Shown here: piece after piece, positions 1 to 64,000 of the stretch
Layout of the letters: each line of letters begins with the position of its first letter
How positions within the stretch are numbered: position 1 is the first letter of the stretch
Source of the DNA: Penicillus capitatus
Lineage: Eukaryota; Plantae; Chlorophyta
Assembly (NCBI GenBank): GCA_965649825.1
Contig: OZ287703.1
Location: 310,001-374,000 of the forward strand
Length of the DNA stretch: 64,000 nt
Direction of reading: 5' to 3'
Translations under genes and position numbers: made by a program
Notes under the pieces: generated by a model
Told to the model about the DNA's origin: nothing
Database searches by the model: none
Seen by the model: only the letters and a program-made list of their open reading frames with translations

Positions 1-557
1 CAAGACGGCTACAAATGGTTGTGTACCTGATGACGGACAGTGCCCATTTCCATATCCTCACAGGCTGTATCTTTGACAGGGAGTTGCATTTGCGGCTCGT
101 GCTTCGTGAGCTCTTCCTTTAGAGAAGGATGGTGGCCATGGTCGCAGAAAAAGTGGACCATGGCATTTAGAATGGCTGTGAGACTGATGCCAGCGAAGAA
201 ACATAGTGTGGCATATCTCATGGCCTCGTTGTCGCTGTATCCGTGGTCTGTAAAATCGTCGACCGACTTGATAAGGAAGATCTCGCCGAAGGACACGTAT
301 CTAGCGATTGGCCTCCGTCAAGGCGGACGAGCACAAAGAGAGGTACGCGTACATCATGACGCCGGCAGAAGATCCGAGAGCGACAGCGAGGACACGTTTG
401 TCTGCCAGTCTCGTGCAAAACGTCAACGAGGCACCGATGAGGGTGGAGAATCCCGCGGCGATGACCAGTCCAAACGCCAACGCCACGTCCGAGCCAGTCT
501 CGAGACCCTATACATACACCGACTCCCAATTTTCCGAAGCGTCTCTCACAGTACCAT
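1..557 (-). CDS. ZIP/ZupT-family metal transporter, paralog B (3' part runs off the window)
   Basis: ATG-only first coding exon (555-557), then GT-AG intron, then GLETGSDVALAFGLVIAAGFSTLIGAS...GSSAGVM|IYVSFGEIF...YATLCFFAG. Closely similar to paralog A. Confidence 0.9.
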
Positions 558-1802
558 CTTTTTTTGTGTAAGCAACAGAGGCAGAACGTTTCGCGGGAAA
601 GCAGCAGTGAACAGTTTCGACCGGAAACGCCAACAGCAGAGAACAGCAATGAATGGAGGACCGTCCAAGTGGTGGTGGTAGTGGCGAGATCTTAATGTTG
701 CGGCAATGTGCGTGTGCCGGACACGCGCTTACAGCTGGACCGCATCAGAACCGTGCGTGCGACAGGCGCGTGTCGCGCATCGATGCACCCGCTTACCTGA
801 CCGTGCTCTGAACAGGACAGATGCTCAAAATCATGACAAAAGCTAAAGACGACGTCAGTCACACCCACACGCCTTTACACTTCAGAGATTCGCATCGCCG
901 ACGGGCGTCAAAACGAAGCGCATTCGACGTGTTAATGTCCTGGAGGGTATTTGACTCATGCTCGAGCAAGCAATGAAGATAAAGTACCTAAGGTCTCCGT
1001 CATTCGTCGGCCTTCTATTCGTCGCCGAATGCAATTCTCATTTGCGAAGCTTGACGACGGATTGCCCTTTCGACACTGTCCAACGGCTGGACCTAGGTGA
1101 AACCGCTGCACCATGCCGTTTGTCGAGATATCGAACGCAAGGGGTTGACGCACTGTTCGTTATTCGATGGTCTTTTCCTGGTGCCGTCGTCTATCCTTCA
1201 CTCTTGTGCATATTCGGACGATGCCCACCATGTCCATTTTCTATCAGATCCTGCTTTACAGTGGCAATGGCAAGGTGAAAGAGCAAGAGGCTGCCCGTTC
1301 AATCGCATAACATAAAAAAGACATCCATGGTGGGATCGTCAGAAACGACACCTGTCGTGTCCCTGTGTCCCATCGAACGTTGCGATAGTAGAATGATGCA
1401 GTTATGCACGTTGCTGCAAGAGCCATTTCTTAAACGCCAACCGAAAAGGGACAAAACTCGAGAATCTTACGAATCGCTGCAACGTTTTTGTTTCTCGAAT
1501 ATGTCAAACGAATGAATCCGTCACATCAATAACCTTGCACATGTCTGCGTGCCATCCGCCTTGTTTTCGAAGGAGATAGCACGACATAGTATCCAGAAGG
1601 TCTTGTCAAAGGAAATGAATGTCTGCGATTATGGCTTCGTTCTAACATCATCGTCGGCTCTGAGCACACCAGACAGATATAAGTTATTCATCATGGCATT
1701 TGATGGACTCCTTATGCAACGCCATTCGTTACTCTCGATATCCCGCCAGCAACAGCGATTCTCATGACTATGGCTGACAAGAGCATGCAGAAGTAAACAT
1801 CG

Positions 1803-2920
1803 CTACAAGCTGAAAAGCAGCAAAGAGGCAGCCATGACTGCCATACCGATAAAAACGCTGGCCGTTACGTACTGATCGTTTGCATCAAATTTCAAGGCCG
1901 TTGGAATGAGTTCCCGAATCGAAATGTAGACCATCATGCCTGCCACGACAGCAAACATGATGGCGTATGCCAAGTCTCCCATGTTCGAGAGCACCAGCCA
2001 TCCAAAGATGGCACCAATTGGCTCAGATACTCCCGAAAGGAATGCCCAAAAGAATCCCTTCATGCGCGATTTGGTGGCATAGTATACTGGCATCGCCACG
2101 ACGATGCCTTCTGGAACGTTGTGCAGTGCAATGGCAACGGCGATGGCGATTCCGGCAGTGGGATCTGCCAACGTTCCGACAAAGGTGGCAAGACCTTCTG
2201 GAAAGTTGTGCAGCGCAATGGCCAAGCCACTCATCAGTCCCACACGTTGTAGATGCTGCTTCTGGACATTGCGTTCTTCCGACATGCTTGCGGCATTTCC
2301 TGCACCGTTGTGACCGTTTTCGCAGGCCTACAGCCACATATGGGTGGATGCTTCATATCCGACCGTCATCATACTACAGGCTGCCTACCTGATTCGCATT
2401 TCTGCCATTTTCGATGTCGTCACTCGACGTGCCTTCATCAGGTTGCATCTGTGCATCGGATTTTGCTTGCATCGTTGCTCCGTCCGGCAGAGGCTGATCG
2501 AGTTTGCAAATGAAATGGACAACGCCATTGAGAAGAGCCGTGATGATGATACCGGCAAAGAAACAGAGTGTTGCATATCTCATGGCTTCATCGTCATCGT
2601 AACCTTCGTCGGTAAAACCCTCAACCGACTTCACAAGAAAGATCTCTCCAAACGACACGTATCTGAACAGAATGATCGCGCTTGTCCGATAGACGCTTAT
2701 GCAGAATGGGGTATGACAGCATAACGCCTGCAGAGGCTCCCAGTGCGATAGCGAGTGTGCGTACATTGGCGATGTTTGTGCAGAAGGCGATACATGCACC
2801 GACGGTTGTCGAAAGCCCAGCCGCTATCACTAATCCAAAAGCCAAAGCGACGTCTGACCCAGTTTCAACTCCCTGAGACAACGAACGTCGTTTCTGACGA
2901 CGGAGAATCGACGGTACCAT
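1803..2920 (-). CDS. ZIP/ZupT-family metal transporter, paralog A (ZTP29-like)
   Basis: ZIP signatures IALHNFPEG and IALHNVPEG, SGVSEPIGA, AGMMVYISIRELIP. Same ATG-only first exon (2918-2920) and second intron position as paralog B. Ends in TAG at 1803-1805. Confidence 0.93.
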
Positions 2921-3093
2921 TTGACGTAGATATGTATGGATGACTGACTGGCGGAGTCTTTCGGCGTAGGAACGGCTGGAATCTACCAGACCGCAAAAAA
3001 CGCGAAGGACTCTGGAAAGGGAAATGGAAAAACGAGCGAAGAGGTGGTGGCAGATTTCAAAGCATTCGAGATCCATCTGATGATGACGAAAAG

Positions 3094-3175
3094 CGCTGAG
3101 GGCAGGGTTCGAACCTGCGCGGGCAGAGCCCAACAGATTTCGAATCTGTCTCCTTAACCACTCGGACACCTCAGC
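3094..3175 (-). tRNA. tRNA-Ser(CGA): tRNA-Ser, anticodon CGA, long variable arm, no intron
   Basis: Reverse complement GCTGAGG...CCGAGTGGTTAAGG (D arm), ACAGA-TTCGAAA-TCTGT (anticodon arm), GGGCTCTGCCC (variable arm), GCAGGTTCGAACCCTGC (T arm), CCTCAGCG. Followed by a TTTT Pol III terminator. Confidence 0.97.
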
Positions 3176-3372
3176 TGCGATGAACGCAAAGGCGTTTTTG
3201 GTTTTTTGGATGCGGGTGGCAACGGTGACGTGGACTGGCGACGTCTGCCAGACACGTCAGTCACATCACGTCACGTCGCCCACTCGTTTCGATGACGCAT
3301 GGCGGCGCCCATCTCGCATTTCATGGTCCTCTGGACTGTCCGGCACAGCCTGTGTACATAAGAGTGCGATGT

Positions 3373-5072
3373 TTATTCGCGGTTCTCACACTTGGGGCAG
3401 TCACACACAAATCCATAGTCACGCAGGGCATCGATCCTCTCTTCATAGCACATTGCCTCGTCAATGTACGAAATGGTGATCTCTTCTCCTTTCTCGATAT
3501 CTCTGCTTGCTACGAGAACGAGTTTGTGATCGAGATGTTCTCCCTCGTTTCGAATCTGGCACGCATTTGGGCAACAGGAGTGATTCGCACAACAGGCGAC
3601 GCCGTAGTAAGCAGAGCCCTGTCAAATCACGATCTCTCGGCTTTACTGAATAAACAGCTTGTTCAAGTAACATACTTCTGCGCTGTGTTGGGCAGCATCG
3701 ATGAGTGTGTCTTTGAGAGCGGGATATTGTTCCCAGAGCGACTGGACAACATAGTCCTCTTCCTGGTTCAATTGATCAATGTATGATTCCAGAGGAGATG
3801 GAATGGAAACAACAATGTTGTTCTGCTCGATCAGACCCATCAAAGATCCCAAAACCTAAAAGGAGACAGAAACTGTCGAATAGACGCTTCAGGTGTCCTC
3901 ACTTCGGCACTGAATAACTGATCGAAGGGCTCGGCTGAGATTGCTTTCTGTAATAGCGTAGACGCTTCGGCGATTAGGGATCTGAATAAATATGCTGCCT
4001 GGCATCTGGATTCTTAGCCAGTATGCGCCTACTGGATTTCTGTTTTGAAGACATGATCGTCGCTATATTCTGGAGGTGTTGGTAAGCTGTGCCACCATAG
4101 TGGTCTCCATGCATGCCAGAACGGACCCCATGCGTCCTGCGAGCACATTCACCGAGGATTCCAATCGTGGTTGTTACCCTCAGACACTCGACAAGATCTT
4201 TGCCAGGCATCGTCTGAGCCTTCTTGCGAGCTTCGTTCAGGCAGAGACACGAAGCTTGTGCTGCAAGATAGAGACTGGGATTCGTTTCCAGACAGAACGC
4301 CTCAAATCTCGCAAGCATTTCGGGATCGACCTTGACTTCGCGTCTAGACTGCAGGTATCCTTTTGCCGTTGTGGACATTCCGACGGAGCACCTGCGATCC
4401 GGTGACACCCGTGTGCAGAGGTATTGGTGATAGGTACCCCCAGCAGCCTCTCTGCATTCTGCACTGCAGTAAACAGCTCCACACGCACAATACTCAACGC
4501 CTTATAGGGCATCGATGGCATGACCCGTTATTACAATGCATCCCTCACGCTTTTGTGCCGTGTCATACTGTGGAAGGTTCACGTTGCCAGATTCAAAGAG
4601 ATCCAGCAAAGCACACTCGTCATTGGTTCGTGATTCTTTGTTGAGTAAATACCAGTGAAGTTGATCTTCTAATGTCCCTTCGTTAAAACAGAGATTTCGG
4701 TATGGATCGATATGTGAACACAGCCTGCCTGCATGCCTAAGGCAGTGGGCGCATACCAAAGCTTCGGTTTTGTTTTCGGTGTCCTGTAGAGAGATGATAG
4801 GCGTTTCCGTCAAAATGATCTCTCCTTCAGAAATGCAGGTTTCGGCAAAAAGGCCTCGACCTTTCTTCGGAGTTCGATGCTGAAGGACAGCGACTTTTCC
4901 TCCGACCCCTTTACATAACTGAAGGAAACAGTCGGGCGAGATCAAACGCGGCAATAGATAAGAACACGTTTTGGTAGTGAACGGCGTCTTCGTCTGCTGT
5001 AGGAGAATCGAGAAGGATAGAAACTGTGTCGTCATTGCTGTTCGGAATGTGACTACTACTGGCTGTCGACAT
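3373..5072 (-). CDS. SET-domain lysine methyltransferase, ATXR2/SMYD5-like (multi-exon)
   Basis: SET-N KGRGLFAE, Cys knuckle VCAHC, CANHSCCPNA, GEEITISYIDE, post-SET YGFVCDCPKC, TAA at 3373-3375. Start codon approximate. Confidence 0.85.
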
Positions 5073-5261
5073 AAGTGAGAGACGACACGTCAGTTGGGCA
5101 AAGTGCGTTCGTTCGCGTTGTCCAATCATACGATCACGTTTCGCATACTCAATCTCTGCCTCCTTTCGCTACTGCTTTTCACCGACGTCCCTGTTGTTTG
5201 TCATCCTCTCTCCTGTGCACTTCGAACGTTTCTTTTCCTTCTTGTGCTTTTTTCTGTCTTA

Positions 5262-8200
5262 ATGAAGTGGCTCTCTTTGTTATGTCTGCTACTCACCAGC
5301 TTCCTTTTCTTACGCTGCGTGTTCTGTCAGCGCACAAGTACGAATGCGGAGCTTTCGTTTGGATGCGATGCTTTGATCTAGGTGTTTGCGACACTTACGT
5401 CAAAAGAAACACGGTGACCGTGAATGACCAGATAGTGGAAGATATCGAAGCTTCTCGCGCGTCTTTTCAAGACGTTGTGGATTGTCTGGAACGAGGCGGC
5501 ATTATTCAGTTCGCAACCGCGACGTTTTCAGTCGATGAGACGATTCGCCTCGAAAAAGATATCGCTATTACATCGACTCATCGCAGAAAGACATCTTTTG
5601 CCTGCAACCAACAACCCGTTTTTGATATCAGGTCGACCCGCTGTCGTGACATAAGGTCGTGACGTCATCGTGCGTGTGTTTAGGGGGAGAGCAACAGTTG
5701 ACATCTCAGAGATTCGTATCAGAGAATGCGAACTGCAAAGCGCTGACGCTCCGATCATCATTGACTCGGGATCGACTGTCATTTTTCGATCCACAGAATT
5801 TTTCCGGAATAAAAACGACGAAGGATCCAGTGGCATTCGGGCTCTGGACGAATCAAGCATCATTATTGAAGATTGTGAGTTCTTGGAGAATCAGGGAGTA
5901 TCGGGGACAGTAGTCCTCGAGAATGCAAGTAGCCTCACTGTTTCTGGATCAAATTTCACGGGCAACAACGCCACAAGCACGGAAAATGGAGGCGGCGTCT
6001 TCTCTATTCAGGTGTGTTCGTACACGATGCCGGCTCTGTTGTGGATGTGTGATGTGGATGTAGAGTGAGGGTGTGTCGACGACAGTCGTTGTTAAGAATG
6101 CAAGCACGTTCATTAAGAACGAGGCCGTGGGAGATGGAGGCGCCTTTTATGTTTCTGGCGAGGATGGCATTGCTTTCACTATCGAAGACACGGTTCTCAG
6201 AGAGAACGTGGCAGGAAGGCGCGGAGGCGCCGTTTTCATATCCACGGGCGGCAATCTGATCGTCAGGGATGCATTCTTCGTCGAGAACGAATCGAATCGT
6301 ATTGGTGGCGGCGCTATCTTTGCAAAGGTCCGTTCCCTTCATCACCTCATCTCTATTCAGTAAAGCGTATTCGGATGGCAGGATGCAGAAGGGGATGAAC
6401 CGCTAGACATCAAGATTTCAAGCACGACTTTTGCCCAGAACGAGGCCAAAGGTTACCTTGGCTCTGGTGGCGGCATGCGCCTTCAAGGGAAAAGCGTCAA
6501 CTGCACAATCACCGATTCCGTCTCTTTCGCCCTCAACACAGCGGATCTCGACGGTGGAGGCATGCATATCTCCAATCAAGCAACAGCAGAGATCAGTGGG
6601 GCTTCGTTCGTCGGCAACGAAGCTTCCAACGGCGGTGGTGCTGCCCTGTTTATTCTGGTAGGGTTCTTTCTCATAAAGAGTGTTTCATTGAGACCTTGCT
6701 GATGATGTGACAGTCATCACAACAGAACCGGGCACTTACCGTGGATGTCGTTATCACGGATACGGCATTTCTGTTCAACCAAGCATTGTATACTGACCGA
6801 GGAGGGGGATGCATCGGTGTTGCAGGTTTTGGATCAAATGTGACAGTTACTGACTGCATTTTCAGTGACAATGATGGTGGGATGGGAGCTGGAGGAGCAA
6901 TCTATGTCTTTGGCGGGCCCGTCGTCAAAATCATGAGATCCGCATTTGAGAGGAACAAAGCCGAATGGGGAGGGGCGTTGTATGCTGAGGTAGACAACAG
7001 TACATCCACCGTCTCAATGATTTGCATGTGCTCTAGAACGATGCCCTATACGAAATAAAATCGTCTACGTTCGTGGAGAATGTGGCAGGTGAAGGAGGCG
7101 CCATTCACACACGAGGAGACGTAGACGTCGCCATAGACAACTGCAAATTCGAAGAGAACAAAGCCATGATTGAAGGGGGAGCTGTCAAGGTGCGGAACTA
7201 TGCATCGGCGGAAAACGAGCTGGCACGTTTCCGAATAAGGAATAGCACCATCGTGGACAATGAGGCTGGAATCAACCTGTCCGAAGAAAGACTTTTCGGA
7301 ACGGAGACGCAGGGAGGAGGAATCCTAGCAGAAGGCAGTGGAGTCGAACTAGAACTGGAGAACAACATGTTCAATCGCAATGTGGCCTCTAATGGAGGTG
7401 CTTTAAGCATATTTGCCGTTGCTGACTGCCGTATCAACAAAGACAACAAGTAACATATGGACTGAATCTTTGGAAGCACAAGAGCGGTGTGCAGGTTCGA
7501 GGGCAACAACGCAACATTCGGCGCGGGCATTCGCTTGGTCGTTGATGAGCAAGTCAAACCCGGGAGGGATATATATCGCATTGCTAACGCTGTTTTTCGA
7601 GGAAACCGTGTCGAGTTCGAAGGAGGGGCTATTTATGTCTCAAGCACTCGTGCTGAATTCAACTCAGTGTCTTTAAATGTCGAGGCGTTTCTTTTACAAG
7701 TCGAGAACAGCATGTTTGAGAATAACGAGTGCGTCCATCTATTAAACTCTATCTTCACAAACCTAGTGTACTGACAGAGCGAGACGTGGCGGAGGGGCGT
7801 TATCGGCAATTGGTTCTGCTGCCAGGATTCATGGATGTGTATTCAAATCGAATACAGCAGTGGCGAATTCAGCAAGACAATCGACTCAGTTTTTTGGCTA
7901 TGGAGGAGCCATGAACATTCAGACCGGTTCTTCGATCGAGTGCAAAAACTCAACTTTCGTATCCAACAAAGCGAATGTTGGCGGGGCGGCGTGCGTCCGA
8001 GATGCTTCCCTCTTTGTGATAAACACTAATTTCACCCAGAACGCAGTTCTTCCCAGAGGAGTTGGCGGCGCTGTGGCAGTAGAAATCTCCAGAGGAAAAG
8101 GCAGCCCAGTCCTTGGCAGCTCCTATAAACTACGCAACATTGTCTTCCAATGTCAATTCTGCAATTTTAAAAAGAATAACGGTTCACTTGCTGGAGGTCT

Positions 8201-11062
8201 GTTCGATCATACCTACATCGATGTCTGATGATGGCTATTTGGACATCTAGGTGCAATGCATGTCCATGATATGGATCCTGGTGGGACCTATGGAGAGGAC
8301 AACGAGTTGAAGATCGATGGCTGTACCGAGAAGAATCAGAATACATATTGGACTCCAAAAAATGAGTTGAGATGTTCAACTTACCTCAGTTATCTCAAAA
8401 GAGTAAATGATCGATCCATTCGTTTGAGAAACACGACCTTCACAGCAAACAGAGCAAGAGCAGGCGGCGCCATCTTCACAAACAATCTCACGATGATCAG
8501 CATTCTTCCAGATCTGCAGTATGATGCAAACAAAGACATAGACAAGTCGCTGGGATACGCCTTGACAAAGAATACTTCTCAACTCGAAAGCTCATCTGTG
8601 TTTTTCGAGAAGAATGTCGCCGTCAATAATGGATATGGTGATGACGCTGCATCAACTCCGTTTGTGGCGTTTCTTCTCGAGCTGGACGATGAAGAGCACC
8701 TCAAAAGAGACAATATCACAAAAAGCTTGTTCCTCAGTGGAGATCGTCTTCAGTTCAATGTCGAATTCGAAGATGGGCTTGAGCAACTCGTTACATATGC
8801 TGGTCTCTTAACAGCACACATCAATTGTGATGAAGATGAAATGAAGAAACGAGGATCTGGCTGCGATCAGCTAGAGATTACTGGACAGGAAATAGCTCAG
8901 GTGAATGAGGACGGAACAATGAGTTTCACCGATATCAGATTGAGAGGTCTTAAGGATCAAACATACATTCTTCGTGTTGACTACAGTGCAGTACCAGAGC
9001 TGCAGACACTGGACGTCAAGCCATCTTTTATCGTTGTGACGATGAGGCCGTGCATGGTTGGCGAGACCACTGTTGTCAGAGACGATCCGTATCTGGCGTG
9101 CCAAGAATGCAGCAGTTCTACGTACAACCTCGACCCCGACGGGACAGAATGCAAACCCTGTCCAGAGAATGCTCGCTGCGAGTCGCGAGTGATTATTCCA
9201 GACGATGGGTATTGGCACGCCTCTCCTTGCTCTGAGCGCATTCAAGGGTGCCTGACTTCCCACGCATGCGCATTTGAACATCGTTCTGAGAATCTAAGGA
9301 ACATAACGGAAAGCATGATCAGCTGCGATGTTGACAGTGCCAAGATTGACGAGTATCAGCAGGCTCAGTGCGGCAAGGCAAGTGATTCGCAAAGCCATGC
9401 AGCACAAAGAGCATTTACCTTTCATCTAGGGTCACACTGGTCCACTCTGCGGCTCCTGTCAGAGCGATTACGGAACATCGTTGTCTTCTAAATGCACCAA
9501 GTGTCCGTCACCCGTCGGCAACATCGCCATCATCAGTGTTTCAGTTTTGGTTTTGATAGTCTTGTCGGGCATCACAATAAGAGGAATGCTGGGTATCACG
9601 ACCAAAAGATCGGCAATGCTTGGAGGCCGAGGAAGGTTTCTCCGATCCATTCATCAATTTGATTCGCATTCCTCGAACAGCGAGGAAGCAAAGGAAACGC
9701 AAGAGTTCAACAAAAGGAGCAATGATAGTACAGAGGACAGAAGAATTGAAGGTCTGCCGACCACGGAGACAAATCTTGCACGTTGGAAGGCGGTTGAGAT
9801 GCTGAAGGTAATGCACCAGTCACTCAAATACTGAACTCAGTTTATGAATCGACAGATTTCTTTGAGTTACATTCAAGTGACTGTTCTGATTGCATCCTTA
9901 AACGTCGGTTGGCCTCTCTTCTTTGTCATCATTGCCGAGGCAGCAGGTCAAAAGGCATTCCGATCAGGGTCAGATGCTAACGACGTTGCGTTTAGAGTTC
10001 ATCGGAGGACTTGCATCGGAGAGTGTTCGACGTTCCGTTGTGTGTCTGAGCACCGAAGACAGCTTCCTGCATCCAACGGCATCGGCATTCATCGTTGTCG
10101 TCTGCGTCATACCATGCATCGCCTTCCTTCTGCTTGCTTTCTTCTGGACGACCCTCGCGCTCTTCTACTGCATAGAGAGGCCAGTCCAATACCTTGCAAA
10201 GAGACTGCTGCTGTCCGTTATGGTTCTTTGGTACATCAGCGCAGTTGCAGTGATCAAGACAACTCTCAGCATGGGACTCTGCGTCAGCGTCTATAATATC
10301 GTCCCCGCTGCGAGTAATGTAGAGAAGATCAGCTACTGGGCCGTGGACACTGGTCTGCAATGCTTTCGAGGAGACCATCTGACACTGGTCATCCTGATTC
10401 TCGCGTTCGTGGTCATCGTGTATGCAGGCCTGTTGGGTTTCTTTATCTGGGCGCTGAGGTTTTCCAAAAACAGCCGCGCTGATACAACCAGCTGGGTCTA
10501 TGAAACCACTGGATTCCTCTATCGCAGCTACCGACTTGGAAGCTGTCAGTACTGGGAGGTCGTGGTTTTGATTCGAAAGGCCACGATTGCCTTTCTCGTC
10601 TTCTGCGCGCATCGTTTCAACGGTCATCTGCCGATCGCTGGACTGGCTGCCTTTATTTCCTTGGCCATGGGAATGCAGATCGTTGTTATGCCATACCGGC
10701 GAAGATTCGACGACCTAAACTCGATGGATAGCGCTTCCCTTTTCGTGTCCCTTTTGACGACACTGGCAGCTTCGGCATTAAGAAGCGAAGGATTTGAAGA
10801 TGAAGTGTGGGGTCGCACTGTCATCACTGTCGCATGTGTTGTGCTCAATGCTCTCACGTTCGCTGTGCTATTGTTGTCTCTGCTCACCCACTTTGTCGAC
10901 TATCTGAAGCTTCGTCTGAGCGAGGAGGGAAGACCGGTCGACCTCGGTGCCGGGGTATTGCAGGTCATCAAAGTGTGGTTAAGTATTGAGCTTCAACAGT
11001 TGTTTTGTTTTGTCGGCCTGGACAATCCCGACGACGCATCAAATCTATCAGATGGTATATGA
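5262..11062 (+). CDS. Giant secreted-ectodomain multipass protein: signal peptide, PMP-like GGA/FxxN beta-helix repeats, Ig-like segment, Cys-rich region, about 8-9 TM helices (receptor 1)
   Basis: Signal peptide MKWLSLLCLLLTSFLFLRCVFC. Many FxxN...GGA(I/V/L) repeats. CQECSSSTY..CKPCPENARC, WHASPCS, CGKGHTGPLCGSC. TM region with GFLYRSY..YWEVVVLIRK. I placed 12 short introns that keep the frame open. TGTAA at 11124-11128. Confidence 0.88.
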
Positions 11063-11983
11063 CGGACTCTCTCTACAAGCAACTCGCTGTTTTTCCGAAT
11101 GTCAAATGGAGGATAGAGCTTATTGTAATTCTTGGACATGATGATAGCAGCCGACCGCGTAGAGAATGTGATGTAACTGTCATAGAAGATAGCTCGTCGC
11201 GGGCCGTATACACACAAAGTGCCATCTCCAGCAATTTTCTAAAGCCCTTGATATGAAGTTGACTATCCAGGCAATCGGCCTTCCCACATTATTATGATCT
11301 GACAGTAAAATCTAGAGAGCGTGAACTGAGGATCTGCGAAAGTGTTTTCAAAGGCGTTTTGAGTGAGAAATTGGCAAACAGAGAATTTAATGGCGTAGAA
11401 ATGTTGGGGATTTCTGCTATGGAGAGCGCATCCTCATTCAAGTTCTCCGGGGTCGTTCAGTCTGTCTGTGTCGGAGGACGGAAATGTCGACTGCAATACC
11501 ATCGACTCCACAACATCGGCAACGGAAATGTAGACCATCCGAGGCACGAGCGCGACACTGTTAGTGCAGAAGTGGTTGGGGCATAAGGGAACAGGTCAAC
11601 TGGAGACGAATGCGTCCGCTCCAGTTGAACGATGACGCGCGTGTCGGATCTGAGGAAATGCAGTCGTCGATCGAACGGAACTAAAGACGTCTTAAATAAG
11701 TGTGGTGGTACCAAGAGAGTTCATAACACCTGTCTCGATCTATGCCAATCGTGCATGGGTCAAGGTTCAGTCCCCGGGGAAAGACCGTCACATCGATAAT
11801 ACCACGATTGCTGCGCGACAGGGAAATGCTCATTCGGCAAATCTCAATAGGCTAATTAGAAACACTTCTTCGGTCTACTTTCCAAAATGACAACAAAAAA
11901 TGAGACGTTAGAAAGGATTGACTTTTACTGACCTGAAATAGATGTATCAGGTTGATTAGAAACGTAAAGACACTAGATGGATT

Positions 11984-14900
11984 CTAGACCGTGTGGCAGC
12001 GGATGTTGAACCAGAGCTTAAAGCCGCGCACAAGAATAATGCAGGAATAGATGGCATGTACGCAAATAATACCGACGGTGCACAGAACTCTGGCATTGTC
12101 CACAGGGTGTTCATCGCCCAGAACCATCGCTAGAAGAACATTGAGTGACGACAGGATCAGAGAACTCGTCTCGAAGAAATTGAGATTCACATAGGTTTGG
12201 CGGTAAGGTGAGCACATCGCTTGAGCGCTCAAGAACAACGTCAGAGCCACTGCCGCGATCACTTGCTGCACATTTCCGCCCAGAGAATGGGAAAACACAC
12301 AGAGAGCGCCGAGAAACGCCTTTCTCGCGAAGACGATCAATTCCCAGTAGAAGAATCGACTCTCGAAAGACCAGAACATGAAACCAAAGATTTGGAAAGC
12401 CGTTGAGTTTTGACCTAAACCGGAGGCATTGTTGGCGGCGCGATAAATGTAGATAAAACTCAGGAGGGGAAATCCGATCGTCACACAAAGAAGGATAAAA
12501 GCTGCGATGAAAACCATCGCCCAGTGCACGCCTTCATAGCACTCGACTGCAGTATCATCTGCCAATACGAGGGACTGCTTGTCCGACGACGGATCCAACG
12601 AATCGTATACGTTGATGCAGTAGAATGCCCGTACTGCGAGCTTGGTAATCCCGAGGTAAGAGACGTAGAAGACGACAGAGAAAGTGAGCAAGATAAAGTG
12701 GAAAAGCGAACGGAAGCATCGGCAGGTAAACTTGTTCATCACCGCTCGTACGGCGATCAAACAACCGCCCACGATGAAAGGAGTGACTGCTCCGGCTATC
12801 AAGCGCACGAGAGGCCTGGCAGAGGAGCCGGAGCGTGTGATCACGCAGTCCACAGTGAAGTTGGTGACAAGAAGTGTCACGCCTCCCAACGTCGCTACAA
12901 CGCACACGTCACTCGTTTTGCCTCCTTCAACGGAGGGATGGACGTACTGGCCAGTTCAAAGATGGTTCTGACAGTGGGGACCCACTTCACGTGCAGCGAG
13001 ACCAACACAGCTGACAACTGCAAGTAATTCATCCAGATCTGCTCAGCAGGATACATTGCAGAAAATACAAACGACTCGGCAGAGGTGTTGTACCTTGATG
13101 AGCTCCGCCAAAGCGTGCTCTTTGTTTTCCAGTTCGTCAACGCAATGGCCGACGACCTCTCCGGGGAAATTTTCAAGGAGAGGACTCGTCGTTTCTTCTT
13201 TCGGTTCTTGAATATCGACTCTCGAGCTGTGCCGACCGGAGGTTGATGCCTGTTTAGACGCCTCGTCTACAGAAGCACCGTAGAGGCGTGTCGGCGAGTG
13301 TCGCCAGATCTGGACATAGGCCACCAGGCCCATCCAGACCAGTGCCGCTATGAACAGAAGGACTTGCACTGCTTCGTTTCGGCATTCGAAGCACATCCAC
13401 TTGGTCCATGAACCGTATTCTTTCGCACAGCTTCCACACAGCGGCCCTTTGTAACCCTGAATCGAACAACCACAGCCTCTCCTTCAGGATTCAAAGAATC
13501 GGGACGGATCGCACTTCGTCGCATTGTAGAGTGTCGTATGTGTCGACGGCATTCGTCTCCACTTCGCAAGAACTGAGGCCGTCCAAGAATTCTTTGAGCT
13601 TCTCCCCCCTGCCCGTGTACTTACAGGCGTCTTCGGTGAGGCAGTCTCGACTTCGACTCTGGCAAGGCGTCTTGTGCCACTTTCCGACGGTTGGTGCGAG
13701 GAACAACCCATGGCATTCACTTCCGGCAGGGCAGAGCACGCACTCTTCGCCGCTTTTATAGTGCGCTGAATCGCATTTCGCACAAGTGGAGCTCTCTTTG
13801 ACGAACACTTCGTCGGGAGCACATTCATCGATCGTCAACTTAAGATGCTTTGTTTTACTAAAACTGCTAATGTTGTAGGAAACGCTCAGGGTGTACTCGC
13901 CCGGTGGTGCATATATCATGACTGGGGGGAAGCTGACGACGTTGTCAACCATGTGTGCCTTGATATCTGAACGGTTTCCTTCAAAGTAGCCACCGTGGAA
14001 CACAAGATTCGCATCGATCTTTAGGTTCAACGAAGGTTGAAGCTCGTTTCCAAAGACGTCGAGTTGCTTCATGTGTATCGCTGGAATTCTTGAGCCACTT
14101 CGAAGAGGTCCAAGATTCAACAAATCCGAATCGTCGTTCTCTGCCGTTTTCTCTGTCATATCAGAATGATTCACGGCTACGAATCGGACAGAATGAAAGA
14201 GGGAACTGAATTCCTCAGTCTCGAGGTCTTTATCTGTGACGATATTGTCATCCCAGTTTTCACAAAATCCATCTTCCGTCGTCTTGCTCTTTGCTGCATC
14301 TTCAACTGACTTTAGTTCCGAGGAAGAAGATTCCACATCGCACGAGTAGAGTGCGCTTGACGGGTCACTCAGAAAGGCGATGGCACCATAGTTTTTAGCT
14401 TCATTCTTTTTGAACACGACCCTTGAAAGCGTTAAAGTCGGACAACTTTCTGAGGGATCTGAGTTTAAACAAGACACCCATTCGTTTTCCACTTGAGTTT
14501 GGTAGATAGCTCCTACAGATTTCTGTTTTGCAAGAGATACTCGGTATGTGTAGACGCACCTCCGATTTTGGCTTTATTGCCCGTAAGAGTAGAATCTGAT
14601 AGTTGAAAATGATTCTCTACTTGCTTGAAATCGACAAAGAGTCCGCCGCCTTTTTCTGTTGCACTGTTATCTTTGAATTTGCAGTTTGACATGTCCAAAC
14701 TGGAATTGGTCGCATACATAACACCACCCGTGTTTCTGGCCTCATTAGCTTCCGAACGCACATCCTCCAGATTCGCTTCGCCGGATGTAAGGTAGATGGC
14801 ACCGCCATCTACTTCGGCACGGTTGTTCTTCAGTACAATCGATTTCTCTAGCTTCGCATTCCCTGATGCAACAAACAAGGCACCGCCGTGTCCATTCGCA

Positions 14901-17479
14901 CTGTTGCTGCTCATCGTTGCTTCTTCCATGACCACGTTGCCCGATTTCAAACAGAAGGCGCCGCCGTCTCCTCCGGCACTGTTGTCGTGCCACTTCAAAT
15001 TCGTCAAGGTCACTCCACCCGACGCAACACAGAAAGCACCACACGCTCCATTCGCACGGTTGCTACTCATCGTTGAATTCTCCATGGTCACTGTGCCCGA
15101 CTTGATATAGAAGGCGCCGCCGTCTCCATCTGCATGGTTGTCACTGCATTCCGAATGCGTCAACTCCGCAGTGTCCGACGCGACATAGAAGGCACCGCCG
15201 TTCAGTTTTGCACTGTTGCCGTTCCAATTCGAATACACCAATTTGGCGGTGCCTGAATTGAGATAGAAGGCACCTCCGTTCTCCGACGCGAGGTTGTCGA
15301 TATAATTCGAATTCGTCAAGGTCAGTTTGCTGCTCGACGTAACAAAGACGGCGCCTCCATCTCTTTTGGCTCTGTTCGTGCTGTAAACTGAATCCGTCGA
15401 GGTCAGTTCGCTGCTCGACGTAAGATAGACGGCACCGCCGTCATTTTCGGCAGAGTTGTTGCTCCAATTCGAATCTGTCAAGGTCAGTTTGCTGCTCGAC
15501 GCAACATAGACAGCACCGCCGTCATTTTCGGCAGAGTTGTTCTTCCAATCCGAATCCGTCGAGATCAGGTGGCTGCTCGACGTAAGATAGATGGCACCGC
15601 CGTCATTTCCAGCAGAGTTGTTCTTCCAATCCGAATCCGTCGAGGTCAGGTGGCTTTCTGACGCAGCATAGACGGCGCCTCCATCTCTTTCGGCACTGTT
15701 TGTGCTCCAATTCGAATTCGTCAAGGTCAGTTTGCTGCTCGACGTAACAAAGACGGCGCCTCCATCTCTTTTGGCTCTGTTCGTGCTGTAAACTGAATCC
15801 GTCGAGGTCAGTTCGCTGCTCGACGTAAGATAGACGGCACCGCCGTCATTTTCGGCAGAGTTGTTGCTCCAATCCGAATCCTTCGTGATCAGGTGGCTGC
15901 TCGACGCAACATAGACGGCACCACCGTCATTTTCAGCAGAGTTGCTATCAAACGTGATCTTTTCTCCAGTGAAACTCGACTTAGTGGACAGATGTACTGC
16001 GCCACCTTGTTTCGCTCGGTTATGAAAGAACGAGACATTCTTTACTATCGCATGGGAGGAAATCATTTGAATCGCAGCACCTTGATCCTTGTCTTGACTT
16101 GTCGTCGCCTTGTTCAGAGAGAATTCTGAATCGGCGAGGCTGAGTTCTTTGACGTCCGTCAGCTTAACCACCGTGCACGAATTATCACTGGCGTTGATCC
16201 CTTTCATATTAACTTCAGTGGAACCGGAACCGGAACCGGAACCGGAAATGTCGATCAGAGCATCTTTTTCACTACAGAAAGACTGTCCTCATAACTAAAC
16301 GCGGTATGATGGTGTGCTTACATGTAGCATCGATTGTTTTTGAAAATGACATTCTGCAAGGAGAAATTGATAGGTGACTTCTCGCTCCCGTCCTCGACAG
16401 TTTGCTTTGCCGTGATTGCTCTGCAGCCTTCGTAGGTGTTGTTCTCAAACTCAACGTTTATGAAAGAAACTTCGCATGATTTGTCTGCTGTGCAATCACT
16501 TGCACTGAACGTAGACTCCCCGGTAGAAAGGCAGCCTTCGATTACTATATTTGCAAAAGTAACACTCGCATCCCTGGACGCATTGTAAGAAGCACGAAGA
16601 GATATAGGAGTACACGCACTTGACGGCAAACAGTTTACCACCGCTCTTGCACTTGAACATAGCTTTCCCTCCAGTAGCTGCTGTCTCCATAGGCTGCAGC
16701 AGATCTTCTTTTGTGATATCGGCAGGGCTATCTCCCCTGTATGTCGCTATCGTAACGTCTTTTGTAATGCTCATAAGAAGGGCTGGTGAAAGTTGTTGAG
16801 TTGTATTGAACAACAGGAAGTCGTTGTCTTCGAGGCAATCTGTCACCAGGTGCATACACTTGCCAAAACCATTTTCTTTCAAGAGCTCGATTGTCTTCTC
16901 AGTCATGCACCATGATCCACCTCCGGATCCACTTCTGACATGGTAAAGGTCCACATTCTGCTTCAAATCTTCGCAATCTACATTTTTATGATTTGAATGA
17001 ACCGCATCGTGGACAGCGAGAAAGAGACTTAGTTTGGCACAATCATCGCTGTTTCGTTCCATCGTGTTGCTGCCTTTCTCGTTGATTTCAGCTTCTGATG
17101 ATGCCATCGATGTAACATCTGACATCGTGCTGCGGCGAAAAAATGAAGCTTCGTTCCAGGTCGAGACGGAATCTATCTCCCCGGCACGGTCTAGGGACAA
17201 CAGAGAGTCACGTTTGCGCGACCTGCAACCGATCGCGAAGACACCGAAGGTGCATGCAAATGTCGCATGGAAAATTCGGACACGGGGAGAATGTTTCGTA
17301 TCCTCGTTCGCAGGTATGATCGTTTGCGTGGCGACCAAGACCTTACCGTCAGAAACAGTCTCTGAGCTTCCTTTGTTGGAAATCGTGCTGTCGATAAGAG
17401 CATGTATGCATGGCGCAGTGCAGCAGACGAAGAGTACTAAGAAGTGCCCGAGGGCTTGGCTGCGATGTTTCTCTCTCAT
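11984..17479 (-). CDS. Second giant PMP-like repeat, Cys-rich, multipass protein, convergent paralog (receptor 2)
   Basis: Signal-like N-terminus MREKHRSQALGHFLVLFVCCTAPCIHA, about 17 GGA rungs in one long exon, CAKCDSAHY..CVLCPAGSEC, WHKTPCQ, CDEGYKGPLCGSC, TM region FGFMFWSFESRFFYWELIVFARK. TAG at 11984. Confidence 0.88.
15304..15960 (-). repeat. Intragenic tandem array of eight 81-nt (27-aa) beta-helix rungs in receptor 2
   Basis: Units such as NSAENDGGAVYLTSSSELTSTDSVYST. 15304-15468 is identical to 15709-15873 (165 bp, offset 405 = 5 units). Confidence 0.95.
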
Positions 17480-17717
17480 GACGAACGGAGACGCACAAGA
17501 GCAGAGCAAAGTGAAGACTGAAAGGAGAAAGCTGAAAGTCACAGCACGGTGCTGTGTACTCGAATTTAAATGAACGCGCTGTCTTGATTTTTGTCTCGAT
17601 TTTTTGATGCGTGAGAAGTTCATGTAGAACACACGTTAGAGGCAGCAGTTGGCCGCCAGATTTGTTCTATGTTTGGACTCAAGAACGGTCACAGTAAAGG
17701 CAGACGGCTTTGAAGAA

Positions 17718-17834
17718 TGACAGCACGCATCGCTGCGTAACGTATGGGCGATTTTTTACTGACAGCACGAACAGCTGCGTAGCGTTCGGACAATTCTGGA
17801 CTGACAGCACGCATCGCTGCGTAGCGTATGGGCG
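17718..17834. repeat. Three imperfect direct repeats with 42-bp period, each palindromic
   Basis: tgacagcacgcatcgctgcgtaacgtatgggcg (17718), tgacagcacgaacagctgcgtagcgttcgga (17760), tgacagcacgcatcgctgcgtagcgtatgggcg (17802). Confidence 0.9.
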
Positions 17835-17849
17835 GTTTCATGAACCCTA

Positions 17850-20800
17850 CATCCTATTTCAGTATTCTTAAACCAACTTGGCTGCAAGGCAGAACTAACA
17901 GGGTTGAGGATAAGAAGAAAGATATCTTGAGGATCAACGTAGCTATCATGATCCTCCGTGCAGTGCCATAGAGCGAAGACCTCTGCTCGTGTCCTTGTCT
18001 AGTTTGCCTAGCAGATTCCAGGCACTGATGTGAAGCTTGTTCTCCATGGTATAGCCGTCTAACCACACCAGAGCTTCCTGTTAACGACCCTCGCAAGATT
18101 GCTGGATTGCCTAGGAGCACATAGGCAGTTGCTCGTACACACCCAATGTCTGTATGTTGATGTACACGGCGTCCAGAAGAGTGATAAGAGTATTGGCATC
18201 GTCCATCCAGTTCTCTGTGACGGTATGAGTGGTTGCTAGCTTCATTGTGGCATCTCGGCTCAGTCTCGGAGGGTCCTTGAGTGGCCGACAGAATTATCTC
18301 TTGGACGACGCCTTCCGTATTCATATGCTCACGATTTCTCTTTCTTTGTTCGTCCATTATACTGCGTCCTTTGCGGCACGATGAATTTGAGCTTTGTCTC
18401 GTGTTTTACTGCTTGGTATCTGCCCTCCATGAAGATTATGAGCAGATCGTCCCAAGACCACTCGAACACTCTCGCATGGACCACAACGGTGTTCGTGTTC
18501 TCATATGCACTCGCCAGCGCTTCCGAATCCACATCCCCACTCGTCATAAAATTGGTGCAGACGTGCCAGAAACGGAATACACTGTAAATGGCATCCAAAC
18601 ATTTGCTTGGCTTGTGGGAGGAGCGACAGAGTGTCTTTGATCTTCTGACGCTCGATCAAGTGTTAGAAAAGCTCAAAATGAAAACGCTAAGCCTCGCATG
18701 CAATGAACAGATCATCTCCTCCTTCACCGCGATTATAGTACAGCTCAGCTCTCTCTTCTCTTCTTCGCAGATATTCGTGCGGTCAGTGATACTCAAGGAA
18801 CTATCTTTAACAGTTCTGCATACTTGAGAATGGAGTCGGGACTCATAGGTTCTGATTCTGCCTTTTGTCCTGACAAAGTCGTCGAAAGAGAACGCCTTTC
18901 TAATCGTATCCGTCGTTTCCGAGCACAGCAACTTGGTTCTTTCGATGTCGTATTTCAGCTTGAGGCACGCAGAAGGTTCGGATCATTCTCTTGTTGCACG
19001 TCTAAGCCGACTCGACCAGGTTGGCTGCCTCTTCTCGCCGTCGTGTTCTTTACTTTTCTTTCGAACTCTGCGTTTAACGTTGCTGTAGCGACGATGCATG
19101 TCTCGTCCTTCGAGATCATTCAACGAGTCGCAAGGTTAATACATCGAATTTGCCGAACGGTAAAGTAGATCCACATTCGATGTCGTTTCAAACCTCTACA
19201 TGAACACCGGAGATAGGATCTGAATGCGGATTGGGAAGATAGATCCTTCTACCCTTCGTGTCGGATACAGCAGGGCCTTTGGAGCGGTCTGTAATACTCT
19301 CATAGGCACTCCGGGACCTGCCCTTCACAGGCGCCAGTTTGTACAAGACTGTCCGATCTGGTGGTACGGTCTGTCCATAAACTGCAAATATCGATTCGTT
19401 AACGGCATATACGTCATCCCGCATCCAGTAATATTACTATCACCAACCAAAGAAGACAAATGGCAGAGTTTTGCAAGAGCAGAATTCCCCTCTCCCAACT
19501 CATTCGAATCTGCCAAATCTCCAATCAAATCGGGGACTTTTTCGATGTTACCATCCTTGCTTTTTGAACAATACTCGATGAGGTTCGCTATTGTTTTCGT
19601 TTATTTCAACATGGGATCTATGCGTTTAATGATTAAATTATGTTGACGTTGTTGATGATCACTCTCACGAGAGAAAATGAACGTTTTGCATTCGCATCGT
19701 GAAAGTCGAACGCTCAAAACCATCGTGCAATAAGTTCGGTTCAGCCGTAGGTGACCGATTCTGCTGTTTGCACAAATTCGGTGGACGTTGAGTTTTTTTT
19801 ACCGAAGTGGGAATTTTCTATATGTCGAGAATTCGTTCCCCGGGTAGGAGAAGATCATCATTGCTCACAGTATTGCTTCTTTGATACTGGCTATCGCCGT
19901 GCGGTGAAATGGATTCTTCTCTTGCGGCTGGCTGCGTCTCGTTGTCGTATGGTGACGCGCCTTGCTCACCCTCTGCTTCTGGACGTTCCTCGGAAAGACC
20001 GGGGGCACTGCTTCTTCAAGGATGACGGGGATGTCGGCACCGCGGTCTTCAGACCTCCTCCGGGTGTCGTAGAGACCCACGTTGTGAACAATCCGTTCAG
20101 CACCCCGGTGTAGGAGTTCCGAACGTTCGCCTCGTCGGAAGCGATTGAGACTCTCTTGGAATGTGGGGTATAAATGCGCGTAAGGCACGAAAGCACGCGA
20201 GATGTTTTGCTCCGCGTCGTCGTCTGCCAGACTGGCCACAAGCGTTTTCAATCGAACGTCTTAAAGGAACAACAAAAGGACAAAACGCAAGCCGTCCTCC
20301 ACCTCTTATCCGGTTCTGGTGATGTGACTTTCCTAGGCAGATGAGTCATCCGAGCGCCAGAACCAAAAAAACGCGCCTCAGATGACTCAACCAGCGTCCC
20401 CCCACCGCATGGACTCCAACGAAAACAAGACAGTAGTCCCATCGCCGGGCGACACTGGCTAAAAATGAAACGATAAGCATTCGCTATCATGATAAAATCG
20501 CAGACTGGACGGAGATCTGTGTTCTCGTACGATCATTAAAACGCGACTCGAGAACCGCGACAAGGTTTTGTCTTAAATGCCGAATGGAAAAACGGTGGCT
20601 CAAGAAACTCGCCTACGGTGGTGAGGACCACCAGAGATCATCTCCATGGGGTCACGTTTAGTTTGGAAATGCGTGGGATGGGTAATCAGATCCACGAAAT
20701 GTGTAGTGGACGCTGCAGTCATGTTCTCGGTTACCATTCGTCCCAAACTCGTTCGGACTCAAATATATATTTGTCCAAACAAGGAACTAGAAGTGCAGTT

Positions 20801-21100
20801 TTACGACTGAGAATACCCTTCGGTTCGGCTTCGTGATAGATGTCGAATCCTAATTAATCGAGAAGTTAATCTTCACAGCTCTATCAATTCGTCAGCAATC
20901 ACTTCAGATCTCATGCATATTTCACCGCCGCAACATCTCTGAAAGACACACACTATGCGAACACTCCATCAGACATTCTCAATTCAGAGCCCGCTCTTAC
21001 TGAGTTGCAGTCAATTTGATAGCGAGAGAGAAAACTTGTACGAAGAATTAGGGGTGACTCAGAACCGAACGCCTTACTACTCCTTTGCTGAATTTCGTAA
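17850..21100. other. Gene-poor island with broken, unidentified coding-like fragments (probable decayed mobile DNA)
   Basis: No spliceable gene found. Only short minus-strand ORF fragments interrupted by stops and frameshifts, unlike the tightly packed flanks. Adjoins a LINE relic. Confidence 0.35.
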
Positions 21101-21149
21101 AACGTACGATCAAGAGAGGAAGCCCTGAGTTCCGATTCTGATCCTACTT

Positions 21150-22075
21150 TGCATAATAATTATTTGGACGATGTTTGTCCGAAGAGACAGTACCAAGTTC
21201 TTCAACCGACTGACATGCTCGACTTGCCTTGTCCCGAATCGGAAAACTAGACAATCAGAGTTTTACTTTTACTTTTTAATTTCCAGACTAAAAATAAGGA
21301 ACGTTTTGGCTGTTAGTATGGTGGGCCGCTTACTAGGACCTTTAAATCGCATTCTGCATGGTTTATATGTCACACAAACGAAAGTCATGTAAAGCCACCA
21401 AGGTTATTATTGTTCGTACCAAATTGAACACTTTGTGTGTGTTGAAGATCTGTGCTAAGAAAACCGTCTTTGTCCTCTTGTCGCCATATGATGAAATCGT
21501 CCGCAAAGTGTGGACGATGTACCTCTCCTTTGCATACCTGCGGCAAACCATTCACATAAATTGCAAAAGAGTCGGTGATAGTGGGCTCTCCCTTGCAGGA
21601 CTCATCTGGATAGTGTTGTGTGGGTGCGTCTTTGTCTATATCGTTAGCTATGCGCTGCGATCGGTAAGAAACTGGTCGAGGAATCGGAGTAAGCATTAAG
21701 GAAGCCGAGTGGTTCGGAACTTAATGCAGACCTGGTAATTATCAGTCGTGACGAATGCATCATGTAGGTCGATGAATATAAGAATGAGTTACTTTCGCTG
21801 GTTAAGTATGTGGGTGGCGAGGTCCGTGAGGCAGCGGATTGCATCAAGTGTTGAACGGCCTACTCGAAATCCAAATTGTACGTCATCGAGGATATGATGC
21901 GCTCTGAGGTAAGTCTTTAGTCGGGTGCTGAGAGTGTGTGCCAGCTTTTTGCCTAAGCTTGAGAGAAGAGAATTGGCCGATCCCTGCAGGAGTACAGGGA
22001 TGTTTGTCAGCTGCGCAAAGGTGGACATCTGTGACAGTGCACGCTGATTTAGTTCAATCAAACAATCTTCATTCA
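21150..22075 (-). mobile_element. Decayed, 5'-truncated non-LTR retrotransposon (LINE) reverse-transcriptase fragment
   Basis: SLLSSLGKKLAHTLSTRLKTYLRAHHILDDVQFGFRVGRST, LIFIDLHDAF, V(L)QG/SPLSPTL/FAIYVNGLP...FADDF, RQVEHVSRLKNLVLSL. These match RT domains, with several in-frame stops and frameshifts. Confidence 0.85.
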
Positions 22076-22088
22076 TTCCTTTGCTAAA

Positions 22089-24853
22089 ATGACCCACCAG
22101 CTTACCGATGCGGCAGCCAAAGGATACGCTCTTTTGCGAAAATGGGAAAACCTTTCGCCATTAGACACCGAGCAATTAGCTGCGATCGATCTTATCGCGA
22201 AGCACAGCCACACGCGCCAGCTTCCCGCCCACCTTGTATCTACACCGACGGACCATGACACTTCCTCGCGACAGGAAACCGTATCAGCTGAAGAAACAGG
22301 CGCCGTCTTGCACAGCAGTCAGGCGTTCTATCAATGGTATGCCAAACTGGAGGCCCTCCGAGTCTCTGAGGCAGAACGAAAATATGACGACTACGCTGCT
22401 ACACTAGCTGCGCAGTTGAAAACCTGTCACGACGCTTCTCGACTGATACACGACACCTTGACAGCACTGAACCAAACGCTGAAGCTTTACAAGGATGCTG
22501 TGGGAAGGTGATTCCATATGGCCTTATTGAGTTCTCACTCTTTTGCAATCAACAGATCGCGTTCGATGAGAGAAACTGGGGAGAGACTGGTTGCCGAGCA
22601 GGAGCAGCTGAATGAATTTGCTGTGGCCATTCGAGAACGTCTACAACATTTTGATGAGCTGGAATCTGTCGCTGCCGAATTCCATTCTGTGGCGACGTCC
22701 CTTGAAACAGCCGATCTGCAGACACAGAGCACTTCCATCTTTGCCAGATTTCTCGCCGTCCTTGCACGACTGGATGAATGCATTTCCTATGTCAGCGCCA
22801 ACCCACAGTGATCTTGCTTCGATCCTGTCCTTCTGAGACAAGCATGCGTCATCTTACAGATATTCTGAAGCTGTTGTCTACGAGGCTCGGTTTCGACAGC
22901 TGCACAGCCGAGCGCTTGGTGGAATACTCCATCGAGTACGCGAGATTCTTAAATTCGCTGTGAAGAACCTGTCACCCAAACCAACATCTCCGTCCGAAAC
23001 GGTTACAGAGGATGAGGAAAGGAGTAACCATTACATCAAGTGTGTGACCACCAGTGGATGATGCATGTTAAGATGAACATTTAGATTCCGTGCTTTGGTG
23101 GAAGAACAACTGCAAGCCGTTTTCGCAGAGCTCTGCGAAAGAAGCACCCATGCGGCGTATAAAAAGTCAGTCGTCTATCTCTTTTTGACCTTAAATCTCA
23201 CTCCATCTCATTTGACCCAGGATCTACGAGGACTGTCAACTTGCTTTTTGCAACGCACGGAGAGCTCTGCTGACGGATCCAGTCAAAAAAAGGATAGACG
23301 AGATGCGAGAGGAGCCACTTGCCTCTCTGCTCAGGGAAGGCTTTTCCAACTTAGTGAACGTAAGCTCGTCGAGTTGGGTATGGCGGAACTTCATGTGCTG
23401 TTGGGATCGAAGGTGTGTCGGCTGGAACACGAGCTCTTTCTGCGCTTCTTTCCGGAAAAGGATCATTCACCGACGGCACTGACGTCAATGATCGAAGCTC
23501 TCGGGACCATTCTGTACGAGCGCATCCGTCCCAGACTCATTGCTGCTAAATCCGTTAACGATCTCTGTGATTATGCGTCCATCCTGCAATTGGAAATAGG
23601 AGAAGGTCAGATCGAGAGGCAGGCAGACATGACGACATCTGCCTTTCAGCTAACGCTTTCTTTGATACAGTGCCGGTGAATCTGCTCATGCGTTGAGATC
23701 TGTCGTCAGCCGGACATTGGCCGACGCACAGGGGAGACTTGTCTACAAAGCGCAGGCCTTTATCGAAGAGAAGATCTCGCGTTACGAGCCCACAGCCGAG
23801 GAGATGGCACTCGTTACCATGCCGCCGTCACAGGATGACGAAGATGCACAAGACGAGACTCCGTCAGCAACTGAGCGGGACTCGTGGTACAGTCCACTGC
23901 GCGTGGCACTGGAAACGCTAGAGAAGCTCTATCTCGCACTCGAGCCGACAGTTTTCGGCGGCATCGCTCACGACACCGTCTGCGCTTGTTCGCTCTCCAT
24001 CGAAAAGGTACATACATTCCCTCCCAGTACACATGTCGTTATCGCCGTTGTCATCACGCTGCATCGACAGGCACTCTCGGTCGTCTCGCAGACGGCGGGT
24101 GCGTTTCAAGGGCAGTTGTTTGCCATCCGTCATCTGCTGATCCTCAGAGAAGAGCTCGTTCGATTTCGAATGGATTTCTCTCTGACGGAGAAGGATCTCG
24201 ATTTTCATCATATGAGAGATCACATGCGTCGCGTACTGTCGGGTGCGTTGCGTCGTTGCATCTGGCCGTTTGCCAAGGGATCGCCGCAGGAGAGGTGTCT
24301 GTGTTTCGACTGCCGGCAACTAATGTCGCGCAACTTGTCAGCTGGACAGCTCCGAGAGTGACGGACGTGCAGGTCGATTCAAAGAAGAGGCTGGAGAAGC
24401 AACTCAAGGAATCCTGCGAGGCTCTCATCGTCATCGCGACCAAGGCACTTGTGGAACCACTGCTCAATTTCTTGACAAAGGTACTCTCGATCCATCGTCA
24501 TCATGCTCGGACGTGTGTCTCAGGCGAATGCCATTAGAGGAAGCGGCGGAGAATCGAGTGGCAAGCCCTTGCCCGATCACGCCTTTGCAGCTGTGGAGCG
24601 ATTGTCCGAGATCGTTCAGCATGTGAACGCGGCACTGGCGTCGACACTGCCAGATATCGTCGGCAAGATGCGATCGCATCTGCGACAAGAAGGCACATTC
24701 GCCACACTCTATCGGCCAATTCGCGCCAACGTTCTCGACGCGCACGCACAGATGACAACCATCCTCGAAAGAGACTACGATGGTGTGGACATCAGGGATA
24801 TACCCCTCAAGTCGAGGGACGAACTAATCTCGATTATGGACTGTCTCTCGTAG
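22089..24853 (+). CDS. COG3: Conserved oligomeric Golgi complex subunit 3 (Sec34)
   Basis: QFYQWYAKLE, ERLQHFDELE, LARLDECISYVSANPQ, LYERIRPRLI, LADAQGRLVYKAQ, QLFAIRHLLILREELVRFRMDF, KKRLEKQLKESCE. Confidence 0.93.
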
Positions 24854-24856
24854 CGT

Positions 24857-26177
24857 TTATAGTACGAGATCGTCTGCATCTAACTGCGTCAGCTTTGGTA
24901 GCATTGCACGGACACGTGTCTTGTAATTCTGATGCCCTGCCTACATACATTGATCGATCTACTTAACGGTGTTGGATAGCCTACGATCCTCACGATGGGA
25001 TTGTTTTCCAAGTAGATAGTACTCAGTGTCTGTCTCGGTCCTTCAAGACTTTCGTACAGTCCATCCCATTCGTCCAGTTGATTGTCGTTCAGCCAAAGAT
25101 CTTCGAGAATCGTTTGCGCATCGAGGCCTTCGACCTTCACAAGTCGGTTGCTGCTGACGTCTAACACCCGCAGTTTCGAAAGGGACTGCAGACCCTACGG
25201 CGCACAACGGCGCTGTTTAGCCGAACCGTAACGGAATCGCACCTCCAGACGCGTAATGCCGTTGTGACTGAGGTAGATTTCTTCGAGAGAGGTACAGGAT
25301 TCCAGACCTTCTCGCACAGGCACTGTCGGCGACGAAGGCCCGTCGAAACATACCGTTCATGTTATCCAGTCTATTGCTTTGCAGACTGAGTTTTTTCAAA
25401 TTCGTGAGGGTAGACATGTTCTCAATCTTGGTAATTCTGTTGCGACCGAGCCACAGCTCCTCAAGTCGTTCCAGATGCGCCAACGCTTCGATTTTTCGTA
25501 TCCGATTGAATCCGAGCTCAAGGATCCGCAATTTGGTGAAGAAAGACAATTCTTCGATGACGGCTATTTTGTTCGAAGCCAGAAACAGATTCTCGAGACC
25601 GGCTGCAGACAACGCCGTCAGCGGCGCCATCGAACGAATCTGTCCACACAGTATCGCCTAGGCGTCGTCGACAGGAATCGATCGCCGACTTGATTGTAAG
25701 ACAACTCGAGGCCAGCCAGATTGGAAAAACCATCCAGTTGCGGAATCTGGACCACAAGAGCGGACATATCTCCTCGATTACGAGGGAAAAACGTGAAGCT
25801 GCACTTCTTGGTAGTGATTGTCTCTTAACTCCAGGTACTCGAGCTTCGATTTCGACGCCAAATGTTCGACCTCTGACGCATCGGAAAGCAAATTCTGCCG
25901 AAAGCACAGGCTTCGGAGTTCTGCAATTCATCGCGTCCTGCATCTGGTGCGGCATTCAAACGCGACACCTTGTAAATGAAGGATACGTGGGTCCACTTTG
26001 GCCAGCCGGTTACATGTCAAGTCGATTTCCTGAACAGGACGCCTCGTTGCGCAAGGAAAGAAGACAGATTTGTCGTCAATGTACTGTCAGCGTCACGGGG
26101 ATGTCGACTTCCTGCAGGTCGTGTAGGTGTTCGTTCGTCAAGTCGAGAACATCGGCATTTTCATCGCGTTCCTGCAT
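24857..26177 (-). CDS. SDS22: Protein phosphatase 1 regulatory subunit 7 (SDS22-like LRR protein)
   Basis: LRR repeats LENLFLASNKI, LRILELGFNRI, LEELWLGRNRI, LKKLSLQSNRL, LEDLWLNDNQL, LSTIYLENNP, and LRR cap NYKTRVRAMLPKLTQLDA. TAA at 24857-24859. Confidence 0.9.
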
Positions 26178-26355
26178 GGAGCTTAGAATTGCCGTACGGA
26201 CGAGGCGACGAATACGCGAATAACTGTCGCGTCAGGGAGGTCGGATGCATCGAGGGCACAACCACGCGATTCAAAGCACCAACCAACTGACAGCCGTCAG
26301 CAAGGCATTATTCATAACTCGTCGCTTTACCGCGACGTTGGCGGCGCGTTGCCTG

Positions 26356-27172
26356 TCATCTTTCTGCTCGAACGGTTTTTTTGTTAAGAATGCGTCCAAA
26401 ACGTTTCGGCGGCCAGATCTGAGGATTAGAGCGTAGGAAGACGAGAAGAAGGTCTATACGAGATCACCTGAAACCATGGCCTTCCGTGGAGAAGAGCCTT
26501 CGGTATAGGACCATAGTCACGACAGTCGCGGCTGACGCGGGGGCAATCGCCTTCCAACCACACATGTCCTTCCGGGACCTACACACAAAAAACTGAATTT
26601 GCCGGAGAATGGGCAAAGACGCTGTTTTCGCACGATGAGTGTTCTGCCCTGCAGCGCGCTTCCGTCCATAGGCACGCGAACGATCTCGCCGGCCTCGGCA
26701 ACGAGTCTCTTGCAGATACGTTTGTTTAGTTCTATTGGACTGTATGCAAGCACTACGTCTCCTGCCAGGCAAAGCTCACCGACTCAAGCGAAGCTCCCTC
26801 AGCGTCGACGTGCCTTTTTCAAATTCCGGCAGAATGTGCAAAAGCGACGTCTTTAGACTAGGAGGCAACCATCGTAGATGCTGAACCCATCCCGGGAGCC
26901 ACGACGTGAAGCACTCCGTCAGGACAATGTCGCCAGAGAGACGTGGATAGTTAAAGGTCGGAAGCATGGACGGGCCGGAGATCTGAAAGGGGACACAACC
27001 AGTCCTTCTTCATAACTCCAAGTCACACGCAGGATGTACGCCTTACGACGAGGGATTCGACGCCGACATAGTCATGGTACCAGATGATGAAACCCGTCGC
27101 CTGGAGCGCAGATACCAGGAAAGCACCGGCTGGACGTAGCCTCGTGCGCAGTCGACCGACCCATGTCGCCAT
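26356..27172 (-). CDS. IMP1: Mitochondrial inner membrane peptidase subunit 1 (S26 peptidase)
   Basis: GPSMLPTFN (catalytic Ser), GDVVLAYSP, RICKRLVA (catalytic Lys), VPEGHVWLEGD, DCRDYGPIP, IWPPKRFG. Confidence 0.88.
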
Positions 27173-27205
27173 TAAAAACGATAATCTAAGTACGTGCATT
27201 GCACC

Positions 27206-28076
27206 ATGACCGTATACGCGTCGCTGCCGCGACCGCTTCTGTACCCGCGAACGTCGCTGGTCCCACACTTAAGCTGCGCCCGTCGCTATCGAGCTTTGGT
27301 GAAATCGTCGTTCCGACCGCGAAAGCGACAGACTTGGACGCGCCACGCGGCGGAGAGAAAATCGAACGGGCGACGAGGGAAGGTACCGACGACGCAGTAC
27401 GAGGACGATGGATGGGATCCTCACGCCCCTTCCTACAACTATCCGCCCACTCGGAACTCTTCGCGGCTCACAGAGCGCGACAGCGACGCCGTTTCCGAGT
27501 TTTCGTCCCTGTCGCCTTTTACGAATGCTCTGATCGGTGGGGCTTTCGTCCTGGGAATAGGAGCAGGTGTCTACTTTGCCTCAGAGGTGCGTGTCGACAT
27601 CGCATTTGGGAACGGGCACGCGTTGCTTGAGTAGGTCACGGTGGAGCCAGCTAATGTGGCGTCGACCGAGATCGTGGATCGTCGGACGCCCAGTTCGGAG
27701 ATTTGCATGGCGAACGGTTTCAGCTCTATGGTCTTCGATCAGCGTCTCTTTGTCTCGTTCAATCCGTGAGACGTCATGTCACTCTCACTCTTCTGACGAT
27801 TCTCTCTTCAGGTTCAATGTCTACGTGGCGCAGCCAGAAATCAAACCCGGCTGCATTTTGCGAAGGAGTAATGTCAATGTCCTCGAAAGGAGAAAACTCG
27901 TTTCCAAAGAGGCAGTCGAGACGTGCAAGAAGAGCATGAATACGTTTGCGTTTGTGGGAGACCTAAAAGACAACCCAGAGATCTCATGCGTCTACCACAG
28001 TGAAGATGCCGAGAATCAGTTTTTGGTTGACCCCAAGAGGGCCGTCATGGGAGATGGCTATCAAGCCAAACCGTGA
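27206..28076 (+). CDS. DUF3172-family plastid membrane protein
   Basis: Transit-peptide-like N-terminus, TM ALIGGAFVLGIGAGVYF, NVASTEIVDRRTPSSEICMANGFSSMVFDQRLFVSFNPFNVYVAQPEIKPGCILRRSN, MNTFAFVGDL, CVYHSEDAENQFL. Confidence 0.85.
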
Positions 28077-28452
28077 GTGACGCATACGGATATCTGAATT
28101 GAAATTCAATTCTCTTCGAACCGTCAAGCGACGACACGCATCGACCCGCAATTCCGTGTTGCGTCGCTCGACGGCATTGTGTACAGGGTGACCTCTTTCC
28201 AGTCACGGCAACGTCTTGTATGGTCTCGTCATCCGATCCTTCAAGAACGGACGCTCCATGTACTGTTTGCCGCTTCGTTATATGCAAACCTCATTTGATT
28301 GCACCCGACGTTGATAGCGTCGTGGAACAGCGACAAACTCAAGAAGGGTTACAGATGTCGTCGGAGCATTTCGCAGCATTCGCGTGATTAGAGGGCCAGG
28401 TGTCGTTACGGAAGAAGAAAGTGGTGTCATCTGTGATTTAGGTCTTCTTGCG

Positions 28453-29666
28453 TCAGCGTCTTTTTGAGACGCCCGTCTTGTTTTTGGCAGATTCGGCAGG
28501 AAGTGAACGCTTTCCTAGCGTGCTCTTGCTCTCTCTGGCGGCATCCAGTCTTCTGACCGTGGATGTCTTGACGCGACGAATGGCCACAAACTCCGACAGT
28601 CGCTTGATCAATCGTCCGTCGTCTCGGTAGTCCGACTGCGGCACTTCCAAAGACTTCTCGTGCGTTGCATCGTCTGTGTCCTCATGCTCCTCTTCCTCCG
28701 CCGCCTTCAAAGCATGCTTCGGATCCGGATGCACCGTCTTATCTGGCCATGGCGCCAGGCAAACCGTAGAGTTCTGTTGCGTGTCTGGACCGCTATCTTC
28801 TCTGTTCTCCCCGCAAGGACGAAAGTCTTCTACCCGTCCGTAGCGCCACTCCGTCTCCTGTATCCAATTTGAACGTCGAAAGCATACGACACGATTGGTG
28901 CACTTGTGGAGACCACGAGGCAGAGAGTTCGATGAGCTTGTACATAACGACATTGCCAACTGCCAGCGATCCCTTCACCGACTTCCAGTTCTTCAATGGC
29001 TCCCTGGGCAAGGCATTTCCTTTCCTCCCCGGCAGGCTTCGGTTCGTTCCATTCGCTGGGATCACATCCTCTGTCTCTTTCACGGCAGAATTGGAAGCCG
29101 AATCTGAACGGGAGTCTTCGGACGAAGATGTTTCCGAGTCTTTCTCCTCCGTCTCACTCGACGACGACGCATTCGACGACGCCCCTTTCCGAGCATTCTC
29201 CTGCTGCCCTCTTGACTGAGGTGTCGAACTGCTGCCGCTTGTACTCGAGTCAGAGGCGCTCGAATCATTACAGGCGTTCGAATCGGAGGTGCTTTCATCT
29301 TCAGAGCTGGAAGAGCGATCCTTAGATGTGTCCCTTGGGCGATGAGAAACGTGTATGACTTCTCCTTCCCTCAGAATCTCGATAGCGCTTCGAGGAAAGA
29401 CAACGAAGCCATCGATAGAAAACACCAGCTCGTCGCTCACACCGAGATCCCCGGCAAGCTAAACGACATATGAACGGCGGCGATATCGGCGTTGACTCTT
29501 ATGCACCTTCTTCGAGAGTTCGTCGATGCCCTGAACTTCCTGATCGATATAATACCTGCAGAAATGCGACACATTCAAGTCGGTACGGCTACACGGAATA
29601 TCACAGGAGGCGTCGGTCTTTCACTGCCGAGGGAAGCGCGTCATCGAGTTCGAACGACAACCGCAT
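28453..29666 (-). CDS. Coilin-like protein (Cajal body)
   Basis: N-terminal MRLSFELDD...LVFSIDGFVVFPRSAIEILREGEVIHV (coilin N domain), Ser/acidic linker, C-terminal Tudor-like LAVGNVVMYKLIELSASWSPQ..WRYGRV. 3' end uncertain; it could extend below 28453 by splicing. Confidence 0.72.
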
Positions 29667-29711
29667 CGTCGCATTCGAGACAAAAGCGTACGGCAATTGT
29701 TGATAGTCTTT

Positions 29712-32700
29712 TCATGTCTTCATGTGCTGTCGAGTGTACTCATAGAGAGTGAGCGCCCCAGTGACGTGCACATTCAGGGACCGGATTACTCCGAGCTGCG
29801 GAATCTCGATGGTCGTATCGATCACTTGAAGAACATCTGCAGGAATGCCTTCTTTCTCACGGCCCAATACCATCACGCATTTTTGAGGAAAGGGATACGT
29901 CATGAGTGACTGCGACGCTGAAGTCTGTTCGATTCCGATGATATGATAGCCGCACGTTTTTTTCGCTTCGAGCCACGGGACCAAAGCAATGGGCCTCACC
30001 TCTTCGATCTGGATCCAGTCCTCGGCTGTGACGCTGATCGAAGCAAAGCTCTGGTTCTTGATGACATTGCGATCGGACAGGACGAGCGATTCTGCTCGGA
30101 AGACTTCACAGGATCGTGCCAGTCCTGCGAGATTCGGAATCTTGTCGATGAGAGATGCCACAACGATGATCGACGCCCGCTGCACAGCCGGAGACGTCCA
30201 CGAACGCAGTAGATCTTCTTGATCAAACATTGGATGCTGGGCATCAGAGACGACATCCAATGACAGACCCCAAGAAACCGTGACATCTCCTCCGTGAATC
30301 TGAGCCTGTTGCTCGATGGTCGTGATCTTTCGCTGTACGGCAGGATGCGGATAGCTTCTGGATGGATCCGACAACGCAAGGCTGCTCCGATGAGAGCCGA
30401 TCTCTTTTTCATAGACAGCTGCATCGTTCGCCTCGCGTACTTTGATGCGCTCTTCAGCAAGAAAAATCTGAATGCGCTCTGTCAGTGCCTCGGGAGATGC
30501 TTCGAACCCCGTATCCTCTCTGTTTCGACTGTCCGGAACGGCGAAGACGTGTTGTGGTGCTGGCCACGGTTTCTGAAGGTCGTGTGCATGGAGTTGCAGG
30601 ATACTGACTCCCAAGCCTTTTTTCAAGCGAACCAGCTCTTTGTTTTGCATAAGGTATTTTGAGACATTTGGCCATGTATGGATGCCCACGTCTTGCTGAA
30701 AATCATTGGTTTCGAGCAGTGACTGCATTGTTGCGGATTCCTGAATGTGTGAGATGCATGCATCGATAGTCAGTTGGGCAAAGGCCCGCGTGGCATGGTT
30801 GTGTGTCATGCACCAAGGGAAAACGGCACGGACCGTTTCCGCCATTAACGCCCGCTGCTCTTCGGGATCTGGACTCGACATAGCCACCTAGATGTAAGAC
30901 CACAGATGCATCGATAGGGTAAAGAGACACGGTGGGTGGGTGTACTTGGAAGACAATCAGCATGCAAGCTGGAAGCGCCTCATGACGGCGTTCGTAGTTC
31001 TGCAGAATTGGAAAGAGAAAGCTTCGGATTTCAGAAGGATTTTGCATGAGGATGCGACAAACAGTCATCTCGACGTACATACGTACACTGGAAAGATTTC
31101 CAGCTGTCAAGATATCCATGAGACACGGAAGAGCGGATTGTCTGAGAGAGGCACTGTGGACAAAGTGACTGCAGAGTGCGAGAATCTGCCAGAGGCGTAG
31201 CTTCGCGCGATGCGTTTCGGATCCCATTCGATACTGTGTCTGCACTTGCAGAGGATCCTGCTGAGCCACGCTCAAAAGGTGTGACCACAGCTCCACCCCT
31301 GCCACCATCGCTGTACGCCTCTCATCTCACAGAGCGAAGCGCATTGGGCTCAAATCACCTGCAGATGTCTGCGTGGTCGATACCGCTGTCGGATCTGAGC
31401 AGCGATGATGTAACCCGGCTTCTTTGACAAGACCGTAGACAAAGCATCCGATGGCCACTCGAGGTGCAACGAGGGATGTCTGAAAAGCAGAGAGAAGATC
31501 TTCATCGCACAAGGCATTCTCCGATCTCATGGCTTCAAAATCCACGAAGGCCTTGACAGAAAATCCTGCCTGTCACATCATCTATCCATGCATTTGTGTT
31601 GTACTTTGGATTCGATGTCTGGACATCCCTTGTCCTTGGCATCGTGCAGAATGATTCTGGTGAGATGCGGCAGGTAACATCGTATCCTTTCTGGATTCCG
31701 TTGCAGCGCTTCTAAGAGACGCATGGTGGTCATCATCAACACTCGAGGAGACAGGCGACCAAAATCCAGCAACTGTGCAGCAATCCAATTCACAGGACCA
31801 CCATCTTCATGCAGAGCATCCCCATCCTCTAAGTCCCTCTGACACATGAAGCCGTGAGCATGACCCATCCTTCTCATGCGCAAGAGATGGTACGTCCACC
31901 TTACTTGGAAGAACTCTGGATGCAGTGCAAGATGAACAGTGGCTGCCGATATCTCCACAGTTTTGGACGCATCGAGGAAGGCTGACCAGAGGCACTGCAG
32001 AACTTCGCGGAGATCGACGTCTGAAACAGCCACGTGTTCGACTGCTCCGTCAGCACAGGCCCCTCTCTGTCCGAGTCTTGGCAACGGATTGCGAAGCAGA
32101 AGGTGCAGAACGTGAACGACCGGGACATAAGCGGCCTCGTCGACATGCTGAAGGTAATCTAATGCCTTTTCCAGCAGTTGGACCTGCGAATGGATTTCGA
32201 GCCAGAGGCTATGGTGTTCATCACTAACCTGGGTCTCTTTGGCGATGCAAGGCGCGATCATACAAAGCCGCTCGATGCATCTCCATTTCAGGACGGCTCT
32301 GTCTTCGAACTGTCCGACAGATCCTTCAGGCTGGCACAAAAATCGGCACTTTGGTTTGGAGGCAACGGTATGTATATGGTACCGAGAAATCGGGGATGCT
32401 TAGCAAGTACTGAAAGCGCTTTTCGGTGCTGTCTGGTATCGCGACGGTGTCTCTGTGGAGATAGATGTGACGGTAGATGGTGTGTTGGACATGCAGGAAC
32501 ACTTCACAGACGGACACATTCTCATCAAGGGCACTTGTACTCTGTCACGTCAGCATAGAATGCGTTATGCTCATCAGATGATGGATACCTCCAATAACGG
32601 AGTCCATCGATCGTCTTCGAGGTCCAGCAGTTGACAAGACTTGAGCAAAAACGCTGAGTAGACATGCTGCGTCTCTCCTTCCTGGCAATTCTTCTTTAAG

Positions 32701-35587
32701 AACCTAAAAAAGGGATCTTAAGTGAATGGCCTGGAAGGTTCTGTCAACGGACTGGAGACCCAAGAAGAGACAGTCCAAAGAAAGGACAGTTTCGTGATAG
32801 TGTTCGAGGGAAACACCGTCAGGAGAGACCCGCATCAGCACACCATTGAACATGTGCACACACATCATGTGAATCTCACTCATTGTGCCACACAACAAAC
32901 GTACAATGGCTTGACTTCCTGTCGCATCAGGGAAGCCGTCCATAGCAGCCTGGAGAAGCAAGCATATCGCGATCTTGTGAGAGTACGTGGCAGACAGACG
33001 TTTAGCAAAGCATTGATGGCGAGATAGATGCGTGTGTTCATCCCCTGTGGTTTATAGGGGCGTGCGTACAGCCCGAGGAGATGCGGTTCCAGAATAGAGC
33101 ACATGGACCGCGCTGTGATCTGCACTCCATGGGCCAACAGAAAGAGCAGCAGCCTCTGCAGATGTTCAGCGCTCTTCTGCCAACTCTGCAAGCATCTCTG
33201 CATCGGATAGAAATCATCCTCCCTCACTCTTTGGACTTTGAAATCGGCTGCGGATTCCTCAGTGGATGATGCAAGGAGGGTGTGTTCCACGAGGTGGAGT
33301 GCAGCCTGATGCACGCGATTGGTGGACTCTTCGTCCGCGTAGAGCCACTCGGAGATGTTCCCATGTAATGGCCCGTTGAGTATGAGCAAGGTATGGGGAA
33401 AGGCATCCATCGTTGCATAGAGACTGGAGAATTGCAGCCGAGTCACAGGGGCGAGCGTCTTCAGGACTTCGATCATGCAACGGTACAGATTCAGCTTGAA
33501 GGCATTCCCGTGTACATTGTGGATAACTGAGATCAAGCACTGCACTCGAAACGACAGGATATCTGTTAAGCATTGCCACATGCCATATCCAAATGATGAC
33601 AACGAAGTCACGCACTCGATTCTTCGCAACTCAGACTGGATGGCGAGACACACGAGGCAATGGCGCCAAACGTGGAGACAGACGATTTCAGCGCCGTCCT
33701 CGAAATGTCTGGCACAAAGACGACCTCCAAGAATGCAGAGAGAAACTCAAATCGCTCTCCATCTCTCAACGACGTGACGTGCATCTTCATAAATGCTTCA
33801 CACGCTGACTGAAGATCGCTGCGTTATTGAGCAGGGGGACGGAGAAGACGGCATAACTTGATGGTCGAACTCTGATGGATCCGATTGAATGGCGTCCGAA
33901 GCAACACACGGGAGAAGAACCCGGAAGAGGAACTCAGACGTCAGAGATCTCGTCTGACGTGACGTCCATTGCATTTCCAGAAACGTTCTAAGAACGAGGC
34001 GTTGAACCTGGTCACACAATCACTCTCTATCTCATGCCATCATTTTGCAGATGGGAGAACTTGGTGATTCTTATGTCTAAGACCTTTCTTCCAGAGAATA
34101 ACAGTCCACGACAGACAGCTATCAATGCCGTCCGTCCCATCACGCTCGATGCAAGAATGCAGTGTATGCATCTGACACAGCCCGTAGAGGACCTGTGCTA
34201 TCGATCGATGAAATCGCACTTTTTTCCATTCGTGCTGAATGAGGTGCAGACCAAATTCGTTCAAAGTGTGATAAAGAGAGAGAAAGGTGTCGTGCCAGGA
34301 AAGGGCGGCGGCGGCGGCGGCGGACGGTGCTGTCCAGAGTTTCTCCAGTGCGAAGTATGCTCTCTTGCACATGAGGGCATCCGAACTGGACTACGTAGCA
34401 TCACACTAAGTCACACTTCACGAGAGGGGGATTCACCATCGCCGTTTGCAGACGGTGCATGAATTGGGAGTTGTCGCAGAGTTCCGAAGCTGGCTGGATC
34501 CTGAGAATGCACTCAAGGAACTGCACCCATCCGGCGAAAGCAAACCCCACTTCGTTCTCATCCGACATCATCGAACAGAGCTTCGCCGAAAGCGTTCTTG
34601 CAAAATCTCGCAGCACATCTGACATCTCTGGTAACACCATACAGCTGCGATGTCTCACTCTTTCTCGAAAGTGTGATACCTGATGCGAACCGTAGGGACA
34701 ATTCGAGAAGACAAGGAATCAGTAATCGCAAAGCTATCCGCCGCACGCTGATCAGCACATGTGACAGAGCATCTACGAACGTATCGAATGCTCTCGGTAT
34801 CCATTGCAAGAGCACATCTAAGAGTGCGAGAGTGACCAATCCTATCCGATCTACCACATCGAACAACAACGCATACCTGTCTGTGTCGTTCGTGCCTTGA
34901 GCAGGGGACGGAAGAGTGAAGAGAGGACGATGCTCGACGCTTCTGTGCCCAACGATGCGATATCAGCTGTAGTCCTCTTTTCCTCCGATGCGTTCCAGGG
35001 GGATGACGGCAAGGAGAGTCTAAGCATTGCCTTATCGGCGACGGTTTGCAGACCAGACACTCCATAGCACTGAAGCAAAGCGTCACCCAGTGCATCCATC
35101 GCCTGATGTCACATCAAATCGAGATCGACGGTATGGTGTCGCGTCGTTTGACAAACCAGACGCTGTTGTTGGTGATGTGACGGATTCGTTTCGGCAAAGA
35201 CGTTCACAAGACACTTGGCAAGGCACCGCTCCATCTCTGTATCTGTTCAGCACCATACAGCAACAACAGTCGCTATCTCCTTCATGACGACCTAAGTCCT
35301 GCTCGTTTCCTTCACAGATGTCCATCAGCTGAACGAGGATGGCGATCCTGGACAAAGCCAATTCATATCCCTACGGTTTCAGATCGATCCAGTCGATATC
35401 GCCCATCCAGCAGCACCTGTCGGTGGCTATCGCGCTGGACATGTGAGACAAAGCGCATACGCAGGTCGCCGCGATCGACATCCAGTCCATCGATCAAGCG
35501 GCGAAAGATGCGCATCCGCGTGTGAAATGGGAGGCCATCGAGGGTGGGTAGAAGATCAAGTAGCTTTTGCATCTCGACCGTCGACAT
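29712..35587 (-). CDS. TRM3: tRNA (guanosine-18) 2'-O-methyltransferase TRM3/TARBP1-like: large helical N-terminal region plus C-terminal SpoU domain
   Basis: C-terminal IVVASLIDKIPNLAGLARSCEVF, VLGREKEGIP, IEIPQLGVIRSLNVHVTG, YEYTRQH. Upstream RAKLRLWQIL, SVRMYVE, THNHATRAFAQ. Many short introns. 5' end uncertain (35587-35815). Confidence 0.88.
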
Positions 35588-35902
35588 GCCGTCTCTCCCG
35601 GTCAAACATGACATGACGTGAGCAGCACCCCGAGTCGCCGCAACCAATACCAGACGAACGGGCGGTACCTGACGCACGTGTCGGTTATTCATTGCGACGG
35701 GATGCTTAGTGACACGCGTCGTTGTTCTTTTCCTTGTCTGGGTTTCGAGGAACAGAGAACGAGGCGTAAAGATCTTCGACGCCGAGCGCGACGGCATCTC
35801 GGCCAGGAGATTCATTCAGCTCAGATTCCACAGCAGCAGGCATCCGTCGTAGCGGCCCAACGACCTTTCACTTCAAACAGAATACCGAGCTGTTGGTCAG
35901 AG

Positions 35903-36552
35903 ATGAACGGAGTCCGTGACGTCTCGCCGTTTGGACCAGGGTATGAAACGCCTGTCTAGGTGCCGGAATCGGAATCCAGTCTGTCGGAATTGGTCCTGGC
36001 GAAGCGGGCCCTTGAAGCCGGACTGTACAGTACAGAGGATTACGCAGTTGTCTCTCGCGCCTGTTCCGTGGCTCAAGCATTGCAAGTCGGTCTGAAATCA
36101 GGCCTGCTCACCAACCACCAAGATGCCCAGGCTGCCTTTTATGTCTCACTGGGCCTACCTGCCAAGCCAACTGTTATCGGGTAGGGCACTGCTCTCGATC
36201 ACACACAGCACACGGCCCCTGTGTTCGCTGGTTATGTGTGGTCGCGTTGTGTAGGATCCCCTGTCATGGAACTCGGGCCCGTGAAGCTGAACTATCGGTC
36301 GTTTCTGGAAGTAGTCATTCCGTTCATCAATCCCAACCGAACGAGGTTCGCCGTCGCCGTCGTTCTTCTGGATCGAATTGGCCGCGGGATGGACTCGGTG
36401 AAGAGCATCGTCCGTAATACATATCGACCTTTCTCCCTCGCTGTTCTTTGGCATCAAGATCCGCTGAGCTCTGGAAACGATTTCTTCGGAAATTCTGTAC
36501 TTTCGCATCCGATGCTGTCAAGGCGTTAGAACGAGACTCGTACTTAAGATGA
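35903..36552 (+). CDS. Small spliced orphan protein with an N-terminal duplicated short helical (SHOCT-like) motif
   Basis: Model MNG|VPESESSLSELVLAKRALEAGLYSTEDYAVVSRACSVAQALQVGLKSGLLTNHQDAQAAFYVSLGLP..|..|SAELWKRFLRKFCTFASDAVKALERDSYLR*, using three GT-AG introns of typical size. Confidence 0.5.
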
Positions 36553-36965
36553 TAAACGACTCCTAGTTTCGGAGACAGAGGTTCTCGTCTTGATAAAGGT
36601 AGAGACATTTATGACCATCTATGGTCTGTGTTCTTATCTCTGGACTTTGAAGCTTTGTCGTTCTAACTCCTTATTATTTGCGACGATGCAGTGGTATTTT
36701 ATTTACCCTTACTGGGATGCATCATCACATATGATCAAAGTCCATGAAACGTAAAGAAGAAAATAAACGTCTCTTGTGCGTTGAAACAACAAGGCTATAC
36801 AACAACACACTCGCAACTCTAGGAAGTGTACTTGAGCGAGACAAGAGATCGGAAAGCCAACAGATTGGTAGATGCCTCCATTCATGGTGGTGTGACGACT
36901 CTGTAAATCTTAATTCGCACGTGCTGTCATCGTCATCGCCGTCCTGTCGATCCGCTGCACACGCG

Positions 36966-37248
36966 ATGTCGTGGAAGTGGAACTCGGATTCCGATATTCC
37001 GAAAGAGGCTGAGAAGGCGAAACCGTATACCGTCCCCAAGGGATGGAAGCCGCCCACTCTGAAGGAACTCTATCTCTACGTCAAGCGCCCCACTTCCTGA
37101 CCTTCTTGCTCACATTCCGATATGCTGTCCGTTTTAGGCGTACCGTCGACATCCTTACTATCAGTATGGCTATGCACTGGTGCTGCTCACCGGTGTCTGT
37201 GCTTTCGGATTGAGTCGTGGAAGGAAGAAGCGTTACGGAACCGAATAA
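36966..37248 (+). CDS. 74-aa single-pass membrane microprotein (exons 36966-37079 and 37138-37248)
   Basis: MSWKWNSDSDIPKEAEKAKPYTVPKGWKPPTLKELYLY|AYRRHPYYQYGYALVLLTGVCAFGLSRGRKKRYGTE*. 58-nt GT-AG intron; hydrophobic stretch followed by a basic cluster. Confidence 0.68.
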
Positions 37249-38511
37249 GCAGCGACGGTGTATTGGATGGTGTGTTTGTTTATTCGCCAACGAAAGAGCC
37301 TCTTACTATGAGTTCTGTCTGTCACATAGTGTTACCATACGTCATCCATCATCACTGTACACACACCCAGTACACAGAAAAACATAAACCCTGTCCCTCG
37401 CTCTGCAATCCGCCCCAAGGATAAAAGAGTTACACACACGTCGAACGAATGAGCGAACGAACAAACAAACACAATGGATTATCGCTGAAGAACAGTTCTT
37501 TTCTGAAACGTCAGTTGACGACGGCAGGCAAAGATCTCGCCGTTATTCAGACGATCGGAGAGAAAGAGAGTTGAGTGAGCGTCGTACAAAATTATTAGAA
37601 AAAAGATCTTATCAATGAGAAACTCGTAGAAATGAATGGTCCAGATCCATGTTCATGCTGAAAGTACTCTTGGTTCCCCACTAGGAAACCCCACTTCTTC
37701 GATCGCAAGACAGTGCATCTGGAGAACAGCCCTCGTCATATGTGCGCATTCGGCGGCGGCGGCGGCGGCGGCGACGCTTCTTGCCAAGAGGCTGCCGTGC
37801 TTGGGATCCTATTGATGGTCGTGCCATTGCATTTCCAGCGTGAACATCCTGTGCATTCTTTTCCATCCATGACTAGTAAATACACAGTGCAAAGACAAAA
37901 CGTGTCTCCTCCTTTAACAAATCAATGTAGGTATAGGCAGGTAAGTAGGCAGGAATGGAATGGAATGCGAAGAGACAAACCAAATATCTAGGAGATGGCG
38001 AAAAAATCGCGCGATTGCGTCACTGCTTTCTTGGTGATGTTGTTGTTGTTGTTGTTGGATCCGACAATAGAGCAATCAACCTCGGGCCATTGACAACAGT
38101 GTTGCCCTTTCTGTCTACGAGGCTACAACTGAATGAACCATACAGTTTCCACATGCTTCCCACATGTCATATCGTCAACGTCCAAAGAGAGAACTGAGGA
38201 GGCAATCTCAATGAATGCGCACATCACTTGAAATGCTTTATAAGTTCTTTCGTTCTGATTGACATTAGACTTGAAAGATTAAAAGCTGAAAAGCAAAGCT
38301 TATTCTAAAAACTTCGTAGATGTCAGATGCGCTTTAGTGCATTAGTCTTACTAAAAGGGAAAAAGAATGACGTTGCATGAAACCGAACATCAAGGACCAG
38401 GAGGAACCTATGATTTTGGCCTTAATGAGCAGTGTTTAGAAAAAAACATGATGATAAAGGACGCGTTGGTGATGCAAGTCGTCCTCTGACCGTTCCAGAC
38501 CGCCGCCAATA

Positions 38512-39780
38512 CTATCCCATCCGTAGCAACCGAACAACATGCTTCATGTCTGGACGCTCATCTGGATCAAGCTTTGTACATTGTTCGAAGACAGCACGCG
38601 CCGCCTCTGGGGCATTGGGTGGCATCTCCATCACACGTCCAGTTGAAGGTGCGGTCGACGGTATCGAAATGTAAGACAATGCCAGCGGTTGATAGTCAAT
38701 GATGTCTTCTCCAGTTGCAATTTCCCATACCAAGATCGCATAACTCCACACATCTGCCTTGATACTGGTACGTTCCCTTCGCATGACTTCAGGTGCAGCC
38801 CATAGAGGTGTCATGATACGCTGCGCGGTGACGCGGTCCCTGTCTTGTACACGTACCATGCCAACATCGGCGATCTTTGCATTTCCTTCTTCGGATAGCA
38901 GTACATTAGGGCTCTTTAAATCTCGGTGCATCATTGGGGGCTTCTGCGAATGCAGATAGTTCAATCCAAGCGCAACATCCAGTGCAACCTTCTTCCCGAA
39001 TCGATCCCATCTGCACAGACAAACCATCGATCAAGTGCCATTCCTCAGCAGACAGGCAGGCAGCACAGCACCTCATTGTTTCTTTGTGGTTGCGAAGAGC
39101 CGTGTAGAGATCACCGCCTTTCATCATTTCGGTGACAAAGAAGATATTCGGCCGATTCATACAAGCTCCATAGAACTGAACAATGTTCCGATGTCTCAGT
39201 GAGCTCAGAACTTGAATCTCTTGGAGAAACAGGTTGATGTCTTCATCCGATGGATCCTGTCGTCGGACAACCTTGACGGCCACTTCGTCGACGTTGTTCA
39301 TGTAGGCCTTGTATACAGTACCAAAGCCTCCTTCACCCAGACGATACCTTCGACCGTCGGGGCGTCGACAGATCCGAATGTCGGAAAGGGACATTTGATT
39401 CGGTTCGTTCATTCTCCTCAATCTCTCTGTCCAACAAACAAACGAACAAACAGTCGATTGCTGTGTGTCATAGACGGGGTCAATGGAGTGGATGGACCTT
39501 GGAGGTTGTCAACATTGGCAGGCGCTGCCTCTTGTTGTGGTTGTTGGGTACCAGGGGCAACTTCGGGACCGACTTTGTTCGCTTGACATTCCCGAATGAG
39601 TGGGGGAGTCGGAGAGCCTCTTCGTGGCCGTCTGGATGAAGATGAGTCTGGCATTGGGATTCTCGACTTGCTTTGCCTGGCAAAGGAAGAAAGCCTCTGT
39701 ATGGATGTCTTTGCCATACAGACAGATATCTCACAGTCGCGCAGATGACGTGTCACTGTGAGAAGTGGCAGCAGATGCAT
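38512..39780 (-). CDS. TKL-family Ser/Thr(/Tyr) protein kinase domain with a disordered N-terminal linker (possibly the C-terminal part of the upstream ARM-PIMT gene)
   Basis: LGEGGFGTVY, VAVK, FLQEIQVL, HRDLKSPNVLL, KIADVG, WAAPE, ADVWSY, RPDM. Confidence 0.92.
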
Positions 39781-42700
39781 CTGGCAATGGAATCTTCGAA
39801 TTCAACGCTGCTCGACTTCTTGGACGCTGTACCGAGAGCTCTCGATTTGGGTCGATGGCGACAACCCCTCCAGGGATGTGAGCATTTTCGAAACTAGGTT
39901 TCAGGATCTTTAGGGGGAGATAGGGACATAATGTACGGGCACCATGAGAACCATTTTCCTAACAGCATCACACAGGACCGTTGCTGCCAACGGTCGTCGT
40001 TATCGGAAGATACAGGCAACCTTGTCTATCAGGAGAAGTTGGCCGTCCACAGGTACAACCATCTGACCGTTGGATTTCAACAGTAATCTCAGTGCTCCTA
40101 ACAGCGTCTAGGGCACGAAATCTTGATCATGTTGCTGCACCGTCCAGAAGTGCTTGCTTTGGGAAAGGAGACGGAGACAACAATGCGATGAAATCTTTTC
40201 CCGGACTTAAACATCTCTGAGATCCGCTTGCGTTGTACACAGGGATTTATGCCTATGCAAGATTTGGCTTCGTTAAGCCTCGCCAAGGAACTATTAGCAA
40301 AATCTGTTGCTACTAAACAATCCTATGTGTGCCACAACACATGGATCACTGGGTCATGCATCGAAGGTGAGAGATGTCTGCCGTACATCGATTCCGGAAA
40401 CATCTGAGGATTCGGTGATGTAGGAAGCGAGGGCCAGGAGATAACCCACTCCACAACCCATTTCCAACAGACTGTGTCCTTTATGCAACTGAAGCGCTTG
40501 AAGAATAAGAAGATGGATGTGCAATGGTGGAATTTCTAATGACATGTCTGGCAGTGTAATGGCTTTACCAGACAAGGCATCCTCTTCCTGTCAACAAACA
40601 GACCATCCCACGATCAGCCAGCCATCCTTTGGATGGAGAGGAGCCGCGTGCCTTTGTTGGTGGCGCGAAGAAGGATCTAGGTATCATCCTAATGGCTTCC
40701 TCCATCAAAGGAGTCAATTTCGTCTGGTGATCGCGGTCAAGCATGTCAACGGTATTGGTGATGTGCTGTTGAATCTGGCGCTCCTTCCTCAGAGTCTCTT
40801 TGAAATCGGCGTGCGCCTCTAACCGACTCAGAGCGGCGGCACAGGGTGACTTCAGCTCAGATATCCCATGTCTAACTAGAAAAAACAGGTGTCGAGCCTC
40901 TGGAGATGATGAGAGAGAGATGATGATATGCCTGTCTAAATGCAAGAAAACAGCGATTGCTCCACTGGACACGACTTGTGGTATATGTGTGTCTTCTTGA
41001 CACAGATCTGTGAGCAATGCAGCGCACAGCAGTTTCACTTGAGGTATGCCTCGCCAACAGCGACGGACAAGAACCTTGGCGCCCCCTTTGCCACAGAACA
41101 CAGAGCGTGAGTGCGTGAGTGATGGGACGTGTGACAAGTGTCGTCATGAGAAATGGATGAGTGATACCGCATTTGACCAAGTTGCTCAGGAAACATGGTT
41201 TGACTGCCTTTAAATAAAATAGAATGCGACTGAGAGGAAGCTGGACTCTATCTCCGCCTTCGTCCATGGCCTTTAAGAATATGGACACACGATTTTGCGA
41301 AACGAACTCCTCAGCGACTTCCTTGTGAGATGAGAGCTTCTCTAATGAAACGGCCGCGCCGTCGGCGGCGCGTTCGGATCCTGATACTAAGGTTTTGAGC
41401 AGTGCTTCTAGAGCACCCTCTACACAACACACACCACCACCCATGATGCCAAACCAGTCCATGCATGACCCACAGAAGCGTCACCTTGATTTATGAGCTT
41501 TGCTTTTACGTGGTCATCTGAGAGCATATGCGAGAGCGAGTTCACAGCGTAGGCGACTCCCTCAGGGGAAGCGCTCGTCAGCAGACTGATGAGGCTCTTG
41601 ACAATCGATGGCTGCGATAATTCTCTGTGAGAACGAAGGGCGGCAATGGTGTTGAGTGAGATGATGGTGTTGCATTGAGAATGGGTGTACTTACGCCGAG
41701 GCAATTGGGTCTGTCTGACAGAGCTCTTCAACGATTTTTGCAGCTTCTTCCTGAAGACTGATGACTCCTGTTGAAAACACGCCAATGAGTTTATCCACTC
41801 CGTCCTCTGAGAGATCACATCCAGCTATATCTGTCCCTTCTTGAACAATGAGTTGGCTAATGTCTGATCCGTGATTGCAGAGCCGTTGTAGAACGCGGTA
41901 TGCACTGCTTTTGATTTCTTTTGTGGCGCCTTCGCTCGCTGCTGATACAAAAATGCGAATGCCTGATTGCTGAACAAATTCAATGGCACAGGCACGAGAT
42001 CTGCTCAGAACTTTGCAGACGTCCATCGCTTCGAGTTGAACGTTCGGATGAGATGAGGTGCACAGTCTGAGAAGCGGTCGCACAGCTCCGACGCCCAGGA
42101 AAGCTTCCTGTACATTCGGTTTGTCCGCTCCAATAAAATACAAAGCGATGAGTGCACGTCTCTGCAGGCCTTCGTTCTCGCATTCCAGGATCTTGACGAT
42201 CGTTCGCAGTCCACCGAGCTTCAAAATATCCTCCGACGCCTCATTAAATTTCGCAAGTCTTCCGATTGCTCTTAGGCAACCCCGTTTGACTTCGTCTGGT
42301 ACTTCGGTATCTGCCAATTGCTCCAGAGTGAGTGGCAGGATACCATGGTGCATCAAATACGTGCGGCATTCGTCGTGGCTCGTCAGAGAGGTCAGGGTCA
42401 GTGATGCAAAGATTCGACTATGACGCCTGCCTGTCTGCGCCAATTCCAGCAAACAGCCAATCGCATCGAGCTTCAAAAACAAGGGACGAACTTCGGATCG
42501 ATCGATGCACAGCTCATAACAGCTCTGCGCTGCAGCGTCCCTCAGTGAGCCGCTCGCGTCGGATTTGAGATCGTCGAGCAGAAGCTTGAGTTGAGCTGTT
42601 GTCTCTTCCAGTGTCCCAGCTGAGCGTCCACGCCGTTTCGCAGTGTCGCCCGTCAGCGACTCCTCTTCCGTGCCGTCTGCCTTCCATCCACCTCCTCTCT

Positions 42701-42830
42701 GGACGACATTGTGGTTGGAAGCCGAGTCAGAGAAGGAGGGGCTCCTCATGGGGTTGCTCTTCTCCTCACCATGAGGGTGACTCAGACAATCACGCAGGCG
42801 CAACGCCAACTTCAAGCGAAAAAACATCAA
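39731..42830 (-). CDS. Armadillo-repeat protein with a C-terminal protein-L-isoaspartate O-methyltransferase (PIMT/PCMT)-like domain
   Basis: About 10 ARM-like helical repeats (e.g. GILPLTLEQL..KRGCLRAIGRLA, GAVRPLLRLC..QLEAMDVCKVLS), then EEAIRMIPRSFF, LLEMGCGVGYLLAL, VSGIDVR, FHRIVVSVSFP, LKSNGQMVVPVDGQLLLIDK..YLPL. Start at 42830 or 42749. Confidence 0.8.
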
Positions 42831-43199
42831 CTCCGAGTTCGTTATTTTGTCCCCAGAGTCAAGAGGTGAAGAAATTCACAGTAAGCTCGCACGCCGAAAA
42901 CCCCGTTCGACGATATCCCGTCTCTTGCTCTTGATGAATTCTGTGTTTAGCTGTCCCTTGTGAAAGGTGGAAGAAAACCAAAACCAATTACGACAAATCT
43001 GCTCGGGCTTTAACCGTTTGTGTTTGTCGTTCAGGTGAAGATCGACGCGTCAAGCGAATAACTGAAGAAACCAATGTCACTAATTCGTCAACCAAGCGAA
43101 AAGAACGCGACCACAAAATGCAAAATAGCAACACATATTGGTTGCACATGATGAAAATGACCGACCATTCCACAGACGGTACACGGGGAAGTAAGAAGT

Positions 43200-44824
43200 T
43201 CAGACTTGACCGCTGCCCGTCCTCACGAACATCGTTTCAACATCTTCCTCGCTCTCTCTGACCACGCAGGTAATTTCAGCCTCTTTGCAAACATCAACGG
43301 CTTCCTTCTCATTCTCTGCATCACCGCCTAACCGTACCACCCTGCACATCGACGACCATCGAAACTCAGAGGTCACGCACCAGTCAGAACGACAGCCAGT
43401 GTCTCTAAGGGTTCGTAGATGAGTGTGCTGTCATCATCAAAGGCATCCTGAAAGTCAAAGAGGCGGCGGCCGCCATGCGGTGAGGGCAGAATGTTCGTTA
43501 GGATGAATGGCTCTGCCTGAAAGGACTGAGTGGTTGTGATGACTTTGCATCCTTTCTCCTCCCACGCTGCAAAACGGTCCTCGAAGACGAAGCTCTCGTC
43601 GTTCGGTGCCTTGAAACCGATGATCCGCTCTCCACGTCGATCCGATCGGATCGGATTGTTTGCGGTACCTTGTAGTAGAGATGTACGGTATCTCTGAATG
43701 GCAGAGAGAGATTGGGAATATCTTCCGTCGCTTCGATCAGAGCACGAGCCGTCGCGATGCCCTCTCCCTCCACAAACATCACCACCTGTCACATCATCCA
43801 CTCATGAGTGAGAAGCCGGAAGGAATCGCTTAACGGTTCCGTATCGGTAAATCGCCAATGCTGAATCTCGCATCCTCAAACCGGGTCCTTTGAAGGGCCC
43901 GACGTCTATGGGCGTATCCGCATCTTGCAAGGCATAGAGATCTGGACAGGTCTTTTCTGTGACCAGTACATCTAAGGTCGCCTAGAATAACTTCCAGATC
44001 GAGACAGCATCAAGACAGGAGACATCGGCTCGGCAGCGCGTCACACTTTCACACTGGTTAGTTCTGTGGCCGTTTTGATATCGTATGCTGACTGATCGCC
44101 GCGCACAATATAGAGTGGCTGTTTGTTCAACGCCTCTGCAAAGGGAGCCGTGGCAGCTGTCGACAGGAACATGCCTGTCACATCACGCCTTCTGTTATGA
44201 CGACTGACGTTTCACTTGGTACTCGACGCCATTATTCACACGAATGGACGCCATCTGTCCGACGCGTTTGTACGCATTGAGCAGCGCCACGCGTTCGCGG
44301 GAGATTTCCACTTCGAGTGAGACGATGCGCATATCCCGAGTCTCTTGTTTGGCCGTTAGGAACGTCGCGGCATTCCATTCCGGCTGGTCGATCGCACACC
44401 ATTTCGCCTCATACCAATTGGCCCGATTCTCCAGCGTCTTGGCATGCTACATGTCAAATGAACTCGATTTCGCCGTAGCAGAGCGCTCAGAGTTGCACCT
44501 CGGCATCGACGTCTGTCAGCGGGACAGCATCTGAGGAGGACTGTGCCTGCAATGACAGAGGAGACGGCAGTACGGGTTTGGGCAGACAGCGACGGTTTGA
44601 ACACCTAAGGCGACAGAAGGTGCTGTCGCATCATATGGAGTGAGAAGAGTGACCCCAGGGTATGGGAGAGAGATACACGAAGATGAGGGTTGTGCTGACG
44701 CCCAGCTGTTACTGCGTCGTCGTCGATCTAAGAATAGCTCCGTCATTACTGTCGAAGACAGCCGCGTCCGCGGCCTCACCCTGCGGATACTGCCTCGTGC
44801 GTTCGAGACAGGGTGGGAGAACAT
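43200..44824 (-). CDS. Plastid ferredoxin-reductase-like FAD/NAD(P)-binding protein (pKIWI502-like)
   Basis: WCAIDQPEWNAA, VSLEVEISRERVALLNAYKRVGQ, VGPFKGPGL, VMFVEGEGIATARALIE, LYYKAPNDESFVFEDRFAAWE, DAFDDDSTLIYEP. Start uncertain. Confidence 0.78.
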
Positions 44825-44954
44825 CGAATGGTCGCAACACGAACGCGGAAAATGATGTGACGTGCGAGAATCGTCCTTCCAAGCCATTCCATGCCATTTT
44901 ACACAGAACCAAGCAATTTGAACAATGATTTGCCAAACAGTGGGTGAACGTCTT

Positions 44955-47900
44955 CTACTGCGGTCCGATACGAAACGCGACAACGGAGAGCATGCCGATC
45001 GAGATGGCAATCAAGAAACACAGCAGCATGATCCATTTACGATCACTCCTTTCCAACGCTTCGGCATAGACACGATTCATCCGTTCTTCCTCGTCCTTAT
45101 CGTTAACCGTCTTCAGTCGAACGACTTCTTTGGCAATTTCTTCAAGTGGAAGATCCTCCGGAACGACAACGGAGCGATCCGGTGGAGGATGACGCGATTT
45201 GCCTTTGCCTTTGGATGACGATCTTGATGAGATGATCTGCGAACGCGATTTCCAAAAAGTGATGGATGAGGTCAACCACATCCACCAACGGACCCTCTCT
45301 TTCTTCGAAGGAAGTGCTTTGCGTTTTGTCTCCTGAACGACATCCCTTTCTTCTGTGTCGCGATCGCCATCGTGGCGGCGGCGAATGATATCCGACCACC
45401 AAGGCCTCTGCTTTTCGCCATCCTTTCCCTCACTGACGACATCTAACGACGCTTCGGCATCCACCGAACTCCCAACGGTCTCCCTTTCTGTCAATGATGA
45501 TTCGCCGTGGTCTGCAGTGGGAAGCAATACATGTCCGTTCTCTGACGGTTCCCTCGAGGACAAGGACGCATCGGTGGTTGACGGGATGGTGGAAGACGAC
45601 ACCAGTGCCGTCGACGTCAACGGCGCATCCGACTCTGCCGGAACAGCCCCGTTTGTTTCATGATGACGATGGTCATTCCATTGCGATGGATCTGGCTCAG
45701 TAAACACGCCATTGGATGTGGCCGCTATTCCAACCTCTTCAGGCACCGAACGCAGCACCCCATTGTCACGGAAGCCGATCGGATGGTCTACAGCCTCTTC
45801 TCCTCCCTGCATCTCAGCCATGTCATAAGTGTCTGGATCAAAATCCACTTCCTCGTCCTCCAGATCACTCTCCTAGACAGTCACGTCAAACATAGTCTCC
45901 TCTATTCATAGAGTGGCTCTTACATCATCGACGCTGCCTCCGAGACTGGCGATCTTGGTGGCTGCAAGCGCAGCTGTCTGTGCACGGTGTGCTGCCCTGG
46001 CTGCAGCGGCCCGAGTGATGGCGATGGCCGAGAATGCTGCCGATGCCGCCGCAGCTGCTTTGGAACTTGCTGCAGCGGCCGATTTGATATCGGTGATCTC
46101 TTCCTCTGTGACATCCTCCATCTGTCGAGCGTAGTTCTCCGCTTCGATGTAGCCGGAATCGTGGTCCTCATCCACGAACGGCTTGTAAGAGAGATCCAGA
46201 TGCAGCTCGCCCATCGATTCCATACCAGGATTGACTTGCTGAACAGGCAGCCAGATACTCAAACTGCCATCTGTTGGCAATCGGTTCAACGGAAACTCAA
46301 CTTTGCCCACCTCGGGCCGACCCGTGATGGGCGAGTCTTTGATGTAGACTTCTAATGTCTGCACTTGGAGATTTTCTACCAAGAATTCAAATTCCTGATT
46401 CCAAATAGGCCGACGATGATCGCCTTTTGTCCCGGTATCGTTTTCTCTCTTGCTCTGGACGGCCTGTTTTCCTAGCGTCAGCCGACAGTAAGGATTGCTC
46501 TGCCAGGGGAATCCCCACACAGGCAGATCTCTTCCCTCGACCAATGCCACAGACAGTTCCCCCTGAAGCACGATGATGGTGACAGAGTGGCTGGCTCAGG
46601 GGAGTCTTTTCGTCAACCTGAAAAGACTTGGGTAAGGTGATTCCGCCGGCGGCGCTCTGTGGACCCAAAGGCAAAACGGCCAGGAGAGATTGCTCCAATG
46701 CATCTGCCTGCAACACAGATGACGAAAGGTGAGCAGAGAAGGGAGAGGCAGACCTGCAAGACGGCACTGGCAACCGCTTTCATGACGGCATCGCGTCCGA
46801 CGGCGGCTTCGGCGACGGCAGTGATCGCAGGCGGGATGTTGATTTCCAGTCGCTTTGGCAGGACCATGTATCCTGGTAACACCTTTGTCAACAGTCTTGT
46901 CAGGAAGCTCTGCACAACACAGTGCGTTTTTACTGGCTTAGGTGCAAAACTGTCGGAACCTGGAGAACGGGAATGCGCATCAATCGGACGCTGTTGTAAG
47001 GCGCCAATTGGACTTTGATATTGGGCGGTCCCACAAAGGCAAACGACAACGTACCCAGATATGGCGTCAACGGCGCCAATCGCACTTTCAGCCATAACTG
47101 ACATTCCAGATCCAGATCTGACACCTGAACCGGCACCTGAACCACAACGATCCCCATCGGTTAGGCGTTTCGATCGTGGCGACTCAGAGAACATAGAGCA
47201 ATGCGATCATCAGCATCACTTGCGTGATGTATTCAGTGCCCACGCGCAAGTTTGGGCGATCTCATCACGGCACGCTTTGCAAGAGATGGATCTTGTATAG
47301 ATTACCTTTGTCAGCCATCGGCCGCCTCCCACTTCCAACATCAACAGCATTCGTGCCCCTCCAGTGTAACGCACATCGACGACGCCATTCAGGTCTGAGT
47401 CCTTTCTCGACGTCCGCCGTCTCAGATTCGTAAAATACGGCGCCTGATGATCGAAAGTCATTTCGACGATCTTGATGCCTTTGAGAATCCGCGGGACGGC
47501 CGTTTCGAGGACCACTTTGTTAAAAACCGGCTGCAAAACGCCGGCCAGCCATTTTTCCAATCCCTGCTGGTACACGCGCCAGATCTTGCGCCAGCACATG
47601 TTCACCCATTCCACCGTCTCGCCATCTTCTCCCAGCGGAAGTGATGTGACATTCGATGCCGTCAGGGGACGCCCCTGGCGCAGGAGCGTGGCCTTTCTGG
47701 ATCGATTTCGAAACTTGGACAGGATGAGATGACAGATCAGACCCAACAGGATTCCGATTCCCATACCAAACCACACACCACCACCGGCACTACTGCATAC
47801 CAACGCTCATCTTCTTATGATGTGACGTTTGGTCTACGCGATATGCTGCTGAGTGAAAGGCGTCGAGGTGGCGACGCTGTGACGCACGACGTCGCGATGC

Positions 47901-48136
47901 GAAGAGATCGACGTCTCGGCAGATCCTTCTCCGACATACCCTCTCTCTATGCCTCCGTTCTCCGTAAAGACGGGACGGAGCGTGGCATTGAAAGGTATAA
48001 GTCGCGAAAGCGGTCTCTGTTTCGGCTTTGTGATGTGATGGCAGGGACGAAAACCTCGAAGCGAACTGGCATAACTGATCTTACGCGTCGAGGCGACGTC
48101 GAAGCCATCGAAACCGAGAAGACCGACGTACGCCAT
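44955..48136 (-). CDS. SMP + C2 domain membrane-contact-site protein (NTMC2T5/extended-synaptotagmin-like), plastid-type
   Basis: Transit-like N-terminus, TM WFGMGIGILLGLICHLIL, SMP ETVEWVNMCWRKIWRVY..RIPVLQSFLTRLLT..MVLPKRL, C2 GELSVALVEGRDLP..SNPYCRLTLG..WNQEFEFLVE, C-terminal hydrophobic helix. Confidence 0.88.
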
Positions 48137-48561
48137 TTGTGACCAAACGACGAAAGATGCTCATCTCGATGGAGTTGCCACGTCATGATGAGATCGACCC
48201 TGGTCTCCACACCCATCCGACGCCTCGTGTATCATCGTGACGCCTTGCAGCGAAGAACGAGGCCATGGAGATGCTCACGAAGACGCGAAAGAAAGCGATC
48301 GGCGATGTCCGTGGTCGCGTCGGAAAGGAATGCGATGGAGAGCGACGGGATGTTTCTCATCAAAGGGGCAGCGCTGACGGTGTCAAGTGCGCCATCGATA
48401 TCGTCTGCGCTCGGAGAGGGTCTGTGCTACAGCGGCATGCCTCATTAAGTTTGGCAGTCTATTGATCGATCTTCCCTTTACGCCTAAGAGTGCGATTGCG
48501 TTGTTGATGGTCTTGGCACCGACGGCGCTGTCAGCGTTGTACTTTGGGAGAAAGAGTGTGA

Positions 48562-49480
48562 TCAAGTGATGCATTGTTTAAAGGTGTCGATGAATGCCTC
48601 CGCTGACGTTTCGAGAAAGGCGGCCTCGCCGAGTTCGTAAATCCCAGGTGCGGAGCGACTCTCGATGAGGTATCGCCTCTTGAGCGCCTCATCAAAGATC
48701 ACACTTTCCCAATGTCCAAAAGCTTCGTGGCCGAGGTTCTCACGAAAATCCAACTACGCGCAATCGACACACGTCACATCACAAAAGAATGAGAGTCGAT
48801 CAAGGATTTACGTGTGTCAATAGCTCAACGGCGTCGCTTTTCGAGAGCTTTCCGTCTGAAGCGAGGACCAGTCGAATCAAAATCGTCAAGACAGCTTGGA
48901 GCTCCTTCTCATTCGGTTCCATAAAGAGTGACCGCATTTCGGGCGGCAGGAGTGAGCGGATGTAGAAGATGGAAACGGGTTTTGGATTCTTGCGCTGTTT
49001 CGCGTCTTCCGTCGGGATGCGCTTCACACATTCGCGAATCTCCAATCCAAACGTCTCCGCTAGCTTCTTATTAGCTTCCTGAAGGAAGTAAGGCAGGAGT
49101 TTGGGCGTCGATGCGAGATTGGCCTCGATACGGGCCGGCTCAAATGTGCGAAGGACTTCGTCGCGTGAAATCGGCAGAGACGGCAACACTCCCTGTCTCA
49201 TAAGAAAGAAACGCACAAGCGCCTTGGTCAGACGTCCTCGTTCTGCATCGGGTAGACAGTCGAAGGTATCGTTGGGATCGAGCTCTTGCTGCACCCTCGT
49301 TGCTTCTTCGATCAAACGTTGCCTGTTCTGTTCATATGCGGCGATCCAGGGCGGCGTCGGCGTCTCCGATTCGTCTTCTGTCGACTCCATCACGATCGAT
49401 CGATCGATCGTTCGTTCGATTTCGACTGTCGTACCGTGCCCATCGTATGCATTAATATTAAGGGCGAATGACTTGGTCAT
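48562..49480 (-). CDS. NSE3: MAGE-domain SMC5/6 subunit NSE3-like
   Basis: LTKALVRFFLM..PISRDEV..QEANKKLAETFGLEIRE..FYIRSLL..LTILIRLVLASDGKL..RRYLIE..YELGEAAFLE. Start at 49480 or 49390. Confidence 0.72.
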
Positions 49481-49537
49481 TGTAGCTTCGCAATAGAAAA
49501 CGCAGCGAGATTAAACAACCGTTCTTGGATGCAAACC

Positions 49538-50948
49538 ATGTCCGGACCGCCTCTCAGAGACGGCAGTCGTTATAAGAAGGCAAGTACATAGCAACGACGA
49601 CAGACGGTTGATAGCAAGCGTGTGACGCGACGACAGGTTAAAGACATCAACTCCGGCAGCTTCGGCTTCGTCCAGTTGTCGCAGGACAGATGCACAGGCG
49701 AATACTATGCTATCAAACACATTGAACGTGGGCCCAAAGTAAAGCATATGCGTTCCGTTGAAGCTGTGCCACACCGAGCTGCTTCAATAGATTGACAAAC
49801 ATGTGCTGTATGAGATTATGAACCATCGAAACTTACTTCATCATCATGTGATTCAGTTTAAAGAGGTTTCTTCTTTATCGCAGCTTCTCCGCAGTTTCCG
49901 TCGGAGGATGGCGAATGAACGTCTTAACCATGTATGTAGGTGTACTTAACACCCCGACATTTGTGTATTGTCATGGAGTATGCTCCGGGTGGGGACATGT
50001 TGGATTTGGTTAAACGGAAGGATGGACTCAACGAGAAAGAGGCGCGTTGGTTTTTTCAGCAACTTATCGTTGGTTTAGACTACTGTCACCAAATGGGAGT
50101 GGCCAGTCGTGATATCAAACTCGAAAACACTTTGCTTGATGGCGGTCAATGGCCTCTCCTCAAAATCTGTGACTTTGGATACAGCAAAGTACGCCACGTC
50201 TTCGCCAGCATCGCATCGTTGTTTTCTGAGGTACCGCTCTCTGCAGCACGAGCAATACAATTCAAAACCGGGATCGAGAGTGGGCACGCCAGCGTACCTG
50301 GCACCAGAAGTCATCGCCACCAAACGAGGACAGACGTATGATGGCAAAGTATGCCATCGATTGTCCAACATCCAGAAGATGATGTGACTTTGTGCCGACA
50401 CTGACAGAAAGCAGACATCTGGTCCTGTGGCGTCTTCCTGTATGTCATGATCTTTGCATCGTATCCTTTTGATAACGTCGAGGAAAGAAGGCGCAATCTG
50501 CCAGATAAACTGCAACGAATGATAACTGTGAGCCAGCAATCGCCATCTATGTCTCTGCGACGGATCTTCTGTGTCATCAGAGAATTGTCGAGGCGCCGTT
50601 AACGATTCCCTCACGTCCCTCGATCTCTGCCGATTTAAAAGACCTGTTGCACAAGATCATGGTCAAAGATCCCACGCAACGCATCAGCATGAAAGGAATC
50701 ATGACGCATCGTTGGTTTCAAACGGATCTTCCAGAAGGTGCCATGGACATGAACAAAAAACTCCAAAAACAGAAGAGTGGCATACAAGTGCGATCAATCT
50801 CCACATCGAACCCATCTCTTACCGAGTCCCTTAGACGGAAGAAGACATTCATGCTATTGTGGACGCGGCCAAGATTCCTTTTATGGAAGAAGGGCTTGGA
50901 TATGATCTCATCGATAGTGAACTGGATCAGATGCGCAGATATACATGA
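49538..50948 (+). CDS. SNRK2: SNF1-related protein kinase 2 family (SnRK2)
   Basis: [112 protein letters not shown]. Confidence 0.95.
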
Positions 50949-51254
50949 ATGCACCCAGGGTCGCATTTTGATGCCGTCTCAGTCCATCAGTGTTTGTTGC
51001 TGCATTTGTTGAAACATGTTTATACTTTGTGGAGAACCCCTCCGATCTCTGTAGACAATCGGGGAGTGATTTCACGTGTCCATAAATAATCCATTTAGAC
51101 TCCACGAGATTTGATGTGTCGAGGAAACGGTCACGGCATCTGCGGAACGGAATCGGAATGAAATTTGAAACGAAGTGTCGTGCAAAATTCTGCAGTGGTA
51201 TCATAGCTGTCACATCAGATCAGATTCTGTAAAGCAGAAGACACTTCTTCGAAT

Positions 51255-52635
51255 TTAAACTGAAAACCGGCCTCTTGTGTTTTTGACGGCAAAACACGTT
51301 GGCCTTCCACCACCAACAACGCCCCTTGAATCACACATGAGGCAGAGGTCACACTTTTCAGACTGACCTTCTCCCAGTAATGTTTGTAGAGCGAACTCTG
51401 GAACAGGCATCCAGCTGGGACGGCCCATGGCTCTCCCTAAAGCGCTGCAAAAATCACCCATCCGTACAGGATTCGGTGCTGTTGCATTGTATGTCCCTGT
51501 ATCACTCTTCGCTCATACAATCTATCCATGATGTGACAGGTCACACATTACCTCGGTATTTCTCATCGTTAATGGCCGTGATGAACAGCTGCACAAGATC
51601 ATCTCGATGAATCCACGACACCCACTGTTGTCCACTGCCTAAGGGACCTCCTAGTCCAGTACACGATCCCTGGAGAAAGGGCGATGGATGTGAGTGTACC
51701 TGCGAAGATATTAAAGACGGGAACCATGCGACCCAGCACACCACCCTCTTTCGCCAAGACGAGACCTGTCCTCAGAATGACGACCCTTGTGGGAGACTGG
51801 GTCTCCTGCGCAGCAGCTTCCCATTCCTGACAGATCTCGGCCAGATAGTCCGATCCTGATGGACTCGATTCGACCATCGACGCCTTGAGACTCGTCCCAT
51901 AGTACCCTGTAAACCGATAGGGACACTGTCTCACTCTAAAAGTGTGAGATGCACCGATGGCTGAGGAATTGACCAATACGCGAGGACGTGAGGCATCGGG
52001 GCAGGCATTGATGGCTCTGGCGATGCGACGGGTCGTCTCCACTCTTGACCGTTTGATCTCGGCCTTGATGGCGGATGACCACCTATCCGGTCACAACGAC
52101 GCCTTCCGGTTAGCAGCGTGCGATTGTCAGTATACCGTGTGGCGATCGGCTCGCCAGCGAGATTGACGACGGCATCGCAGCCGCAGATCTCGCTCTCCCA
52201 GTTCAGTGAAGCGACGAACTGAATGGTGGGATAAGGCAAGATCGACTTGGCCCGTTCGACATTGCGCGTTAAGACTTTGACGCCATAGCCTTGCGAAACG
52301 AGACGTCCGACGAGACTGCTACCGACCAGCCCCGTCGCTCCTATATCACTCATCCATTTCCCAAATCGCTCTATAAAACGAAAGCGACCCGTAACGGCGA
52401 CGAGGGGCCGCTTCTCCGTGGCTTCACAGCGAATGACGGCCGAGTCTGCAGTGCTGCGCGTCTCGGCAGAAGGAATCGCGACATTCAGTGCCGTCCCCGT
52501 CAAGAACGGCGTCCGGGTTAGGCGTCCACTCGCAAAGATCCGTCGATTGTGGCGACCGGTATCTGTTGCCACTCCATAAGTCGCTTTCGTAATGTCTCGT
52601 GCGCAGAAGGCGGTGGCGATCGGCAACGTCGCCAT
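51255..52635 (-). CDS. SDR39U1/TIGR01777 (GC1/SulA-like) epimerase-family protein, plastid-targeted
   Basis: [100 protein letters not shown]. Confidence 0.92.
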
Positions 52636-52802
52636 TTTGCACGACGATGTTGGCAGATGCGACAGCTCATCGCGTTGTCGAGTAGCTAACCTTCAGCACA
52701 CACATGGACAAGTAATTCTCCTTTATCTTTCGTCTGGGTAAGGATACGTCTAGTATGTGGACGACGACATGGCGATTTTTGGGACGCAATGTGCAACCGG
52801 CG

Positions 52803-54938
52803 ATGAAGTTAGCAGACATGGCCTGTTCGCCAGTGAAACGCCCACGCGGAAAAGTGGTGCGTGCCAAAGAGCAGACCAAGGTGCGACCGACACCCGAGAT
52901 CGAAATCGATGCGGCGGTGAAAAGACTCGACGCAAAGCGTGATGTCTGGCAACGGGTGTCGTGCGAGGAACGGGCAAGTATGCTGTCGGAGTGTCTGGTG
53001 TCGATACGGGACACTGCCGCCGCCGCTTCCACGCACGCAACGGAAGCCCATGGGTGTTATGGCTCAGGGATCGGCGAAGAATAGTGAGCACAGACCATGG
53101 AACGATGATGTGACGTGTATGTGATGTTAGCTTGTTCTGGGTGGCAGTGGTGGCTGCACTGATCGAATATCGTGATGCGATGATCGCTGGCGGCCAACCT
53201 GCGCCCTATCGGACATATAGACGTCACGGCCGTCACATCATGGACGTCTTTCCTAAAGGGCATGTCATATTTCTCACACTTTCCAAAAGAGTGAGAAGTG
53301 GAAACAGAATGATGAGTGCCGTATTCGGTGATATGAGATTCGAAGTGTGGATTCAAGAAGGCAAGGAGCCAACTCAAGGTGCCGTCTACCGTGCAAAAGC
53401 ATCTCCCAGTTTCAAACCAAACGGACGCGTTGCACTTGTTCTGGGTTCGTCCGATGTAACGTTCGCAGTATGTGTGAGATGAAAGAGTGATGACCAGGTG
53501 CTGGAAACTATATTAATGTTGTCATCCTCGACATTCTCTACAAACTGTTCAATGATGACAACGTGGTGATCGTCAAAATGCATCCGGAGAATGCATTTCT
53601 GGGTGTCTATGTGGAAAGGGCATTGAAGCCATTTTTCGAAGCTGGATTTGTGCAACTGGTGTATGGAGACGTTCAAGAGGCATCCTATCTCTGTCTGCAT
53701 GATCTGGTGCACAATATCCATCTAACGGGATCGATCCGGACATTCAACAACATCGTCTTCCACACCGACTGTCCTGAAAAAGTGAGAAATGTGTGATTGG
53801 GTTCATGACAGTGAAATGGCAATTGGAATAGGGATCGAAGTCGATAACGGACAAGGAGGTGAAGGGTGAGCTGGGATGCTTCACCCCTCTGATCGTGGTT
53901 CCGGGAACATGGTCGGCCAATGAGATGGAGTACGTAGCCGAGGGGATTGTGGCAGGTTTGACGAGCAATGCATCGCACTCCTGCTGTGCTCTCGAAGTAA
54001 ACCCCAAAATCCTGACACATCAGAAACTGCCTCCTACAGTGTATCGTCACCTCTGCATCATGGCCTCAGCGATCTGAATTTCTCAAAGTGTTGGAGAAGA
54101 AACTCGATAAGAAAGAATGCCAAACAGCCTGGTATAAAGGCAGCAAAGAGAAGTACACGCTTTCTGTGCGCCATCTGGAATGTGTGCGATGGATGGGTAG
54201 GTATGAGAAATTCTTGCAGCAGTTTCCCGATGCACTCAGATGTGGCCATCGCACATACGATGATCCAAACATCTTTCCCTGGCTCCTTGCCACGGGACTC
54301 TCGCCCGATCGTGCGCACACAGACCATGAGAACTGGTGTGGTGTTCTGCAAGTCAACTGCGACCCCTGTTGTATGTATCGTATGACATCGCCGCCGTGAT
54401 CGTGATCTAGGAAATTGTGCTGCCCAGTGCCTCCCTTGATGTCGATCGCTTCTTACGAGAGGCCGTGGCGTTTTGCAATGAGCGTTGCTGGGGAACTCTC
54501 TCCTGTTCGATCTCCATCGATCCGCAGACACAACGACGACATAGTGACGCATTTGACGCAGCGATTGCCGATTTGAAGTACGGGACGATTGTCATCAACG
54601 CTCCGCCCTTCATGGGTTTTCTACCAGCCGGGACATGGGGCGCCTATCCTGGTGAGGCACCTCTCAACCGAATCCACCGTCAGGGAGATGTCTATGGCCG
54701 GCGTGTAGGCAATGTGCTGTCAGATGTCGGTTCCGGAAATTGCATGGTGCATAATACCTCACTCTATGACTATCCAGAGAAGACCGTCTGCTATGCTCCG
54801 TGGCAGCTGTATCCCGTTGCTTTTTGGACAGACATCACCCACAAGGATGCTCTCATGGATGCCTTTGTGCAGTTCTGTTTGCATCCTGGCGTGATCTCGC
54901 TGCTTCGAACCGTAGGGGCAGCTCTGCAAGCAGCATGA
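52803..54938 (+). CDS. Aldehyde dehydrogenase family protein of the bacterial-like GAGN type
   Basis: VALVLGAGNY, VVIVKMHPEN, IHLTGSIRT, ELGCFTPLIVVPG, NASHSCCA (catalytic Cys region), FCNERCWGTLSC, AIADLKYGTIVIN, WGAYPG, GSGNCMVHN. Confidence 0.85.
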
Positions 54939-55379
54939 TGTATGAAGTAAAATGCACTGCATTCATCAACAGAGGACAGGATTGTCAAAGTAAGTGAGAA
55001 CGATTCGTCTAGATTTCTGCACAAGAGCAGTTTGGGTGAACGATCCACATTGTCGGTATCATTTCTTCATGTTGTTGCCCTTCTGATTTGATCGTAAACG
55101 AGCGCGACGCAAACACTTTCCGAAATCCATCCCTCGACTTCGACAGCTGTCCTCCAGCCAGACACGAATGGAACCAGAAAATGCATCTTTGCCACAAAAA
55201 ACAGAAAAGAAACTTCAGACCGATGATCGTATTCTCGTCATTCACCGCATTGAACGTTAAGAGAGCCATGAATTGCACCAAAGGACCTAGAAGAAATGGG
55301 ATGTGACAGTAGCCTTACATACCTGATGCCGAGCTGCTGTCTTCCTTCATCTCTTGGTATCCACACACGATTCTGCATC

Positions 55380-56528
55380 TTATGCCGAAGTGGATGGCGA
55401 ACTGGAACCAGAAGAGCTCATTGAGCTGCTCTTGCTCATGCTACTCGACACGGAAGACGATGAACGACGCGACCGCTTCGATGCAGGACTCTACGACAGA
55501 CACATCTCAGGACGATCGAAATGAGATGTCACATCACGCACACGCACAGGTTCTCTGCGCCGGTAACGTGGACTGGGAGAGCGACGGCGGGCTCTGTACG
55601 GCGATCGACGTCTTCTTGGACTCGGACCACGATTTCCATAAGCATAACCTCCATTATACCTACACAATCACTCGCACGCGGCGAGGGTATCGTAGAGGGG
55701 TTACGGTCGTCGAGGTGGAGGTGTGCGGCTTCGATGACGATGGGGAGAGCGCCTTCGAGGAGGTGACCGCGAATAACGTCGCACAGGTGATCTTCGGCGA
55801 TAACGCAAGGGCGATCGACGTCTCTCTGCCTCGTATGGACGTCCTCTATGATTGCTCCGATGCGTTGGAAGTGCTTCGGGTCGTCGGACAGGGACTGGAA
55901 TCGGCGACGGTTCTTTCTTCCGCATCGCTTGAACAAACTTCACTCTAATGTATTGACACCTCACTCTTTCTCACTCTTTAGTGGAGACCACTCACTCGAC
56001 AATGTTGCCATCGATCTGCCCTCCATGCATGTGGTCCAGAGCATTGACAGCGTCATCGTGTTTTTCAAACTCCACATGGGCATATCCCTTTGACAGTTGC
56101 ACCGCGCGGTCCATGGCGATCTCGACGTTCTTGAGTGGTCCCCAGAGTGAGAAAATCGATCGCAGATGCTCTTCTGTCACATTGCGTGTCAAATGTCCCA
56201 CATGCAAACGCGTCGTCAATCTCTCACCGCCCTATCCGCATAGAAGACACTGTACACCATCGCGTGTCAAAGAACGCACTTTGGCAATGGCCTCTGTTTC
56301 GGCTTCGTTTGGCGACGCGCTCTCTTTGGATTTCTCTGCTGCGACAGCTTCAGTCTTCGCCCCTGCAACCGTCACATCTTCTTCGCTCGGACGTTCCTTT
56401 TCACTCGGGCCATGCTCTGTCTCTTTCGCTGCTGCTTCGACGTCGGTCCCTATCGTCATAGCCTTGGCGCCATTTCCCTCGTCCGCGGCGAAACAGTTAC
56501 CGTTTGCTTCGTTCTCGCCGCGTTCCAT
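55380..56528 (-). CDS. SR45: SR45/RNPS1-like splicing factor (RRM plus RS/SP-rich tail)
   Basis: RRM LHVGHLTRNVTEEHLRSIF..SKGYAHVEFE..HMHGGQIDGN, then RRSP/RSRTPPPRR repeats. TAA at 55380-55382. Confidence 0.85.
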
Positions 56529-56699
56529 TCTCGTCGTCTCTAACGCGATGCGATGCGTTGCGTCGACGTGCGTGTGTGCGTACGTATGTGCGTTCGTTCA
56601 GATTGTCGACGCCGTCGAACTGCATAACAGAAACCGACGTGACGCGAATGAGCTCTATGCATATCGAAAACGATAACCTCTACTGTGATACACGCACGG

Positions 56700-57638
56700 A
56701 TGGAGGGAAAAGGAGCGCTCGTCTGGGAGAAGCTCCTGGACGATCTCGAACGCGTTCGTCAATGCGTCGTCCTTCGTCACTCGGCTGCGAATGATAACGA
56801 GGTCATTAATGACAGGACACGATGCGGCAGCCGAGTTCCAAAACGGCAGTGGCCAAATGCAAGAAGCTCTGCGCGACACGCAGATCACCAAGTTACGCTC
56901 GAAACATGACGCGCTATTTTAAAGGCGTTGTTGAACACCACGGGCTTCGTGCTCCGCAAGTCGACGCCATTTACAAAGTAGAGCGTCGGAATGCGATGCA
57001 CCCGAGAGATGCGTTGGGGATAGGAAGTGGCGAAGGCTGTCCAGGTCGAGGAGTGGGGCCTTGAGAAGACGTTTTCGACTGGGACGGAGCTGATGGAAAG
57101 CGTTTTTCAGGAAGAGAAACGCCTGGGTATACTGTTTTGGCGGGCAAGGAGTTCGGAGCTGACGATCGATCACATCGATCGGATCGCCGAGACGATCGAT
57201 CGACACGTTTACGATTGGGCAACGTGCGATACGCTGTGCGGTGTTTTGCGATTGGCGATCGCAAACGATCCGTCATTCGTGCCGCGTCTGATCGAATGGA
57301 GCGATGCCGAAAATCTCTGGCGACGACGAGCGGCGTGTGTATCTTTTCTGAGCTTTGCACGGAAGGGTGAACACTTGGATGCGATCGAAACGATCTGCGA
57401 TCGGGCCGTCCGCATGAACGAGCGTTTTGTTCAGCTCGGTGTCGGATGGCTGCTGCGGGAAGTGGGTGTCGCCGAACAAGACCGTGCCGTCAGTTTTCTG
57501 CGATCACACTTCGAGTGGATATCCAGAGAGGGACTTCGCTACGCACTTGAAAAAATGCCGAAAAAAACTCGCGTCGAAGTGATGGATGAGCACAAAGCGC
57601 ATGCAGATCTCTCTTCCTTGCTCCCATCCCAGCCATGA
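56700..57638 (+). CDS. AlkD-like DNA alkylation repair (HEAT-like repeat glycosylase) protein
   Basis: NMTRYFKG..GLRAP, FQEEKRLGI, VYDWATCD, WSDAENLWRRRAACV, ERFVQLGVGWLLRE, SREGLRYALEK. Start at 56700 or 56822. Confidence 0.85.
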
Positions 57639-58028
57639 TGGGGCAGCAAAAAAGACGACAGACAATGATCTACACCGTTTTTCAAACGAAGAATACGTCA
57701 TCATAGTTTTTCGCTTCTGTCATGGACGAAGAAAGACTTTGCAAAGGAATACATCGAGTCTTAACTGCATAGTGTTTCCCACCTCGCGTTGTTACGCGGC
57801 TTACGCCTCACTGACATGTTTAAAGTGCAACGCATCAACTTCTATAGCACACCACCGAACTGATAGGTAACACCCTACGACAAGGGTCAAACAATTTTGA
57901 GCTCTCTTAAGGCAGATGAAGACATTTATGCTTCCAGTGCAGAAGTTACTCGATGTGTCGCATGTCTTGAGATCATGGAAAACTAACGATTAACGACCTC
58001 TGATTTCTGATACAGATGTACAGAGACC

Positions 58029-58929
58029 TTAAGCGCAATCGATCTGATGTTCCAACCATCTGTCTTCTTGTTTTCGGACGTTGATCGTCTTGGATAAACT
58101 CGTCGATAAAGCTTGCAGGCTTCCTTTCAGTTCATCCACAGAAGAGTTCTTGGTTAACCCGTCCTGATGTAGAGGGTACTGTTTCTGATCGTGCAGTTCC
58201 ACGATTTCTCGTTTTGCTTTTTTTGTGTTGTGCAATTCAACGAGATCGGTCAACGGAGAGGCGCTGCGTTCAGTGCCATGTTTATCTGCTTTACGATGGA
58301 ATCCAGATCAGCCGCCGCTTCGTCCAGAAGATTGACACTTTCCATTTCGAATACTAACTCAGATCACTCCTATATGTGCGATCGAGGATTTGATCTAATC
58401 TCTAGAGAGGAAGACACAAACGCGACTTGTGTTCCGATGTCAACGACTCCCATTCACCACGGTAGAGTTGCGACCATACAACATAGCGAATCGAGCGAAA
58501 GTCAGAGAACCGATTAAATTGTCGTTACATAACAAATGTTGATGACAAGACTCGATAAGACGTTCGGAAACTTCCGCTTCTCTTTCGAATGGCTGTCTGG
58601 GAAAGGGTTCTCATGAAGAGACACTTTCTTCAGAAATTCTGCGTTCCGAAGAACGCAGCGCGGCTTTAGATATGGTTTTGATCGTGAGTCGCACCTCAGC
58701 TTAGCCTCATTGGTTGCGAAACTGCCCCAAGCGAAAGGACGACAATGTGACCAGATAGACTAAATAGGATAATGACAAAACTTCCGCTTCTGTTTTGTCG
58801 GGTTGGGAGTGTGGCGCAGAGCGCCTTCAAAAATTGTGAATACGGCTTTGTCAGTGACGAAGCTCGGTATTCGTTAGTACTGTAACGCAAAGCGCCTTTG
58901 AAGAAAGTTAATGCGGCTTCCATTTTCAT
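58029..58929 (-). pseudogene. Frameshifted coding relic, possibly a gag/ORF1 of a decayed retroelement
   Basis: AALTFFKGALRY..KPYSQFLKALCATL loosely resembles retrotransposon gag helices. A downstream helical fragment MESVNLLDEAAADLDSIVKQIN/LTDLVELHNTKKAKREIVEL spans a frameshift. Confidence 0.25.
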
Positions 58930-58930
58930 C

Positions 58931-59120
58931 TAGCTCGACGCAGGCGGCCGTTCACCGTGCGGAGCGCCGCTATCGAGCTGCCGATGGGCGAGGCATGCTC
59001 GACACACGCGGTTGATGGCCGTGCGGAGCGCCGCTCGATAACTGCCGATGGGCGAGGCCAGCTCAACGCCGGTGGCCAGTCGCCGTGCGGAGCGCTGCTC
59101 GATAGAGCCGACGCTACATG
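58931..59120. repeat. GC-rich imperfect triple direct repeat, 64-bp period
   Basis: Core ccgtgcggagcgc(c/t)gct at 58955, 59019 and 59083. ctgccgatgggcgaggc follows copies 1 and 2. Confidence 0.9.
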
Positions 59121-59328
59121 CATACACTCAGAGAGGGTGGGGTACTGTGCTTACTTTGATTCGGCGATAGTCGACAATTCCTCTGGTGAAACCTCAGAAA
59201 CCTTCTTCGAGAGGAACAACGGAAGGAAAGAAATTACAGACGCTTCGAAACACGCGTTAAATAGTTCTGTGTTGTAGTAGATGCGTCTGATCCGAAGACG
59301 GATGGCCCAGCGGATGGCTCGAGATCCG

Positions 59329-59543
59329 ACGGATGGCGCTGATCGGAGGACGGATGGCGCTGATCGGAGGACGGATGGCGCTGATCGGAGGACGGATGGC
59401 GCTGATCGGAGGACGGATGGCGCTGATCGGAGGACGGATGGCGCTGATCGGAGGACGGATGGCGCTGATCGGAGGACGGATGGCGCTGATCGGAGGACGG
59501 ATGGCGCTGATCGGAGGACGGATGGCGCTGATCGGAGGACGGA
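59329..59543. repeat. Perfect minisatellite, 10 x 21 bp (acggatggcgctgatcggagg), plus a partial copy
   Basis: Ten identical units at 59329-59538. Degenerate precursor-like copies at 59281-59328. Confidence 0.97.
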
Positions 59544-59665
59544 ACAAAAGGAATTTTAGAGGATCCGCCCACGTCTAGCGCGCCCTTAGAACACGACGAA
59601 AGAGGGAAAACACTTTTGCTCATGCGTTTAAAATCCAATCAGTAATGTAAACAAACGGCTTTGTC

Positions 59666-61870
59666 TTAAGTGCTGGCTCGGATCGCGTCGAGAAACGCGG
59701 TGAAGGCATTATCCACGAAAGGCAGGGTGGGTTCCTGACCTAGGTCGCAGAGAACACGATGGGCACAACCGAACCCCGAAAACACAACAGCATTGACGCC
59801 CTTGTATCACAACGCCGTTCAATCGATATTCGAGAAAAAGAGCGCGAACCTGTCCTGGAAAGGTACTGTCGCCCACACAGTAGAGGCCTTTGACGGAAGT
59901 TCTGTTGAAGGGCATCGTCATCATCCCCGCCGGTTTCTGCGAAGGAATAGGACCATAGGTGCCGTCCGATCGTCCCAGAAAACGACGATGCGTTCGAGGA
60001 GTGGCCACTTCTCTGCACCACACCATCGAAGACACTGTCTGCATCATTCACTCATGCAGCCTCACTTGAAAACAACGCCATCCTTCAGGCCTGGGAACAC
60101 CTTATCCAATCGTTCTATCACATTGCTGGCCACTTCCTCTTTCTGTGCTTCGTAGGCGAGCGGATCGAGCCCCTGATTCGAAGCAGAGTAAGACAGTTGT
60201 GAATACCGGATGTGAAAGAACCTTCCACGCGTCGAGCCATTCAGGAGTGAATGCATGAAAGATGTGACAGCCTTCGGGTGCCAAGGAGGGATCCAGTAAT
60301 GTAGGAATGGACACAAAGAGTGTTCCGCGTGGCTCTTCGAGCTTTGACCAATCTTCTAGAACGATGTGATGACAGTGAGACCCTAAGAACAATCGAATTG
60401 GTGCAGACGATTCTGGAGCGACTGGACCAGGAGGGATAACATCTGATCGGACGCCGAGATGCAGCGTTAGAAAAGAAGGTGCCTTCTTGTACCGTTGTCG
60501 AAATCGGACCTCTGATTTTGGTAACGGCTTCGCCCCCAGCATCTCGAAGGTATCCCATCTCGTGGCATTGGAAATAATGGCCTTGCCTCTAAGGCACAAT
60601 TTTTAACCTCGATGTGACAAAGCGTGTGGATGTCGACTTGTAGATCTGTCCGTTGGCAAGTTGGACACCGATGGCGCGTGTTATGTCTCCGTCGGCATCG
60701 TCCTCTGTCAGAATGGACTGAACGTTTGCTCGGTACACTATCTTTCCGCCCATCTCTTCGAATCCCTCTGCCAGATTCAGAGCAATGCGACCCACACCGC
60801 CTTTCGGATAGTTGATGCCACCGAAGTGCCGATCGCAGAAAACCATGCCAGCATTGATAAGTGGCGTAAAATCTGCTGGAACAGTGCTCCAGCAAAAACA
60901 CTCCATATCGATAAACTTCAGTAGTTCCTCGTCCTATGCCAACACCGCCACTTGCGTTCACCCCTGTAAACAACAGCGATACTGTACTTTGATGAATTTT
61001 CTGGCAATCTCGCCTGTGTTTGCAAACACACGTGCCGCGAGCTGTAGACAGGCAATGGGTTGTTTGGCGAACTGCCCCAGGAGATATCGTGGTTCTTCAA
61101 GGCTCTTGAGCTCCAAAACATTGAGAGCATTGAAGACGACCCAGCATTCGTCGTAGAATCTCCGAATCCCGTCTGCCTCGTGCGGAAACTGTTTTGCGAG
61201 GTCCTCCACGAATCTCTCATACTTTCGCCAGACAAAGACTTCCAGACCATCTGGATGAGCAGGAGAGGATGGCAGATGATAGTGGATCTGTGTCGGATCG
61301 GGGATCGTCTCCATTTTCTTCCCAACTGCCTCGAGTGCTTTGGTGATGAGATTTGTTGTTCCTTCGGTTCCCATTCCAAACATCATGCTCGATCCCACAT
61401 CGAACGTATACCCTTTGCGTTCGTAGTATCCGGCACTGCCACCTGGAATCACGTACCTGTAAAAAGGTGACCGTCTTATGTTGCGTGCAGGCAAGGGGAC
61501 ACACTTTTCGAGAAGGAGAACAGATTGGCCTCGACTCGCCAACTGAGTCGCAACTGTGAGGCCACCCATTCCGGCACCGATCACGATGGCATCGTACTCT
61601 TGCGATTCGCGATCGGTTGAACGCGCTGTCGATCGATCTTCGGTCTGCACGATCGCAGACGTTGTCTGGAGTTCGTTGTTACGTTTTTCGGCGTAGCATT
61701 TTGTGAGAGCACGATTTTCAGCATTCCTCACTCTGAAGTAAGTCTATCTGGGTCATCAGAGTGAGAGAACTATCCAAAGCTCATCGAGACGTTACTCGGG
61801 ACGGTGCATATCTGGATGGTAACGGAGTGAGAAGTGTGAGACGTTGGGCGTCCATCGGAATGCCGATCAT
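59666..61870 (-). CDS. CRTISO: Carotenoid (prolycopene) isomerase
   Basis: [126 protein letters not shown]. Confidence 0.96.
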
Positions 61871-61987
61871 TGCGTCGTCTAGCCGACGTACGATGTAATC
61901 GATCGCGCGCGTCATCTGCATCGTCAAGTCACATCACTCTCCCGACGGTCTCGCAGATCGATCATCTTACAAGAGTACACCGTGACA

Positions 61988-63455
61988 TTAATCCCAATCG
62001 CCCCAGTCCTCGTCGATGTCTTCGTCGCTGTCAACCTTGTCCACAAGTTTCTCTGTTTTCTAATCACAGTATATCTCACACAAATGACATGAGATTAGAC
62101 TGAGTGACTTGAGAGGATGCTTGCTGAGCGGTGCCCTCAGGTACAGCGTCGACAACCGACCAGTCGCTGTCATCTTTTTCGGCTGAGGTACGATTCTGAT
62201 GTTCGCTGGCATCGTTGATGTGACGTTTTTCGGATTCTGGATCCCTTAAGGTTGTCTCGTCTTCCTCCTGATCTAACCGTTATGCAAAAGAGTGAGAAAG
62301 CGTGATGTTTGCCTTCGGTTTTGATGGACTGGGATCTTCATCCCACGGAAGGTGTGATTCCTCCTCCTCGTGCATACGAAGCGTCCTCTCTGCCAACTGT
62401 TGTCTTTGATCGTGTGTTTCCTTCAGTTTGTGCAAACTAGTATCCAGACACACCTCGTTCTCACTCTTTTTCGTCATGCCATGTATACCGGTAGAAATAA
62501 CGCGTCCAAAATACATCGTTTTCCACCACGACAGGCACGATTCTCTTGTGAAGCTCTGCCATGAACGCATTCTCTTTTACGAGATTCTGAATGTCCTCTT
62601 CCTTTTCTTCGACAGAAAACGTTTCTTTCCATTCTCGAAAGTCTTCTGTGTCTTCCGGCGCATCACAGTAAGTACTACTGTTTCGCTGCATCGCCGCTAC
62701 CTGATCAGCCATTCCATTCTCAGATACACCACGCGCGCTTTCATATATGCAGAACAGTAATCTTTCGACGCCCACCTCTGCCTCAAATCGACTGAATTTG
62801 AGCTGACCAGGCGATCGCTGCGAATCGTGCTTGATTCCTCTCGACATGGTATGCAGTCCCATCTCTGCTTCGATCACTCCAACAGACTACACTGGTCACT
62901 CAGAGTTCTGAGTGCGTGCGATGACAGACGGCTACCTGATCGAAGAGCTCTTTGGTCCCAACAGCTAGTTGGTGTATACCACTTCCCACGCGTTGCCGCA
63001 TCGAAGCCATTCCCGGCAGAACGTGACTGGCCTGGCAGACCATCTCAGTCTATGATGCCATGCTCGGGCAATCGACCTTCTCGGGAAGACCTTCGATCGA
63101 ACGGATAGCCTCCGATGTCTCATCCTGCACAGCTCTGCCGAAATTCACGAGCTCCTTCGTCCAGTCCGTTGTCACAAAAGACGAAACGATATCGTCGACG
63201 TCTTCCCGCACAGACGATAGCACCGACGACGCCACATCCACGAAACGCGACTGGGAAGAACGACTACACATCGGCATGTCTCACCAGGCGATGGTAATTG
63301 TTAGCCTTCACTTACGCTTCTTTCTCGTCTTCTTCCGTCTCCTCTTTCCCGTCAGTTTCCTTCGGACCATCATGGTACCCTCAAGAAGCAGTACGCGGCT
63401 ATGGGAAGCGCACTTTGCCTGTCAGGGAGGCGATGAAATCCGAAAACATCGACAT
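61988..63455 (-). CDS. BSD-domain-containing protein
   Basis: TYCDAPED.EDFREWKETF..LVKENAFMAELHKRIVP..V....FWTRYFYRLHKL, acidic tail DEDIDEDWGDWD*. TGTAA 17 nt after the stop (61967-61971). 5' exons approximate. Confidence 0.85.
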
Positions 63456-63484
63456 AATGCGTTTGGCAATATTAACGTTGTGAG

Positions 63485-64000
63485 ATGATGGACAGTGGTG
63501 TTAGCCGGGATTCTCGCGTAAACAAGCCATGGGTTGAGAAATAGTGAGCGACGCCGTGCATATGCGTTTGTTTCGATCGGGAGGCTGTCGTTGCAGTCGG
63601 CCAAAGGAGCTCGAAGATGTCGTGCATCAGACAAGCGCCGTGTCGATGCTGCGCGCCGCTTTGGAATCGCAATCGGTAAAGTCTCGCAAACAAGCGATGA
63701 CGTCGACCGCATCTGGATGCTTGTAGTTACCACACATGTTGTTCTATGGACCGCCTGGAACGGGCAAGACGACGGTGGCTCTGATCATCGCCCGACGTCT
63801 TTTCGGATCGACAGTTGGCGATCGCGTTCTCGAACTCAACGCGAGTGATGATCGCGGAATCGATGTCGTTCGGCACAAAATTAAAGCCCATGCGGCACGG
63901 GATGTTCAGGCATCGAGCACAGCACCCGCTTATCGATTGATTATCCTGGACGAGGCGGATTGCATGACCTCAGTAGGTCACATCATTGCCCTAACTCACT
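63485..64000 (+). CDS. RFC4: Replication factor C subunit 4-like (truncated by window end)
   Basis: [52 protein letters not shown]. Confidence 0.93.

Follow-up and report, generated by a model that had tools for sequence, protein, structure and literature searches.

The two genes described here, A and B, lie convergently in the window (the whole 64-kb stretch of DNA that was analysed) and belong, as two deeply diverged members, to a large family of genes in the Bryopsidales, the siphonous green algae. As judged by profile comparison, the Cys module and core of nine transmembrane (TM) helices in this family are homologous to the conserved core of the apicomplexan cysteine repeat modular proteins (CRMPs), which serve Toxoplasma and malaria parasites in the sensing of host cells. 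The reading to which we give somewhat better than even weight is that, in the Bryopsidales, a variable extracellular binder has been coupled to a Pkd2/CRMP-type 9-TM core of the CRMP/PF06011 superfamily, which would signal or be permeable to Ca2+. The family is of a kind already known, though still poorly understood, and its main interest is that it connects CRMPs to PF06011.

Gene models, family and selection

The sequence-only reading had described two intron-containing genes facing each other, and both were found in place (Table 1). Gene A runs on the + strand from an ATG at 5262 to a stop codon at 11060-11062, and gene B on the - strand from an ATG at 17479 to a stop codon at 11984-11986; the stop codons are 921 bp apart, and the genes are therefore convergent. 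Splice models made by choosing GT/GC-AG introns that restore the reading frame succeed for both, with 12 introns of 44-56 nt in gene A (one of them, at 9378-9429, being GC-AG) and 6 of 46-58 nt in gene B. For gene A, residues 903-1732 of the model were accepted as exact; for gene B, the boundaries of the last three introns are uncertain, and one splice site may differ from the reference annotation. The GAGCAG acceptor of the intron at 13039-13093 is an example of a doubtful splice site in gene B. The genes, with their introns, lie in the nuclear genome, and a U4 snRNA is present in the same window.

Table 1. Positions of the features of genes A and B in the window
Feature	Position	Strand	Basis or remark
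Gene A, CRMP-like PMP-beta-helix 9-TM protein	5262..11062	+	13 exons, 1732 aa
Gene A exons 1-7	5262-5337, 5382-5631, 5684-6011, 6064-6327, 6382-6657, 6714-6989, 7037-7449	+	
Gene A exons 8-13	7495-7728, 7778-8196, 8251-9377, 9430-9807, 9856-9946, 9996-11062	+	
Gene A signal peptide (MKWLSLLCLLLTSFLFLRCVFC)	5262..5327	+	hydropathy peak at residues 4-22
Gene A N-cap	5474-5605	+	
Gene A right-handed beta-helix, ~21 PMP-type GGx/FxxN rungs	5685..8549	+	Pfam Chlam_PMP and Beta_helix on exons; rung count
Gene A beta-sandwich (Ig-like) domain	8658..9044	+	AF2 pLDDT ~90
Gene A Cys-rich stalk	9048..9513	+	PF24633 match, weak
Gene A juxtamembrane module QCGKGHTGPLCGSC...KCTKCP, DUF7630-like	9366-9507	+	interrupted by the GC-AG intron
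Gene A 9-TM core	9523..10933	+	hydropathy, AF2 helices, invariant residues, CRMP homology
Gene A core motif GFLYRSY...YWEVVVLIRK	10511-10579	+	cytosolic
Gene A cytosolic tail after the core	up to 11059	+	
Intergenic spacer, 921 bp	11063..11983		carries the 3' ends of both genes
Gene B, paralogue of gene A	11984..17479	-	7 exons, 1728 aa
Gene B exons	16620-17479, 16322-16573, 14560-16271, 13515-14512, 13094-13456, 12948-13038, 11984-12894	-	
Gene B beta-helix, ~18 rungs	14364..16572	-	Pfam, TRF, rung count
Gene B 81-bp tandem array within the beta-helix	15304-15944	-	TRF
Gene B beta-sandwich	13821-14198	-	alignment to gene A
Gene B Cys-rich stalk, ending in QCDEGYKGPLCGSC...MCFEC	13373-13826	-	alignment to gene A; weak TNFR_ELAPOR1-like match
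Gene B 9-TM core	12026..13363	-	hydropathy, invariant residues
Gene B core motif GFMFWSF...YWELIVFARK	12320-12385	-	

The two proteins are 28% identical in a global alignment and 23.5% identical over 1434 aligned residues (E 1e-73), and four intron positions are common to both genes, with identical phase. The eukaryotic family that had been postulated is real and large, comprising 4613 clusters (at 50% identity) at E<=1e-3, 1279 at E<=1e-10 and 172 at E<=1e-30. Many members are 1500-3400 aa long, with a PMP/beta-helix ectodomain and a C-terminal TM domain (an arrangement seen, with Chlam_PMP and/or Beta_helix matches, in all 5 full-length relatives scanned), and the genes occur in arrays. Among 30 relatives sampled, all 26 with a named organism come from Caulerpa lentillifera, Bryopsis sp. 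KO-2023 or Ostreobium quekettii; the nearest named relatives of the gene B core are Caulerpa proteins, at 35-40% identity.

From the size of the family and its arrangement in arrays, it could be argued that at least one of the genes is a copy left by over-expansion that is decaying or not expressed, its frame open by chance, and gene A has diverged to an unusual degree from its counterpart on L003, a collinear contig that is 98% identical and differs by 1.2% in the spacer between the genes. We find this scarcely credible. On L003, too, the exon models yield intact ORFs for both genes, two 5.2-kb frames thus being intact through 18 introns there and in the window; intron positions and phases are conserved; and omega against L003 is 0.29 for gene A and 0.27 for gene B, with the changes in the TM core mostly synonymous. 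By these measures A and B are intact genes under purifying selection. The constraint is uneven, with omega at 0.2-0.6 in the ectodomain versus <=0.07 in the core, and against the closest paralogue the ectodomain is 63-65% identical and the core 85%, which agrees with the earlier remark that the ectodomain repeats are very divergent. In the comparison with L003, omega exceeds 1 in no 150-codon window, which means that an arms race is not directly indicated.

Architecture of the two proteins

The extracellular part of each protein comprises about 1250 residues of beta-helix, beta-sandwich and disulfide-rich modules. The signal peptide and the series of motifs picked out by the sequence-only reading could all be located in both proteins: DCLE...KD[IV].I...F.C in the N-cap, CxxC...C.[PL]CP...C, WH..PC, GPLCGSC and GF[LM][YF]...YWE...RK. 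Its assignment of the GGA/FxxN rungs to the Chlamydia PMP type also holds, as Chlam_PMP (PF02415, cut-off 20.6 bits) scores 117.9 bits in gene B, together with 92.8 bits for Beta_helix, and 26.3 and 34.5 bits on exons of gene A, together with Beta_helix matches. The ectodomains contain 21 (gene A) and 18 (gene B) GG[A/G/V]x rungs, those of gene B following a strict 27-residue period. The AF2 model of gene A shows the segment called Ig-like as a beta-sandwich with high confidence, and the Foldseek matches of this segment are generic Ig-like ones only, at E 7e-3 and weaker. In Chlamydia, PMP beta-helices are adhesins. The chlamydial Pmps have the same GGA(I/L/V) and FxxN repeats as rungs of a right-handed beta-helix and likewise form polymorphic multi-copy families, but they end in a beta-barrel autotransporter in the bacterial outer membrane, whereas A and B, products of nuclear genes with introns, lack that barrel and end in a eukaryotic alpha-helical 9-TM core.

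For the membrane region, in which some 8-9 helices had been counted, both hydropathy and the AF2 model give nine. The core of gene A has a cytosolic loop of ~80 residues after TM1 and, on the extracellular side, a beta-hairpin with Cys residues after TM4; the predicted topology places the N-terminus and this hairpin outside and the C-terminus inside. On the predicted cytosolic face lie the motifs GF..Y...YWE...RK and P[YF]R..F..LN, and the charged and aromatic motifs of the core are invariant across 52 sequences. At pLDDT 76 and 69 the AF2 models are moderately good, and TM1 and the DUF7630-like module come out poorly in them. The core resembles no solved structure: Foldseek against the PDB returned none at E<=0.001, and a profile search of PDB sequences with the core gave no match. 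A canonical 6-TM TRP/polycystin fold is likewise unsupported (TRPM4 reached only E 8.9 and a TM-score of 0.14 in Foldseek); neither PF06011 nor the A/B family resembles these channels in the Foldseek search.

The same results bear on the suggestion of a GPCR-like membrane module, and with it on the idea that A and B are receptors of the adhesion-GPCR kind that signal via heterotrimeric G proteins. In both cases a large adhesive ectodomain precedes a multipass core, and the idea has been raised in the CRMP literature on the strength of a PANTHER prediction for TgCRMPa (PMC9670195). But the core has nine helices, not seven; in Foldseek, GPCRs are absent at E<=0.001 (none matched better than E 6.7, and the best of them had TM-scores <0.2); and no Pfam 7tm or GAIN domain matched in either protein. 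We consider this reading very improbable. Another reading is that A and B are structural adhesins or wall anchors, in which the beta-helix binds wall or substrate polymers and the 9-TM core is only an anchor or escort, with neither channel nor signalling activity. This would suit the adhesin character of the chlamydial repeats, and the CRMP authors propose an escorter role for their proteins besides a surface function (PMC9815656). Moreover, since no solved structure matches the core, a structural template is lacking and a pore cannot be pointed to. Yet for anchorage a single TM helix would suffice, whereas no part of the protein is under stronger constraint than the 9-TM core, which keeps its cytosolic-face motifs invariant and is conserved from algae to Apicomplexa; on balance we think an anchor unlikely.

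Relation to CRMPs and PF06011

The closest described relatives, which the sequence-only reading did not name, are the apicomplexan and ciliate CRMPs. These have nine TM helices and variable Cys-rich ectodomains (PMC9815656, PMC9670195); their conserved core consists of EGF-like/Cys modules and the nine helices, and some carry parallel beta-helix repeats (PMC9815656). In hhalign, a C-terminal profile of 47 algal sequences matched TgCRMPA, PbCRMP1 and PbCRMP2 with a probability of 99.6% (E 7.4e-24), and with TgCRMPB added the match improved to E 8e-25, its 392 collinear columns reaching from the Cys module as far as TM9; reversed-sequence controls gave E 0.26 and 0.11. A profile of the relatives of gene A alone matched TgCRMPA at E 7e-6. 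The motif GxxGxLCGxC...YG.....C..C is kept in 47/47 algal sequences. PF24633 (DUF7630, cut-off 27 bits) scores 64-66 bits in the CRMPA-clade cores of TgCRMPA, PbCRMP1 and PbCRMP2, a sub-threshold 18.2 bits in TgCRMPB and, at the juxtamembrane position, a sub-threshold 16.6 bits (E 0.009) in gene A; gene B has no match.

In overall plan, A and B resemble the CRMPs of Apicomplexa, chromerids and ciliates (TgCRMPA/B, Plasmodium CRMP1-4) in having a signal peptide, a large, lineage-variable modular ectodomain, a juxtamembrane Cys module, nine TM helices and a cytosolic tail. Common motifs are [Y/G]xLCxxC..[G]Y......C..CP, YGFL..G[FY]....YWE...RK and P[FY]D/R.R....LN..E. CRMPs act in rhoptry exocytosis triggered by host contact; in free-living Chromera and Paramecium they too are greatly expanded, and environmental sensing has been proposed there (PMC9815656, PMC9670195). 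There are also clear differences: the host of A and B is a green alga, outside the Alveolata, with no rhoptries or mucocysts to trigger; the ectodomains consist mainly of Chlam_PMP rungs, without kringle, MAR or EGF-receptor modules; and identity to the CRMP cores is only ~15-25%.

The resemblance to fungal Flc/Pkd2 TRP-like domains noted from the sequence survives for the family and fails for A and B themselves. PF06011 is matched over TM4-TM9 in Ostreobium and Bryopsis members above its gathering cut-off of 28.5 bits (P0161, 49.8 bits; P0128, 32.8 bits) and by 10/20 diverse family cores at E<=0.01, and UniRef names two Ostreobium members "TRP C-terminal domain-containing protein"; A and B, however, give no match even at E<=10. 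Because A, B and all 4 CRMP cores scanned are without a PF06011 match, the link between CRMPs and PF06011 is transitive, via the algal family, and it is by this route, and at superfamily level, that A and B would belong to a CRMP/PF06011 ("TRP_C", Flc/Pkd2-like) superfamily. No paper in the literature searched ties CRMPs to TRP-like, Flc or polycystin proteins. The fungal PF06011 proteins (S. pombe Pkd2, S. cerevisiae Flc1-3, A. nidulans TrpR, C. neoformans Flc1) likewise carry an extracellular domain at the N-terminus, ahead of a multipass core, and end in the cytosol, but their extracellular domain is small and ML-like.

To our knowledge, channel activity has been demonstrated for only one PF06011 member. 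This is Pkd2 of S. pombe, a plasma-membrane protein that is stretch-activated and Ca2+-permeable when reconstituted and is tied to the control of wall and turgor (PMC9727806). Flc1-3 are described as regulating flavin transport and calcium homeostasis (PMC9600462), and with half of the diverse cores matching PF06011, the core could be that of a small-molecule transporter, a "flavin carrier" as in yeast Flc, with the ectodomain regulating or localising transport. A housekeeping carrier would not usually bear a variable, adhesin-like ectodomain of 1250 residues; the family is polymorphic and has expanded hugely; and the sole reconstituted PF06011 protein behaves as a channel. A transporter therefore strikes us as quite improbable.

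Proposed role in the alga

In the favoured reading, a binder coupled to a signalling or Ca2+-permeable core, the signal peptide would direct A and B into the secretory pathway, and the fast-evolving ectodomain would bind an outside partner, such as polysaccharide of the alga's own wall, a different surface or a microbe, or else bear mechanical load. The 9-TM core would turn binding or load into an intracellular signal, most likely through a stretch- or ligand-gated Ca2+ flux, by analogy with fission yeast Pkd2; as an alternative, the proteins could assemble with partners in the manner of CRMPs and so set off a secretory or wound response. Such a device would serve a giant, walled coenocyte well in sensing wall integrity, wounds or contact. 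Recognition of surfaces or microbes by A and B, as first suggested, is likewise something that we infer.

CRMPA and CRMPB function as a heterodimer, and for this reason we guess that A and B may pair with each other. Their pairing as neighbours is not conserved: L002, the closest paralogue of gene A, has no B-like neighbour. A more sweeping proposal, to which we give well under even weight, is that CRMP cores and PF06011 belong together in a single, ancient superfamily of eukaryotic 9-TM modules that are permeable to Ca2+ and gated by force or contact. If this were true, the algal family would be the missing link between apicomplexan/ciliate CRMP cores and fungal PF06011, and the CRMP complex would set off rhoptry discharge as a channel, not as a GPCR-like receptor. 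The Bryopsidales would then have multiplied this 9-TM module, joined to polymorphic PMP beta-helices, and so have built up a repertoire for recognising surfaces or sensing wounds, in which adjacent diverged pairs like A and B might act as heterodimers.

The gene pair and its ectodomains

The window is eukaryotic nuclear DNA, with a G+C content of about 50% and reading frames interrupted by very short introns, and its other ORF fragments are ordinary eukaryotic housekeeping content (see the table). The convergent pair of long genes proposed in the earlier, sequence-only reading was recovered: when stop-free segments in the three frames of each strand were spliced across 5262-17479, using GT-AG introns and one GC-AG intron, two long coding sequences resulted, here called genes A and B, whose stop codons are separated by 921 bp. 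All 18 introns of the two genes (within 5338-16619) measure 44-58 nt, the GC-AG boundary being that of 9378-9429. Such small and uniform introns look like a genome-wide trait of Penicillus capitatus, one that might be used as a gene-finding rule across the window. The gene models are supported by L003, an ENA contig collinear with and 98.0% identical to window positions 1-19490, which has intact ORFs for both genes under identical exon coordinates, and by intron positions and phases, since 4 of the 6 gene B introns share alignment column and phase with gene A introns. Residues 903-1732 of the spliced gene A protein also passed a check for exact agreement with a product of the window. For gene B, one of the final three splice sites may not agree with the reference annotation, most obviously the GAGCAG acceptor of the intron at 13039-13093.

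Genes, gene segments and other features located in the window
Feature	Position	Strand	Description
tRNA	3094-3175	-	59.6 bits
Gene A	ATG 5262, stop 11060-11062	+	13 exons, 12 introns; 1732 aa
Gene B	ATG 17479, stop 11984-11986	-	7 exons, 6 introns; 1728 aa
Gene B tandem array	15304-15944	-	81-bp unit, 7.9 copies, 79% matches; unit corresponds to the 27-residue beta-helix rung
Gene B residues 28-240	16760-17398	-	about 210 residues between signal peptide and N-cap, absent from gene A
ORF fragment	23693-24361		COG3 C-terminal
ORF fragment	29712-30887		SpoU rRNA methylase
ORF fragment	41691-42830		Armadillo repeats
ORF fragment	48800-49480		MAGE homology
U4 spliceosomal snRNA	58616-58740	-	53.3 bits
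ORF fragment	60958-61731		FAD/NAD-binding Rossmann fold

Both proteins begin with a hydrophobic signal peptide, after which each has the N-cap motif described in the earlier reading and, downstream of it, about 20 beta-helix rungs. The Pfam model Chlam_PMP scores 117.9 bits in gene B and 26-34 bits in gene A exons, Beta_helix matches are found in both, and the GGx motif occurs 21 times in A and 18 times in the ectodomain of B, with a strict 27-residue period in B. Within the gene B array, 236-bp blocks spaced 405 bp apart share 95% identity; thus, these rungs have recently been duplicated in fives, and their number may differ among individuals. No domain was detected in gene B residues 28-240; this segment may contain in-frame introns, or the gene may have another start codon. 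In the AF2 model of gene A residues 903-1732 (mean pLDDT 69), residues 982-1110 form a beta-sandwich with a pLDDT of about 90, and small disulfide-rich hairpins lie C-terminal to it. Foldseek gives this sandwich only a generic Ig-like likeness, to S-layer proteins, pilins, PapD-like chaperones and cohesins, at E 7e-3 and weaker.

The family, its membrane core and its relatives

The alignment of the two proteins spans 1434 residues at 23.5% identity (E 1e-73). Genes A and B are old paralogues; a recent duplication as the origin of the pair is rejected. No additional family member was found in the 64-kb window by tblastn. A word-indexed protein search returned prokaryote-style ORF fragments only, from ENA, JGI and Logan assemblies and with a best identity of 85%, and no distant relatives. 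An exhaustive HMM search with a last-exon profile against 50%-identity clusters gave 4613 matches at E<=1e-3, 1279 at E<=1e-10 and 172 at E<=1e-30. The best 150 of the 4613 clusters could be inspected individually, and the taxonomy stems from these; among these matches are many proteins of 1500-3400 aa with the core domain at the C terminus. Chlam_PMP and/or Beta_helix is present in all 5 full-length relatives scanned. Hosts were looked up for 30 matches, and every one of the 26 records naming an organism is from the Bryopsidales (Caulerpa lentillifera, Bryopsis sp. KO-2023 and Ostreobium quekettii), in line with a siphonous green alga of this order as the most likely source of the window. That A and B belong to this family is a near certainty. 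Members occur in arrays, with at least 10 on one 576,620-bp contig and several among the Caulerpa gene models g3760-g3785; the gene A sub-family has many close paralogues, and gene B lies closer to the Caulerpa type, with core identities of 35-40%.

The core, comprising the juxtamembrane Cys module and nine TM helices, runs in the AF2 model of gene A from TM1 through a charged loop, disordered and about 80 residues long, to a kinked TM2, TM3 and TM4, then through a beta-hairpin with two nearly invariant cysteines to TM5, a short amphipathic helix (GFLY), TM6-TM9 and a helical tail. Given an ectodomain on the outside, the cysteine hairpin is predicted to fall on the extracellular side, and the invariant GF..Y, YWE...RK and P[YF]R..F..LN motifs on the cytosolic face. 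The TM model (pLDDT 76) has no PDB match at E<=0.001 in Foldseek, a profile search of PDB sequences found no match to the core, and there is no solved structure for any relative. A GPCR-like receptor is one rival reading of such a multipass protein, and a channel- or GPCR-like membrane module had been considered in the earlier reading; GPCRs appeared in Foldseek against the PDB only at E>6 and TM-score <0.2, and a GPCR or 7-TM receptor fold, for which no evidence was seen, is rejected. The same holds, despite the Pfam name, for the canonical 6-TM TRP/polycystin (PKD2) fold, for which TRPM4 came up only at E>6 and TM-score <0.2. A further rival is that the proteins are carriers. Searches of the PDB, by Foldseek with each of the two AF2 models and by sequence profile, gave no template for the core, and ABC and other transporter folds are rejected on that basis.

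Three lines of evidence on the relatives of the core converge. The earlier reading had likened the TM motif to PF06011, the Flc/Pkd2 "TRP" domain of Pfam, and at the level of the family this resemblance is correct: PF06011 matches TM4-TM9 at 49.8 bits in an Ostreobium member and at 32.8 bits in a Bryopsis member (cut-off 28.5), and reaches E<=0.01 in 10 of 20 diverse family cores. Two Ostreobium members are labelled "TRP C-terminal domain-containing protein" in UniRef. The resemblance does not carry to genes A and B themselves, which stay below the model in Pfam; single ORFs of their TM regions gave no match, and the link is visible only through relatives.

A second named group is the cysteine repeat modular proteins (CRMPs). 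Their Cys-rich ectodomains are variable, some of them bearing parallel beta-helix repeats, their conserved core consists of EGF-like modules and 9 TM helices, and they are greatly expanded in free-living Chromera and Paramecium (PMC9815656). This layout is common to the algal proteins and the CRMPs. Using CRMP core sequences from S2 Table of PMC9815656, a profile built from the C-terminal modules of 47 algal sequences matched TgCRMPA, PbCRMP1 and PbCRMP2 with a probability of 99.6% and E 7.4e-24. When TgCRMPB was included as well, E was 8e-25, and the 392 aligned columns were collinear, starting at the juxtamembrane Cys module and ending at TM9. Reversed-alignment controls, which keep composition and hydrophobicity, gave E 0.26 and 0.11, so transmembrane bias does not explain the match. 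Moreover, DUF7630 lies in the Cys module before TM1 at 64-66 bits in three CRMPA-clade cores (18.2 bits in TgCRMPB, below the cut-off), and is found below threshold at the equivalent site in gene A (16.6 bits) and likewise in Ostreobium and Bryopsis members. PF06011 had no match in the four CRMP cores scanned. Thus, with PF06011 in its own members, the algal family is an intermediate connecting the two named groups.

Proposed function and significance

For genes A and B themselves, the analysis establishes architecture, predicted topology, family, homologies and selective constraint; for function, two precedents are available. In the PF06011 protein Pkd2 of S. pombe, the N-terminal domain is extracellular and the tail cytosolic; in reconstituted vesicles its passage of Ca2+ scales with membrane stretch, and the protein governs cell separation and growth linked to turgor (PMC9727806). 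The CRMPA/B heterodimer is required for the rhoptry exocytosis triggered by host contact and is a proposed sensor (PMC9670195, PMC9815656). By analogy, A and B would sit at the cell surface, each with a variable binder that signals to the conserved 9-TM core. The most economical reading, to which we give slightly better than an even chance, is that the family would give a giant walled coenocyte a set of sensors for wall integrity, wounding or contact, acting by opening a Pkd2/CRMP-type core or by signalling by way of it. A channel-type mechanism for that core is a more tentative suggestion, somewhat short of an even chance.

Relatives of A and B are already present in public proteomes under automatic names, and CRMP and TRP_C proteins are a known kind. 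The Caulerpa and Bryopsis genome papers make no mention of the family, and in the literature searched, no paper connects CRMPs with TRP-like, Flc or polycystin proteins. The value of the present work lies in extending CRMP-like proteins to the green algae and in linking CRMPs with PF06011, a link through which the idea of CRMPs as channels becomes open to test. On the PF06011 side stands Pkd2, which on reconstitution is stretch-activated and Ca2+-permeable, and the concrete hypothesis offered is that the core would be a channel. A large, free-living green-algal family also gives a deep and diverse core alignment, with which structures can be predicted better and residues for mutation better chosen, and it points to Bryopsis RNAi and to mutants of fission and budding yeast as tractable systems. 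For algal biology, this is an expanded, previously undiscussed surface-protein family of giant single-celled seaweeds, in which fast surface sensing underlies wound healing and wall integrity, and gene A is strikingly polymorphic.

Selection, divergence and related loci

Purifying selection acts on both genes, and the core is their most constrained part. Compared with L003, gene A has dS 0.100, dN 0.029 and omega 0.29, and gene B dS 0.0105, dN 0.0028 and omega 0.27; within gene A, omega is at most 0.07 in the TM core and 0.19-0.61 in the ectodomain, where no positive selection was detected at 150-codon resolution. These values bear on two further rivals, one taking A and B for dead genes, to be weighed alongside the reading frames kept intact in L003, and the other giving them a pure adhesin or escort role, to be weighed with PMP-type rungs on one side and constraint on the core on the other.

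The exons of gene A (5262-11062 against L003 7000-12800) are 4.4% diverged, and there is a 24-nt in-frame indel. Gene A's dS is ten-fold that of gene B, clearly exceeds the 1.2% divergence of the spacer between the genes, and is patchy, at 0.02-0.37 per 150 codons, which suggests gene conversion from paralogues or long-kept population alleles. Between gene A and its closest paralogue, on L002 in another assembly, identity is 63-65% for the ectodomain and 85% for the core. L002 is rejected as the orthologue: the 76.7% nucleotide similarity does not extend past the gene borders and different genes flank it, and it is therefore a paralogue or relocated copy. On L002 (253-5346, 13770-18744), this paralogue adjoins a gene for a 1697-aa NACHT-HEAT protein and two U-box genes, without synteny to the window, a neighborhood reminiscent of innate-immunity-like loci. 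The ENA sample ERZ25074695, to which L001 and L003 belong, contains a 6.9-Mb contig at 344x, also in NCBI, together with the 30x contig that is 98% identical to the window (L003); it seems to be a mixture, either of two algae related to each other or of genome compartments that are very different.
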